Shown in pieces: positions 1 through 64,000 of a stretch of 64,000 bases of DNA (within the stretch, counting starts at the first letter, position 1; every line of letters begins with the position of its first letter). Source of the DNA: Reclinomonas americana ATCC 50394 (Eukaryota); NCBI GenBank assembly GCA_048213135.1, contig PS015020.1:448218-512217 (forward strand), in the 5' to 3' direction. The position numbers were made by a program, and so were the translations under genes. Below the pieces are notes generated by a model. That model was not told where the DNA came from. It worked only from the letters and a program-made list of their open reading frames with translations, and made no database searches.

Positions 1-60
<60 letters not shown>
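1..60. repeat. (CA)n microsatellite
   Basis: Pure CA dinucleotide run at the window start. Confidence 0.95.
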
Positions 61-64
<4 letters not shown>

Positions 65-172
65 TACACAGCGAGAGAGAGTGCAGGTAGAGTAACTCTG
101 TGTAAGAGTGTGTGTGTGCATTGTGATTGACTGATTGGTGCATTTTGTGACATGTTTTCTTTTGTGAGACAG

Positions 173-1814
173 TGCAAAGAGAGTGGGATTGAACGGTGCT
201 GTGGAGCATTCTGGAGGTGAGCTTGTGTGTCTTGTGTGTGTGAGGGATGGGGAGCACGAGAGGGAGAGGGAGAATGGGAAGGAGGCAGTGGGTTTCTTGA
301 GAAACTGACAATCTGACAGAGTGGAAGAGTGGGGGAGAGAGCGTGTGTGTGTGAGGGAAAGAGAGGGAGTGAGGGAGATTATGTAAACGCGTATGCAACT
401 CTCCTGTCGCTCGTCGTTCTCTTTTCACGCTTCGGTTCACCCTTCCTCTTCCTCCCTCCCTTGCCATCACCTTCATTGTCTTCCTTTGCACTCTCGCTCT
501 GTCCCCCTCCCTCTCCCTCCTCTCTCTCTCTCTCCTTTCCACTCACTATCTCTCTCTCCCTCACCATTCACATTTTCTCCCTTTTTACTCGCTCCTCTCT
601 TTTCTCCCTCTCCCTCTCTCTTTCTCTCTGTCTCACTCCCTGCTTCTCTCTCGCTCCCTCTCTCCTTTCCACTCACTCTCTCTCTCCCTTCCTCGCCATC
701 ATCCTCATTTTCTCCCTTTTTTACTCGCCCTCTGTCCTCCTCTCTCTTTTCTCCCTCTCAGTCCCCGCTCCTCTTTCTCTCTCTCCCTCTCTCTGTCTCT
801 CTTTTCTCCCTCTCCATCACCTCTGCCTTCTCCCCTTTCCACTCACTCTCTCTCTCCCTTCCTCGCCATCATCCTCATTTTCTCTCTTTTACTCGCACTT
901 TGTCCTCCTCTCTCTTTTCTCTCTGTCTCTCTTTTCTCCCTCTCCGTCCCTCTCTCCTCCCTCTCCCCTTTCCACTCACTCTCTCTCTCTCTCCCCTCCT
1001 CAGACAACCGCACTGGCGAAGGCGAGGGCGACGACGAACTGATCACCATGAAGCTGGACGAGGTGCCGGCCAATGTGGTCGCCATTTGCCTGGTGGTCAA
1101 CAGGTGCGTCGTGTTGGTTCCTACGCGCTCACATACACGCGCACTCTCACACGCATCCCGCAGTTACTCGGGCGAACCGTTCACCGCCGTGAAGACGGCC
1201 AAGGTCCGCGTCCTCGGCCCCGGCAATGCCGAGCTGTACTCGCTGTACGTCGGCGCACTCGGCTCGCACACGGGTCTCCTTCTGGCCAAGCTGTACCGTG
1301 CGCAGGCGGCCAACAGCCAGGTGGTGTGGAACATGCACTGCTGTGCCGACGCCGGAACCGGTCACACATTTGCCGACCTTATTCCGGTCATGCAAGTTTC
1401 GTCATGCTGCTCACGAAGAAATCGATGGTTTGTGGCTCACCTCCCCGCAGGCCTCCCTGCAACAAGTATTCCCGTCGGTCCAAGTCGACCGCCAGCTGCT
1501 GGTGCACGTGGTGCGCAAGGGTGAGCGCATCTCGATCGACCCCTCGATTCCTCTCGTGACCGTCGGTCTCGGCTGGGACGTGATTCCCGGTGCCACGTTG
1601 GATCTCGACGTTGCGTCTGGCACAGGGGGGTTGGAAAAGGAGACGTGTTCGCTTATTCATCTTTCGCTTGGAGCAGGCCTCTTGTCTCTCCTTCGACGCC
1701 TTCTCGTCGTACCTCGACACCGAGTCCGTGTCGTTCTCAAGAAAGTCAAACTCGAACGGGTCGGTGCGGCACTCTGGCGACAACCTCACCGGTGAGATTG
1801 CTCTCTGTCCTGCC

Positions 1815-1845
<31 letters not shown>

Positions 1846-2524
1846 GGAGAGAGAGAGAGAGAGACTGTGCCACGTCCTTACTTTCTTGTGTCACAGGCGA
1901 GGGCGAGGGTGACGACGAACAGATCAACGTGTTCCTGAAGTCGGTGCCGGCGCACGTATTCTCGCTGGTGTTTGTGGTGACCATTTACACCATGCACCGC
2001 TCGTTCCGTGAGGTCAAGCGTGCCTATGCACGCCTGCTCGATCGTGCGTCGATGTGCGAGAGTGTGGCAAAGTCGTCGGTGTGGCTCACCTTTGTGTTTT
2101 CACAGATCGGTGGCAGGAGGTTGTGCGTTACCCTCTGATTGAGCACCCCGACTCCAATGCGCTCATTGTGGCCGCGCTGCACCGCACGCACAACGGCTGG
2201 CGACTGGTGGCTATGGGCGAGGGTGCTCACGGCCAGCTGGGCAAGGATGTGGTGCCGGAGGCTGCCGAGCAGCTGGCCAAGATCGTGCAGCGCCTGGACA
2301 TCCCCGGCATTCAGTCGGCCATCCGCGTCGAGCCAGTGCCGGCCGCTCTTCCGCCTGTCCCCACGCGTGCTGAATGTGCGTATCTTCGTCAGTCCTGCCT
2401 CTTTCTTTCTCTCTCCTTTTGTGACTCTCACTCGCATTGTGTGGTAGTGGCGGTTCGGGCTCGTGAGGCTGCCGGACCTCCTGGACGTCAGGTGCAGAGC
2501 GGCGGCTGCTGTACGATGTTGTGA
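173..2524 (+). CDS. Tandem TerD-domain (TerD/CABP1-like) protein with C-terminal CaaX box; 5' end outside the window
   Basis: Exons 173-216, 1004-1103, 1164-1395, 1451-1609, 1677-1791, 1897-2043, 2106-2375 and 2448-2524 join in frame via GT-AG introns. They give TerD motifs HSGDNRTGEGEGDDE, GLGWD..DLDASC and HSGDNLTGEGEGDDEQI, and end in GGCCTML*. Confidence 0.9.
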
Positions 2525-3124
2525 TGTGGCCAGTGGCTGCCACACGTGAAGGCGCGGGGGAGGAACAGATGCCGACTTCTAGTGTCCTCTCTTTTCCCTG
2601 ACAAAGTGAAACTGCACTAGGATGTTTTTTCTCTTTGCGTCTGATTGTTGAGGAAGCAAACCCCCTTCGACGTTGGGAAGCAGCACGGCGTGTATGAGGT
2701 GCCAGCATCGCAGTTGAAGGCGTGGTGGTCGGCGTGGTTCAACAATGCGTGGTGGCAGCAAGGGGAGGGGAAACATGGTCTTACCTCTGATGACACTCAG
2801 CTGCAACAGACGGACCTCGCACGAGGGGGAGAGGGCAACCAACTCTCGCTGCTCTGTGTACACCTGGGGCGAAGCCTGCATGAGGACCAGCCAAGCCTCC
2901 CGGTGCAATGCATCACAACTAGTGTGCTAACCTCGGAGAAGTCGACTGTGTTGCTGTCGTGTAATTCTTCCCTGATGTGGGTGCCGTAGCAGATGACAGT
3001 TGGGAAAAGCGGTTCTCAACAGAGAGTGTTTGACGAGTTTACAAACATGATTTGAGGGTGAAGCAAAGCAAAGAACTCCCAGCAGACAAGGTGCGGGAGG
3101 GGTGAGCAGGCGGTAGCGGGATGC

Positions 3125-5654
3125 CTAATTGTAGAACATCGTGCCCTGGTTGTTGTTGCGCCGGTTGTTGTTCCTGCACACGCAAAGAAACAATTGGTGG
3201 TTACACACCGTCCTCTGCAAGTGGCAGCACACTGCACCCAAACGCGAAACTCAAAGTACACGAAGTCTGCGTCGAAAGGAGGGAGCAGGGTGAGTTACAA
3301 GAGCGATGAACCACGGGTTAGCAACAGTACTCACCGATGAGGAACAGGCTGTAGTGGGGGGGCACAAAGAAGAGTGAGCGACAGACACATCGAAAAAACA
3401 AAAGGGGGAGGGAGGAAGGAGGAACAGGGGAAGGAGGAAGGGGGGAAGGGGGAAGGAAGAAAAGGGGAAGGAGGAAATGGGGAAGGAGGAAGGGGGAAGG
3501 TGGAAGGGGGAATGAGGGAAAGGGGAATGAGGGAAAGGGGAAGGAGGAAAAGGGGAAGGAGGAAAGGGGAAGGAGGAACAGGCGAAGGAGGAAGGGGGGA
3601 AGGAGGAAAAAGGGAAGGAGGAAAGGAGGAAGAGGGGAAGGAAGAAGGGGGAAGGAGGAAAGGGGAAGGAAGAAAAGGGGAAGGAGGAAATGGGGAAGGA
3701 GGAAGGGGGAAGGTGGAAGGGGGAATGAGGGAAAGGGGAAGGAGGAACAGGGGAAGGAGGAACAGGGGAAGGAGGAAAAGGGGAAGGAGGAAGGGGGAAG
3801 GATGGAGTAAACAAAGGAGCGCGCAGCGACGCACCCGCCGACAAGCCTGTGCGGGCGAGAGAAGTGAGACACAGCGTGCGATGCGTGAATGACATCTTGT
3901 GCGGTGCTACTCACACTGCACGCTCTTGGGGAGAGGCCGCCTCCGGGAAGCTAATGACAAAATCTGCGAGTGGCATACGGATGAGCGACAGGGTTATTGG
4001 TTCTTCAGCTGCCGGGCGACGGAACTGTCGGCTGCAGAAGTGCAAAGGGAGAAAGGTGAGTAATCTGACAGAGAGCAAGACATACAACGCTCAGCGATTC
4101 GCGAACCGTCGGTGAACATTTCCTTCAGCAGGCCTGCGACAAATGCACGTGAGACTAAGAAATAAACGCAGCATTTCACCAAATGACGGAGCAGACCCGA
4201 GAATTTTTTCTGCACGTGTTCGCGACAGACAGTCAATGACATGGGGGGAAAACACACTTGCAAATCCCAGTCACACACCTGGATGAAGCCCTCCTCCACA
4301 GTGCCACGCAGCACCGGGAACTTGGCCTGCACGCATGCAACATTCAGCAACTTGTAACGAAGCACGCGAGAGAACAAGCAGAAACACACCTCGCAGCACC
4401 AGCAGCACGGCCCTACAGAGCACGCTCACGGTCAGGTACACCCCACTCAACCTCTCCTATCGCGCTCCACTCACCGACAATCTCAAAGTGACGCTGCCCC
4501 TGCGCATCCTCGGTGTGGAAGGCCGGCGTGCAGCACGAGCAGTCGCGCTTCACGTGTCCAATCAACTGGTCGCGCTCGTCGTGCACCTCCACGTCGAAGA
4601 AGAAGCTGTGCGGTGTGAGTAGAGGTCGCGCAACATGGGACGCACTTAAATGGGCGACGAACCACGCGCAGTCGCGATGCAGGCGCATGAACATGGGCTT
4701 CGCCGGGTTGATCTGCTTCTTGTAGCGGATCTCAATGTCCCAGCCGCGGCATGAGCCGCAGCACTGAGATGGGGTGGGATGAGGGAAGTGGTAGGAGGGG
4801 GGAAAAGAAGGGGAAAGAGAAGTGGGGAAGCGAAGGGGAAGTGAAGGGGGGAAGTGAAGGGGGGAAGCAAAGGGGGAAGCAAAGGGGGGAAGCAAAGGGG
4901 GAAGTGAAGGGGGGAAGTGAAGGGGGGAGAGAGGGGAAGGATGAACAAACACACCTGACGCTGGCAGCATCCGCTGCGCTCGCGGGCCTTGAACATCTTG
5001 AAGCCCTGCGTGTTGTAGACTGCGTCCAACAACACCATCAGCCCATCATGACACGCACAAACCGCACGGACGCACAACACACGGCGCAACTGTTGTACTA
5101 CACACACGCGCGCACAATACAAGTCAGTTGACGATCGATCGCACTGCCCCCTCTTCACCTCGCAGCACACACATACCTTGTTCTCGGTCTCACAGCCCGT
5201 CACCAACTCCAACAACTCAATCTTCTGCTTCACAACCATCTTGTCCATGGCAGCCAGCAGTTCCACGCCTTGCCCGACCGGTGGCGGTCCACCAAAGCCC
5301 GTTCCCGGAGGCGGTCCGTAGCCAGCAGGCGCCATTTGCGGAGCACCTAATTGCAGTAAGTGACCATATATAGTGTCACTTTGTATGGCCTCTGTCATGA
5401 ACAGTTACCATAGTAACCCGGCGGTCCGGGGGCGTAACCTCCGGGAGCAGGCGGTCCATAGGCGCCCGGGTACTGCCCAGCAGGCGGAGGAGGCGCGTAT
5501 TGGTAACCCGGAGGCGGGTACTGCTGGTGCTGTTGCTGCTGCGGCGGCGGGTAACCCATGGGTTGCACTTGCACGGGTGAGGCGTAACCCGGGGGCGGGT
5601 AGGGTTGCGCACCGGGAGGAGAGTAGGGTTGCGCGCCCGGGGGAGGGTAGTGGC
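3125..5654 (-). CDS. Phospholipid scramblase (PLSCR family), Pro/Gly/Tyr-rich N-terminus, many micro-exons; first exon probably in or near the gap
   Basis: Spliced product contains [53 protein letters not shown] and [46 protein letters not shown], which are hallmark scramblase motifs. Stop TAG at 3127-3125. Confidence 0.9.
3403..3800. repeat. GGAAGGAGGAA-type minisatellite inside a scramblase intron
   Basis: Degenerate units of about 15 bp with larger duplicated blocks; pyrimidine-rich on the sense strand. Confidence 0.85.
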
Positions 5655-5743
5655 CTTGAGTGAGTAGGGGGAAAATGAGATCAAAATCCCGCTCTCTGAT
5701 GCGTTCACCAATGCAAATGTTCTCACAGCGCAGTGGGGGGGTG

Positions 5744-5820
<77 letters not shown>

Positions 5821-5950
5821 GAGGAGGAGGGAGGGGGAGGGGGAGGAGTGTGTGTGTGTTGTGTCGTCGTCGTACGACGTACGAGTACGTCGCGTCCTCC
5901 TACCTACCGTACGTCGTCGTCGACCGTCCGTCCGCGCGACGAACGACGAC

Positions 5951-6756
5951 NNNNNNNNNNNNNNNNNNNNNNNNNNNNNNNNNNNNNNNNNNNNNNNNNN
6001 NNNNNNNNNNNNNNNNNNNNNNNNNNNNNNNNNNNNNNNNNNNNNNNNNNNNNNNNNNNNNNNNNNNNNNNNNNNNNNNNNNNNNNNNNNNNNNNNNNNN
6101 NNNNNNNNNNNNNNNNNNNNNNNNNNNNNNNNNNNNNNNNNNNNNNNNNNNNNNNNNNNNNNNNNNNNNNNNNNNNNNNNNNNNNNNNNNNNNNNNNNNN
6201 NNNNNNNNNNNNNNNNNNNNNNNNNNNNNNNNNNNNNNNNNNNNNNNNNNNNNNNNNNNNNNNNNNNNNNNNNNNNNNNNNNNNNNNNNNNNNNNNNNNN
6301 NNNNNNNNNNNNNNNNNNNNNNNNNNNNNNNNNNNNNNNNNNNNNNNNNNNNNNNNNNNNNNNNNNNNNNNNNNNNNNNNNNNNNNNNNNNNNNNNNNNN
6401 NNNNNNNNNNNNNNNNNNNNNNNNNNNNNNNNNNNNNNNNNNNNNNNNNNNNNNNNNNNNNNNNNNNNNNNNNNNNNNNNNNNNNNNNNNNNNNNNNNNN
6501 NNNNNNNNNNNNNNNNNNNNNNNNNNNNNNNNNNNNNNNNNNNNNNNNNNNNNNNNNNNNNNNNNNNNNNNNNNNNNNNNNNNNNNNNNNNNNNNNNNNN
6601 NNNNNNNNNNNNNNNNNNNNNNNNNNNNNNNNNNNNNNNNNNNNNNNNNNNNNNNNNNNNNNNNNNNNNNNNNNNNNNNNNNNNNNNNNNNNNNNNNNNN
6701 NNNNNNNNNNNNNNNNNNNNNNNNNNNNNNNNNNNNNNNNNNNNNNNNNNNNNNNN
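5951..6756. other. Assembly gap (N run)
   Basis: Run of n flanked by GT/GA microsatellites. Confidence 1.
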
Positions 6757-6757
6757 G

Positions 6758-6831
<74 letters not shown>

Positions 6832-7069
6832 GGGGGGGGGGAGGGAGATGTGTCTGTTTGACTGCGTGCAACTGACGATGCGCTCTCACCTCCAGGCTGC
6901 ACTCCGGCCTGCAGACACGCACACGAGTGAGACGGACGCACACACACACACACACACTCACACTCACACAACACACACACACTCTCTCACTCGCACACAC
7001 ACTCACTCACACTCTCACTCGCTCACTCTCTCTCTCACGCACTCACTCACTCACTCACACACACACACA

Positions 7070-7106
<37 letters not shown>

Positions 7107-7694
7107 CGACGTGCAAATGAGACACACCGGCGGATACGGTCCCTGCAGACACAAGAGCATCAGTCGTGAGGTTCGTACCCCCTTGCTTTCCCTCACACGC
7201 ATGCACGCACCTGATGAGCCATTCTTGAGAGCGTGACAGAGTGTGGCCGCTGCGGTTTCAGTCAAGTGGATTTGCGTTTTGCTGGATCCACCAGTTGGAG
7301 AGGACGCGACATCAACGACATACGACCTCCAGATTGCTATTGCTCCGGTGAAGGTACACTGCAGGCACGAGAGGAAGCACAAATGGCCATGGCGCAGCGT
7401 ACAGTACTAGTACCGTGTTCGGCGGTATCGATCGCGATCGCGATGTACATCGACATATATATTCCGCTGCACGTGTATGCACATGCACACGCACATGACG
7501 GGTGAATCTGGCTGGAGCATGCCGTGGTGCTCCCTCTGCGACCATGGAAAGCTCAAGCTCGAGCTGCATGTGCAGAATTTGACGGTGTCCAGTTGTCGTC
7601 GTTGTCGTTGTCGCATGCGCGCATGATCTGACGTTGCACGGTGAGAACGCTGGCCGCATGTGAACCAATGCTTGCGTCCAAAGAAATTCGATTA

Positions 7695-7725
7695 CGACCG
7701 TTACTTTCCCGCCCTCGAAACGGTC
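7695..7725 (+). promoter_or_regulatory. Conserved upstream element of tectonin gene 1 (CGACCGTTACTTTCCCGCC...GAAACGGTC)
   Basis: The same motif recurs upstream of the paralogue at 9794-9810 and 9838-9879. It contains a Myb-like CCGTTA and an E2F-like TTTCCCGC. Confidence 0.5.
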
Positions 7726-7779
7726 AGAATTTTTTGCCTTCGTGTGAGAGCAGACCACACACCGCAATCTTGTGCACAC

Positions 7780-9270
7780 ATGACTCGCCTGCTTATCCTC
7801 ATCGCCCTCTGCGCTGTTGCCGTTGTGGCATTCTGCGCCGGAGCAAGCGCCAACATGATGGAGCCTGACTTTGAGCTGGGTGAGTGCTCGAGTGAGTCGC
7901 AGCGTGCACTTTTTCGCGCGCTCTCCTTTCATTTCCTTGCACTGTCTCCCTCTTTGTCCCCTTCTCTCTCCCTCTCTGTCTCACACACACTAGTACTCAC
8001 ACGCGTTCCGGTCTTGGTCACCTTGCACTCCTTTTTATTTTTGTATTTTCGCGCGCTCCACAGCATGATTCGCGCGAAATTTTTACTCCTCCCTCCCTCC
8101 CTCCTCCTTCCCCACTCCCTCTCCCTCTCTCTAACCATCCACCTGCCTGCAGCCTCCCTGGCATCCATGGGTACCGCTCAGCTCACGGGCGTGCTGGGCA
8201 CCACCTTTGAGCACACCATGGACGACTTGGTGGAGTTGCGCGCCGAGCTGGAGCTGGACGAGGAGGAGTACAGGTGAGAACAGCACCACTCCACATGTAC
8301 ACACCAGGCATCTCACCGCCTGTGCGCTCCTCTCGCAGCACGTACGCCGAATCTGAGCACTACGACGACGACGACGACGAGTACGATGAGGATGCCCTTC
8401 CTCTTGACTTCCGGTGCGTTCTCCCAACGCACTTTTCCCCTCACCCTCGAGCTCGTGCCGCCTTCTCCTCATGATCACTGCCCAGCTGGACGCAGCTGCC
8501 TGGCGCTGCCGTTGACATTGCGTTGCAGCAGAATTTCGACAAGCCGAAGCCAAAGACCTTTGTCGTCGGCACGGACTTCAACATGTTGAGTGTGATTGCT
8601 CTCTCTGCCCCTGCAGGGATACTTCGTGCTGACACTCCCTTTGATTTTGCTGTGCGGCAGCTACGAGTTCGACTACAAGTCCGGTTCGTGGATCCGCTAC
8701 GACGTCAAGGGTCGTGCACAGAACATTGCCGTGGCACCGTGTGGCACACCGTACGCCACGCTCGACGGCAGCAAGCACATCATCACCCTCAACAGGAAGA
8801 CCAGGAAGTGGAGCGAGGTGAAGGGCGTCGACTGGGCCGTCGACATTGCCGTCAGCTCCAAGCACATTTGGTACGCGCACATGAATGGCCGAGTGGTGCG
8901 CGTCAACCGCAAGACCGGAAAGAAGGAGGTCGATCCCTCTGCCGGCAACGTCGTTCGCATCACTGCCGACGCCAAAGGCAACGTGTATGTCGTGTGCAAC
9001 AACAACAGCATCTGGCGCATGGTCGCATTCGGCCAGTGGGCCCAGCTGCCGGGTGCCGCGCTGGACATTAGCATCGGCGTGACCGGCGCGCTGTGGGTGG
9101 TCGGCACGGACAAAGCCTTCTACACCTTTGCTCCCACTGTCGGCAACTGGATCTGCCTGCCGGTGGCACGCGGCATTCGCGTGTCGGTGGGCACGGAGGG
9201 TGGCCCGTGGCACATCAACGACAACAAGCACATCTTTCGCCCGCTCTACCCGCCGAACGGTCAGCAGTAG
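7780..9270 (+). CDS. Secreted tectonin-type beta-propeller lectin (copy 1)
   Basis: Exons 7780-7879, 8153-8273, 8339-8413, 8486-8584 and 8661-9270. Signal peptide MTRLLILIALCAVAVVAFCAGASA, an acidic linker, then repeats such as WTQLPGAAVDIA and WAQLPGAALDISIGVTGALWVVG. Confidence 0.85.
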
Positions 9271-9793
9271 ACGGAGAGAGAGAAAGAGAGAGAGAGGGAC
9301 AAAAGTGAGTTGTGAGTGGGAGACACTGCAGTGGTGCTGCGTTGAGAGGGAGAGCAATGAATTCGAACGCATGCAAAGGGGAAAAGAGATGCCGCATTGT
9401 GTGTCTCTGCACCTTGTAGGGAGCAACAGATTTAGACTAGAGGCGAATGCCCATTCCTTTTTTGGAATTCGAATTCGGTGTCAAATACATGCATTCATGA
9501 GCCTTGGTTTCTCTTGCAGAAACCAGTGTCTCAATGTTTCTAGTGCTCAGGATTGTGATCATCATGCAGCAGTGGTGCTGTTGTGATTAGTTAAGTTGTT
9601 GTTGTTGTCGATGGTGGCTCCAACGGCCACATAGAAATTCTTCGGACTAGTACGTACTGTACACTCCACGGATACGGACTTCGAATTCGAGCTGTACATA
9701 GGTCTTGCTTCGTGCGGAAGTATGAACTCGTCCGGTGCGTGCACGACCATGGCGCGCGCAATGCTCGTGATAACGAGCGTTTCTGCTCCGTTA

Positions 9794-9879
9794 CGACCGT
9801 TACTTTCCGCGCGCGAGTGTCTACTCCGTACTCTTTGCGACCGTTACTTCCCGCCATCGAATCCGGATCCGAAACGGTC
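9794..9879 (+). promoter_or_regulatory. Conserved upstream element of tectonin gene 2 (two CGACCGTTACTT copies plus GAAACGGTC)
   Basis: Shared with 7695-7725 although most of the intergenic DNA is divergent. Confidence 0.5.
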
Positions 9880-9946
9880 TCTTGTACTTCTTTTCTCTTT
9901 TTTGTGAGAGAGCAGACCACTTGGTTCTCCAACTTTCCCTGATCAC

Positions 9947-10272
9947 ATGTCTCGCCTTTTCATTGCTATCGCCCTCTGCGCTGTTGCTATTGTGGCACTG
10001 TGCGCTGGAGCGAGCGCCAACATGATGGAGCCCGATTACGAACTTGGTGAGTGGTCTCATCATTGCTTCGCGCTCCCTTTCTTTCTCCATCTCTCTCTTC
10101 TCCTCTCCCTCCTCTCGCTGTATCATTCTAACTCTTGCCGCCGGCACGCTTGCATATGCATGTTGGTTTTGGTCACCGTGCCCTCCTGTTTTTTGTGTTT
10201 CGCGCTTCTTTTCTGCCGTAACGGTCGGTTCACTTGCACGCATTCCCGTCCTCACCTCTCTGTCTCTCTCTC

Positions 10273-10312
<40 letters not shown>

Positions 10313-11509
10313 ATGTCGTGAATTTTTCTGCACCTGTATGCAGCCTCGTTCGCGTCCATGGGCACGTACAACACGCGGCTCTCGGGTGTGCTGGGCACCA
10401 CCTTTGAGCACACGATGGACGACTTGGCAGAGATGCGCGCCGAGCTGCAGCTTGACGAGGAGGAGTACGGGTGAGAACATCACGTGTCACCTCCTCTCCC
10501 ACCTCCTCTCCCATCAGGCTCACAGCGTTTTCTCGCATCTTCGACAGTGTGTACGCGCAGCATAAGAAGGGCCATGGCGACGATGAAGACGATCCACTTC
10601 TTCCGCTTGATTTCCGGTGCGTTTCCATCGACGAAGACAACCTCACCTCCTATCGTGTCGTGTTCTCACCTCTGTTCCCCCTCTCCAACACCAATGCAGC
10701 TGGATCCAGCTGCCTGGCGCTGCCTTTGACATTGGCGTGCAGCACAAGGCCAACAGCAAGAAGCCCGCGCTCTTCGTCGTCGGTCTAGACCACAACATGT
10801 TGAGTGCGATCTCTCTCTCTCTCTCTCTCTCTCTCTGCTTGAAGAAGGAGCACGTCGTGCTGACGCTCTCTTTTTTCTCTCAATCTCCCGCAGCTACGAG
10901 TACAACTACAAGATCCAGTCATGGATCACCCACGACGTCCAGGGCAAGGCACTGAACATTGCCGTGGCTCCGTGTGGCACACCGTACGCCACTCTCGATG
11001 ACAGCAAGAACAAGCACATCATCACCTACGACGCCAAGACCAAGAAGTGGATCGAGGTCCCCGGTGTCGACTGGGCCGTCGACATTGCCGTCAGCAGCAA
11101 GTACATTTGGTTCGCGCACATGAATGGCGGCCGAGTGGTGCGCATCAACCGCAAGACCTTCAACGTTGAGTGGGATCCCAATGCTGGGCGAGTTTTCCGC
11201 ATCACCGTCGACGCCCACGACAACGTGTACGGCTTGACCACCGACAATGCCATCTGGCGCATGGTCGAGTTCGGCAACTGGGTGCAGATGCCGGGTGCCG
11301 CGCTGGACATTAGCATCGGCGTGACCGGCGCGCTGTGGGTGGTCGGCATGGACAAGGCCTTCTACACCTTTGCTCCCACCGTCGGCAACTGGATCTGCCT
11401 GCCGGTGGCACGGGGCGTTCGCGTGTCGACGGGTCCGGAGGGCGGCCCGTGGCACACGAACGACGCCACGCAGATCTGGCGCCCGATCTACCCGCCGAAC
11501 CAGTACTAG
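9947..11509 (+). CDS. Secreted tectonin-type beta-propeller lectin (copy 2, tandem paralogue)
   Basis: Exons 9947-10046, 10344-10470, 10548-10616, 10700-10798 and 10894-11509. Intron positions and phases are identical to copy 1, with the same repeat motifs. Confidence 0.85.
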
Positions 11510-12283
11510 GCGGTTCGGGGGGGAGAGAGAGGGACGGATATTCGCTGCGTTTTGTGAAAGGGGTCCAATGAACGCATGCAAGGGTTGCCGTCAACAACAA
11601 CAACAAACATCGATGACCAAGTCCAACCATGTCCACACAAACACGGGCAGCGACAAGTTTTCTTGTGCGTGCGCTCCTATACTAATCCAAACAGCAAATG
11701 ATCTCCAACGTGAGCAAGCAGCAGAAACTACAAACAGCGTTGTCTGAGATCCCTGAGACTGGTTCACCAACTGCAAACGAACTGTCGAATCTGCAGGAGA
11801 AACCAGTATATATAGTATACTAGTACGTCTCACATCTCTCCGCGGTATCGCACACCTCTCACTCTGCCAATCCATCACCCATGCGATTGCACTCACACTC
11901 ATCACTGCGCTGCGTGTCCGCGATTTTGCTGGAATACTGCAATCCGAACCGATGAGAAAAGGAAATACAAGGGCATCGGATCTCCCCCCACAACCAACAC
12001 GGATCTCCTGCCGACAACGAACCCGCACCGGCACCATGGAACCGCTGCCCTCGTACACATGCATCACCACATACGCCACCTTCCGCCGTCCACCGAGCCA
12101 CCCCACAGTCACGATTTGATTGGTGCGCATCAATCATTGTCCCAAAAGTTTCGTTTGACGGGGCGGTTGCGAAATCGGTTGGTTTTAGAAATTGGACTTT
12201 TGTGAGAGAGAAGGTCACACCCCTCGCATCGTGTGGCTGCTTACTTGAGTGTGGCGGGAGACAAGTCGACACAACAAGTGGCC

Positions 12284-15200
12284 ATGACAGACGCCCCGAG
12301 TGAGGTTTGGAATGTGAAAGAGAGAGAGTGTGTGGTGAGCACGCGTTGTCCCGCGCAACCGAGTCTCACACACACACGGACGCACCACACAGTGCACTGG
12401 GTGGCGTTGGCAAACCAACTGGTTACCGCGAGGTCGGTCACGGAAGAGCGCAGTCGTCAGCTGCGCCGCACCACGCTCACACCACGGAGCCGCAGTGCTC
12501 AACAGCCGATTGGTTTGTCAATGGAACTTAATTCTCACGCATACATGCGCGCGCACGCTCTCTCTGACACACACGCTCACTTGTGCAGTACATTTTCGGA
12601 GGCTTGGATGACGAGGAGACACTGGGTGACTTGCACGTGTTTGATCTCGGTATGTCGTGGGTCGATAACAGCTTTTTTTCCGATTGCCAATCAACAACTC
12701 ACATGATGTTGGTTTTTTTTTTGATTGCAGAGACACAACAGTGGGATGAGCAGCAGCATCCAGTGGGCATGTCGCCTCCTCCTCGCTCACAGCCCATCAT
12801 GTTCGCGTTTGGAGTGTCGGTGTTTGTTGGCGGTGGACTGGATGAGTACGGCGCACCACTGACTGACGGATGGCGGTTAGACACGGGTGAGGAAAAGATG
12901 CCTGCGTTCGGTGGTGGAGAGAGAGCCTGGGTTCTCACTGGATATGTCGTGCAGAAAAATGGGAGTGGCAGTGCTTGACTCGGACGAACTGGCCGGCGAT
13001 TTATGGGGTGAGTTGTCGAGGCTTTCGATCTCTCTCCTCTTGCAGTTCGCTTTCTGTTGTGAGCTAGATCTCTCTCTCTCTCTCTCCCACCCACCACACA
13101 CACACACACACACTCTCTCTCTCTCTCTCTCTTCTGTCGCAGTTGTCTCTCTCTCTCTTTTCTCCTTCTCCTCGCAGTTGTCTCTCCTGTCTTGAAGTCT
13201 CGTCAGCTCATCCTTTCTCCTTTCCCCGCTTCTGTCTCCCTTCGGTCCTCCCTCGCTGATCCTCGCCTGCACTCTGCACTTTCCTCATCACTCTTCATTT
13301 CACTCTTTGTTCCTTTTCCTCAGTGCCTCGTGTTGCTCCTCCCTTGGTTCCCTCGCTGTTTCTCGCCTGCGCTGTTCACTCTCCCTCATCACTCATGTTC
13401 TTCCCTTATCTGCATCACTCTGCTCCTCCCACCGTATGTTCAATTCCTCATTGTTCCTTCCCCGCAGTGCCTCCTGTTGCTTCTGTATTCCGTCATCATT
13501 TCAGTCACACTCTCGCTGCGCACTTCCTTATCTTCTTTCTGTGTTCCTTCTTCTGCTCCCCTCTCCTCCCTCCCCTTCTTCTTCTTCACTCTTCTTGCAC
13601 TCTGTGCTCCTTCTCCCCACTTCGCCCTTCATTCTCACCCCCTTCCCTGTTCTTCCCCCCTACACAGCCTGTCGCCCGCGTCGGCGTCTTCGCATACTGC
13701 TTCGGGGGACTGGAGAGCGCCATTGGCTCCAAACAGCGCGTACCGACCAACAGCCTGCACATGTTTGACCTGCGGACCCTGGAATGGCAGCAGGTGGGCG
13801 TCCTCGGCGAGCCGCCGGCTCCGCGAGCCGAGCACAGCTTTGTGGCCGTCGGACACATGCTGTACATGTTTGGAGGCATGACGTACACGGGCCGCCTGCT
13901 CAACGACTTTTATGCGTTTGACACTACGGCCCGCGTGTGGCAGTCGCACGGCTCGTTGGCGAATGTCGTACCACGCGCCGGTGCGGTGATTGTGCAGTGC
14001 GGCAGCCGGCATCTGGTCATGTACGGCGGTCGCACCGAGGCACTGAAGGCCACGGCGGATGTGTTCCTGGTCGATTTGCACGGCGACTCATTACGATTCG
14101 AGCCGCGCTATCCACGCGTTCAACAAGTCGACGGCATGCCGTGCCGCGCGCCGCTCTCGCTGCCGGCGCGCGCCTACCACAGCCTCAACACGGTCATGTT
14201 TTCGCGCAAGGCTGCCGCCGGCGGCGGCGGCAGCGAATCCATTGTGTCGTTGCTGGTCAGCATGGGCGGCGTGGACGAGCAGGGCGACACCAATGGCCAC
14301 GTGATGCAGGAGGAGACGACGGCCTTGTCCGCATGGCCGCGCACGTCACTTGACAATGGCTCAGTGACCACGACGACCACTACTACTACAACAACAACAG
14401 ATGCACCACCGCTGGCACAATCCCGCGGCTGCTTCTCCATGCCAAGTCTGCCACCGACCGCGCACACACAACAACCAGCGGCAAAATCCACGACAGGCAA
14501 CGACACGGATGCAAGTCGCGCACCCATGGCGCGACTGAAAACAGCCAATGGTGCACTCGGAACGCACTATATGGACATGACGGCGGCTGCCTCATCCGCG
14601 ACCAGCAATGCGGGGCGGAGCAGCAGCAGCCGCGTCAAGATGGACGCCTCGTCGTCGTCGTCGACCGCAGCAACAACAGCAACAGACGGCAGACCACACA
14701 GCGCAACTCAGATGACGAAGCAGCGACCGCGACGTGGAACGGTGGTGGCAGAGAGTGTCGAGCAGGCCCGCGAGCACTTGCGCAACATGGCACCGCCGGG
14801 CACGGTCGAGAAGCTGGCGGCGAAGAAGAAGGCAGCTGCGTCGGCATCGGCCACGGCACCCACCGCCGTGCACATCTCGGCCAGTGCGCCAGTGACGGCC
14901 TCGTCCACTGCTCGATGCAGTCCGCGGAGTGCCGCCACGTCAGTCGCCGCCGCCGCCTCTTCTGCCACTACCACCACTACCACTGCCGCCGCCGCCACCA
15001 CCACCACTGGATCGACTGCCGCGACGGCAGCCACATCGCCCGAGCGCAAGATGGACCCCAAACGCTGGGAGCTGATCCGCAACCGGAAGGAACACCTGCA
15101 CCGAGCGAAGCGTCTCCACGGCACCGCGCTGGCAGAGTCGTACTTGGAGGCACCTGGCGAGGCACAGTTTCGTTTCTTTTCCTGGGCGTCACCCCCACCC

Positions 15201-16865
15201 CCTCTTATCCGACACTCACTCACTCGCTTCATTCTCCTTTGTCAGTGTGGCCACTCGCGCCCTCGGTCTGGAGCCCATGTCCGAGCGCGACCGACACCGC
15301 CAGCGTATCGCCGAATTGCAGCGACAGCAGGAGGAGGAGGAGCGAGCGGCGGCGTTGCGGCCACCCACGCCACCAGGCTTCCAGATGGCGCACCGCATGC
15401 TAGTGGAGAAGGCGCTCAACTCGAAGCCAGAAAAAGGCAAAGTCTCACGCCGTGCGGCCAAGCGTTCACCGCCTCCACGCCGCGAGCGCCTCAACTCGGT
15501 GCAGATGACGATGCTTGCCGAGGCGTTGCGCTTGCGTCGACAGGATGCGGAGAGGCAGCGAATGGAGGAACAGCGGGAGCTGGAGATGCGCATGGAGGCG
15601 CGTCTGGAGCGCCGACGCCAGCAGGGTCGTCTTGCTCGCCGGGCCAGCAATGCGGCCGACGACGACGACGATGACAGCTCGGACGAGGCAGGGTGCATCG
15701 ACGCACTGGAGCAGGCGCATCGCGAGGCGCTGGTGCAGCTCGCCGCCGAACAGGCTGTAGCCGCCACCTCGTATGTTAAGGAGGAGGTGGAGCAGCCGGG
15801 GTCCGACGACCTGTCGCAACTGCACATTCCGGAGTACCGTCTGCCCGCCACTACCATGTACCAGATCCAGCGGCGGCGGCGTGTGGTTCGCAAGCCAGGC
15901 GCCAAGTCCGTCTCACCGTCGCCCACGCGCACCACACCGCTGCCGATGATTGTCGGCGCGCTGGACGATTCGTCGCTGGCGACGCCACCAGTCGGTGCCG
16001 GCGACACCCCCGGCGTCGGTGGTGGCGATGGTCCCTTTGACGGAGGCGAGGTCAACGAGGTGGATGCCGCAGAGGAGGCTGAGGCTCGCGCCCAGCGCAT
16101 CATTGAGCAGATGCGCCAGCAGTGGGAGCTCGACGATCTGGCGGACCTGAAGAACCGACGCACGACGGGTGTGCAGCCGCGTGTGCCGCAGCACAAGTCG
16201 AGCAACCTGCGAGTCGGTCGTACCGGTATCGTCAGCAACACGAGCCCATGGGTGCACGACCCAGAGGGACCACGGCCGATGTGGAGCAAGACGCGGTACG
16301 GGCAAATCAATCCGCCACAGCTCCGCAGTCTGGTGAAGCACGCGAACATGGCCGATGTGTTGCGCGAAAAGTTTCGTTTACTTTCCCGTCTCCCTTTTTC
16401 TCTCTGACGTGCCAACTAACTTGCTCCTTGTGTGCGCACAGGGAACTTGAGAAGCTGGCGCTGCAGTCGCTGCAGGCGGAGAACGCCGGTGGTGGCCCAG
16501 CTGTGGAGGTGGCTCAGGCACGGTATCAGAATCTGCTGACCGACAGTCGGAATGCGCGTGCGATGCCGGGCTGGTCGACAAGTGCGCACAACCAAGACGG
16601 TTCGGCGGGCGAGCCGTGTGCCACGCCCCAGGTGCTGGCCGCGCTCGCCTCGAGCACTCACGCATTCGGTGGCACTGGCACCAGCAGTCTCGCTGGCAAT
16701 CCGGTGTCCGGTCTCGACAATGAGCGGCCGCACGTGCTGGCGACGCACATTATCACCGACACGTGCCATCTGATTGCCGACTGGCGCACCAAGCATCTCC
16801 CGGCAATGCCGCCTGTCCGGGCCGGTGGCGCAGGCGTTCATCCGACGACGGCTCGGGGTCACTGA
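12284..16865 (+). CDS. Kelch-repeat protein with a long low-complexity/coiled-coil C-terminal half
   Basis: Spliced Kelch motifs PRSHHGAAVLNSRLYIFGG, PRSQPIMFAFGVSVFVGGG, PRAEHSFVAVGHMLYMFGG and PRAGAVIVQCGSRHLVMYGG. Introns 15167-15245 and 16371-16441 connect the downstream ORFs in frame. The start codon is tentative. Confidence 0.8.
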
Positions 16866-17085
16866 GACGAAGGGTGGAGGGAGGGGCGGGGAGAGGGGAA
16901 TGGGGGAGAAAAATATGTGATTTTAACTGTAGTACGTAGGAAGTTCGTTGTGCTTTATAGCTCTGAAGTGTGTGTTGTGTGTGCAAATGGATATAAAGAA
17001 TGCCACATTGTTTCGCTTGATACTACACAGAGACGTCTTGATGCTTTTAATACACGGGAGGAGGAATGCAGGCAGAGGCTAGTGG

Positions 17086-19469
17086 TTACAACACAGTGCA
17101 GCAACCGCTCTGTACACTGGCATTCGGTGCTGGGCCGAGACGACCGGGCTGTCGACCACCTGACGATGGACCTGTGCACAAACGTGAGAAGCTGTATTGA
17201 GAAGGCGAGCGTGCCTTTGCCCCACACACCAGCCTGCTGATTTGCCCTGCTGTTGCTGGAGACGACACCCTGTGGCATGCGTGGCACCGATTCGACCTTG
17301 ATCTGTGCGGGACGCGCGCAGTGAGTCCACCGCACGCAGGGGCGATGTGCAGACGCAGACGGACACACCGATCGATTAATAGCGACACGATCCAGTTTCT
17401 CCAGCAGCGGCAGCATGACACTCTGCACGTGTGGCACAGAATCCTTGGCGAGTTGGCCGTGGCTCGGAGTTCCCATGGCCTTGGCGACACAAGTGAGACG
17501 ATGAGGGTGGACACGGGAGGGGAGGCGACTTGCAGAAAACGCACCACCATGCGCCACCCGAGTGTGGTGCGGTGGACGGTGGCCACAATGAGGGCGTTGA
17601 AGGGACCGAATTCCACCAGCGGATATCGCACAATCTCATTGTATTCGGGGTCCAGCACACGAGTGAACGCCTTCTTTACACTGCGGCGTGCCACGAAACA
17701 AAAGGAAGAGTGAGCAGCCATACGTGCGATGCGCACACACACAATACGGAAGTACCGCGCAAACGTGGCTCCTTGCGAGTACATGTTGACGACGAATGTC
17801 AACGCGAAGATGTGTTGTGGTACGGCACGCAGCGCCACATGCACTTGCTCATCGTCGCCGTCACCCTCACCTGCACGTACACACATGCGCACGAGGGGGT
17901 GAGAATGCAAGCGAGGAAATCAGAGTGTGCATTGCGTGAGAAAAAAGCACCCGTGGTATTGTCGCCCGAGTGGACCACCGATCCTGCCAACGCACACAAC
18001 TGAGCAAGGTCAACACAAAATGCGAGGATACACGCGCGCGCATACCATTGGAGTTGCGTGGTCTTGCAAAGTTCACCGAGTCGGTATCGAGAAAGTTGGC
18101 GTACATGTCAAATGCGAGACAGCTGCGTCACACCATCCGATGAGCAGCTGGCGACACGAGCGTGAGAGAGCAACGCAAGAGAGAACAGAACCTGGCATCC
18201 AAGTCGATGGGAGGCCCCGGAATCATGTCCCATCTGCGTGTTGGCGCCGCGCGTCAGCAACACGCGCTGTTTACTCGCTTCAACAAGAACAACAACAACG
18301 ACGCACCCCAAGCCGACAGTGATGCGAGGCATATCTGGATTGATGCTGATGAGTTCGCCCTTGCGCACAATCGGGATCAAGGCGTCCGGCGTCACGACGA
18401 CCGTGCGGAACACTTGCTGAAGTGAGCGCTGTGTGGTACATGCAGGTAAGAGGATGGTGGGAAGGGAGCGCGCACGATTCGAGGGCGACCACACCTGCAT
18501 CATGGGCACCAGATCGGCAAACGTTCGACCCTCCGCCACATCCATCGTACTGCGCGACACACATCGATGAGCCACGAAGCAGCGCCACTCACACCTCGAG
18601 TCACGCACCAATGCATGTTCCACACCAGCCGCCCATTGGCCTCCTCGGCACGGTAGATCTTGCAGAGCATCATACCTACGCACCAATTCATGAAAAACAA
18701 GACAGCAGTCTTCGCCCTCCTCGTTCCCGTACGCACCAGTGTGTGGCCCACTCGCGCCCGCATACAACTTGTACAACTCAGCTCCATTCGGGTCCAACAC
18801 TCGCACGTGCGCCGTCTACGCAAATGCATACAGTCAGCTGGCGGAAAAACTGCGCATCGCGTGTCATGTATGTTGTACCTTTACAACAGTGAACGGCACT
18901 CCCGAGTACGAATTGATCACCAAGCACAAGGCGGCGACTTGTGGCGGCAAGTTGTCGAGCTTCACTGCCACTCGCTCATCATCGCCCTACACTCTTTCGA
19001 TATCAGCAACACGAGTGAGACTGACAGAAGAGTGCTGAGTGACGCAACCTCTCCAACACCATCGCGGTTGTCGCCAGAGTGCACGAGAGCACCACCAAAG
19101 GCCTCGAGTTTTGCTGTTTTTTTGTATCAAGGCCCAGCGAGTGAGAGAGTGAGAGTGAGTGTGAGAAAGCAGTGCTGTAATGACCGTAATACACAGTGTC
19201 AACGACCACTCCTGTGTGATCAAAGGCCACTGCAGAGGCGTCGAGGTCGACAACAGCCTGCGTGTGTGCATGCGTGTGTAAGAGTGTGTGTGTATATGAG
19301 AGAGACAAGCGCAGTTATACGCACGTCACCCATCATGTCCCAACCCTGTTTGTGTGACAAGTGAGTGTGTGAGAGAGTGAGCGAGTGAGCGAGCAAGAGA
19401 CGCAACAACGCCCAGCATGAGGAACGGGTATCCACTGAGAGAGACCACATCGCCGACTTGCAACGACAT
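17086..19469 (-). CDS. Tandem TerD-domain protein with C-terminal CaaX box (paralogue of 173-2524)
   Basis: About 15 exons: MSLQVGDVVSLSGYPFLMLGVGWD..VDLDASA..HSGDNRDGVGEGDDE..GLGWD..DLDASC..HSGDNTTGEGDGDDEQV, ending SVQSGCCTVL*. Confidence 0.9.
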
Positions 19470-19767
19470 GTTTGATGGAAGACAGAGAGAGTGCGCGCGC
19501 GAGAGCCGTTTTGCTCACGCATTGTCATTTGTCACTCTCTTTCTCTCGAATGGAGCGCGTGCATGTGTTTCTGTGGGAGACACTCAACGTGCTGCGCAAC
19601 TTGGACCTGCTGCAGCAGTGGTGGACCGCATCCGCGTCGACATCGACCGTGAGACAGAGACACAGAGGAGAAGACGAGGAGCAATCGCAGTCAACAGCAC
19701 TGTCGAGAATATGAATGCATTCTCTCATTGTCGCGCTCTGTGTCTGTGTCTGTGGCTTGCATCACTT

Positions 19768-21700
<1,933 letters not shown>

Positions 21701-22164
21701 TGGTGTTGGCGGGAAAATCGAAGGAAAAACACACGTGTTGTCCTGTTTCCGCATATTTTTGAGCGTCGACCTCGACGCGTGTTACGAGAGTCCACTGAGG
21801 AGTGAGCCTTGTAGAACGGACGTGTGCTAGATGTGTGCAGTGTGCTGTCTTTGACACGGCTTGCTTCGCGGCGACTGCGAAGTTGCAGATACCTGTTGAC
21901 GTCCAACATGCTTGCCGAGGGCCCTTGCTGTGACGAGGCGAGGGTTGACGGTTCGGCCACTTGCACCTGTATGCTTTCGCCGTCCGGGCATAGACCCTTT
22001 ACCTCGCGCACTCTTCCATCTCCTCGGGTCACGGTCCGGCCACTTGCGCTTCGTTCCGGCAAGAGCTTTTACCTCGCGCAGCACGGTGAGTTGCACCGTG
22101 TTTTTTAATCGCGTACTGTACACGTACAACAACAACAACAATCTCGTTTTCTCCGTCTCTCTGA

Positions 22165-24399
22165 TTAGAACTTGTTGGCCTTGGCCACCACTGTGCCACC
22201 AAAGCCACCGACCACGCCGCCCACCACGGCTGCGCCGCCAACCGCGAGTGCACTCTGTAGAGAGGAAGAGCAAACGCAAGATGAGGAATACGAAGAGACT
22301 GCGATGAATTCTCTCTTCCTGCGCCACTTCCACAACACGAGGCAAAGAAACTAACTGTTCCTCTCAACAACACTGCCCTATCACGTCACACATACAGCGG
22401 CAATCAACCAGAGCCTTCCTCGTGCAGTGCAACATATTACCATCTCCAACGACTATCTTGCACCCCTTTTCCCTTTTTCTCATCTCCTACTGAACTGCCA
22501 TTCGTCGTCTGTCACCTCGGGTGGCTACCAGCGCTTCCCGCACACATAAAGCAACAGGCGACCACTCTCTAACAAGCATCTTACTCACAACGCTAACTCC
22601 TCTCATCTCCTATCGTCAGACTCTCCACCACGCCTCTCACTGAGCACGCTTCCAGCTATTGCACGCGAACCCAGCGAGTTTCCTGCTCCCTCTCTCCCAC
22701 TCCTCATCTCCAATCGTAATACAGCACTGCCATACTGCGTCTCTTTCTCACCGAGCCTTACGCCAATAAAAAGCGACAGGTAAACACTCTCCAACGAGTC
22801 TCTGTTCTTCCACACTCACTCCTCTCATCTCCAATGGTCAGACACTACTCCCACCACGTCTCTCTCTCTCACTTGAGTCTGTCTCTTTCACACGAACCCA
22901 GCGAGTTTCTTGCTCCCTCTCTCCCACTCCTCATCTCCTTTCGTCAGACATTGCCATTCTGCGTCACTTCCTAACGTGACGGATTTCATTCTGTGCGTCT
23001 CTTACTCTCACCGTCCACAATTTGTCTCCTCTCTCTCTCTCATCCAGTCTCCCTTCCCCTCCTTCCCCTCTCCCTTCCCCCTCTCTTCCCCCTCTCTTCC
23101 CCCCTCTCCGCACCTTGGCACCCAACACCAACCCCACTGGCCCGCCAACCAGCGCTCCCGCACCCGCTCCAAGTAATGTCAGACCAAACACCTTCCAGCG
23201 ACTCGCTCGCTGCAGCTGCTCCACGCCGGCCTCCACGCGATGCTCCGCCTGTGCCACATTGGTCACCACCTGGCTCACCATCTCTCCTTGTTGCTGCAAT
23301 CAGACAAATCGTGAGCACCAGGTAGGCAAGCGCTTCTCTCCACACTCAAGCACCATTGTTCTCGATCGCATCTCATCGGCCATGACAGACAACTCGTGCA
23401 AATCCCGCGCCAAGTGCTGTATCGACTCGGCCTTCTCCAGCGCCAGCGCCTCGTCGACCTCCAGCACGCGCGCCGGAATGGCCTCCACATCATCCGACGG
23501 CATAAACGTCAGCAGCCCCTCCTCCGACTCATCCTCGCTGTGCTCGACATGCCTGCCGACAACACTCGAGCCCGCCGCCGGCTTTCGTCTGCGCAGTCCA
23601 TCCGAAGCACCTGACAACACACACACACACGGTGAGCGATCAGCAGCGACCGGACGATGACGACGGAGCTCGATGTGGATACCTCGTCGTGGTGCTGCAC
23701 GAATCGTCAGACGTCAAACGACAAAGAAGCACGCTGATAGACAGGTACACACGCACGCACCAATAGGCTCCTCCACTCGCCTCTCCTTCTCCCCGGCGCC
23801 ACTGACAATACGCGAAACCTCCAACAAATCGTCCTCGTCCATCGGCAACACATCGTCCGCACTCGCCGTCTCCAGCTCCGGATACAGCTGCGCAAAGCGC
23901 ACACACGCTCGCAGGCCCTCCTGCAGCTGCCGCTCCAATCGCAACAGATCCGTGCGCATCTTGCGCAGAGTCGCCCTGTGCTGCTGCGCAACAGTCCAGT
24001 CCTGCACGAAAATGTCAGTGTCTTGCGCTGTCATCAACCACTCGTGTTTCGTTACACAACTCGCTCGGCCTCCTCCAGCAACTGCACGACCTCATCCGCG
24101 TACTCTCTCCCACGTGTGAGCTCCGCACGCGCCACTCTCACAAAGTGAAGATCCACTCCGCTAGTCGCCGGCTCACCCGACGCCAGCAGCGACGCAGAGA
24201 AGGACGACTGTTGGAGAGGAGAAGGCCGCGGAGATGAAGACTTTGAGGAGGAGGAGGAAGGAGGAGTCGGTGGTCGCGAGCGGAGTTGTGTGGCCAGCTT
24301 GCGAGAGGCGGCGCCGACCAAGTCGCCGACGCGTACAAGTCGAGAACGAATGGCTTCCCAGTCGGTGCTGGAGAGATCTCCAGCAGAGGCGCCTGACAT
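22165..24399 (-). CDS. STX17: Syntaxin-17-like Qa-SNARE with two Gly-rich transmembrane helices
   Basis: SNARE motif AESIQHLARDLHEL..QQGEMVSQVVTNVAQAEHRVEAGVEQLQRA. It is followed by GALVGGPVGLVLGAK spliced to last exon 22254-22165 (SALAVGGAAVVGGVVGGFGGTVVAKANKF*). The start may lie further upstream (in-frame ATG near 24578). Confidence 0.75.
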
Positions 24400-24789
24400 T
24401 CTCCTCGTCTGTGAGAGCAAAGACCGGTCAATTGTCTGATCACTAGCGGGACAACCATTTTTGGCCTCGACGTCGTCGTTGCTGTCGTCGTCGTCGTCGC
24501 GGAAGAATGAGACTGTGTGGTCGTCTGTGTTCCCAAGTGGCGACGTCGAGTGGAATGCGGAGGGTGATCGAGTGGACATAGCGAATTCGAACATGAACGT
24601 CGCTCGACATTTGCGATCGCACAACGCCCGCTTGCACTCTCACACGCACATGTACACGAGCACGTACAGCAGCAGCAGCAGGCGGCTCATAGTCGCCACT
24701 GGGAGTTGTCTTGAGGCGCGACGTTCACTCCCGCCATCCGACAAACCGTTGAACTCTTTCTATTTTTTATTTATTTTATTTGTTGTGCG

Positions 24790-25296
24790 ATGCTCGCCGA
24801 TGTGTTTGACTTGTCGACGAGTGCGTTGCAGGCCGAGTACGCTGAGCTGCGACGAGCGGCGAGCAGTGGAAAGCCGATTGAGTTGCGCGATCAACACCTG
24901 TCTCCTCTCTCTGTCTCCTCTCACTCGTTCTCCTCAGTGCTCGTCGCTTGGAGGTGATCACGCAAGAGCTGGAGGATCGCAACGCAGCGGCGCCTGTGAT
25001 CACTGCGTTGCACACGAAACCCGCTCCTTCTTCTGCGCGACGCGTGGAAGAGCATTACGATGAGGAGGCTGATGACGACGACGATGACGATGACGATGAT
25101 GACGATGTTGGCGAGAGTCGTGCGCCACTGGAAGAGCAACCACAGTGGCCGCCGGCGGCATCTGTGGCGGCCACCTTCAACATCAGGGAGCACGCCAAGC
25201 GACACACACCAGTGCTCACGCGCTTCCCGTCGTGGTCGTCGAGCACGCCGCGCACTCGCAAGGCCATTGCCACGCTGCGATCAGAAGCTGCCTCGT

Positions 25297-25330
<34 letters not shown>

Positions 25331-28300
25331 CACCATGTCGTCGACCAAGGCGAAGAAGCCGGGGTTGGGGCACTCGGCGTCGATGCCGTCGTTGCCGCCG
25401 AGCGCACCCACCTCGGCGCGACGGTCACCAGCTGTGGTGGCACAGACGCCGCCGTCGCAGCCGCCAGCTGTCGTGGAGATGGTCGTGGTGCAGAGCACGT
25501 CGGGCAATCGGTCGTCGCTCAAGCAGCGCATGAAGCAGCGGAGAGAGGCGGCCAAGCTGCAAGTCTGTGTTGCTGTCGCTGTCTTCTGCTGTTTGCTGCG
25601 GTGGCTGACGCACACGTGGGGTGTTGTGCGCAGAAACAAGTCGAGGAGGCCAAGCGGCTCGCAGAGGAGGAGCGGCGCGATCGAGCACGGAACATGCGAC
25701 CGCCGGCGTTGCCGCCGCGCACGACACCGCGCGGTCCGCCTCCGCCGCGGCCTGCGCCACTGCCGTCGGAGAGTGCCGAGCGTGTCACTAGGGAGCGAAT
25801 AACGAGTGTTGTCTCTGCAGTAGGCGGCGGTGTGCGTGGCCAGGGATCTCGAAAGCCACACAGTCGACCAGTGTCGTTGCCTGGTTCTGCGAGCAGTCGG
25901 ACGCTTTTGTCACCGTCGCCGTCGTCGTCCTCGTCGTCACTGTCCGTGTCGGCGCGTGGCAATGGCGTTCGTGTTGGTGGTGATGGTGGTGTTGGTGCTG
26001 GAGGAGGAGGTGGTGGTACTGCGTTGTTGGGCAGAGAATCGAGTTCGACACTGTCTTCTGATGCCAACGATGCCGACGACGACGATGATGATGATGATGC
26101 TGATGATGGCGACGGAGTTGGTGCTGTGTCAGAGGGCGAGGTTGATCGGAGATCTGTGCAAGACGGTGCTGGTGATGAGAATGTTGACAACATGGCGGTG
26201 CGTTCACTCGCAACTGTGGACATTAAACAACATGGGCACGGCAGTGATGACTCTGGTGGTGTCGGCGATGACGGCGATGATGATGACAGCGACAATCGTA
26301 GCGGACATGGTGATGCGCGGATTGGAGTGGTGGGCGAGGGTTCCAGCAGTTCATTGAGTGTACGAGGATGGGCGGAGGGATCGTCTGCGTCCTCGGCTGT
26401 GGTGGCGGCTGTCACTGCACTGGACCGTGTGTATGACGATGGAAGTCCGCAAACAGACACTGCGGCGGCTGCGATAGTGGATGACGGCAGCGTGCTGTCT
26501 CCCCTGTCGGAGGCATTTCCCTCGCGCATCTCGGGACGACGGCGGAGTGAGCCGAGTGTGCCACTTCAATCACTACACAGAGTACAATTGGTGGAGAGTG
26601 CGCATGCAGGTGAGGTGGCGTTGTTTTTGACTCCACAGACAAGAGAGTCCGCTGATGCATTACCCTTCGCCTTTCTGCTTGCAGGCGATGCATCATCGTC
26701 GTCGCTCACCGGCAGTGCGACAACAGCAGAGAAGAGTGCTGCACCGGCTGTGGGACCGTCGGATCTGCGATTGCCACTCGGGGCTCGTCCCTCGTCACCG
26801 GGTACGCTGCTGCTCCCCGTCCCCCACCTTGACGTTGTGCAATCGTGCTCACGTGTGTGTGTAGCGTCGGATGGCGACGACTCCTCCGTTGACGATGCTG
26901 TCGTTCATGCGGCTCCTGCCCCTCTATTCACGCCTTCATCGTCTTCAGGCAGCGAACCAGAGCACGATGGGGAAGAAGAAGAATCGGTAGCCACGACAAT
27001 CACGCCGTCGATAGCGGCACGCACTGCGGTGCCACCAGCGGAGACTCGTGCAGCCAGTGTGCCGCAAGGGCGGTTAGCGGCTGGCAAGGCTGCTGCAATG
27101 GCGGGCGCGGCGTCACACTCGCCGGCGAGTCCTGCGCCCCTTTCGGCATCCACGCCGTCGCCTGCAGCATCGCGAGTCAGCAGTGCGTTCATCTCATTTT
27201 TATTTTTCATGTGCGCCTGTGTCATCGCTCACGTCCACGCATTCGTGCAGTGCAAGATCTCTTTGCGCTGCCTTCGGGAGTGCGTGGTCAGGCGCAAGAG
27301 GAGAGTGTCGGAGCAGCGCCGAAGAAACGTTGCTTACCATTCCCTTCTGCACGTGTATTTGTTGTCGCCATAACATGGAGTGTTTATTTTCGTCTCACGC
27401 AGCGGAACCAGTTGCTGGACGTCGCAGTCGACCGTCGTCGCCACCTCGGCGGCAACCGGGTCGGCCTTCTGATTCGTCAAGCTTGCCCTCGTCTCCTGTG
27501 AAAGCAACTGTGCGGTCGAGACATACCGCCGCAGCATTAGCGGTGGCCACGGGGGACGCCGGAACGCCGTCCTCGTTCTCGCAGCGCTCCGTGTCGACAG
27601 AGCCCGAGATGCGCAGTCCACTTCCATCACGCGTGGGCGCTGGTGGACGCCAAGCACGCACAGGTCGCGACAGCAGTATGAGCAATGGCAGCCACGCCGG
27701 GGGCTCGGCGTATGCCGCGCACTTTCCCAACTTTTTCAGCATTTTTGCTGCCAGCCTCAACCCCAAACTCAACAAGAGCGAGCAGGATTACATGCGCGAT
27801 CTGCTGGAACGCATCTCTGCATTTCGTGCCGACACGAGCGACAGCGAGGGTGATGACGATGGGAACGGTGCTTATGGAGTCGAAGGCGTGGGTGGCGCTG
27901 GTCGCTTGTCAAGGTACGTCGTGATTCATGCTTGAGTGGGGCCGGTCGCCGCTCATTCAGCCGTTGTCTTGCAGTGGGGCTGCCGGCGAGGCCAAGGTGT
28001 GGACTCCCGAGCAGGCCACCGTGCGCTGCCGAATTTCTCGCAACCGTCCCGAAGTGTTGCGTTGTAATCGACCGCGCAATGTCGCTCTCGCGAGTCTCTC
28101 ATGAACTCCCTCGTCTTTGCCAGTTACGCCGTGGTTCTGCGCGGGATGAGCCTTGCGCCGTCAATGTGGCAGGAGTGTCGACGCGCCGGCATGCTGTGGT
28201 CAGTGTGTGTCTGCTGATGATGTGTGCGCGATTGTCGCTGATGTGTGCAACTCAGGAACCTGATGTGGACGTGGAGTCGATCGAAGATCAACCACGCGGA

Positions 28301-29904
28301 CTTGCTGGCGTGGCAGAGGTTTGCGGAGAGATCAATGATCGCGCGTCAGGTGAATCACTAATCGCTACGCACCGCAGATTGAACCACTATCCGCAGTCGC
28401 GGCAACTCACTCGCAAGGACTTGCTGGTAATGCGTTTGCTCTCACACATGCTTTGCATTTCTTAGCCGACTCTCATCTTTGCCGGGCGCAGCAAAAACAC
28501 CTCGATCGCTACGCCTGTATGCCGGGCAAGGTTGGCGACGCATTTTCCATCCTGCCGGACTCGTTCCGCCTGCCGAAACAGTACATCGAGTTCATGGACG
28601 TGTTTGATCACGTGCGTTCCTCGCTCTCGCCATCCTCTCCTCTCTGCGCACACTCACGCTCGTCATACACCAACAACAGTATGCAGCTGCCGGCTTCGAC
28701 TCCAACATCTGGATTCTGAAACCGGCCGACTTGTCGCGCGGCCGCGGAATCTCTCTGATTAACAATCGGACGGCCGTGGTGCCGGGCGAGAACCTTGTCG
28801 TGCAAAAGTACATTGAGAGGGTGAGTGTGTTGTGCAAAATTTCAGTAGAGCAGCCTCGTACCAACATGGCCGTCGTGCAGCCGCTGCTGGTGGAAGGGTA
28901 CAAGTTCGATCTGCGCCTGTACGTGCTGGTGACGTCGTTTTCTCCGCTGGAGGTGTTTCTGTACCAGGAGGGTTTTGCGCGCTTCGCCACGCAGCCGTAC
29001 ACCACCGACGCGAGTCAGGTGCGGTGGCTGCCCAACAGAGACCGGCAACTTGTCTCGATCACGTTGCTCATTCTTCTTCTGTGATAACCCCTCGTCCACA
29101 GTTGAGGAATGTGTTTGTGCACCTGACCAACAGCTCGATCCAGAAGAACAGCGACGGCGCTCTGCCTCGCATTCTCGGTGGCATGGGTGGTGGTGAGTGC
29201 AATACGCACTAGTATTGAGGCAGCACCACTCTCGCTCACCGCCCTGCTTTTTTCACCAGGCACCAAGTGCAGTTTGGCACAACTTCGACGCCTGCTGTCG
29301 GATCGCCAGGTTGATTTCGAGCCCGTGTGGTCCGACATTGCCATGGTCATCCTCAAGTGCCTGGCCTGCGTCGACGACATTATTCCGCACTGCCGGCAGG
29401 CCTTCGAGCTCTTTGGCTTTGACGTTATCATTGACGAGAACCTGCATCCGTGGTTGCTGGAGGTCAACTCGTCGCCGATGATGCACATGGTGCGTGGGTG
29501 CCGTACGTGCGCCACCGCGGCCTGCTGGTCTCTCATCATCGCCACACAGGATGCACCGCTCGACGAAGACATCAAGGGTCGTTTGCTCGCCGACACTCTG
29601 AGCCTGATCGACCCGCTGCCCTTCAACATGCAGGCACTGGAGGAGGTGCTGCAGCGTCGGGTGCGCGAGCGGCCTCGAGCTGCCGCCCGCCACGATCCGA
29701 GTTGCGTGCTCCACTGTCTGAAGTCGGCGCCTCTCTCTACTCGCTCTCACTGGCGGCGTTTCAGGTCTCAACGACGACCTCGTGCACATTCTCGGCGGTC
29801 GCACACCGCGACTGCACGGCGAAACCCCTCGCCACATGGGAAACTACAAGATGATAGCACCGAGTCCGTTGTACACTCGAGTGTGCAAGATGAAGCGCGG
29901 CTGA
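24790..29904 (+). CDS. Tubulin-tyrosine-ligase-like (TTLL) enzyme, probable polyglutamylase, with a very long disordered N-terminus
   Basis: Spliced motifs WNLMW, LNHYPQSRQLTRKDLL, WILKPADLSRGRGI, VQKYIERPLLVEGYKFDLRLYVLV, FARFA, HLTNSSIQK and FELFGFDVIIDENLHPWLLEVNSSP. Stop at 29902-29904. Confidence 0.9.
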
Positions 29905-29911
29905 GTGCCAC

Positions 29912-30067
29912 TCAGTCGGCCTCGCCATACACAATCTGGCTATCCGGGCTCACCTCCGCAATCACCTCCAAAATCTTGTGCAGCTCCACGACGGCTTCGT
30001 TGCTCATGTCGCTCTTCCCGAGGATTCGCAGGCGGAACGGTGCATCAACACGATATCCGAGTCCACC
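29912..30067 (-). CDS. Duplicated (candidate alternative) terminal exon encoding the barstar C-terminal half
   Basis: TTAAC..CAG acceptor in phase 0. Open frame GGLGYRVDAPFRLRILGKSDMSNEAVVELHKILEVIAEVSPDSQIVYGEAD* is colinear with 30683-30850. Confidence 0.55.
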   Translation of the reverse strand, partial: GGLGYRVDAPFRLRILGKSDMSNEAVVELHKILEVIAEVSPDSQIVYGEAD

Positions 30068-30225
30068 CTGGCACGATTGTTTGTTAACATTAAACTGCCG
30101 AGAGATGATGAGGCACTTCACAAACTTGCATTGATTGGTTTCCCTCACTCGTTCCTGTGCGATGCATGGCCTTGACACTCACAGTCGCAACGGAGTACAC
30201 AATCGCCACTGTCTTTATCCCCACA

Positions 30226-30680
30226 GCCGGCAGGCCTTCGAGCTGTTTGACTTCCATTTTGCTTCATGATCAAGTCGGCCCGGTCACTCGCTAGCGCTGC
30301 TTATCGTGCGGCCGGTTCGCGGATCCGGAGTTCTGCCCTTTATCTGTAGTCTGTCTCCTGCCTGTGGTCACAACACGATCGCGAGTGCAGGCCATTCTTA
30401 GGACGAGGTGCCGAATGTCAACTTGTCCATGCGCCACTGTGGCCTGTTGTCTCTCATCACCACACAGAATGCATCGCTCGACGATGACAGCATGATACCC
30501 ACTCGTACTCTGATGAGGCACTGGAGAAGGTGTAGCAGCATCGAGTGTGCAAGCGGCCTCAAGTTGCCGCCTGCCACGATCCAAGTGCAGATCATCGGTG
30601 GCCACACCACGCCACCTGGTAAACCAGAAGATGATAGCACCGAGTCCGCTGTACACTCGAGTCAAGCTCGGCCGAGTGCC
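30226..30680 (+). pseudogene. Degenerate tandem copy of the TTLL 3' end
   Basis: Matches 29392-29904 in blocks (gccggcaggccttcgagct; aagatgatagcaccgagtccg..tacactcgagt) but carries many deletions and frameshifts. Confidence 0.8.
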
Positions 30681-30682
30681 TC

Positions 30683-33600
30683 TCAGTCTCGAACACGCGC
30701 AGCCTCGCCAAACACAATCTCGCTTGCCGGGCTCTCCTCCTGAATCACCTCCATGATCTTGTGAAGTGCCGTGGTGGCTGCACCACTCATGTCCTTCTTC
30801 CCGATGACCCGCAGGCGGAACGGTGCTTCAACCTGATACCCGAGTCCTCCCTGGCGAGTCGCGATGGTTAACACAAGACTGTCAAGAGATGATCCGGAAA
30901 TATAGTACTCGCAACGCACTCTGAGGCCGTCGGCGACCGCGTCCAAGTTGCTGTGTGTGTGTGTGTGAGAGAGATTAAGGCACGTGTGTGTGTGTGTGTG
31001 AGATTAAGGCACGTGTGTGTGTGTGTGTCAAGATGGGCACGACGAACTGTCCATGCCAGTCGGGGGCTCCCACGGCCGCCAAGTACGCTCGATACACGTC
31101 ATCTGCCGATCGCCTGAGAGGATGATTGAGACGGAGTTGCTTCACCTCTCTATGTGTGTGGCTGGTTACGCAACGCGCCCCGGCACTGCATCACTGCTTC
31201 AGGCAAGTCAGCCATCGTCGCTCTCACACACAACTGGGAAATCGAAGGCGGACTTCAGAAACAAGGACGCGACTCTCGCACGACTTCAGACTCTGCTTTC
31301 CCTCGCGAGCTTCTGTGAGGAAGCACAGCCTTGACACTGCTCGTAATACACAATCACCGCTGCCTTTATTCCGACACAGAGAACGGCGGCACGCTCAACG
31401 CATGCTGGACGACGCGACTTCGGCTGCCATGTTATCGAGCAACGTGTTGGAGTCGACGGACTCGTCGCTGAGTTGGTGGATAAACGCGTTGACGACAAAA
31501 TCGACCAGAGAGGGGTCGGGGGGACGGCCGAGCACGCTCGTCGCACGCCGAGTGACCAGTTGCACGACGTACTGCCGATCGTCATCCTCCTCACCACCCT
31601 CTGGCGCCGCGACTCCTTGTGCTGTTGGTGCTGCAGTGGCACCCGGATGCGCAACGACCTCCCACGAGTCTTCACCGGCTGCTCGTGCGCGTAGTGATTC
31701 GCCCAGTCGTCTCATGGCGGAGCGCGTGTCGGGAGGGGTCGACTGCGCACTGTGCTTCGCAGGGACGTGGTGCGTCGTACCGCGATGCTCGGCCATGCCG
31801 CGGACAACGGAGCGCGCGACACGATCCCAGTGGCGTGATGCCGTCTGCGGCGGAGATAGAATGCAGCAAGCTTCAGCGATTCAGGCGACGACAACAGTAA
31901 ACAAATGTGTCATGACGCACCTCGGCTCGACTTGATACTGCTGGCGCACGGTGCTTCGCAAAGGCACCGGAGAACACGTGCTCACGAACCGCATTCCAGT
32001 GTTGTGATGACGGAGACTGTTAACACACGCAAGTCGCAGGTCAGCTGCAAAACTTTAAACAATCCACGTGGTGGCAAGAATGCGTAACATGGCCGGCATC
32101 GGTCCGCAGAGTGAGCACGTTGCGCAATGCCACGTCGCGGACGAGATCCCTGGCGACGCTACCAATCGGATCGAACTATGCACGCAGCAGTCAGCCACCA
32201 GGGGCAACGGAAGCTTGTGCTCTCAAGCATCCACCCACCTCTGCGTCGTCGACCTCCACCGTCGGCGAAAAGTGCACCCGATGAGGTCGCGAGCTGCCGG
32301 GCGACATGGACGACAGCGAGTTGCGCCGAGGAGAGCCGCGTGGAGGCTATATAGAGGGACAACGCGTCAATCACATTACCTCACAGAAATCAGAAGCGTG
32401 GCGAAAACGAGACGAAACACTTGGTGGTTGATGTCGCAGCGCCAGCACTGCACGCATCTCCTCCTTTGCTTGCTCCACAGCTCGCATGGCGTCGTCCAGC
32501 TGTGACTTGCAGGTTAGCTCATCGAGAGGTGACAATAAGCAGAGGGAAGAAAATGACGCACTCTGTCTTCCGCGGGATGATCGTCCAGGTCGTCTTGCAC
32601 ATCGTCGTACTCATCGGTGGCCACGTCCGAATCCTCCGAGTACTGATCGTGACTGTCGTTGTCTCCGCTGCGTGATGAAGTCGCACTGCCGAGAGCATCT
32701 TCGTGCAGGCGTGCCAACTCATTCAGCAAGCTCCGGCTGCGCAGAGGAGAGATCAGCAAACGACAGACGGCGCGCCGGACGAGATGCAGCAGACGCACTG
32801 CTGATGAATCAACGACGGCGACGTGAGCAGCGACTCGTCGTCGTTCTCGGTTCGCACGATGCGCTTCAGCTCGGCCAGCAGATTTCTCTTGGTGGCCATT
32901 GAGGACGGCGATAGTGGTGTGTCTCGATTGCCCACCTGCAACGGAAACAGTGAACACACACGCAATGTGCAATGTGCAACACACGGATTGCCAACCTTTC
33001 TCGTCAACTCGCCAAGCACGCCGCGCTGCGCAGCAATGTCATCCACGGCCGGCACTGGCAGGACATGTGACTTGATGGCGCCCGCAATCGCCCTCCGCGC
33101 GGCAAAATTGGGTGGCGGCGGTGGCGGTGGTGGTGGAGCCGCAGGCGCGGGTGGAGCTGCAGGTCGTGGTGACTGTCGGAGGCAAACGCAATTGTGAGTG
33201 GAAGCAGATGACGCGAGACGACTGCCCGAGCCACTCACCGTGGAAGACGAGGAAGACGAAGAGGACGAGGAGACAGCCAAAGTTGCAGCCGCGGGGTCAG
33301 TGGTCGGCTGGCTGCGACGCTTGCGACTTTTTCGTCGAGCCTGCTGGCGAGCAAGCTTGGCCGCCTCGGTAAGCTCCGACAGCAGCATGTTCTTGGCACG
33401 GAGGGCCGACGGCAGCGCCGCGACATCTGCGTCGACCACCGACCTGGTCTTGGAGCGGAGCTCAGAGAGCAGCGTCGGCTGCGCCTTCACACGAGAGGGT
33501 GAAAGGGCGACATCGGACGCGCCTCCCAGCTACAACATTCACGCACGTCAGCAACTCGCAAAAGGGACAACGCACAATGCAGGAAACCAAAAAGAAGCGC

Positions 33601-36600
33601 ACCCGCTGAATGTCTCCCAACAGTTGCTTGTTCACCGGCGACGAGATCGACGACGCAGCACCGCGCGAGGATCGCGATGGCGGTGGCGGTGGTGGTGGAG
33701 GCGGTGGTGGTGGAGGAGCAGGCGGTGCGGCAGGAGCTGCATGATCCATGTCGGACCACAACACCTCCGGCGAGCTTGGTCGATCAGGAGACGGCTACGT
33801 AACAAATCGCATCATTAGGGGACGCTCACAGACCACACAAAAGCATTGTCTCCACTGACCTCAAAGAACTCAGCTCCGTCCTCCTCATGAACCTCCAACA
33901 CCGGTGACGGCTGCTCGTCGTCGCGCGAGTTGCGAGACTCGGTCGTCAGCACCGGCGCACGAACAACTGCCAGTGGCACGGGCGCGGCGGCGCTGGTCGC
34001 TGCGGAGGCTCCCGAGCGCGGCTTTGCAGGCGGCTGTGGTGACAGATCGAATTTCACACTCTGCGCAGTCGTTGAGCGCGACGATTGGCGCACAACATGC
34101 GAGTCGGATCCCACCTTTTGCTTCAACTCGTCAAGCACAGACCGCTTGCGCGCCACGGATGATGGACTGGCCAATGCTGCGTGCATTGACAAAAAGAAAA
34201 ATGGTGAGTGAATGGTGACGGATAGGGTCATCAACACAAACACTGACCATCATCTGACTTTGGCACTCGCGCGTGCACCTCTGACAAGAGTTTGGAATGG
34301 TTGATCATGGCAGACGGTGCTTGACTGCAGAACGGGTTCAGCGTCGGAGAGGAGGAGGAAGAAAAGCAGAATGGACCAAAGCGCAACATAATGTCGTCGT
34401 CGCGTGCCGCCATGGTTCGACGCTGCAGTTCATGCATCAGGCTGCCCTGTGCACGAATGGCCGACGGCATAGAGGCCCCTCCACCCTGCGACAACGACTT
34501 TGTTAAGTCTACGAAAGAAGGGCGAGCACACAGTCAAGAGCATCCGAACCGTGTTGCGCAGCTGGGTCAAAAGTGCGGCGTGCGAGCGCACCTGCGATGG
34601 CGAACTGCTGCCGGCCTCATTGGTGGGAACCTTTTGCCGGAGCTCCGAAATGAGGCTAGATCGACCTTCAACGGCCGATGGAGTTGCGCCGCCGGCCGCC
34701 CGCACTCCGACAAGCAGATTGCGATGCGACTGCACGGCTGATGGCGGCACCGAGTCGGCCATGGTGCGCAGCACACCAGGCACACCCTGTCGCGCAGCAC
34801 CGGGCGGAGGTGGCGGAGGGGCTTGCGGTGGAGGTGGAGGTGGTGGTGGAGGTGCGGAGGGTGCGCTGGGTGCAGTCGAACTGAGCGAGCACTCGTCAGT
34901 GGGAGGAAAGAGAGCAAGCAAGTCGGTCGTAATAAGTCACGCCATACCCGTTGGCTGGAAGATCGCCGCGCTTCGTGGACACCACATCTTCCAATTCCTG
35001 CAATTGCCTCGCCAGCTCGTCATTCTGTCTCGCGATTTCGTCAGCTCTGGATTGCACACACATGTCAGTGGGGCGGGGAGAGAATAGGGGGGAGAGAAAG
35101 GAGAGACTTGCTACCGTCGTCGTTGCGTGCGATACTCGGCGCGGAGCTGAGAGCGCTCCGATTCGAGTGCTTCAAAGGCTGCAGCGCTGGCTGCAAACTG
35201 TGACAGAGAAAGCGTATGAGCGAAACTTGCACACCGACGTGCACAATAGCTGAACGGAACGCACCCCATGAATCACGCCAGCATTGCTGTGAGAGCAACA
35301 AGTTCAAGTTGTGAGACACGCAGGTGCTTTTGAGTGTGTGTGAGCGTTACACCACCGACCTCTCACGCTCCTGCTCCAACTGCTCCTCCAGATCGTGAAC
35401 ACGACGCAGCAAATCGTTACACCTGCAACGGCGGATTGAGAACAGACGAGGGCGACGAATGTTGCGAGGGGCTAGCAAACCTGTTCTCGACTGAGCGCTT
35501 CTCACTCTCCAGTCGGGCAATCTGTTGCTTGAGCGACGAAGCCTGCGCCTGATCCAGCGATACCTGGAATGCATTCAGGTGTCAAACATGCACGACAAGT
35601 GCTGCGCTGCACCTGCGTGGAATCACACACCTCCTCGTGTCGCTTCCTGTGCAGCAGAACGACGGTGCATGAGATACGCGTACAGAAATAAGCACACAAC
35701 AAAGAACCAAACATGACGCAACAGTTGCAGGAGCTGCGACAACTCGTCCTGCAGGTGGCTGATTCTGAGTTCCATGGTTACGAATCTGCGGGAGACGCAG
35801 ACAGGTGTGAGACGCGGAAGCGACAAACAGCCGTTTCTTGGAAACACACGGACCTCTGCTCGTAGTCCGACTGCTCTCGTCGCAGTTGCTCCACATCACG
35901 TTGCAAGCGAGAAGCTGCCATTGGATCACTGGTAATCTGTGTGCGACGGAATGTAAAGCAACGATCTGGGTGAAACCTGCTCGAGCACCACACACAAACC
36001 TGTCCCACTGAACCCTGGAGCACCTGGAGACGGGATGCGCGATTCGAGATAATATCGCTCAGCTGTGACAGGAGACGTGTGAGCAGAAAAAGTCAGACGC
36101 GAGTTGATCATTTTTCGACGTCACCAGTCGCTGTTGAGAACGAGTGGAAGCCAGCTCCTGCAGCAGTGACGCGCGCACACTGTCGCCCTCCAGCATCAGC
36201 ATCTGCGCCGCGAGCGACGGAGTGGTGGCGGTGGTGCTGGTGTGCGTGTTGCTGGTTCCCGACGCCGCCAACGACGACGACGACGCGGTCAACGAGTTGA
36301 GCACGCTGGTCGGTGTCGGCAGCGCCGACAGCGGTGACACGTACACGCTGTCGGATCCACCGTCGCTGCCAGCGTCGCCCGTGCCGAGTGTCATTGTTGC
36401 TGCCTGTGGTGACTGAATCGGCATCACCAGCGAGTGCGTGGCACGACCCGCTGCCACCTAACGCGCAGGGTGAGCCACCGAGTGTGGTGAGGCGAAGATC
36501 GACGCGTGACAAACCTGGCGAGACGACACTGGCGATCGATCGGCCGTGCCTGAGGCCGGTGGCGACAAGGGAACAACAGAGGGAGCAGGCGCCTGTTTAT

Positions 36601-37578
36601 CGGATTCCATGTCAGCACCACGCGCGATCACGATTCAATCATATTACGCAACTGGCAACGCCGGTGGTGCCGGTATGCCGAGCTCCTCCTCCAACAACAG
36701 CTTGGCGGCCTTGCTTGGCGCACCTGTACGGCGCAAAACACGAAAACGGAGCGGAGTGAGCACAATGTCTAATGATCGGGCCCCAAAAAACGACCACTAG
36801 TCACCGTTGATGTAGCCCGACCGCGCAATCTCCAGACGCTGCTCGCGAGGGACCGCCGAGCGCGGTGGCGGAATCTCCACCGGTCCCAGCACCTGGCCTC
36901 GCGGAACACCAGCCGGCGACGGATCCTAATCCAACCGCGCGTGAGTGAGCGGAAAAACACAGACCTGTAGACAGAGTGAAGACAGACCCTGGTGGGCTCC
37001 CTCGTCGACTGCACAAACTCCTTGAGCGACACTGGCGGTGCCGGCGACGACGGCGCCGCCACCGCACTCGGCGACAGCGGCGCCGCGTTGCCAGAGATCA
37101 GCGGCTTGCGAATGTACTGCGCCAGCAATCGATTCGACGACGATGACGGCGACGACGATGACGACGAAGCCGGCGACGAGGCAAACGACAGCGGACTAGG
37201 CGGCGGCGATCCCGACTTTATCCGCTGCTTAGCCGCCACATCCGCCATGCGTTGCGCGACCGGTGATGTGGCGGTCGCAGGGCCCTTTCCAATGCCCAAT
37301 CCCGGATACTGTATGACACGAATGAATGAGCGTTCCCCCGCATGTGATCGATATCTCTGCCACGACTGTTGCACCATGCTTCGATAGTCGACTTCCTCGG
37401 AGGAGAAGGCGAGCTCGGCGAGCGACTGGCGCTGGTGCGCGACATCCACAGACTCGCGAATGATTGTGCTCTTGGGCGACGCAGGCGGAGGCGATGAGGC
37501 TGACGGCTTCTTGCCTGCACGTGCCGCAGCCAAGGCCGCTGCCATGCGCTGCCGCCGTTGCTGCGGCGACTGCGACAT
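30683..37578 (-). CDS. Giant multi-exon protein: coiled coil, three polyproline tracts, PSA..LLxELxxxV helical repeats, RVHF motif, C-terminal barstar domain
   Basis: More than 30 exons can be chained in one frame with GT-AG introns from MSQSPQQRRQ (37578) to the stop at 30683. The last four exons (31193-31175, 31113-31048, 30950-30920, 30850-30683) give RSADDVYRAYLAAVGAPDWHGHNLDAVADGLRGGLGYQVEAPFRLRVIG. Confidence 0.75.
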
Positions 37579-38150
37579 CTGAGAGAAGGAGAGAGTGTGT
37601 GAGTGCGAGAGTGAGTGAGGCCATTTCGTGCACGTTTTTTGTGTTCTGCGCTTTTTTGTTGCCTTCTGCTGTGTGCGTGGTGTGTATCGCGTGTGCATGC
37701 GTGTGCGTGTGCGTGTGTGTGCGTGCCTTTGCTCGCTCACCGTTCGATAAGTGATCGTCGGAAATTTTATGCCTGTCTCAAAACACAACAGCGAAAAGGT
37801 ACGCGCGCAGACACACACGCACGTTCACAGACACAGCGGGCGTGTGTGTGCCTCTCCTCTCTCTTGCTCTCTCTCGCGCGCTCTCCCACTCACACTCTGT
37901 GCTCGACATGACATTCCATTGTTATATTGGTTGCGTGTGCTGAGCAGAGCATCTGAGAATCACCGCCCGATTCCTCTCTCTTTCTCCACTCCCTCTCTCT
38001 CGCTCACTCACACACATCTACCTGCGCGCACACACACTCTCCATCACATGCTCATGCACATGCAGTTGAAAAAGCTCAACTTGACCTTCAACCGATTCTT
38101 TTGCTGATCACGACACAACGCAGGCGACTAGTGTGTGTGCGAGAGAGAGA

Positions 38151-41100
38151 ATGAGTGAGCAGACAGCAGGGTCATCATCGGCATTGAAGAAGCCGGCGGA
38201 TATGGACGAGGCTGTGCACGAGTGGGACGAGTACTTTCATGTCCAGGAGGTACGTGTACGCGGGATAATACGTAGTTGTCACGCCAATCGCGCCACAACA
38301 CGACGACTGGCGGACCGACTCTCTCTCTCTCTCCGCGGTGTGTGTATTTTCCTTTGCGTTCGCAGTTGCGGTCTCCGTCGTCGCTGGCGAGCAAGAATCC
38401 CGCCGAGCTGGCCAACATGATGCGCGAGGGAATTGTGTCGCATGCTGATGACTCGTCGCCGCTGTCGCCATCGGCTGCGCATCGTCACAGTGAGGCACTG
38501 GCGGAGCTCATGAGTGGAGTGGGATCGTCGGAGAAGGAGGTGGGAGGCCGCGCGTGGTGTGTGTGTCTGTGAATCGCGTGCTGAGTAGAGTGACTGTTGG
38601 CAGGATCATGCGCACTTGGTGGGCGAGCTGAATCGTGTGGCGGCGCCGGTGTTGAGTGCGGACACGGGGCTCATGCGGCCGTCGGATATGCGGCATCGTG
38701 CGGCGGTGCTGCGCAGCATTCGCACGATGCAGGATACGTTGCCGCCGTCCACCGTGGCCAACAAGCGGCAGATGACGGCCGAGCTGCAGCGCACAGTTGC
38801 GTGCTTGTTGCAGTGGATCTGGGATGGATTCTAGTCTTGTTCACTCATATTCTCGATGTCTGATCAGGTTCCCCAAGCAGATGATTCGGTTCGCATTGCG
38901 CTTTTCCTCTCGGTCCGGATGATTGTCTCACCGTGTGTCGGCGCGCAGTTGACCACGTATCCATCGGGAATGCACGACAAAGCGACGTTGGCGGCGGCTG
39001 TTCGTGCCAATGTCCGTCCGACCCCGTGCCAAGATGATGTGTCGGCTGAACACAGCGCTCGTTCACATGTGCTGAGTGAGTTGTCGCGGGTGAGTCCACT
39101 GTCCGCAAGAGTTGTATCTGCGGTAGCAGCAGCTCATGCTCTTCTCGTGCGATCGCAGACTGCGGAAGCCAGTGGCGAGGGATTCAGTTGTGTCACCCTT
39201 CTGTCATCTTCAGCTCAGCAGATGACCGTGCCTGACTTTGCCGATTGCACAGCTCCACAAGCTCTGCAGTCGCGCGCCGCTCTGGCGAGCGAGCTGCATC
39301 GCAAGATCCCGGAAGCCGACAATGCTGGCACCGTGCCACCGTCTGCACTGGCACATCATGGAGACATGTTGCGCGATCTGACGGCGCACGTGGCGGCGGC
39401 ACCCAGTGATGATGAACTGCGACGCCGTGCCAATGCACCAATGTTTACCGAGCTGCTGGGTGTTGCGTCTCTTTTCATTGATTGATTGTCGAGTGTTTGT
39501 GTCAATGTGACTGAAAAAATGCATGCAGAGTGGTCAACTGCGAGCTGGTGGCGAGGACGATGTACATGCGATTCCACCGTCGTCGGTGCGCTCACATCAC
39601 TTGCTGGCGGATGAGATTCGGCATCGCGTTCCGGAGGTGGAGACGGCCGAGGCGTCGGCTGCTCCATCTGCACTGAAGGCCAAGGCGGCGCTGGCGGCGG
39701 ACATTCGCAGCCACGTGACACCCAAGGCGAGTGTGGACGAGGTTGCGTCGGAGAAGCGTGCTCGGTCGAATGTGTTGGGCGAGCTGTCCAGGGTTCGTCA
39801 CTTGAAGCGTGTGGTGATGTTTCTGTTGCTGCATCGTCACTGAGTTGCATGCTTGTGTGCAGATCTCGGAGGGCGCTGGTGACGGCTTTTGTTGCGTCGC
39901 TCTCTTCCTCACCATGAGCTCTACAGATGTTGTGCCTGACCTTGTTTTATTGCACAGCTCCACAAGCTATGCAGTCGCGCGCCGCTCTGGCCAGCGAGTT
40001 GCATCGCAAGATCCCGGAGGCCGACGATGCTGGCACAGTGCCACCGTCTGCATTGGCACACCGTGGAGACATGTTGCGCGATCTGACGGCGCACGTGGCG
40101 GCGGCACCCAGTGATGATGAGCTGCGACGCCGTGCCAATGCGCCAATGTTTACCGAGCTGCTGGGAGTTGCGTCTCTTTTCATTGATTGATTGTCGAGTG
40201 TTTGTGTCAATGTGACTGAAAAAATGCATGCAGAGTGGTCAACTGCGAGCTGGTGGCGAGGACGATGTACATGCGATTCCACCGTCGTCGGTGCGCTCAC
40301 ATCACTTGCTGGCGGATGAGATTCGGCATCGTGTTCCGGAGGTGGAGACGGCCGAGGCCTCGGCTGCTCCATCTGCACTGAAGGCCAAGGCGGCACTGGC
40401 AGCGGACATTCGCAGTCATGTGACACCGAAGGCGAGTGTGGACGAGGTTGCGTCAGAGAAGCGTGCACGGTCGAATGTGTTGGGCGAGCTGTCCAGGGTG
40501 CGTCTTCGGTTAAGTGATGTTTCTGTTGCCGCATCACCACTAAGTTGCATGCTTGTGTGTAGATCTCGGAAGGTGCTGGTGACGGTTTTTGTTGCGTCTC
40601 TCTGTTGTTCACCGTGAGCTCAGCAGATGTTGTTGCCTGACCTTGTTTTATTGCACAGCTCCACAAGCTCTGCATTCGCGTGCAGCTCTGGCCAGCGAGT
40701 TGCACCGCAAGATCCCAGAGGCCGACGATGCCGGCACAGTGCCACCGTCTGCATTGGCGCATCGTGGAGACATGTTGCGCGATCTGACGGCGCATGTGGC
40801 TGCGGCACCCAGTGATGATGAACTGCGACGCCGTGCCAATGCACCAATGTTTACCGAGCTGCTGGGTGTTGCGTCTCTTTTGATTGATTGATTGATTGAT
40901 TGTCGAGTGTGTGTGTCAATGTGACTGAAAATATGCATGCAGAGCGGTCAACTGCGAGCTGGTGGCGAGGACGATGTACATGCGATTCCGCCGTCGTCGG
41001 TGCGCTCACATCACCTGCTGGCGGATGAGATTCGGCATCGTGTTCCGGAGGTGGAGACGGCCGAGGCGTCGGCTGCTCCGTCTGCGCTGAAGGCCAAGGC

Positions 41101-44100
41101 AGCACTTGCGGCGGACATTCGCAGTCATGTGACACCGAAGGCGAGTGTGGACGAGGTTGCGTCGGAGAAGCGTGCACGGTCGAATGTGTTGGGCGAGCTG
41201 TCCAGGGTGCGTCTTGGGTGAAGTGCGTGGTGATGTTTCTGTTGCTGCATCGTCACTGAGTTGCATGCTTGTGTGTAGATCTCGGAGGGTGCTGGTGATG
41301 GCTTTTGTTGCGTCGCTCTCTTCCTCACCATAAGCTCCGCAGATGCCCATGCCTAACTATGCTGACTGTACAGCTCCACAAGCTCTGCAGTCGCGCGCCG
41401 CTCTGGCCAGCGAGTTGCATCGCAAGATCCCGGAGGCCGACGATGCCGGCACAGTGCCACCGTCTGCATTGGCGCATCGTGGAGACATGTTGCGCGATCT
41501 GACGGCGCATGTGGCGGCGGCTCCCAGTGATGATGAACTGCGACGCCGTGCCAATGCGCCAATGTTTACCGAGCTGCTGGGTGTTGCGTCTCTTTTGATT
41601 GATTGATTGATTGATTGTCGAGTGTTTGTGTCAATGTGACTGAAAATATGCATGCAGAGCGGTCAACTGCGAGCTGGTGGCGAGGACGATGTGCATGCGA
41701 TTCCACCGTCGTCGGTACGCTCACATCACCTGCTGGCGGATGAGATTCGGCATCGTGTTCCGGAGGTGGAGACGGCCGAGGCGTCGGCTGCTCCGTCTGC
41801 GCTGAAGGCCAAGGCGGCACTGGCAGCGGACATTCGCAGTCATGTGACACCGAAGGCGAGTGTGGACGAGGTTGCGTCGGAGAAGCGTGCACGGTCGAAT
41901 GTGTTGGGCGAGCTGTCCAGGGTGCGTCTTGGGTGAAGTGCGTGGTGATGTTTCTGTTGCTGCATCGTCACTGAGTTGCATGCTTGTGTGTAGATCTCGG
42001 AGGGTGCTGGTGACGGCTTTTGTTGCGTCTCTCTCTTGTTCACCGTGAGCTCAGCAGATGTTGTTGCCTGACCTTGTTTTATTGCACAGCTCCACAAGCT
42101 CTGCAGTCGCGCGCCGCTCTGGCCAGCGAGCTGCATCGCAAGATCCCGGAGGCCGACGATGCTGGCACAGTGCCACCGTCTGCATTGGCACACCGTGGAG
42201 ACATGTTGCGCGATCTGACGGCGCACGTGGCGGCGGCACCCAGTGATGATGAGCTGCGACGCCGTGCCAATGCGCCAATGTTTACCGAGCTGCTGGGAGT
42301 TGCGTTTCTTTTCATTGAATGATGAGGGTGTGTGTGTGTGGCATCCCTCGTTAATGTGACTGAAAAATGCATGCAGAGTGGTCAACTGCGAGCTGGTGGC
42401 GAGGATGATGTGCATGCGATTCCACCGTCGTCGGTGCGCTCACATCACCTGCTGGCGGATGAGATTCGGCATCGCGTTCCGGAGGTGGAGACGGCCGAGG
42501 CGTCAGCTGCTCCGTCTGCACTGAAGGCCAAGGCGGCACTGGCGGCGGACATTCGCAGTCATGTGACACCGAAGGCGAGTGTGGACGAGGTTGCGTCGGA
42601 GAAGCGTGCACGGTCGAATGTGTTGGGCGAGCTGTCCAGGGTTCGTCACTTGAAGCGTGTGGTGATGTTTCTGTTGCTGCATCGTCACTGAGTTGCATGC
42701 TTGTGTGCAGATTTCGGAGGGTGCTGGTGATGGCTTTTGTTGCGTCTCTCTCTTGTTCACCGTGAGCTCAGCAGATTTGTTGTTGTCTGACCTTGTTTTA
42801 TTGCACAGCTCCACAAGCTCTGCATTCGCGCGCCGCTCTGGCGAGTGAGTTGCACCGCAAGATTCCGGAGGCCGACGATGCTGGCACAGTGCCACCGTCC
42901 GCATTGGCACACCGTGGAGACATGTTGCGCGATCTGACGGCGCATGTGGCGGCGGCACCCAGTGATGATGAACTGCGGCGCCGTGCCAATGCTCCCGTAT
43001 TGAACGAAATCATGAGCGTTGCGTCGTTTTGTCGAGCAGGTCTGGTCGACCGACTTGTGTACTGATGGTGCTCGTGCTCAATAATAGGTCGGCGAGACCG
43101 GCGGCGAACGGGGAATCAATCCTTCGTCGGTGCGCTCGCATCACATGCTTGCTGATGAGATTCGTCATCGTGTGCCGGCTTCGCACGAGACCGGTGTGGT
43201 TGCTGCGCCATCCGCTGTTGTTGGCAAAGCATCCATTGGCGAAAGCATCAAGGCGACAGTGACCCCAACCGCCAGTGTGGATGAGGTTCGATATCTTGCC
43301 TTTTTGGCGACCATGCAATCGTCGTCATCGTTTACCGATTTGGTTCCCTGTTTGTGCAGATATCGGCCGAGCGGCGTGCACGAGGCAATGTGCTGGGCGA
43401 GCTGTCGCGGGTGCGCCACTGTCGGCACTCTCTGCTGTGCGTGTGTTATGAGTCGCCAACCTATGGGTGTGTGCACAGGCCTCCGAAGGAGCGGGTGAGG
43501 GTTTCGCTCCGGAGGCACTCCGCCAGCACCACAAACTCGGCTCCGAGGTCGAACGCGTGGCTGGTGCTGCGCCTTCGGCTCTGCGCAGTCACCATGTGGC
43601 GCTGGATGAGCTGAAGCAGCGTGTGCCAGTGGCGCCCGACGCCCAAGAGACTCGCCGACGTGCGAACAGTGATCTCTTTGTGGAGCTCTCGAGTGTTGCG
43701 TTGCATGTGTGTCTGTGCAGCGAACACACCCCGTCTCACTTGGTGTTGATTGATGCAGACGGCGTCCAACTTTGAGCCGGGTACTACGGTGCGCGCATGC
43801 ATGCGCTGACATGGAAGCAGAAGAGAATATCGCATCCCTCACTCGAATGGTTTTCTGTTTTTCTTCTGTTCCCATCTGTGCAGTTGGTGCCATCCATGAT
43901 CACGGCGCACGCCCACCTGGCACACGAGCTCACTCGTCGCGTTGCGTTTTTTTGCGACCCTTGTCGTTTTACCGCATCTGGCGGGTGTGTGTGTGCAATA
44001 CCAGCCAACAAGCACTGTGTCACATGCGACAGGTACCTGTGGCCAGCGCTGACGGCGGACACCTTCCATCGCCCTCTGCTCTTGTACACAAGAATCAGCT

Positions 44101-44252
44101 GGCACAGGAAGTTCGATCGAGTGTGCCCCGTGTGCCCTCCACTGTCGGCGGTAGCGCTAGTGCCGCAGGAGTTTCGTGATTGATTCTTGTTGTGCCCTGA
44201 TTCTAGACATGCGCATGCTCATTTTCCCCCGCCACAGACGCCAGTGGAATGA
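38151..44252 (+). CDS. Large uncharacterised helical-repeat protein (about 28-aa PSAL..LAxEL.R.VP repeats)
   Basis: In-frame exon chain from MSEQTAG. Repeats such as PSSVRSHHLLADEIRHRVP, PQALQSRAALASELHRKIP and PSALVHKNQLAQEVRSSVP. Ends TPVE* if the last intron (44171-44237) is spliced, otherwise at 44179. Confidence 0.75.
39159..43024 (+). repeat. Intragenic tandem array of about 5.5 units of 700-720 bp (3 exons + 3 introns per unit)
   Basis: Homologous exon starts at 39253, 39958, 40659, 41374, 42090 and 42809. Exons of 209+264+28 nt give 167 codons per unit. Confidence 0.95.
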
Positions 44253-44564
44253 GTTCATCGGCACTTTGTAGCAACACCACACACACTTGCAGGGTGGCAG
44301 CTGTGGATGTACAAGAAAAACAACAGCAACACAAAAGAGAGAAACAGTCAGTCAGTCTGCAGCAGGGGGGCATCCGCAACAAAACAGCAACATCATTGTA
44401 CAGAACGAACGATGCTCCCTACCCAACATCAGTGCATAGCAGATCATGTGTCTCCCGCGCGCCTGTGTGTGTCCGGATCTCAACAGCGGCGGTATCGACA
44501 TCAAAGATACACTCGCGTGCGGTCGTCCCACTCCGCATTCGCACGGTTTTGTTGTGACAAGCCA

Positions 44565-46397
44565 ATGCGACCACGTATAGTCACCACCGCAGCGTCTCCC
44601 TCAGACGCACCACACCGCCGCCGCATCAGCAGCAGTGAGTCACCCGTGGCCAACCGCCACTCACTCACCCTGCTCGATGACTCGGCCAGCCCGAGCCCGA
44701 GTGATCTCCACTCTGATGTCTCCATGGACCTCTCGCCCAACACCTTCAACACCATGGTGGTCACTGCTGCTCGCCAGGCAGCCACACAGCGCAGAGGTGT
44801 GTGATTGCTGCGCGTGCGCGATGATCATCATCATCTCAATGATTGATTGCTATACAGTAGCAGCAGCAGCGGCCGCAGCAGCTGACTTGTCGCCCATGGA
44901 GGACGCTGCTATGCGAGACAGTGCACCACTGGTGCTGTCGTCTCAGCAGCAGCAACAGCAGCAGAGAACAGCATCGCGAGGGGATGTGGAGTCAACGCCG
45001 CCTTCTTCACCTGTATTGCGTGCCTCGGCGAGTGCTAGTGGCGCATCTCCGGCGCAGCAATTCTCGCCGCAGGTGCCACCGTATAAGCAGGTGTTTGGGT
45101 CGTCGTTTGTGGTGCGGCACTTCAAGGCGCGCGACAACGCGCAGTGCTTTGAGCTGTGGCGCGCGCATACGTGGCGATTGGTGCCCATGTTGATGCGACG
45201 GGCGGTGTGGAGCGCGCCCTTTGCGAAGCGCTATGTGGGGCTGGTGCTGGTGGCCTGGGCCGCGATGATGTGGTGGAATGTTGCGGGCGCGCGCGGGTGG
45301 GGGGGGACGCATTGGGGAGATCCTTTCTTTCCGTGTACGATTCTGTCTACACTACGCGTGCCTGTTCCTGTGAGCTCTTCCTTTGTGTATCACGGTGTAG
45401 TGCTTCACCACGGTGATGAGATGCTTTTGTTGGCACCCGCGGCCAACAACTCATTTTGTTTCACCATTTCTGGAACGGGAAACGGGAAGGTTTCACTCTC
45501 TCTCGTACTCGTACTCACTTCCTCGTGTCCTTTCTCTTCTTTCGTGCAGGTGTCATTCGCTGGTGCGGTGTCGGTGGTGACAATTGGTGTGGCCTCGCTT
45601 TGGGTGTATTCGTGGCTGTCACTGCGGTCGATGCTTGGACAGGCCATCATGGAGGTAACCGAGCGCGAACTGGGAGACATTATGGTGCGTGTGGCGTGGG
45701 TGTTGAGGTGCGATGTGCGTTGCCGCGTACATACTCACCTTTGACGGGGGGGAACAAACAAACAGACGTACTTCCAAGTGGCGTGGGGCCCACATGCCAT
45801 CTCTGCGCCACCCGGTTTTGAGACGACTGCCCAGAACGTGCCACAAGACCGCAAGCTACGGCACTTCTGGGTTGCCGAGGAGAATGGTGCCATTATCGGC
45901 ATGATTGGCTTGCACGAGTTTCGCGATCGGTGAGTGAATTTAGTGTGCCACGTGAGCGACATGGGCGCGGGCCTCTGACTGTGTTTTCGTCGGGCAGACC
46001 TGCGGAGCACAGGCGGCCGCTGTTCACCGAGCTGAGCACCACAAGTGGCGAGATTGTGCGCCTGACATGTGACTCGTCGCGACCCGACGTCACCAAGGTG
46101 CTGTACGAGCAGCTGCTGGAGACGGCGGAGACCATGGCACCCATCATGGGCTTCGAGACGTTGGATGTTCGCACCGCGAATCCCGATCTCGTTGCCGTGC
46201 TGAAGGAGCACGATTACGCGGTGCTGGCGGAGACTGTAGTGTTGCGTTCTTTTGTGTGACGCCTGGTGCTCCCACTTGATCACTGACTGACACGTCGACG
46301 CAGCGGGCCTCTGACGGCCTTCCGCTTGCAGAAGCGCATCGATATGAAGCGGTATCAGGAGGTGGTCGCCGACTTTATCCGCAAGAACACCAGATAA
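44565..46397 (+). CDS. Membrane-anchored GNAT N-acetyltransferase, NAT8/Camello-like
   Basis: FVVRHFKARD, a hydrophobic hairpin, ELGDIMTYF, HFWVAEENGAIIGMIGL and GEIVRL. Six exons; stop at 46395-46397. Confidence 0.7.
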
Positions 46398-46466
46398 TCA
46401 GCACAGAAGCGGGTGCAGACAGAGTGTACTTTTTGTGAGTGAGAGGGTGAGAGAAGAGACGACGGA

Positions 46467-47052
46467 ATGAACGGTGATGGTCCCCGTGCCCTGCGAGTGC
46501 ATAGCATTCAATCAGACAAGTCGCCGGGGAGCGGGGAGAGGGATATGTCGGCGTTTGCCAAGTTCCTGCAGAGTGCCATGGGCAGTGGCACGCTGCCAGT
46601 GGCTCCCACAACCCCAGTGGCGGCAAGTGTGAGTGCAGCGCGCGAGAGCATTCTTCCGTTGAAAAGTTGTCACCACTGAGATTGCATCGTCGCAGAGTGC
46701 AACTGCTGCTCTCTCCACTGTCACTGGTGATGCAGTAGCAGAGGCATTGTGGGCAGAGAGTGCAACTGTGCGGAAACATGACGAGGAGGAGGAGGAGGTG
46801 AATGCGCGTGTGCGTCTGGTGAAGAGGTGGCGACGATTGCAACGGCGACTGCAACGATCGTTCAACGCTCTGTTGCTGACGGATGGTGGTGGTGGTGGTG
46901 GTGGTGGTGACGATGAGGAGGGGCGACAAGGGAGGAGCGAGGCGATGCGAACGCTGTTGCGGGCGATCAGGGCGACGCGGTTCATGGAGCGAGAGGTCGA
47001 CGATCGGAAGGAGTGGAGATTGTTTGGTGAGGACAGAGGAGTGAGGGTGTGA
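46467..47052 (+). CDS. Possible small two-exon hypothetical protein
   Basis: ORFs 46467-46665 and 46736-47052 join in frame through a 70-nt GT-AG intron. No recognisable domain, and it starts only about 70 nt after the previous stop. Confidence 0.3.
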
Positions 47053-47342
47053 TGAGAAGGGTCGGGTGCTAATGAGTTGCACAGGTACCATGGTGACGAT
47101 TTACTTGCTGGTGAACCGTCTGGCGAGGAGGTGACAGTGAGCGCGAATGCATGTCGAGCCAAAGAGCCAGAGAGACAAGACACAAGTCTCGACCAGACAA
47201 CAGCTCCAACATAGTGCTGAGCTGAGCTGGCGACCAAAGGAATGCTCAATCAAACGCCGTTGACAATAAAAGAACGGTTCGGGAATGGGATTCTTCATTG
47301 CAGTGCTTCATCGCAAGAGTCACACTGGGGAGGTGTGCGCTC

Positions 47343-50300
47343 TTACAACTCGGCAAGCACCTGGTGAATGACGTCGAGGGCGTGCGAACGCACAATCTCG
47401 GCCGTCTCCTCACCCCAGAACGAAAGCAGACCCTCGTAGCCGCCAAGGTTGTAGTCGGCGGGCGGGGCAAAGTAGCCCATGTGGTCCTGTGAGTAGCCAA
47501 ACAGGTATGTGGTGTTGTAGCCGAGCTTCAGCGTGTCATTGCGGATTTCGTAGCCTGAACGAGATGGAATGCGTGTGAGGGAGACGAGGAAGCGCACAGG
47601 GAGAGAAGTGCAGGGGGTTGCGTACCGAGGTCAAGCAGCGGCTCTGTGAACGCACAAGCCACCACCAATATGAGTCACGACTCGAAGAGAGAGAGAGAGA
47701 GGCAGGCAAGAAGGTGACTCACCGCCAGGCAGGGTGACCATCAGCGACTGGACGCCGTTGACGTTCCAGTGAATGGCAGTGAAGCTGCAATGAGTATCGC
47801 GTAAGAGACAATCCCTTTGTGTCGAAACTCTTACTCCCACTCACCGAGGAGTGTTCTCGACCCAGTCGCCACCGAGGTGAATGTTGGCGTCGCACTTCAG
47901 GATCTGCGCAACAATCGGTTAGAGGTCTGCGGAAAAAACACTGCACTGATGTGTTGCTTGACGTGCCTTGCAAATGGCGCAAATGTCGAGCTCGCCACCG
48001 TGCTTGCAGTCGGTGCCGAGACGCTCGAGGGTCAGGTTCAGGTCTGCGGACGCCGTGTCACGTGTCAGGCAAAAAAACACACAACACTGGCATCCCTCGC
48101 AAGCGACAACTGGCTCAACTGGTCGGGCCAAAGTCGACGACCTTGCTGGCGACGTGGAAGTCGATCGAAGTGGTGGTGGGGATGCTGGCGCGCGTCTCAA
48201 TTACCTTTTGCGCAATGACCGTGGAACCAGAGAAGTTCGGGGCACCGCGGCACGACTCGTCGCTCGGGTCAATGTCACCGGCATCGCTACGACAACAAAC
48301 ATCAGTGTGTGAGAGGGAGAGGGAAGAAAGAGAAACACAGGGCGGTTATTGTTGGGTACGCAACGCATTGGCTGCGCACACAAAGAAGCAAGTCAGTGTC
48401 GGTCAAGGAGATGGTGACACACGGGCGAGAAAAAAGCACAAACCGAACAGGGCCACGCCGCCAATCATGCGCTCGATGGTGATGGAGGCCACACCGGCGA
48501 TATCGCCAGAGGTCTTCATGTTCTCCGGGCCGTAGCAAGTGCTGTGTGGAAACAGATGAGAATTCTGCTTTCCAAGAATTAAAAAACAAAAGAAGCAGAC
48601 CCGTGAGTGGCAAAGTTCCACAGCGTGGCAATCGGGGTGCCGTCCAGGCGGTCGACGCGGATGATGCCTGTGGGGGGGTAAGAAGTGAGCACATGTGGTC
48701 GATGAGGGGTCGCAAGAATGAAAAAAAGAAAGCTCACCGAGGTGCGGGTCAATGGAGTCGGGGTGCAACCAGGGTGTGATGTTGGCGCGACGGTTGCGGG
48801 TGACTCCGAGAAGCTCGCCCATGCCCATGCCGAAGCGCACCGGGGCAACATTCTACGTGGGGGGAGACAGTGATGAGAGAGATGGTGTGAAGAGAAGACG
48901 GAAGCGCAAGACGCAACGTTCCACGCGCCCATCATGGCAGCCGCCAATGAGCTGGCCATTTGCACACGGACGCTCTTGACCAGCAAGTCAGTCGCCGGAG
49001 CGAGCTCCCACAGTCTGCGAGACGGGGGGAAAAGGGTGAGCGGTGGACTCGTGCGAGTGGAGGACGGTGTGGAGGAAGGAGAGAAAGTAACCTCTCGGAG
49101 GAGATGGCACCGGGGCCAGAGTGCGAGTGCGAGCCCGACAGAATAATGTTGTCGCCAGTCAACGGGAAGCCCTGCTCGCGCGCAAACGCGATGGCATCCT
49201 GGAGGAGGCCGCCGTCGGCGCCAATGGCGTCAATGGTGACAAAGCAGATTTGCTCAATGCCGTTGTCAATGAAGAGGGCGCGAGCGTAGGTCGGCTGACA
49301 AACAAGTGAGGGGAAAAGGAGGAAGATGGGGTGGGGCGGGGTGGGGTGGGGAAAGGGAGGTACCTCGAGCACGCCGACAGACGGCATCATGAACGTCGTG
49401 TACTGTGGGGAGAGTGATGAGCGAAGGAGGAGGTGGGTCGAAGGGAATTAGGGGGGAAGACGCACGTCCTTGATGTCGGGGATCGGCCAGTTTGGCACGC
49501 GGCGCTGTCCGTGGTTGTAGCCTGTGGAGGGCGGAGAGGGGGGAGGGGGTGGGGGAGATGATGAGAGGGTGGAGAAAGGGCAACGGGAAGGTGGAGAGAA
49601 AAGGGACAGGGAGGAGAGAGGGTGGGGGTGGGAAAGGAGAAGCAGAAGACGAAGACTGGAGCAGAACGACGCCACGACGAGCAACGAGCAAACGAGGACA
49701 AGACAGTTGCATCTGAAGGCACAGAGAGAGACAGAAAGAAAGCGATAGAATGCAACAAGAGAGTGAGACCAAGCAGCGCCGAAAGACTCGGCTCGGAATG
49801 CAAACGATGGCATCATGGAAAGGACAGAGAGTGTAAGAGAGACAAAGCAAATGAAACGACGAGTGGGAGGCAGCAACAGGAGACTGAGTGAGTGAGAGAG
49901 AGAGAGAGAAAGAGAGAGAGACGGCAACTGGAGAGCAAGAGGCAGCAACAGGAGAGTGAGACGGAAGAGCGCCGAAAGACTCAGATCGTGAAAGACTCGG
50001 AATGCAGCTCGGATCATGATACCGATTACAGTGCATAACAACTCCCAGTCCCCCAACAAACTCACCAGCCAGCGGCACACCAATCGGCAACTCCGCATCG
50101 ACCTTGGCCGCACCCGCACGCACCGTGCCCGCCGCAAACACCTGCTCCACCTCCTCACTCACATCGCCGTTATCGTCGACAACATTCACTCCGTTGCCAT
50201 TCGAAACAACCAACATCTTGCGCAAACGCTCAATGCCAGCAGCCATGTCGTTGATCAGAGTCGCTTCGTTGGTGTTCTGGGAACACATACAAAAAAGAAG

Positions 50301-50695
50301 ATGAGGAAAATTGCACCGTGAAAAGTTGCAAGCAACATGATACACACACACACACANNNNNNNNNNNNNNNNNNNNNNNNNNNNNNNNNNNNNNNNNNNN
50401 NNNNNNNNNNNNNNNNNNNNNNNNNNNNNNNNNNNNNNNNNNNNNNNNNNNNNNNNNNNNNNNNNNNNNNNNNNNNNNNNNNNNNNNNNNNNNNNNNNNN
50501 NNNNNNNNNNNNNNNNNNNNNNNNNNNNNNNNNNNNNNNNNNNNNNNNNNNNNNNNNNNNNNNNNNNNNNNNNNNNNNNNNNNNNNNNNNNNNNNNNNNN
50601 NNNNNNNNNNNNNNNNNNNNNNNNNNNNNNNNNNNNNNNNNNNNNNNNNNNNNNNNNNNNNNNNNNNNNNNNNNNNNNNNNNNNNNNNNNNNNNN

Positions 50696-50775
<80 letters not shown>

Positions 50776-51211
50776 AAACACACAAACACACACTTGCACA
50801 CACAAACCATGAAAATTGCACCATGAGCTTAACGCCCATTACTCACACTTGCTCTTTCACACACATACACACTTGCACACACTTGCTCACTCACTCTCCA
50901 GTGCATAAACGCGTGCCTCTTCTCTCACTCTCGGAACAATCAGACACGCGACTCTCACGCACCTCCTTGTCTGCGTCCTTCTCCTCTGCCTCTGCCTCCT
51001 CCTCGCGATGCTTGTGGTGCATGCGGTGATGGTGGTGGTGGTGACCGCGTGCGTCACGCAGTTGCTTGCGGTGGTGGTGGTGGTGGTGATGGTGGACATC
51101 ATCACCATCGTCCTCGTTGTCGTGACGGTGGTGGTGCTTGTGCGCAGTGGTCACGTGCAGCACAAGGATGAGTGCAAGGGCGACGAGCGCCACGACTGCC
51201 GCCAAACGCAT
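47343..51211 (-). CDS. Neutral/alkaline non-lysosomal ceramidase with signal peptide and His-rich N-terminal extension
   Basis: GVPLAGY, YARAL, ILSGSHSHSGPG, NRR, WNFATHGT, SGDIAG, FANADAGDIDP, TLPGEP and GYSQDHMGY..YNLGGYE motifs. First exon 51211-50963 lies across the N-gap. Confidence 0.88.
50357..50695. other. Assembly gap within a (CA)n microsatellite in ceramidase intron 1
   Basis: N run flanked by CA repeats. Confidence 1.
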
Positions 51212-51990
51212 TCTCTGCGTGTGGTGTGGTGAAAACGTGGGGGTCGTCGTGTCCTGTCAATACTTCCGATGACGTTCGTGCGACCGTGTGTGCAGAGAGG
51301 CGGCCGTGAGTGTGCGATAAGATGGGCGAGGAGTCTGGCGCCGAGCTGATGAGCGGCTTGCGTGTTTCCACGTGTGAAGTTGATCACATGCACAGGACAT
51401 TGCGCAGTGAGTCGTGTGGTCATTGTGGAAGCTTTCCAGTTGCGAAAACGTGATCGCCGGCCTCTGTACTCCACCGTCCGAGTAATGCCTTGGCAATTGT
51501 GGCGTCGGAGACGGTGTGGACAACTGATCACCAATTCGGACGTCGACATGCAGGTCACCGGCAGCACGCCATTGGCCAGCAGCGTGCGGTAGCTGTGCAA
51601 GATGCTGCGTACGACCGGGTCCTGGTGTCGTGTGCGTGGGGAAGCTGCAGGGGCCGTTTCCAGATGCGATCCATCGCGACGTCGATATCAAAAACGCTGA
51701 CCCGCAGCTGCAGCTGTCTTTGTGGCCAACAAACATCGACACCAGCACAGCAATCGTGACGGTAGCGGGCAGGTTTCCTTGCGCGGGTGTGTTCGCTCTC
51801 GGAACTTCACAAATTCGAACACGTCGCGAACAGCGATATTGACTCGCCTGCGCAGCTGCAGCTCACCTCGCAGCAAGTAACTCACACGCAGATGTGCACC
51901 TCCTTCGCCTTCCACTGCAAGCCAAGCGTCAGCTGAGCAACTAAACTGCCATCCATTCCGTTCATTCACCCACTCACCCACTCGCCCATC

Positions 51991-52461
51991 ATGTCGCTGC
52001 GCCGAGGCTCTCCCATGCACCTCTTCGCCGCGCTGCACGCGCTCTCCGCCGGCCTCTTCTTCCTCATCCCCGACCTCCTCCTCCCCGGCGGCATCGCCTC
52101 CATGCCCTTCATCGACCTCATGATGCCGGCGTCCGCCATCCACACCCTCGCCACCGACGCCACCGCGCGCTACTTCTTCCACTTCTCGCTCATGTTCGTC
52201 ACACTCGTGCTGCCGATCGGCTACGCAGCGCCCTTCTTTGACCGCTCGCAGTACGCGTTCATTGTGGCCGGCTTGCTCGGAAAGGTCGCGTTTCTGTGCA
52301 TTGCCGCCAATGCCTGCGTGCGTGGCACACTGCTGTGGCCGATGTTTGTACTGGCCGCGCCTGATGCGCTGTGGGTGGTGCTGTTTGCGCGCGATTTGGT
52401 CATGAATGGCACGGGCAAGCCGCACGAGGAGAAGAACAAGGAGAAGAAGAAGAGCAAGTGA
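51991..52461 (+). CDS. Small intronless multi-pass membrane protein of unknown function
   Basis: 156-aa ORF with a strong C/G third-position bias, about four hydrophobic segments and a Lys-rich tail (KEKKKSK). Confidence 0.65.
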   Translation: MSLRRGSPMHLFAALHALSAGLFFLIPDLLLPGGIASMPFIDLMMPASAIHTLATDATARYFFHFSLMFVTLVLPIGYAAPFFDRSQYAFIVAGLLGKVAFLCIAANACVRGTLLWPMFVLAAPDALWVVLFARDLVMNGTGKPHEEKNKEKKKSK

Positions 52462-52515
52462 AAATTCTGCTGTGTGCTGCTGTGTGAGGAGAGGAGAGAG
52501 TGGGGAGTGGTCCTC

Positions 52516-53987
52516 ATGTCAGTCTCGTCGTCAAGTGAGCGCTCGTCAAGCGCGCCTCTAGTGCCACTGTCAACGTTGCATTCTCACAAAAGCACATACT
52601 CACTTGTCTCTCTCTCAAACACACACACACACACTTGCCTCTCTCTCATGCACACACACACACACATTCACTTGTCTCTCTCCCCTCTCTCTTTCTCTTC
52701 TCTTGCCTCACTCTCTCTCTCTCTCCCCTTCTCTCACTGTGCAGATGGAGGATTGCAGCCATTACAGTGGCATTTGCAGGCTATCAACTGGGATGGGGCA
52801 TTCAGATTGGATTCACCACTCCAAGTGCGTTTTCTTGTTGCTTTTTGCCTCTGTGTTCTCAAAGCACTTGACTTGAGTACTCACTCGTTGTGCACAGCAT
52901 TGAGAACGGTGAGTGGTGGATGCGACAAGAAGGAGGGAATCGTGTGACAACTGACTATTCTCACACGCGTTTTGCAGCTGGGCATGCCACAAGAGTGGGT
53001 CTCGTATGCGTGGCTGGCTGGTGCGCGTCTGTTTCCGTAGTCAATGCCTCCTTTTGAGGGAAGCTCTGATGGTCTTTCTGTTGCAGGGCCGATCTCGGGT
53101 ATCATTACACAGCCGATCATTGGCGCGTGGAGTGATAGGTGTGTACGTGGCTGGATGCCAAGTGGCCTTGTTGTTCTGCATCAGTGGGGGCATCGAAGGG
53201 GCAGAGGGAGGAGACGGTATTCGTGTTGGCCTTGCTTACTCAGACACTTGAGAAGATCTCGCATTGAGAATTATCTGGGAGCCTCCGTTTGTGGCAAGTT
53301 TCTCGAGCACGTGAAGAACTCGACTTCTGCACACGAGAGTGAACTATCTGCATCGTGTTTCGCTCCTGTTTGGACTGCGCTCTGAGAGTGGAGGATCACT
53401 GTCGTCTCTTCTGCATGTCGACCTTCCTTGTTCGCGTACATGGAGATCTTGACTCGTCTCCATTCGCGCTTCTGTTGCTCGTGCTGCTTCGGTGTTCCGG
53501 CGTTGTGGAGCTCGCTTTCTGAGAATCCCATCAGAGTCTGCTGTTGGCCCTCCTTGCTCTGTGATGAGCATGTCTTCTGTTGACTGTATTCGTGGGTTGT
53601 CATCTTCAACAGTGAGAGAGCTGCAGAGACTTTGACAGTCTTTGTAGAATGCACACTTCTCCACCGCGATCTCACCCCCCGCTCGCCCAGATGTAAGTTC
53701 AAATGGGGTCGCCGGCGACCATTCATGCTCGTCGGCACCATTTGCCTCGTCTTGTGCATTCTGCTGTTTGCCAACGCCGAAGCCATTGGGAAACTCTTGG
53801 GAGACAAGGACGATCATCATCCGGCCGGGCTGACACTCGCCGTCATCGCCTTCTGGCTCATGGATTTCTCGATCAACGCTGCACAGGGCTTACTGCGTGC
53901 GCTTCTCACGGATCTCGCGCCACCAGAGCAGCATTCGTTAGGCAATGCGCTGTTCGCGTTTCACAATGGTTGGTTGGGGGCTCACAG

Positions 53988-54023
<36 letters not shown>

Positions 54024-54042
54024 GACGAGTGGTGGTGCACTG

Positions 54043-54078
<36 letters not shown>

Positions 54079-56626
54079 TCTCCACGCTCGTCTCTATTCC
54101 CGTCACCCTTTCTTCTCGCAATGTCGCATCCTTTTCTTTCTCTTTCGCTCTCTCTCCCTCTTCTCTTTCTCCCTTCCTATCTCTCTCGCTCCTCTCCTTC
54201 TCCTTTCCTATTTCTCTCTCCCTTCCCCTCTCTGTCTCTCTCTGTCTCACACACACTCTCGCAATCCTTCCTGTCTCACGCCACGCTCACCTCTATTCCC
54301 GTCGCCCTTTCTTCTCGCAATGTCGCATCCTGATTTCACTTTCGCTATCTCCCTCCTCTCTCTCTCTTCCTCTGCTTTTATCCCTCTCCCCCCACCCTGT
54401 CCCTCTTGCAATATCGCATCCTTTCTTTCACTTTCTCCCTTCCCCCACTCTCTCTCTTTCGCTCTCTCTCTCTCTCCCTCTCCTCCCTCTCCCCCCTTTC
54501 CCCTCTCCCTCCCTCCCCTCACCCTTTCCCTCTTTCGTGCGCAGGTTGGGGCGGCGCCCTCGGCTACGTCCTCTGCGGCGTCAACCTGCTCACCATTCTC
54601 CCGTTCATGGGCACCCAACTGCGTGCGCTCTACACCCTGGCTGCCATCATCCTCACCGCGTGCGCCGTGACCACGATGGTGGCGGCCAAGGAGCAGCCGG
54701 GGAGTGTTCCACTGCGGCGGCACGACTCGTCGCAGATCGACGAGGCATTCTGTTGCGCCTCCCTCCCTCTGCGCCAACATTGTCACTTTGTTGATCTCAT
54801 TTTGTCGCCCCTCGTCATGTGGCAGTGGATGGCCGGCGTCGTGCCCGTCCTCGTCCGCGCGCACCGCCAGCCGCGACGGCGGCCGCGGTGGTGGTGGCTG
54901 CACCAGGCAAGCGCAAGTGTGGGTGCTGCCAGCCGGTGATGGCCAGTCTGCGAGCGATGACCAAGTTGCCCAAGCCGGCGGTGCGCGCCTTTGTCGTGCA
55001 GTCGTGGACCTACTTTGCCTGGTTTGTCGACGCCGAGTGTGTGTGTGCGTCGCCATTTGTGATTGGTCTGGCTCACTCCACCGCAAGGTTCTGCACATTC
55101 ATCTACCTGACCGACTGGGTCGGCGAGAGCGTGTACAAGGGCGACCCCAATGGCGACAAGGCCGCTGTGGATCGCTACAACGAGGGTGTGAGGTGTGTTG
55201 AAAATGAGAGGGGGGGGGAGGGAGTGTCTTGCGCAGGCGCTCACCATCCATTTGTCGCCGCGCAGAATGGGCAGCTTTGGCCTCGCCGTCATGTCGGTGA
55301 TCTCGTCGCTGCTCTGTGTCGCCTTGCCGTGGATCATGCGCAAGTTCACCACCAGAGTGACGTGGTTTGTGTCGTTGGTGTCGCTCTCTGTGATTCTGTG
55401 CCTGTGTATGGCAGTCACGAGGTGAGCATGGGTGACCCAGCGGGTGGGTGCCACTGGGGATCGAGTGTGCTGACTGGTTTCTGTGTTGCAGCTGGGAGGG
55501 ACCGTTGATTATGCTGTACATTGCCCCGATGGGCATTGGTCTCGCGGCCTCGTTCACCATCCCGTGGGCCATTGTGACGGTCTCGGTGTCGACAGCACAG
55601 CCATCGCAGCAAGAGCGTGATTCGTCGGTGGCGGTCGAGGACGACGAGAGCATGCGTAGGTGTGAATCGGGGGGAGAGAGAGACAGAGAGATCTAACTTC
55701 TCCGTTTGCATCCTCTGCCGTTTTGTTCCCTCAACACCTGCCTCTCTCTCTCTCCAGCGTGCACGACGCAGCGCACTCATCACGCGCACGCCTGCCTGTT
55801 GGACGCTCACCCGCGCACCCGATCGGTGTGGTCGACGCCGAGTCCTCGGTTGACGGATCGGTCCTGGCCAGCGCGGCGTTGCGTCTCTTGTTGATTGTTC
55901 ACAAGTTTCTCCATTCGTGGTCTCATCTCATCACATCGCACTACTGCAGGAGTGAGGATGGTTTCGACGACGACGATGATACCTCCGACGGGCAGACAGC
56001 GACCGATGTCGATGCGTTTGACAAGGAGCTGCCGCGCGGTCTGCTCACGGGCTCCTTCAACTTGTCGCAGTGCTTCCCTGAAATCGTTCGCAATTCCCCC
56101 TTGCACCCTCACTCCTCTCCCTCACGTTTCACTCACCCCAATACACGATGCAGATTGTCTCGCTCATCGGCGGCCCGGTTATTGGCTGGTTCGGTGGCGA
56201 TCTGTCGTCGGCGATGATCATGGGAGGCATTGGTGAGTGCAGATCGCGTGTGCCTCCCCGCTCTGTGTGTGTACACGCGCTGAATTTCGTATTGTTTTGC
56301 GCAGGAGCCGCAATCGCCGCCGCCTTTGTGTGGTGGTGCATTGTTCCACCCATCATGGACGGCCGTCCAGGTTTGCATCCTCTCCGCTAAAGCTGCCGTT
56401 GTCGTCGCCGCTCACTCCCTCTCGCGCAGTGTACATGTCGTCGCGTGTGGCCGGCGCGTACTCGCCTGTATCCTCGGCCGACCACAGCACCAACCACACC
56501 GCAGCCGCACTGCTGGCACCCGGACACCCGAATGGACAAGTGCAGCCTGGTGCCTCGTACGGCAGCCTCAGCGGCATGTCTCCACCACCACCCACTCGCG
56601 TGCAGGCAGCTTCCAGCTGGTCGTGA
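52516..56626 (+). CDS. SUC/SLC45-type (GPH family, MFS) sugar transporter
   Basis: About 15 exons: GYQLGWGIQIGFTTP, AWLAGPISGIITQPIIGAWSDRCKFKWGRRRPF, FWLMDFSINAAQGLLRALLTDL, YLTDWVGESVYKGDP, YNEGVRMG and GSFNLSQCFPEI. Confidence 0.9.
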
Positions 56627-57505
56627 TCACCTTTGTTTTTTGTACACACCACCATCGCAATAAACAAACAGAAACTCCCCCCGTACTCCTCTCTTCTCTC
56701 TCAGTGAACAACAGCTATTATCGCCAGTGAACAAAGCGCATCATTGTCAACTTCAATCAAGCAAGGGGCATGAGTGTTATTGATAAGACCTTGGCAGGAC
56801 AAAGAGAGATAAGAGGCACATGGAAGCGTTTGTTGACAACGCACACAACTGGACGACGATATGGAAAGGAATAAGTAACAGAGACGCTCGAGATTTGAGA
56901 AACCGCACAAGAGATGCATGATGCACAAGAACACAACACACCGACGCGCCGCAAATTGGACAGAGACGGAGAGAAGCAGCGGAGCGGCCGACGAAAATGC
57001 CGTGCTGGCGCAACAGGACACAGAGCGCTCACCCTGTGCCGCACCAGGCATGGAACCAAAGCCAAACCAAGCATGCATGTAGTGCGAGAATCGTGGAGCA
57101 CACGATTTTCCACCCCCCAAAGACCCCAACCACACACAACCACACCGGGACGAGAGAGAGAGGAGGCAACTAGAAGCCACCGTTCTTCCTCCCGCCGGCA
57201 GAGAGAAGTGCATGATACAGAGTTCAGCAACAAAAACAATAACGCAAAGATCGCTGAAACCACTCGAGCGAACAGCCCAGAGATGACCGAGGGAAAAACA
57301 CAAACACCTACACCGAAACAAGACGCGAAAAAAACTTAAAAAAGAAAAGAAAAAGAGGCAGACTCGTCAATCACGTCACCCAGAACCGCGGCAGCCATTT
57401 GTCACAGAAGATCGGAATGTGGACCGTAGGGCAAGCGTTGGTTGGTAGGAGGGAGGACGACGAAAAAAGACAGAGCGAAAGTCTGCGTGAGCGACCCGTG
57501 GGTGC

Positions 57506-60500
57506 TCAGAGGATGCCCATGGTGAAGGCATCGTCGGCAAATGCCGAAGTCGTAATGGGGTCAGAGCTGCCCACCGAGCCCGGCAACATCTCGGTGAAGC
57601 AGTTCTGGTAGCCGAGCTGGTAGCCGAGCATCATGTAGCGCATGATCTCGGCACTCGACATTCCCTCGCCGCATCCAGGGGCCATCTCTGCGAGGGATCG
57701 AGTGAGAATGGAGGCAAAGAAGATGATGAAGATCACGAGAAAGAAACCATTGAGGTGAGACAGCACGTCCTGGGGCATTCCATCCAGAGGATTGAATGTC
57801 TCCTTGGCATCACAGCGGTCGCCCATGGGGCTGGCATCCAACAGCGACTCCCAGCTTCCTGCTGCCAAGAGTGCGTCGTCGTCAACCAGAGGCTCAGCCA
57901 TCAGCGGACCCATCACGGACTTGGCGACCGGCGGTGGCGGCGGCTGCGGCGGCGGGGTGTCGTAGGCATGATCGGAGAAGCCAGGCATTGACGGAGTGGC
58001 CGACAGCACACTCGGAGCAATGGTGGAGGACGGAGACACGTTCAACGACGACATGGGAGAGGGTGTGGCATACTCGGCCTGGAAGTAGGACGGAGCCTGG
58101 TACAGCTTCTGGGTCGGCGGCATGCCCGACGGCGCCATCAACTGTGGAGAGGGTCCCGGCGGGGGGACAGGGGGTGCGCCAGCGGCCGGCTCGGGATGCG
58201 CGGACGAATCCTCGCGGCGGCGGCGGGCAATGCGCCACTTCTGCAGGTGGCTCTTGATGTGCTGTGTGTTGAGTCCGCTGGCGTCGACGACCTCGGCGTT
58301 GAAGCGGGCCATCACGGAGTGGATGTTCTTCGGGCCGACGTCTGTGGGAGGGGGAAGGGGGAAGGGGTGAGGATAAAAGGGAAGGGGGAATTGGGGAAGG
58401 GAAAGGGGGAGAAGGGGGAGAAGGGGGAAGGGGGAAAGGGGGAATTGGGGAGAGGGAGGGGAACGGGGAATTGGGGGAAAGGGGAAGGGGGAAGGGAGGA
58501 AGGGGGAAGGGAGGAAGGGGGAAGGGAGGAAGGGGGAAGGGAGGAAGGGGGAAGGAAGCGAAGGGAAGAGGGAATGAAGAGGAGGAAAGAGAGAAAAGGC
58601 GAAGGAAGGAAAGAAAGAAGCGAAGGAAAGAAAGAAAGAAGCGAAGGGAAGAGTGAATGAAGAAGCGAAGGGAAGAGAGAATGAAGAGCAGGAAAGAGAG
58701 AAAAGGCGAAGGGAGAGTAAGGGAACGGAAGAAAGAAAGAAGCGAAGGGAAGAGAGAAAGAAGCGAAGGGAAGAGAGACTGTCGCAAAGGCAAAGACAGA
58801 AGCGAAGGAAAGAGAGACAGAAGCGAAGGAAAGAAAGAAAGAAAGAAGCGAAGGGAAGAGAGAATGAAGAGGAGGAAAGAGAGAAAAAGGCGAAGGGCAG
58901 AGAGCGCAGAAAACGGGACGGTGGGAGACGAGCGTTCAATGACAGAATGAGGGAAGTTTGACAACGCTGCAATTGATCGATCGAGAGCAGTTGGAAATGC
59001 CACACAAGCACACAAGTCTTGTGCACAAAGAAAGCAGTTGAAAACAAGAGCATGCGCACCGAGATTCACATGGAACAGGGAGAACACGAGCAATATAAAG
59101 ATTCTTGCCGCAAAAAACAGCAAGAGGAAAGCAGTCGCCATCATCACACGCGATTAACGACAAAGCACAGCTGGGCACAACGTGGATGCACACAGACACG
59201 GCCGAGGCAGAAAGGAAGCACACACACACACGACTGAGATTCTTCCCCGCACGAATACAGGCAAAAAGCATCGGACGCCACATTCCATCCTCGGCACAGC
59301 GTGCATATCCACACCATATGACAGCCGCGGACAAGAACGATCGATACCACACACAGCGCGAGAGAGAGAAAGACAGAGAAACGAGAAGCAAACTATCTAT
59401 AATACTGCAACCAAACACACACACGCAACTCTCAGCATCGAGAGTGACCACGGCGCGCTCGAACAACGCATGCAGCTCCGGCGTCCACACAAAGCGGCGC
59501 TTCTTGTTCTTCCTACTCACACAAACCAGAGTCAGTCCTCCCAGTCGCTTGTACAAAACAAACAAGCACACGAACTTGTCATCCGACGACGTGCTGAAGT
59601 CATCCTCCTCGTCGTACTTTTGACGCTTGAGCAGCGGCTCACCCTGACACAGAGAAAGCGAGAGAAAAAAAACGTCGGCGACCCATCACCAATACGAAAG
59701 ATGCGCATCTTTCCAACTCTCAAGTCGTGCGCAACACCTAAATCAAGCACTCTCTCGCCGCCTCGCTCTCTCTTTTGCACAACACAAAGCCTCCATGCTA
59801 TCTTTGCCTGCACTCTCGACACACACCTGGTACATGAGCATGTCATCGGCAGCACGCTTCGTGTGCATCATGCCAAGCGCATGGTCATACGCCGACGGCA
59901 GCTCCGGCACCACCGGGCGACCAAGCTGATGCGCAATCGAGAACTAACAAAGAAGCAATGAGCAAACAAACACAAAAAACACGCGCGCCATCTCCAACGG
60001 TGATGATGGCCGACGACGCGACACACACACTCTTCGTTGTTTGTTGCTCGCTCACCTGCGCAGCGGCCTGTGCGGCGGCGGCGGCGGCCTGTTGCTGCTG
60101 CTGCTGAACCTGCGCGGCGACAGCGGCGGCGGCGGCCGAGGCGCTCAACGGCTGCTGCTGCTGCACCTGCTGCGCAATCTGCTGCTGCACAATGCTCTGA
60201 ATGTACTGGTGCAACAGCGCCGGGTCGCTGGCCAACCCCGCAAGCGACACCTACGTGGCGAGGGAAAGTGATGAGTGGAAACAATCACAGTCAACAAACG
60301 GCACACATTGGCAAACGGCAACGACACACACACATGCTCTCTCAATAGCACATACACACACGTAGACACACACAGACGCGCGTGTCACTATGCGCAAGCG
60401 AGTGGACGACAACAACGCACACAAACGACTGTGACACACCACACAAAAAGCGTCTACTTTTTGTCGTTTTTTCTCTCTCTTGCCACGCTCTTCCCCGTCG

Positions 60501-60697
60501 CTCACCTCTGGCTTGATGGGTGCTTGTGGTGCGGCAAAGGCGAGTGGCGCGGGGGCGACGGCTGTGGAGGGGCCTGCTTGTGCGCGGTGATGATGGCCGC
60601 CAGTGACGAGTTGTGCTTGGCGCGCCAGAGCAGCGGCCGCGCGGCGCTGCTGGATGGCATCAAAGGCCTTTTGTTGAGCTTCACTGATGAAGCACAT
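57506..60697 (-). CDS. GARP (SHAQKYF-class) Myb transcription factor with Gln/Ala- and Pro-rich regions
   Basis: KKRRFVWTPELHALFERAVVTL spliced across intron 59429-58342 to VGPKNIHSVM..GLNTQHIKSHLQKWR; 7 exons. Confidence 0.88.
58350..58910. repeat. Purine-only (sense-strand pyrimidine) minisatellite in the GARP intron
   Basis: Tandem GGGAGGAAGGGGGAA and GAAGCGAAGGGAAGAGA-like units. Confidence 0.85.
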
Positions 60698-63600
60698 GGT
60701 GTGATGTGACTGTGGTGTGTTTAGATGTCTGTGTGTGTGGGAAAAGAGTGAGTGAGAGAGAATCGCATAAATCAATCATCGCCGCTCGCAAGCAAGTTCG
60801 ACTCTGTGTTCTCTCTCTCGCGCTGTGCGTGTGCGCGTGTGTGTGTCTCTCACATGCGCGCGTGTGTGTACGTGTGTGGAGCGACGAGTCGCCGAGTGTG
60901 TCAAGTGTGAATGGGCAATCACCTTTGCGCTGCAGCGCGATGAAAAAAATTGAGGCCAATTGAAAATCGATATATGCTTGCCACTTTCAGCAGTCGCGCC
61001 CTTTGGTGCGCTGCTCTTTCACCACCTGCCACTCCTCAAAAACGTTTAATGTCAATCGTGGACTGCGTGTGGGAAAGGTGGGAAAGAGTGACGAGTGAGA
61101 AGAAGAGCAAAAGGGAAAAGGGAAAGTCCGCCACTGTGGCGAATATGCCGCAAGAACATTCGCGAGTGAGCGGAAATGGCGATACGGGAGTGAGACATGG
61201 CAATGGTGGTGATGGTGGTGGCCACATGAGAGCGCGAGTGTGATAGGTGGGAGAGAAGCAGGAGAAGGAGGAGGCTGGGCGAAAGGGCAAAACGCGCACA
61301 GGACGTTCAATACAGGCATGATCGCAATTGGCGAGTGAGTGAGTCGCGACGGGAAACCGCCTTGGGCCCGCTGTTGCTTTTATGTGTCTGTGTGTGTGTG
61401 GTGACAAAAACTGATAGAACTGGGAAGAAGGAGGAGGAGGGTGGAAGGAGAGTGAGAGGCGACGATCGCGAGAGAGCGCGATATCGATCGATCATTTCAT
61501 GGCCGTGCCCGACATGCGCAGCGCGTGTGTGAGGGCAGAGAAGTGGCGAGTGACAGTGTGATACGAGGGACGATAGTCTTAAACGGTGCAACGGGTACTG
61601 GATGTGCCGGAGAGTGACAACTGCCGATGGCCATTTTTAGGGAATGTTGGTGTGTGCAGCGTGTCACGATCGCGTTGTGGAGCGAACGGTGGCGATACAG
61701 TGCGTGCAGGAGAGAGAAGCGAGAAGGAGGCGGAGAAAGTGGTCTGCTTGTGGATGTCAGCGATCGGGCGCGATGAAGGAGAGCGACGGAGCGAGATGGC
61801 ATGCCAAGTTGGCAAGCAGGAGCAATTAGGAGGGGCGCAACCGGTTGGGCCGCTTCGATACAGATGCGGGGGAGTCAGCAGGTGCGCACGCAGCGTGACG
61901 CACCGGATCGAAAGAAGCGCCGAGATCAAAACAAGTGAGTGGTCTGCATTCCACGCCGTCACAATCGCGCCGGCATGCGCAAGCTGCATGATGCCGCGGC
62001 TCAACACCTGTGAGGATGAGCCGTGGCTCTCTGTAAGCAGCAAGACGCGCGGAAATCGAAGAATCTCGGTGCGCAGCACATCGAAACTCGAGCGGTCTTT
62101 CAAGTGCCGCCGACGGAGGGAGCAATCAGGACGCTTCCTTGGCCGCAGATGTCTGCTGGCGACGCGTAGGAAACACGCTGCGTGCAGCAGCAGAAACGGA
62201 CTCCTTTCGACAACAGAACAGCAAAAAACTGACGCTGGTCGGCATTCACGAGTAAAACTGTCTCTTCTGGGCTTCGCAATCATGTCCACGCTCGGGAGGC
62301 AGCAACGTGGTCACGGGTGGCATCGAAGAAGAGAAAGAAAGGCTCGCCGTCGCCAGGAAGCAGCAGCTCACAACAGAGGTGCAGCGAGGGCAGAAGTCCA
62401 TTGACAGTTCAGCTGCAGTTCTTCACGAAGCAACTCCAAAGGTGCAGGAGACAGGTCAAAAGTACTACACACAGCGAGTGCATCTTGAACACAGGTCGAG
62501 ACACGTCGGAAAGCAGAAGTCACTCTGAAGGTGCATCAAGGGCAGGAGACAGATCACGAACCCGCTGATGTCAAAAAAAGGAGACAGGCACACAAGTACT
62601 CAGAGATGCATGAAGAGTTACACGCAGATCAGGCAGCCTTCTGCAATGATGAGGTCTGGTCAAGACAGTTCAGCTGTTCATGAAGCAGCAACCCACTCTG
62701 CAGGTTCATGAAGCGCAAAACACAGATCAGCAACCGTCTGCAAAGGTGTTTCCGAAAAGGTCTGTCTCCGTCACCGATCGGCCACCTCACAATGACAGTT
62801 CAGCTGTTCACGACAGCAAGCCACTAGTGGATCAGCGATCCTCTGCAAAGGTGTACCGATGGCAAAACACACACAGGTGCACGGAGAACAGGAGACCCTC
62901 TCTTGACGATCTTCAGCAGCACACCACGGGTCAACACAGCAGAAACCCGCTCTCCAATGGCCCAGACTCTTTCAGAGATCAGTAGCCCACGAGAACGGTG
63001 CATCAAGAGGAGTTCAGATTGTTTCAGCGATTTTCTCAGGGTGTCTCCGATCAGCAAGAAAACTGGCTCCATACCGCAGAACAACAGCACATGAGTCTTG
63101 AAAGCTCTTCTCCTTCGCTGAATAAATAGAGAATGACAACACCTTGGTCTCGAGCTTCTCTCCACCACAGAACCACAGCGAGTGGCTCTCAAAGCATCTC
63201 TCTCTCTCTCTCTCGATGAATCAACAGAAAGACTATACCTTGTTCTCATCCAAATCACATCTCTCTTGAGCTCATCTCCGCTGAATCAACAGAGAAAGAC
63301 AGTAGAGTTTCTCCCCACTCTTACATGCTCTTCTCCATCAACAGACTCGGTCTCTCACAAGGAAACTGACTCCATCCTCTCGCCCACCACATATCTCTGC
63401 ACTCCCACCAACAGAGACAGTTTCCGTTTTCGACTTTCTTTTTATTGCCATCCACGGCACACAACACGACACGACACGACACACATACCACTCAACCTAC
63501 ATTCTCATGCCACAAAAAAAGAGACAAAGACGGGAAAGAATGCCAACAGTAGCGTCGCCCAGCGTGTGAAGAAGACAATCAATATCCATGCCCGTTCACA

Positions 63601-64000
63601 CAACAACAACGACGCACTACACCGCACATTCTCTCCACCTCCCTACCCCTCTTCCCGCTGCCACAAGAGAGCAGCAGCAGCAGCACACTCAACCAAACAG
63701 ACACACACAATGCCACACATATTCGACCACAAATCACACACATCCACACCTACACAAGCCTCCCCTCCTTTTAACCGCAAATGCAGCCAAACTCTCGCCC
63801 AGCACATGTCACAAACGCACACCAACCCCACAAGACTACCCACGGAGAGACAGTCGAGGGAGGAGGCGGTGAGACGCAACAGCACCAGTCAAGCAGAGGC
63901 CACACCCGCGGAAAAAACATTAAGAAACAGAAACAAGCAAGCAAGCGCACGAGAGAGAGAAACGAGAGAGATAGAGAGCGAGGTGACTTGCTTATTTCTC

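What the first reader, a model, noticed from the sequence alone, without database searches (positions are those of the whole stretch)
30683..31193. Bacterial-type barstar (RNase-inhibitor) domain, split by three introns, fused to the end of a giant eukaryotic protein
Seen: four small minus-strand exons (19, 66, 31 and 168 nt), which the six-frame ORF track does not join, splice to MQCRGARSADDVYRAYLAAVGAPDWHGHNLDAVADGLRGGLGYQVEAPFRLRVIGKKDMSGAATTALHKIMEVIQEESPASEIVFG. Established: barstar reads [44 protein letters not shown], and the P-x-aromatic-x-G-x-N-L-D-A-x-x-D motif is the RNase-binding loop/helix. The family is essentially prokaryotic and normally a small stand-alone immunity protein next to its RNase. 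Here it is in frame with more than 30 upstream exons and no cognate RNase is visible in the window. Inference: an old horizontal acquisition, intronised and tethered to a cytoskeleton-like scaffold, either as immunity against barnase-like toxins of prey or symbionts or repurposed as an interaction module. The donor just upstream is ambiguous (31273 or 31234), but both keep the frame.
Basis: partly seen in the sequence, partly recalled or inferred. Interest (0 to 1): 0.85.

Follow-up and report, generated by a model that had tools for sequence, protein, structure and literature searches.

The report
Intron-split barstar-like gene in a protist
A eukaryotic nuclear gene, cut by three short introns, encodes a small protein of the bacterial barstar (RNase-inhibitor) family; such genes are already listed for a few protists and algae, and its claimed fusion to a giant protein is not shown.

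Summary
The four minus-strand exons exist as described, with GT..AG borders and a consistent frame. No unspliced piece is recognisable: Pfam found no barstar in 4 of 4 pieces. The spliced product scores 39.0 bits (E 3.5e-14 for one sequence) against a profile I built from 49 prokaryotic domains picked by Pfam PF01337. The best of 1000 shuffles scores 7.8 bits, and the alignment crosses all three junctions without a gap. The barstar assignment and the introns are therefore well supported.

The fusion to a giant upstream protein is not supported. The frame holds its own ATG (31215) eight codons before the profile match begins, with an in-frame stop 39 nt upstream. The nearest upstream coding exon ends in TGA, followed by AATAAA. 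An in-frame fusion through a 206-nt intron remains possible. No RNA run was listed and no relative was found, so I could not settle the 5' end.

A decayed copy of the last exon lies 780 bp downstream. No barnase-like RNase is visible in the window. Barstar homologues in dictyostelids, Naegleria and chlorophytes were tabulated in 2012 (PMC3482391), so this is a new member of a known kind.

The parts
31175..31215 (-). Exon 1 in the stand-alone model: ATG at 31215-31213, then 13 codons plus 2 nt.
   Evidence: The frame is open from the ATG. The donor GTTGCG follows 31175. The profile alignment starts at residue 8 of this reading.
31114..31174 (-). Intron 1, 61 nt, GTTGCG...CAG
   Evidence: Removing it joins the two exons without a gap in the profile alignment.
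31048..31113 (-). Exon 2, 66 nt: helix 1 and the P-D-W-H-G loop
30951..31047 (-). Intron 2, 97 nt, GTTCGT...CAG, holding two 29-nt (CA)n-rich repeats
   Evidence: (family D7)
30920..30950 (-). Exon 3, 31 nt: the N-L-D-A-V-A-D-G-L-R helix with the DxxxD acidic pair
   Evidence: The DxxxD motif is named as the family signature in PMC3482391, Table 3.
30851..30919 (-). Intron 3, 69 nt, GTGCGT...CAG; in frame and free of stops
30683..30850 (-). Exon 4, 168 nt: the C-terminal half of the domain and the TGA stop (30685-30683)
29912..30067 (-). Relic copy of exon 4 (51 codons plus TGA) in the other unit of the tandem duplication; exons 1-3 are missing there
   Evidence: family D1, 80% identity; 119 of 153 nt identical, dN/dS 0.62; 69% protein identity
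30218..30590 (+). Degenerate duplicate of the 3' part of the TTL-family gene, lying downstream of the barstar-like gene's stop
   Evidence: families D2, D4, D5. None of the 7 TTL-family proteins gave a tblastn match here at E <= 1e-3.
31395..31610 (-). Nearest upstream coding exon ('exon X'; the 5' limit is approximate), ending in TGA at 31397-31395. It could be a fusion partner through a GTTGAG donor at 31399.
   Evidence: Its last 70 codons show a coding-type GC pattern by codon position, 0.70/0.41/0.74. Stop codon. No Pfam family and no Atlas hit.
31365..31370 (-). AATAAA, 24 nt downstream of the exon X stop
   Evidence: Whether this organism uses it as a polyadenylation signal is unknown.

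Best explanation
This is a nuclear, intron-bearing gene for a barstar-family protein. It most likely encodes a stand-alone cytosolic protein of 101 residues (ATG 31215, stop 30685-30683, four exons). It descends from a bacterial barstar-type immunity gene acquired long ago and since intronised.

By homology, it would bind a barnase/RNase Sa/T1-type RNase (Pfam PF00545) and block its active site. The binding surface would be the helix that carries the conserved acidic pair, D39 and D43 of the model, in N-L-D-A-V-A-D.

The target could be an RNase the organism makes itself, or RNase toxins from bacteria it eats or harbours.

Shown: the exon structure, the family assignment and the conserved motif. 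Inferred: the start codon, expression, the fold and RNase inhibition.
For: Family:
- The spliced product scores 39.0 bits, E 3.5e-14 (search space of one sequence), over profile positions 12-90 of 102 and residues 8-87. The profile was built from all 49 prokaryotic domains that Pfam PF01337 picked above its cut-off. The best of 1000 shuffles scores 7.8 bits.
- The score is still 27.3 bits after removing the 8 most similar sequences, and 20.3-35.8 bits with single-phylum profiles.
- The best pairwise match is L132, 26% identity over 72 residues with the P-D-W-H-G-x-N-L-D-A stretch shared.
- The DxxxD signature is present.

Introns:
- The two unspliced pieces are the top 2 of 1861 six-frame pieces in the window, but score only 9.8 and 5.1 bits.
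- Intron length and donor type match six introns of the neighbouring TTL-family gene.

Stand-alone reading:
- The ATG lies 7 codons before the profile match starts. Bacterial stand-alone members such as L110 and L121 likewise start a few residues before the domain.
- There is an in-frame TGA 39 nt upstream of the ATG. The upstream exon ends in TGA followed by AATAAA.
- Genes here are tightly packed: the TTL-family gene's stop and the relic exon's stop lie 7 nt apart.

Function:
- 30 of 49 bacterial barstar loci have a barnase-like neighbour, and 8 of the 8 I tested are PF00545. These include L145, whose domain has the same G-G-x-G turn after the helix.
Against: - Pfam's own model could not be run on the spliced peptide, so the profile I used is a proxy.
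- No homologue was found for exons 3-4 among 1.84 billion cluster representatives or in the near-length search, so I cannot test for selection or conservation.
- No transcript evidence is available.
- Only 179 nt separate the upstream stop from the ATG, which is tight for a terminator plus a promoter.
- An in-frame splice from exon X exists.
- No PF00545-like RNase appears in the window, and the rest of the genome could not be searched.
- The relic copy is no better conserved than its flanks, so the duplication says nothing about constraint.
Confidence: 0.55

Rival explanations
1. The barstar-like domain is the C-terminal module of a longer protein. Exon X (ending at 31400) would be spliced to the reader's acceptor at 31194/31193. 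The domain would then be tethered either to a small partner or to the large proline-rich upstream gene.
For: - The join from 31400 to 31193 is in frame and open.
- Only 179 nt lie between the exon X stop and the ATG.
- Exon X looks coding.
- Bacterial genomes also carry the domain at the C-terminus of longer open frames: L122 at 252 aa, and long frames in L107 and L108.
Against: - The intron would be 206 nt, against 59-97 nt for the nine verified introns.
- The GTTGAG donor scores at the 47th percentile (nine-intron matrix) or the 29th (TTL-only matrix) of all GT sites.
- The acceptor at 31194 scores at the 31st percentile or the 62nd of all AG sites. The matrices are weak, though: leave-one-out acceptor scores for the nine real introns run from -1.1 to 8.7.
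- Any in-frame chain has about a 1 in 3 chance of arising by accident.
- About 500 nt upstream of the exon X frame (32373-31881) holds no long open frame, and the first 90 codons of that frame lack the coding pattern. Continuity with the large proline-rich gene is therefore not shown.
- 0 of 9 upstream minus-strand frames match a Pfam family above its cut-off.
Confidence: 0.27
2. The gene is an unexpressed or decaying relic of an old transfer: intact by chance, but no longer functional.
For: - No homologue or transcript was found.
- The region has been through duplication and deletion, and the sister copy has already lost exons 1-3.
Against: - The 101-codon frame is intact.
- All three introns have canonical borders.
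- The family's signature residues are kept, and the profile alignment over 80 residues has a single one-residue gap.
Confidence: 0.13
3. The resemblance to barstar is a chance product of choosing splice sites to fit a remembered motif.
Against: - 39.0 bits against at most 7.8 bits for 1000 shuffles.
- The match extends through exon 4, well beyond the motif.
- It holds with profiles that lack the closest sequences.
- The borders are of the same type as those in the neighbouring gene.
Confidence: 0.03

Closest known systems
Barstar of Bacillus amyloliquefaciens and the Pfam family PF01337 (Imm-Barstar; PDB 1BRS as cited in PMC3482391, Table 3)
   Same: - Domain length of about 90 residues and co-linear profile alignment.
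- The P-x-aromatic-aromatic-G-x-N-L-D-A-x-x-D helix with the DxxxD acidic pair.
- By my recollection, not by any search, these two aspartates correspond to Asp35 and Asp39 of barstar, the main barnase-binding residues.
   Different: - It is encoded in a eukaryotic nucleus in four exons.
- No adjacent RNase gene.
- The tryptophan and cysteine that flank the second aspartate in the profile consensus are replaced by alanine and glycine.
- At most 29% identity to any of the 49 bacterial domains over the aligned columns.
Bacterial barstar-family members with a G-G-x-G turn after the binding helix (L145, L107, L147, L108, L122, L120, L151)
   Same: - They share the N-L-D-A-x-x-D-x-L-R-G-G-x-G stretch and the following P-F-x-L strand.
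- L145 overlaps the stop of a PF00545 RNase gene, so this subtype also pairs with barnase-type RNases.
   Different: - In the quick tree the window's sequence does not group with them. It sits on a long branch beside L132 and L115 with weak support.
- Several of them are longer proteins or lack an RNase neighbour.
Orphan barstar-family proteins such as E. coli YhcO (L002) and L132
   Same: - Small proteins with no barnase gene next door. 19 of 49 bacterial loci lack one within 1.5 kb.
- L132 is the best pairwise match and lies beside a DMP19-like protein.
   Different: They are bacterial and intronless. The YhcO group lacks the P-x-aromatic-G-x-N part of the motif.
Eukaryotic Imm-Barstar homologues listed for dictyostelids, Naegleria and chlorophytes (Zhang et al. 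2012, PMC3482391, Table 3; passages seen)
   Same: A bacterial immunity-protein family present in a microbial eukaryote, presumably through lateral transfer.
   Different: - I could not place this organism. Its TTL-family protein is at most 55% identical to anything in the 5.8-billion-protein collection, so I cannot say whether it belongs to one of those three groups.
- The paper's additional files, which may name the eukaryotic proteins, were not available to me.

Membership tests
Barstar family (Pfam PF01337 / Imm-Barstar) | Significant full-length match to the family profile | tested here: met
   39.0 bits, E 3.5e-14, against a local profile of 49 PF01337-selected domains; the best of 1000 shuffles is 7.8 bits. 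The score is 20.3-35.8 bits with sub-sampled profiles. This is a proxy: Pfam's own model was applied only to the unspliced pieces, where 0 of 4 matched.
Barstar family (Pfam PF01337 / Imm-Barstar) | DxxxD acidic pair on the RNase-binding helix, plus conserved hydrophobic residues (PMC3482391, Table 3) | tested here: met
   N-L-D-A-V-A-D aligns with the profile's N-l-D-A-L-w-D. The motif definition was seen.
Barstar family (Pfam PF01337 / Imm-Barstar) | Alpha/beta fold: three-stranded parallel sheet packed against helices | not testable with these tools
Barstar family (Pfam PF01337 / Imm-Barstar) | Genomic pairing with a barnase-type RNase (PF00545); typical of the family but not universal | tested here: not met
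   A local barnase profile of 23 sequences found nothing among the 1861 six-frame pieces of the window (best 6.9 bits, E 0.78). An intron-split gene could be missed, and the rest of the genome is not held. 19 of 49 bacterial loci also lack such a neighbour.
Barstar family (Pfam PF01337 / Imm-Barstar) | Tight inhibition of a barnase/Sa/T1-type RNase | not testable with these tools
   This needs a biochemical assay.
   One in-frame join exists, 31400 to 31193, but it needs a 206-nt intron with weak sites. No RNA run was listed and no related locus was found.

The most novel reading that the evidence does not exclude
The barstar-like domain really is the C-terminal module of the large proline-rich upstream protein, whose repeated 'LL-x-EL-basic-x-basic-V' motifs after polyproline runs recall actin-binding WH2 elements. 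That would make it a bacterial RNase-inhibitor fold intronised and repurposed as a tethered interaction or RNase-docking module on a cytoskeletal scaffold. I know of no described eukaryotic domain architecture of this kind.
Probability: 0.12. Interest if true: 0.7.

Novelty: new member of a known kind. Interest (0 to 1): 0.36.

Why it matters
Bacterial immunity proteins that have settled in eukaryotic genomes show how phagotrophic or symbiont-bearing protists arm themselves against bacterial toxins, or control their own secreted RNases. Eukaryotic barstar homologues are on record only as a line in a 2012 table and, as far as three literature searches show, have not been studied.

This copy carries three introns and sits between ordinary eukaryotic genes, so it cannot be contamination. 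It is also very divergent: no relative turned up among 1.84 billion cluster representatives. It would be a clean case for testing whether such proteins still inhibit RNases. It is not a new kind of system.

Tried and rejected
- Pfam on four unspliced pieces: no barstar. The only hit was a sub-threshold phage tail terminator.
- phmmer of the pieces against PDB sequences: 0 hits. One search failed on a frame slip, which I corrected.
- Exon 3 + intron + exon 4 against 1.84 billion cluster representatives: one hit, a 2189-aa protein of 11 near-identical repeats. It matched through a short G-G-L-G stretch and mostly the intron-encoded residues, so I judged it spurious.
- Near-length search of the 5.8-billion-protein collection: 1 candidate, none scored.
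- RNA runs: no RNA holder was listed, so read laying could not be used.
- Metagenome contigs: 309 pattern matches, none confirmed by tblastn.
- ESM Atlas on exon X and on exons 3-4: no usable hit.
- Whole-genome search: no genome is held for this window.
- E. coli YhcO relatives (581 proteins): too narrow a set, so I did not use them for the profile.
- Splice-site weight matrices from 9 or 6 introns: too weak to separate the 5' models.
- Exon X against the bacterial barstar loci and against both local profiles: nothing.
- Tree of 50 rows: this is the quick method, because the careful search did not finish. The window's sequence sits on a long branch (2.47) and no donor phylum can be named.
- Rfam over the whole window: 0 matches.
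- TRF on 37500-44000: 0 rows, because the repeat period exceeds 500.
- Earlier findings of this scan: nothing relevant.
- Organism placement from the TTL-family protein: the best identities of 45-55% are spread over oomycetes, green algae, a cryptophyte and others, so the organism stays unplaced.

Full report
**1. The observation**

Read on the minus strand, the window holds the four exons at the stated coordinates: 31193-31175, 31113-31048, 30950-30920 and 30850-30683. The three introns are 61, 97 and 69 nt. Their donors are GTTGCG, GTTCGT and GTGCGT, and all three acceptors are CAG.

The window is eukaryotic. No genome is held for it. The neighbouring plus-strand gene belongs to the tubulin-tyrosine-ligase (TTL) family, scoring 104 bits against Pfam PF03133. 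It has six short introns of the same type.

**2. Is it a barstar?**

No unspliced piece is recognisable:
- Pfam found no barstar in 4 of 4 pieces.
- PDB sequence searches gave 0 hits.
- A phmmer search with exon 3 + intron + exon 4 against 1.84 billion cluster representatives returned one protein. It is a 2189-residue repeat protein matched through a short glycine-rich stretch, which I judged spurious.

Pfam PF01337 was run over E. coli K-12 and over samples of four bacterial phyla. It matched at E <= 1e-6 in 11 of 151, 14 of 151, 9 of 121 and 5 of 121 genomes. All 49 matched domains were extracted, none dropped, and aligned into a profile of 102 positions.

The spliced product, assembled by coordinates inside the script, gave these results:
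- It scores 39.0 bits, E 3.5e-14 for a search space of one. The best of 1000 shuffles scores 7.8 bits.
- The alignment runs from profile position 12 to 90 and from residue 8 to 87. It has one single-residue gap and none at the three exon junctions.
- In a six-frame scan of the window, the two pieces holding these exons are the top 2 of 1861, but at only 9.8 and 5.1 bits. This explains the Pfam blank, and it is itself evidence that the introns are real.
- The match is robust: 27.3 bits without the eight most similar sequences, and 28.3, 20.3 and 35.8 bits with Bacillota-only, Pseudomonadota-only and Actinomycetota-only profiles.
- The best pairwise match is L132, at 26% identity over 72 residues.
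- The family signature DxxxD (PMC3482391, Table 3; passage seen) is present as N-L-D-A-V-A-D.

I take the barstar-family assignment as about 90% secure. The fold itself could not be tested.

**3. Is it fused to a giant protein?**

This part of the finding does not hold up as stated. Against fusion:
It stays open upstream to an ATG at 31215-31213, preceded by an in-frame TGA at 31257-31255. Read from that ATG the product is 101 residues, and the profile match begins at residue 8. Stand-alone bacterial members such as L110 and L121 start in the same way.
- The nearest upstream sequence that looks coding is an exon ending at 31400-31395 ('exon X'). Its last 70 codons have GC by codon position of 0.70/0.41/0.74, like the TTL-family exons. 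It ends in TGA, with AATAAA 24 nt further on.
- Exon X has no Pfam family, no Atlas hit, and no likeness to the bacterial barstar loci.

For fusion:
- Only 179 nt separate that stop from the ATG.

That intron would be 206 nt, whereas the nine verified introns measure 59-97 nt. Weight matrices built from those introns rank the donor at the 47th or 29th percentile and the acceptor at the 31st or 62nd. The matrices are too weak to decide, because leave-one-out acceptor scores of the real introns range from -1.1 to 8.7.

Further upstream, about 500 nt (32373-31881) has no long open frame. Continuity with the large proline-rich gene at 32.4-37.6 kb is therefore unproven. 0 of 9 upstream minus-strand frames reach a Pfam cut-off.

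No RNA run was listed. No related locus was found in metagenome contigs: 309 pattern matches, 0 confirmed.

My odds are: stand-alone 0.55, fused to exon X or beyond 0.27, non-functional relic 0.13, chance 0.03.

**4. Surroundings**

The locus lies in a tandem duplication, with units of about 29384-30217 and 30218-31376.
- The lower unit keeps an intact 3' end of the TTL-family gene. Its stop is at 29902-29904, where Saprolegnia and Albugo homologues align to within a few residues of their own ends. Of the barstar-like gene it keeps only a copy of the last exon (30067-29912).
- The upper unit keeps the whole barstar-like gene. Of the TTL-family gene it keeps only a degenerate fragment, with no tblastn match from 7 TTL-family proteins.
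- The two last-exon copies are 78% identical in DNA, no better than their flanks (77-88%), with dN/dS 0.62. This fits one constrained copy and one drifting copy, but proves neither.
- In the lower unit the two convergent stop codons lie 7 nt apart, so genes here can be very tightly packed.

**5. Mechanism**

In the bacterial sample, 30 of 49 barstar loci have a barnase-like ORF within 1.5 kb. All 8 that I tested are Pfam PF00545. One of them is the neighbour of L145, whose domain shares the G-G-x-G turn seen here.

By homology, the protein should bind a barnase/Sa/T1-type RNase through the acidic helix and block its active site. This is inference only.

A local barnase profile of 23 sequences finds nothing in the window (best 6.9 bits, E 0.78). 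An intron-split gene would probably be missed, and the rest of the genome could not be searched. 19 of 49 bacterial loci also lack an adjacent RNase, including the best match L132, which sits beside a DMP19-like protein.

**6. Comparison and novelty**

Zhang et al. 2012 (PMC3482391; passages of Table 3 and the text seen; additional files not available) list Imm-Barstar in dictyostelids, Naegleria and chlorophytes. The presence of the family in microbial eukaryotes is therefore on record.

Three full-text searches turned up no study of a eukaryotic member. I read only their listings and abstracts, apart from the paper above.

I could not place the organism. Its TTL-family protein is at most 55% identical to anything in the 5.8-billion-protein collection, and the best hits are scattered over oomycetes, green algae and a cryptophyte.

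A quick tree puts the sequence on a long branch, weakly beside L132 and L115. No donor can be named.

**Verdict**

This is a real, intron-bearing barstar-family gene, and a new member of a known kind. The fusion that made the finding exciting is unproven and, on balance, less likely than a small stand-alone protein.

Noticed in passing
window 29384-31376: The tandem duplication has decayed reciprocally. The lower unit keeps the TTL-family gene's 3' end but only the last barstar-like exon. The upper unit keeps the whole barstar-like gene but only a degenerate TTL fragment. In the lower unit the convergent stop codons (29902-29904 on the plus strand, 29914-29912 on the minus strand) are 7 nt apart.
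   Followed up: partly
window 39246-43101: A tandem array of about six units of 700-719 bp at 76-97% identity, with long open frames on the minus strand. I did not determine what it is.
   Followed up: partly
window 32756-34936, minus strand: Open frames with polyproline runs, each followed by a repeated 'LL-x-EL-basic-x-basic-V' motif that recalls WH2 actin-binding motifs. The WH2 resemblance is from my recollection; no Pfam family was matched.
   Followed up: partly
window 8596-9267 and 10730-11506, plus strand: Two neighbouring paralogous frames with a Tectonin domain (33.1 and 30.8 bits, both over the cut-off of 30).
   Followed up: no
window 4649-5404 (minus strand) and 12568-12975 (plus strand): A scramblase-family exon (33.7 bits) and a Kelch-repeat exon.
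   Followed up: no
P0122: The best hit of the TTL-family exon is a protein labelled as from the lung fluke Paragonimus kellicotti. It scores 148 bits, against at most 103 bits for every other hit, and matches in two places. The label may reflect foreign DNA in that assembly.
   Followed up: no
L107, L108, L122 (bacterial loci): The barstar domain lies at the C-terminal end of much longer open frames: 252 aa in L122, and more than 400 aa in two Streptomyces-type loci. In high-GC DNA the long frames may be spurious.
   Followed up: no
L132:796-1356: The closest bacterial relative of the window's domain lies beside a DMP19-like protein (25.1 bits, cut-off 25) and not beside an RNase. This hints at a locus of orphan immunity genes.
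   Followed up: no
window 5951-6756 and 50357-50695: Runs of N (assembly gaps) flanked by (CA)n and (GA)n microsatellites, which are abundant across the window.
   Followed up: no
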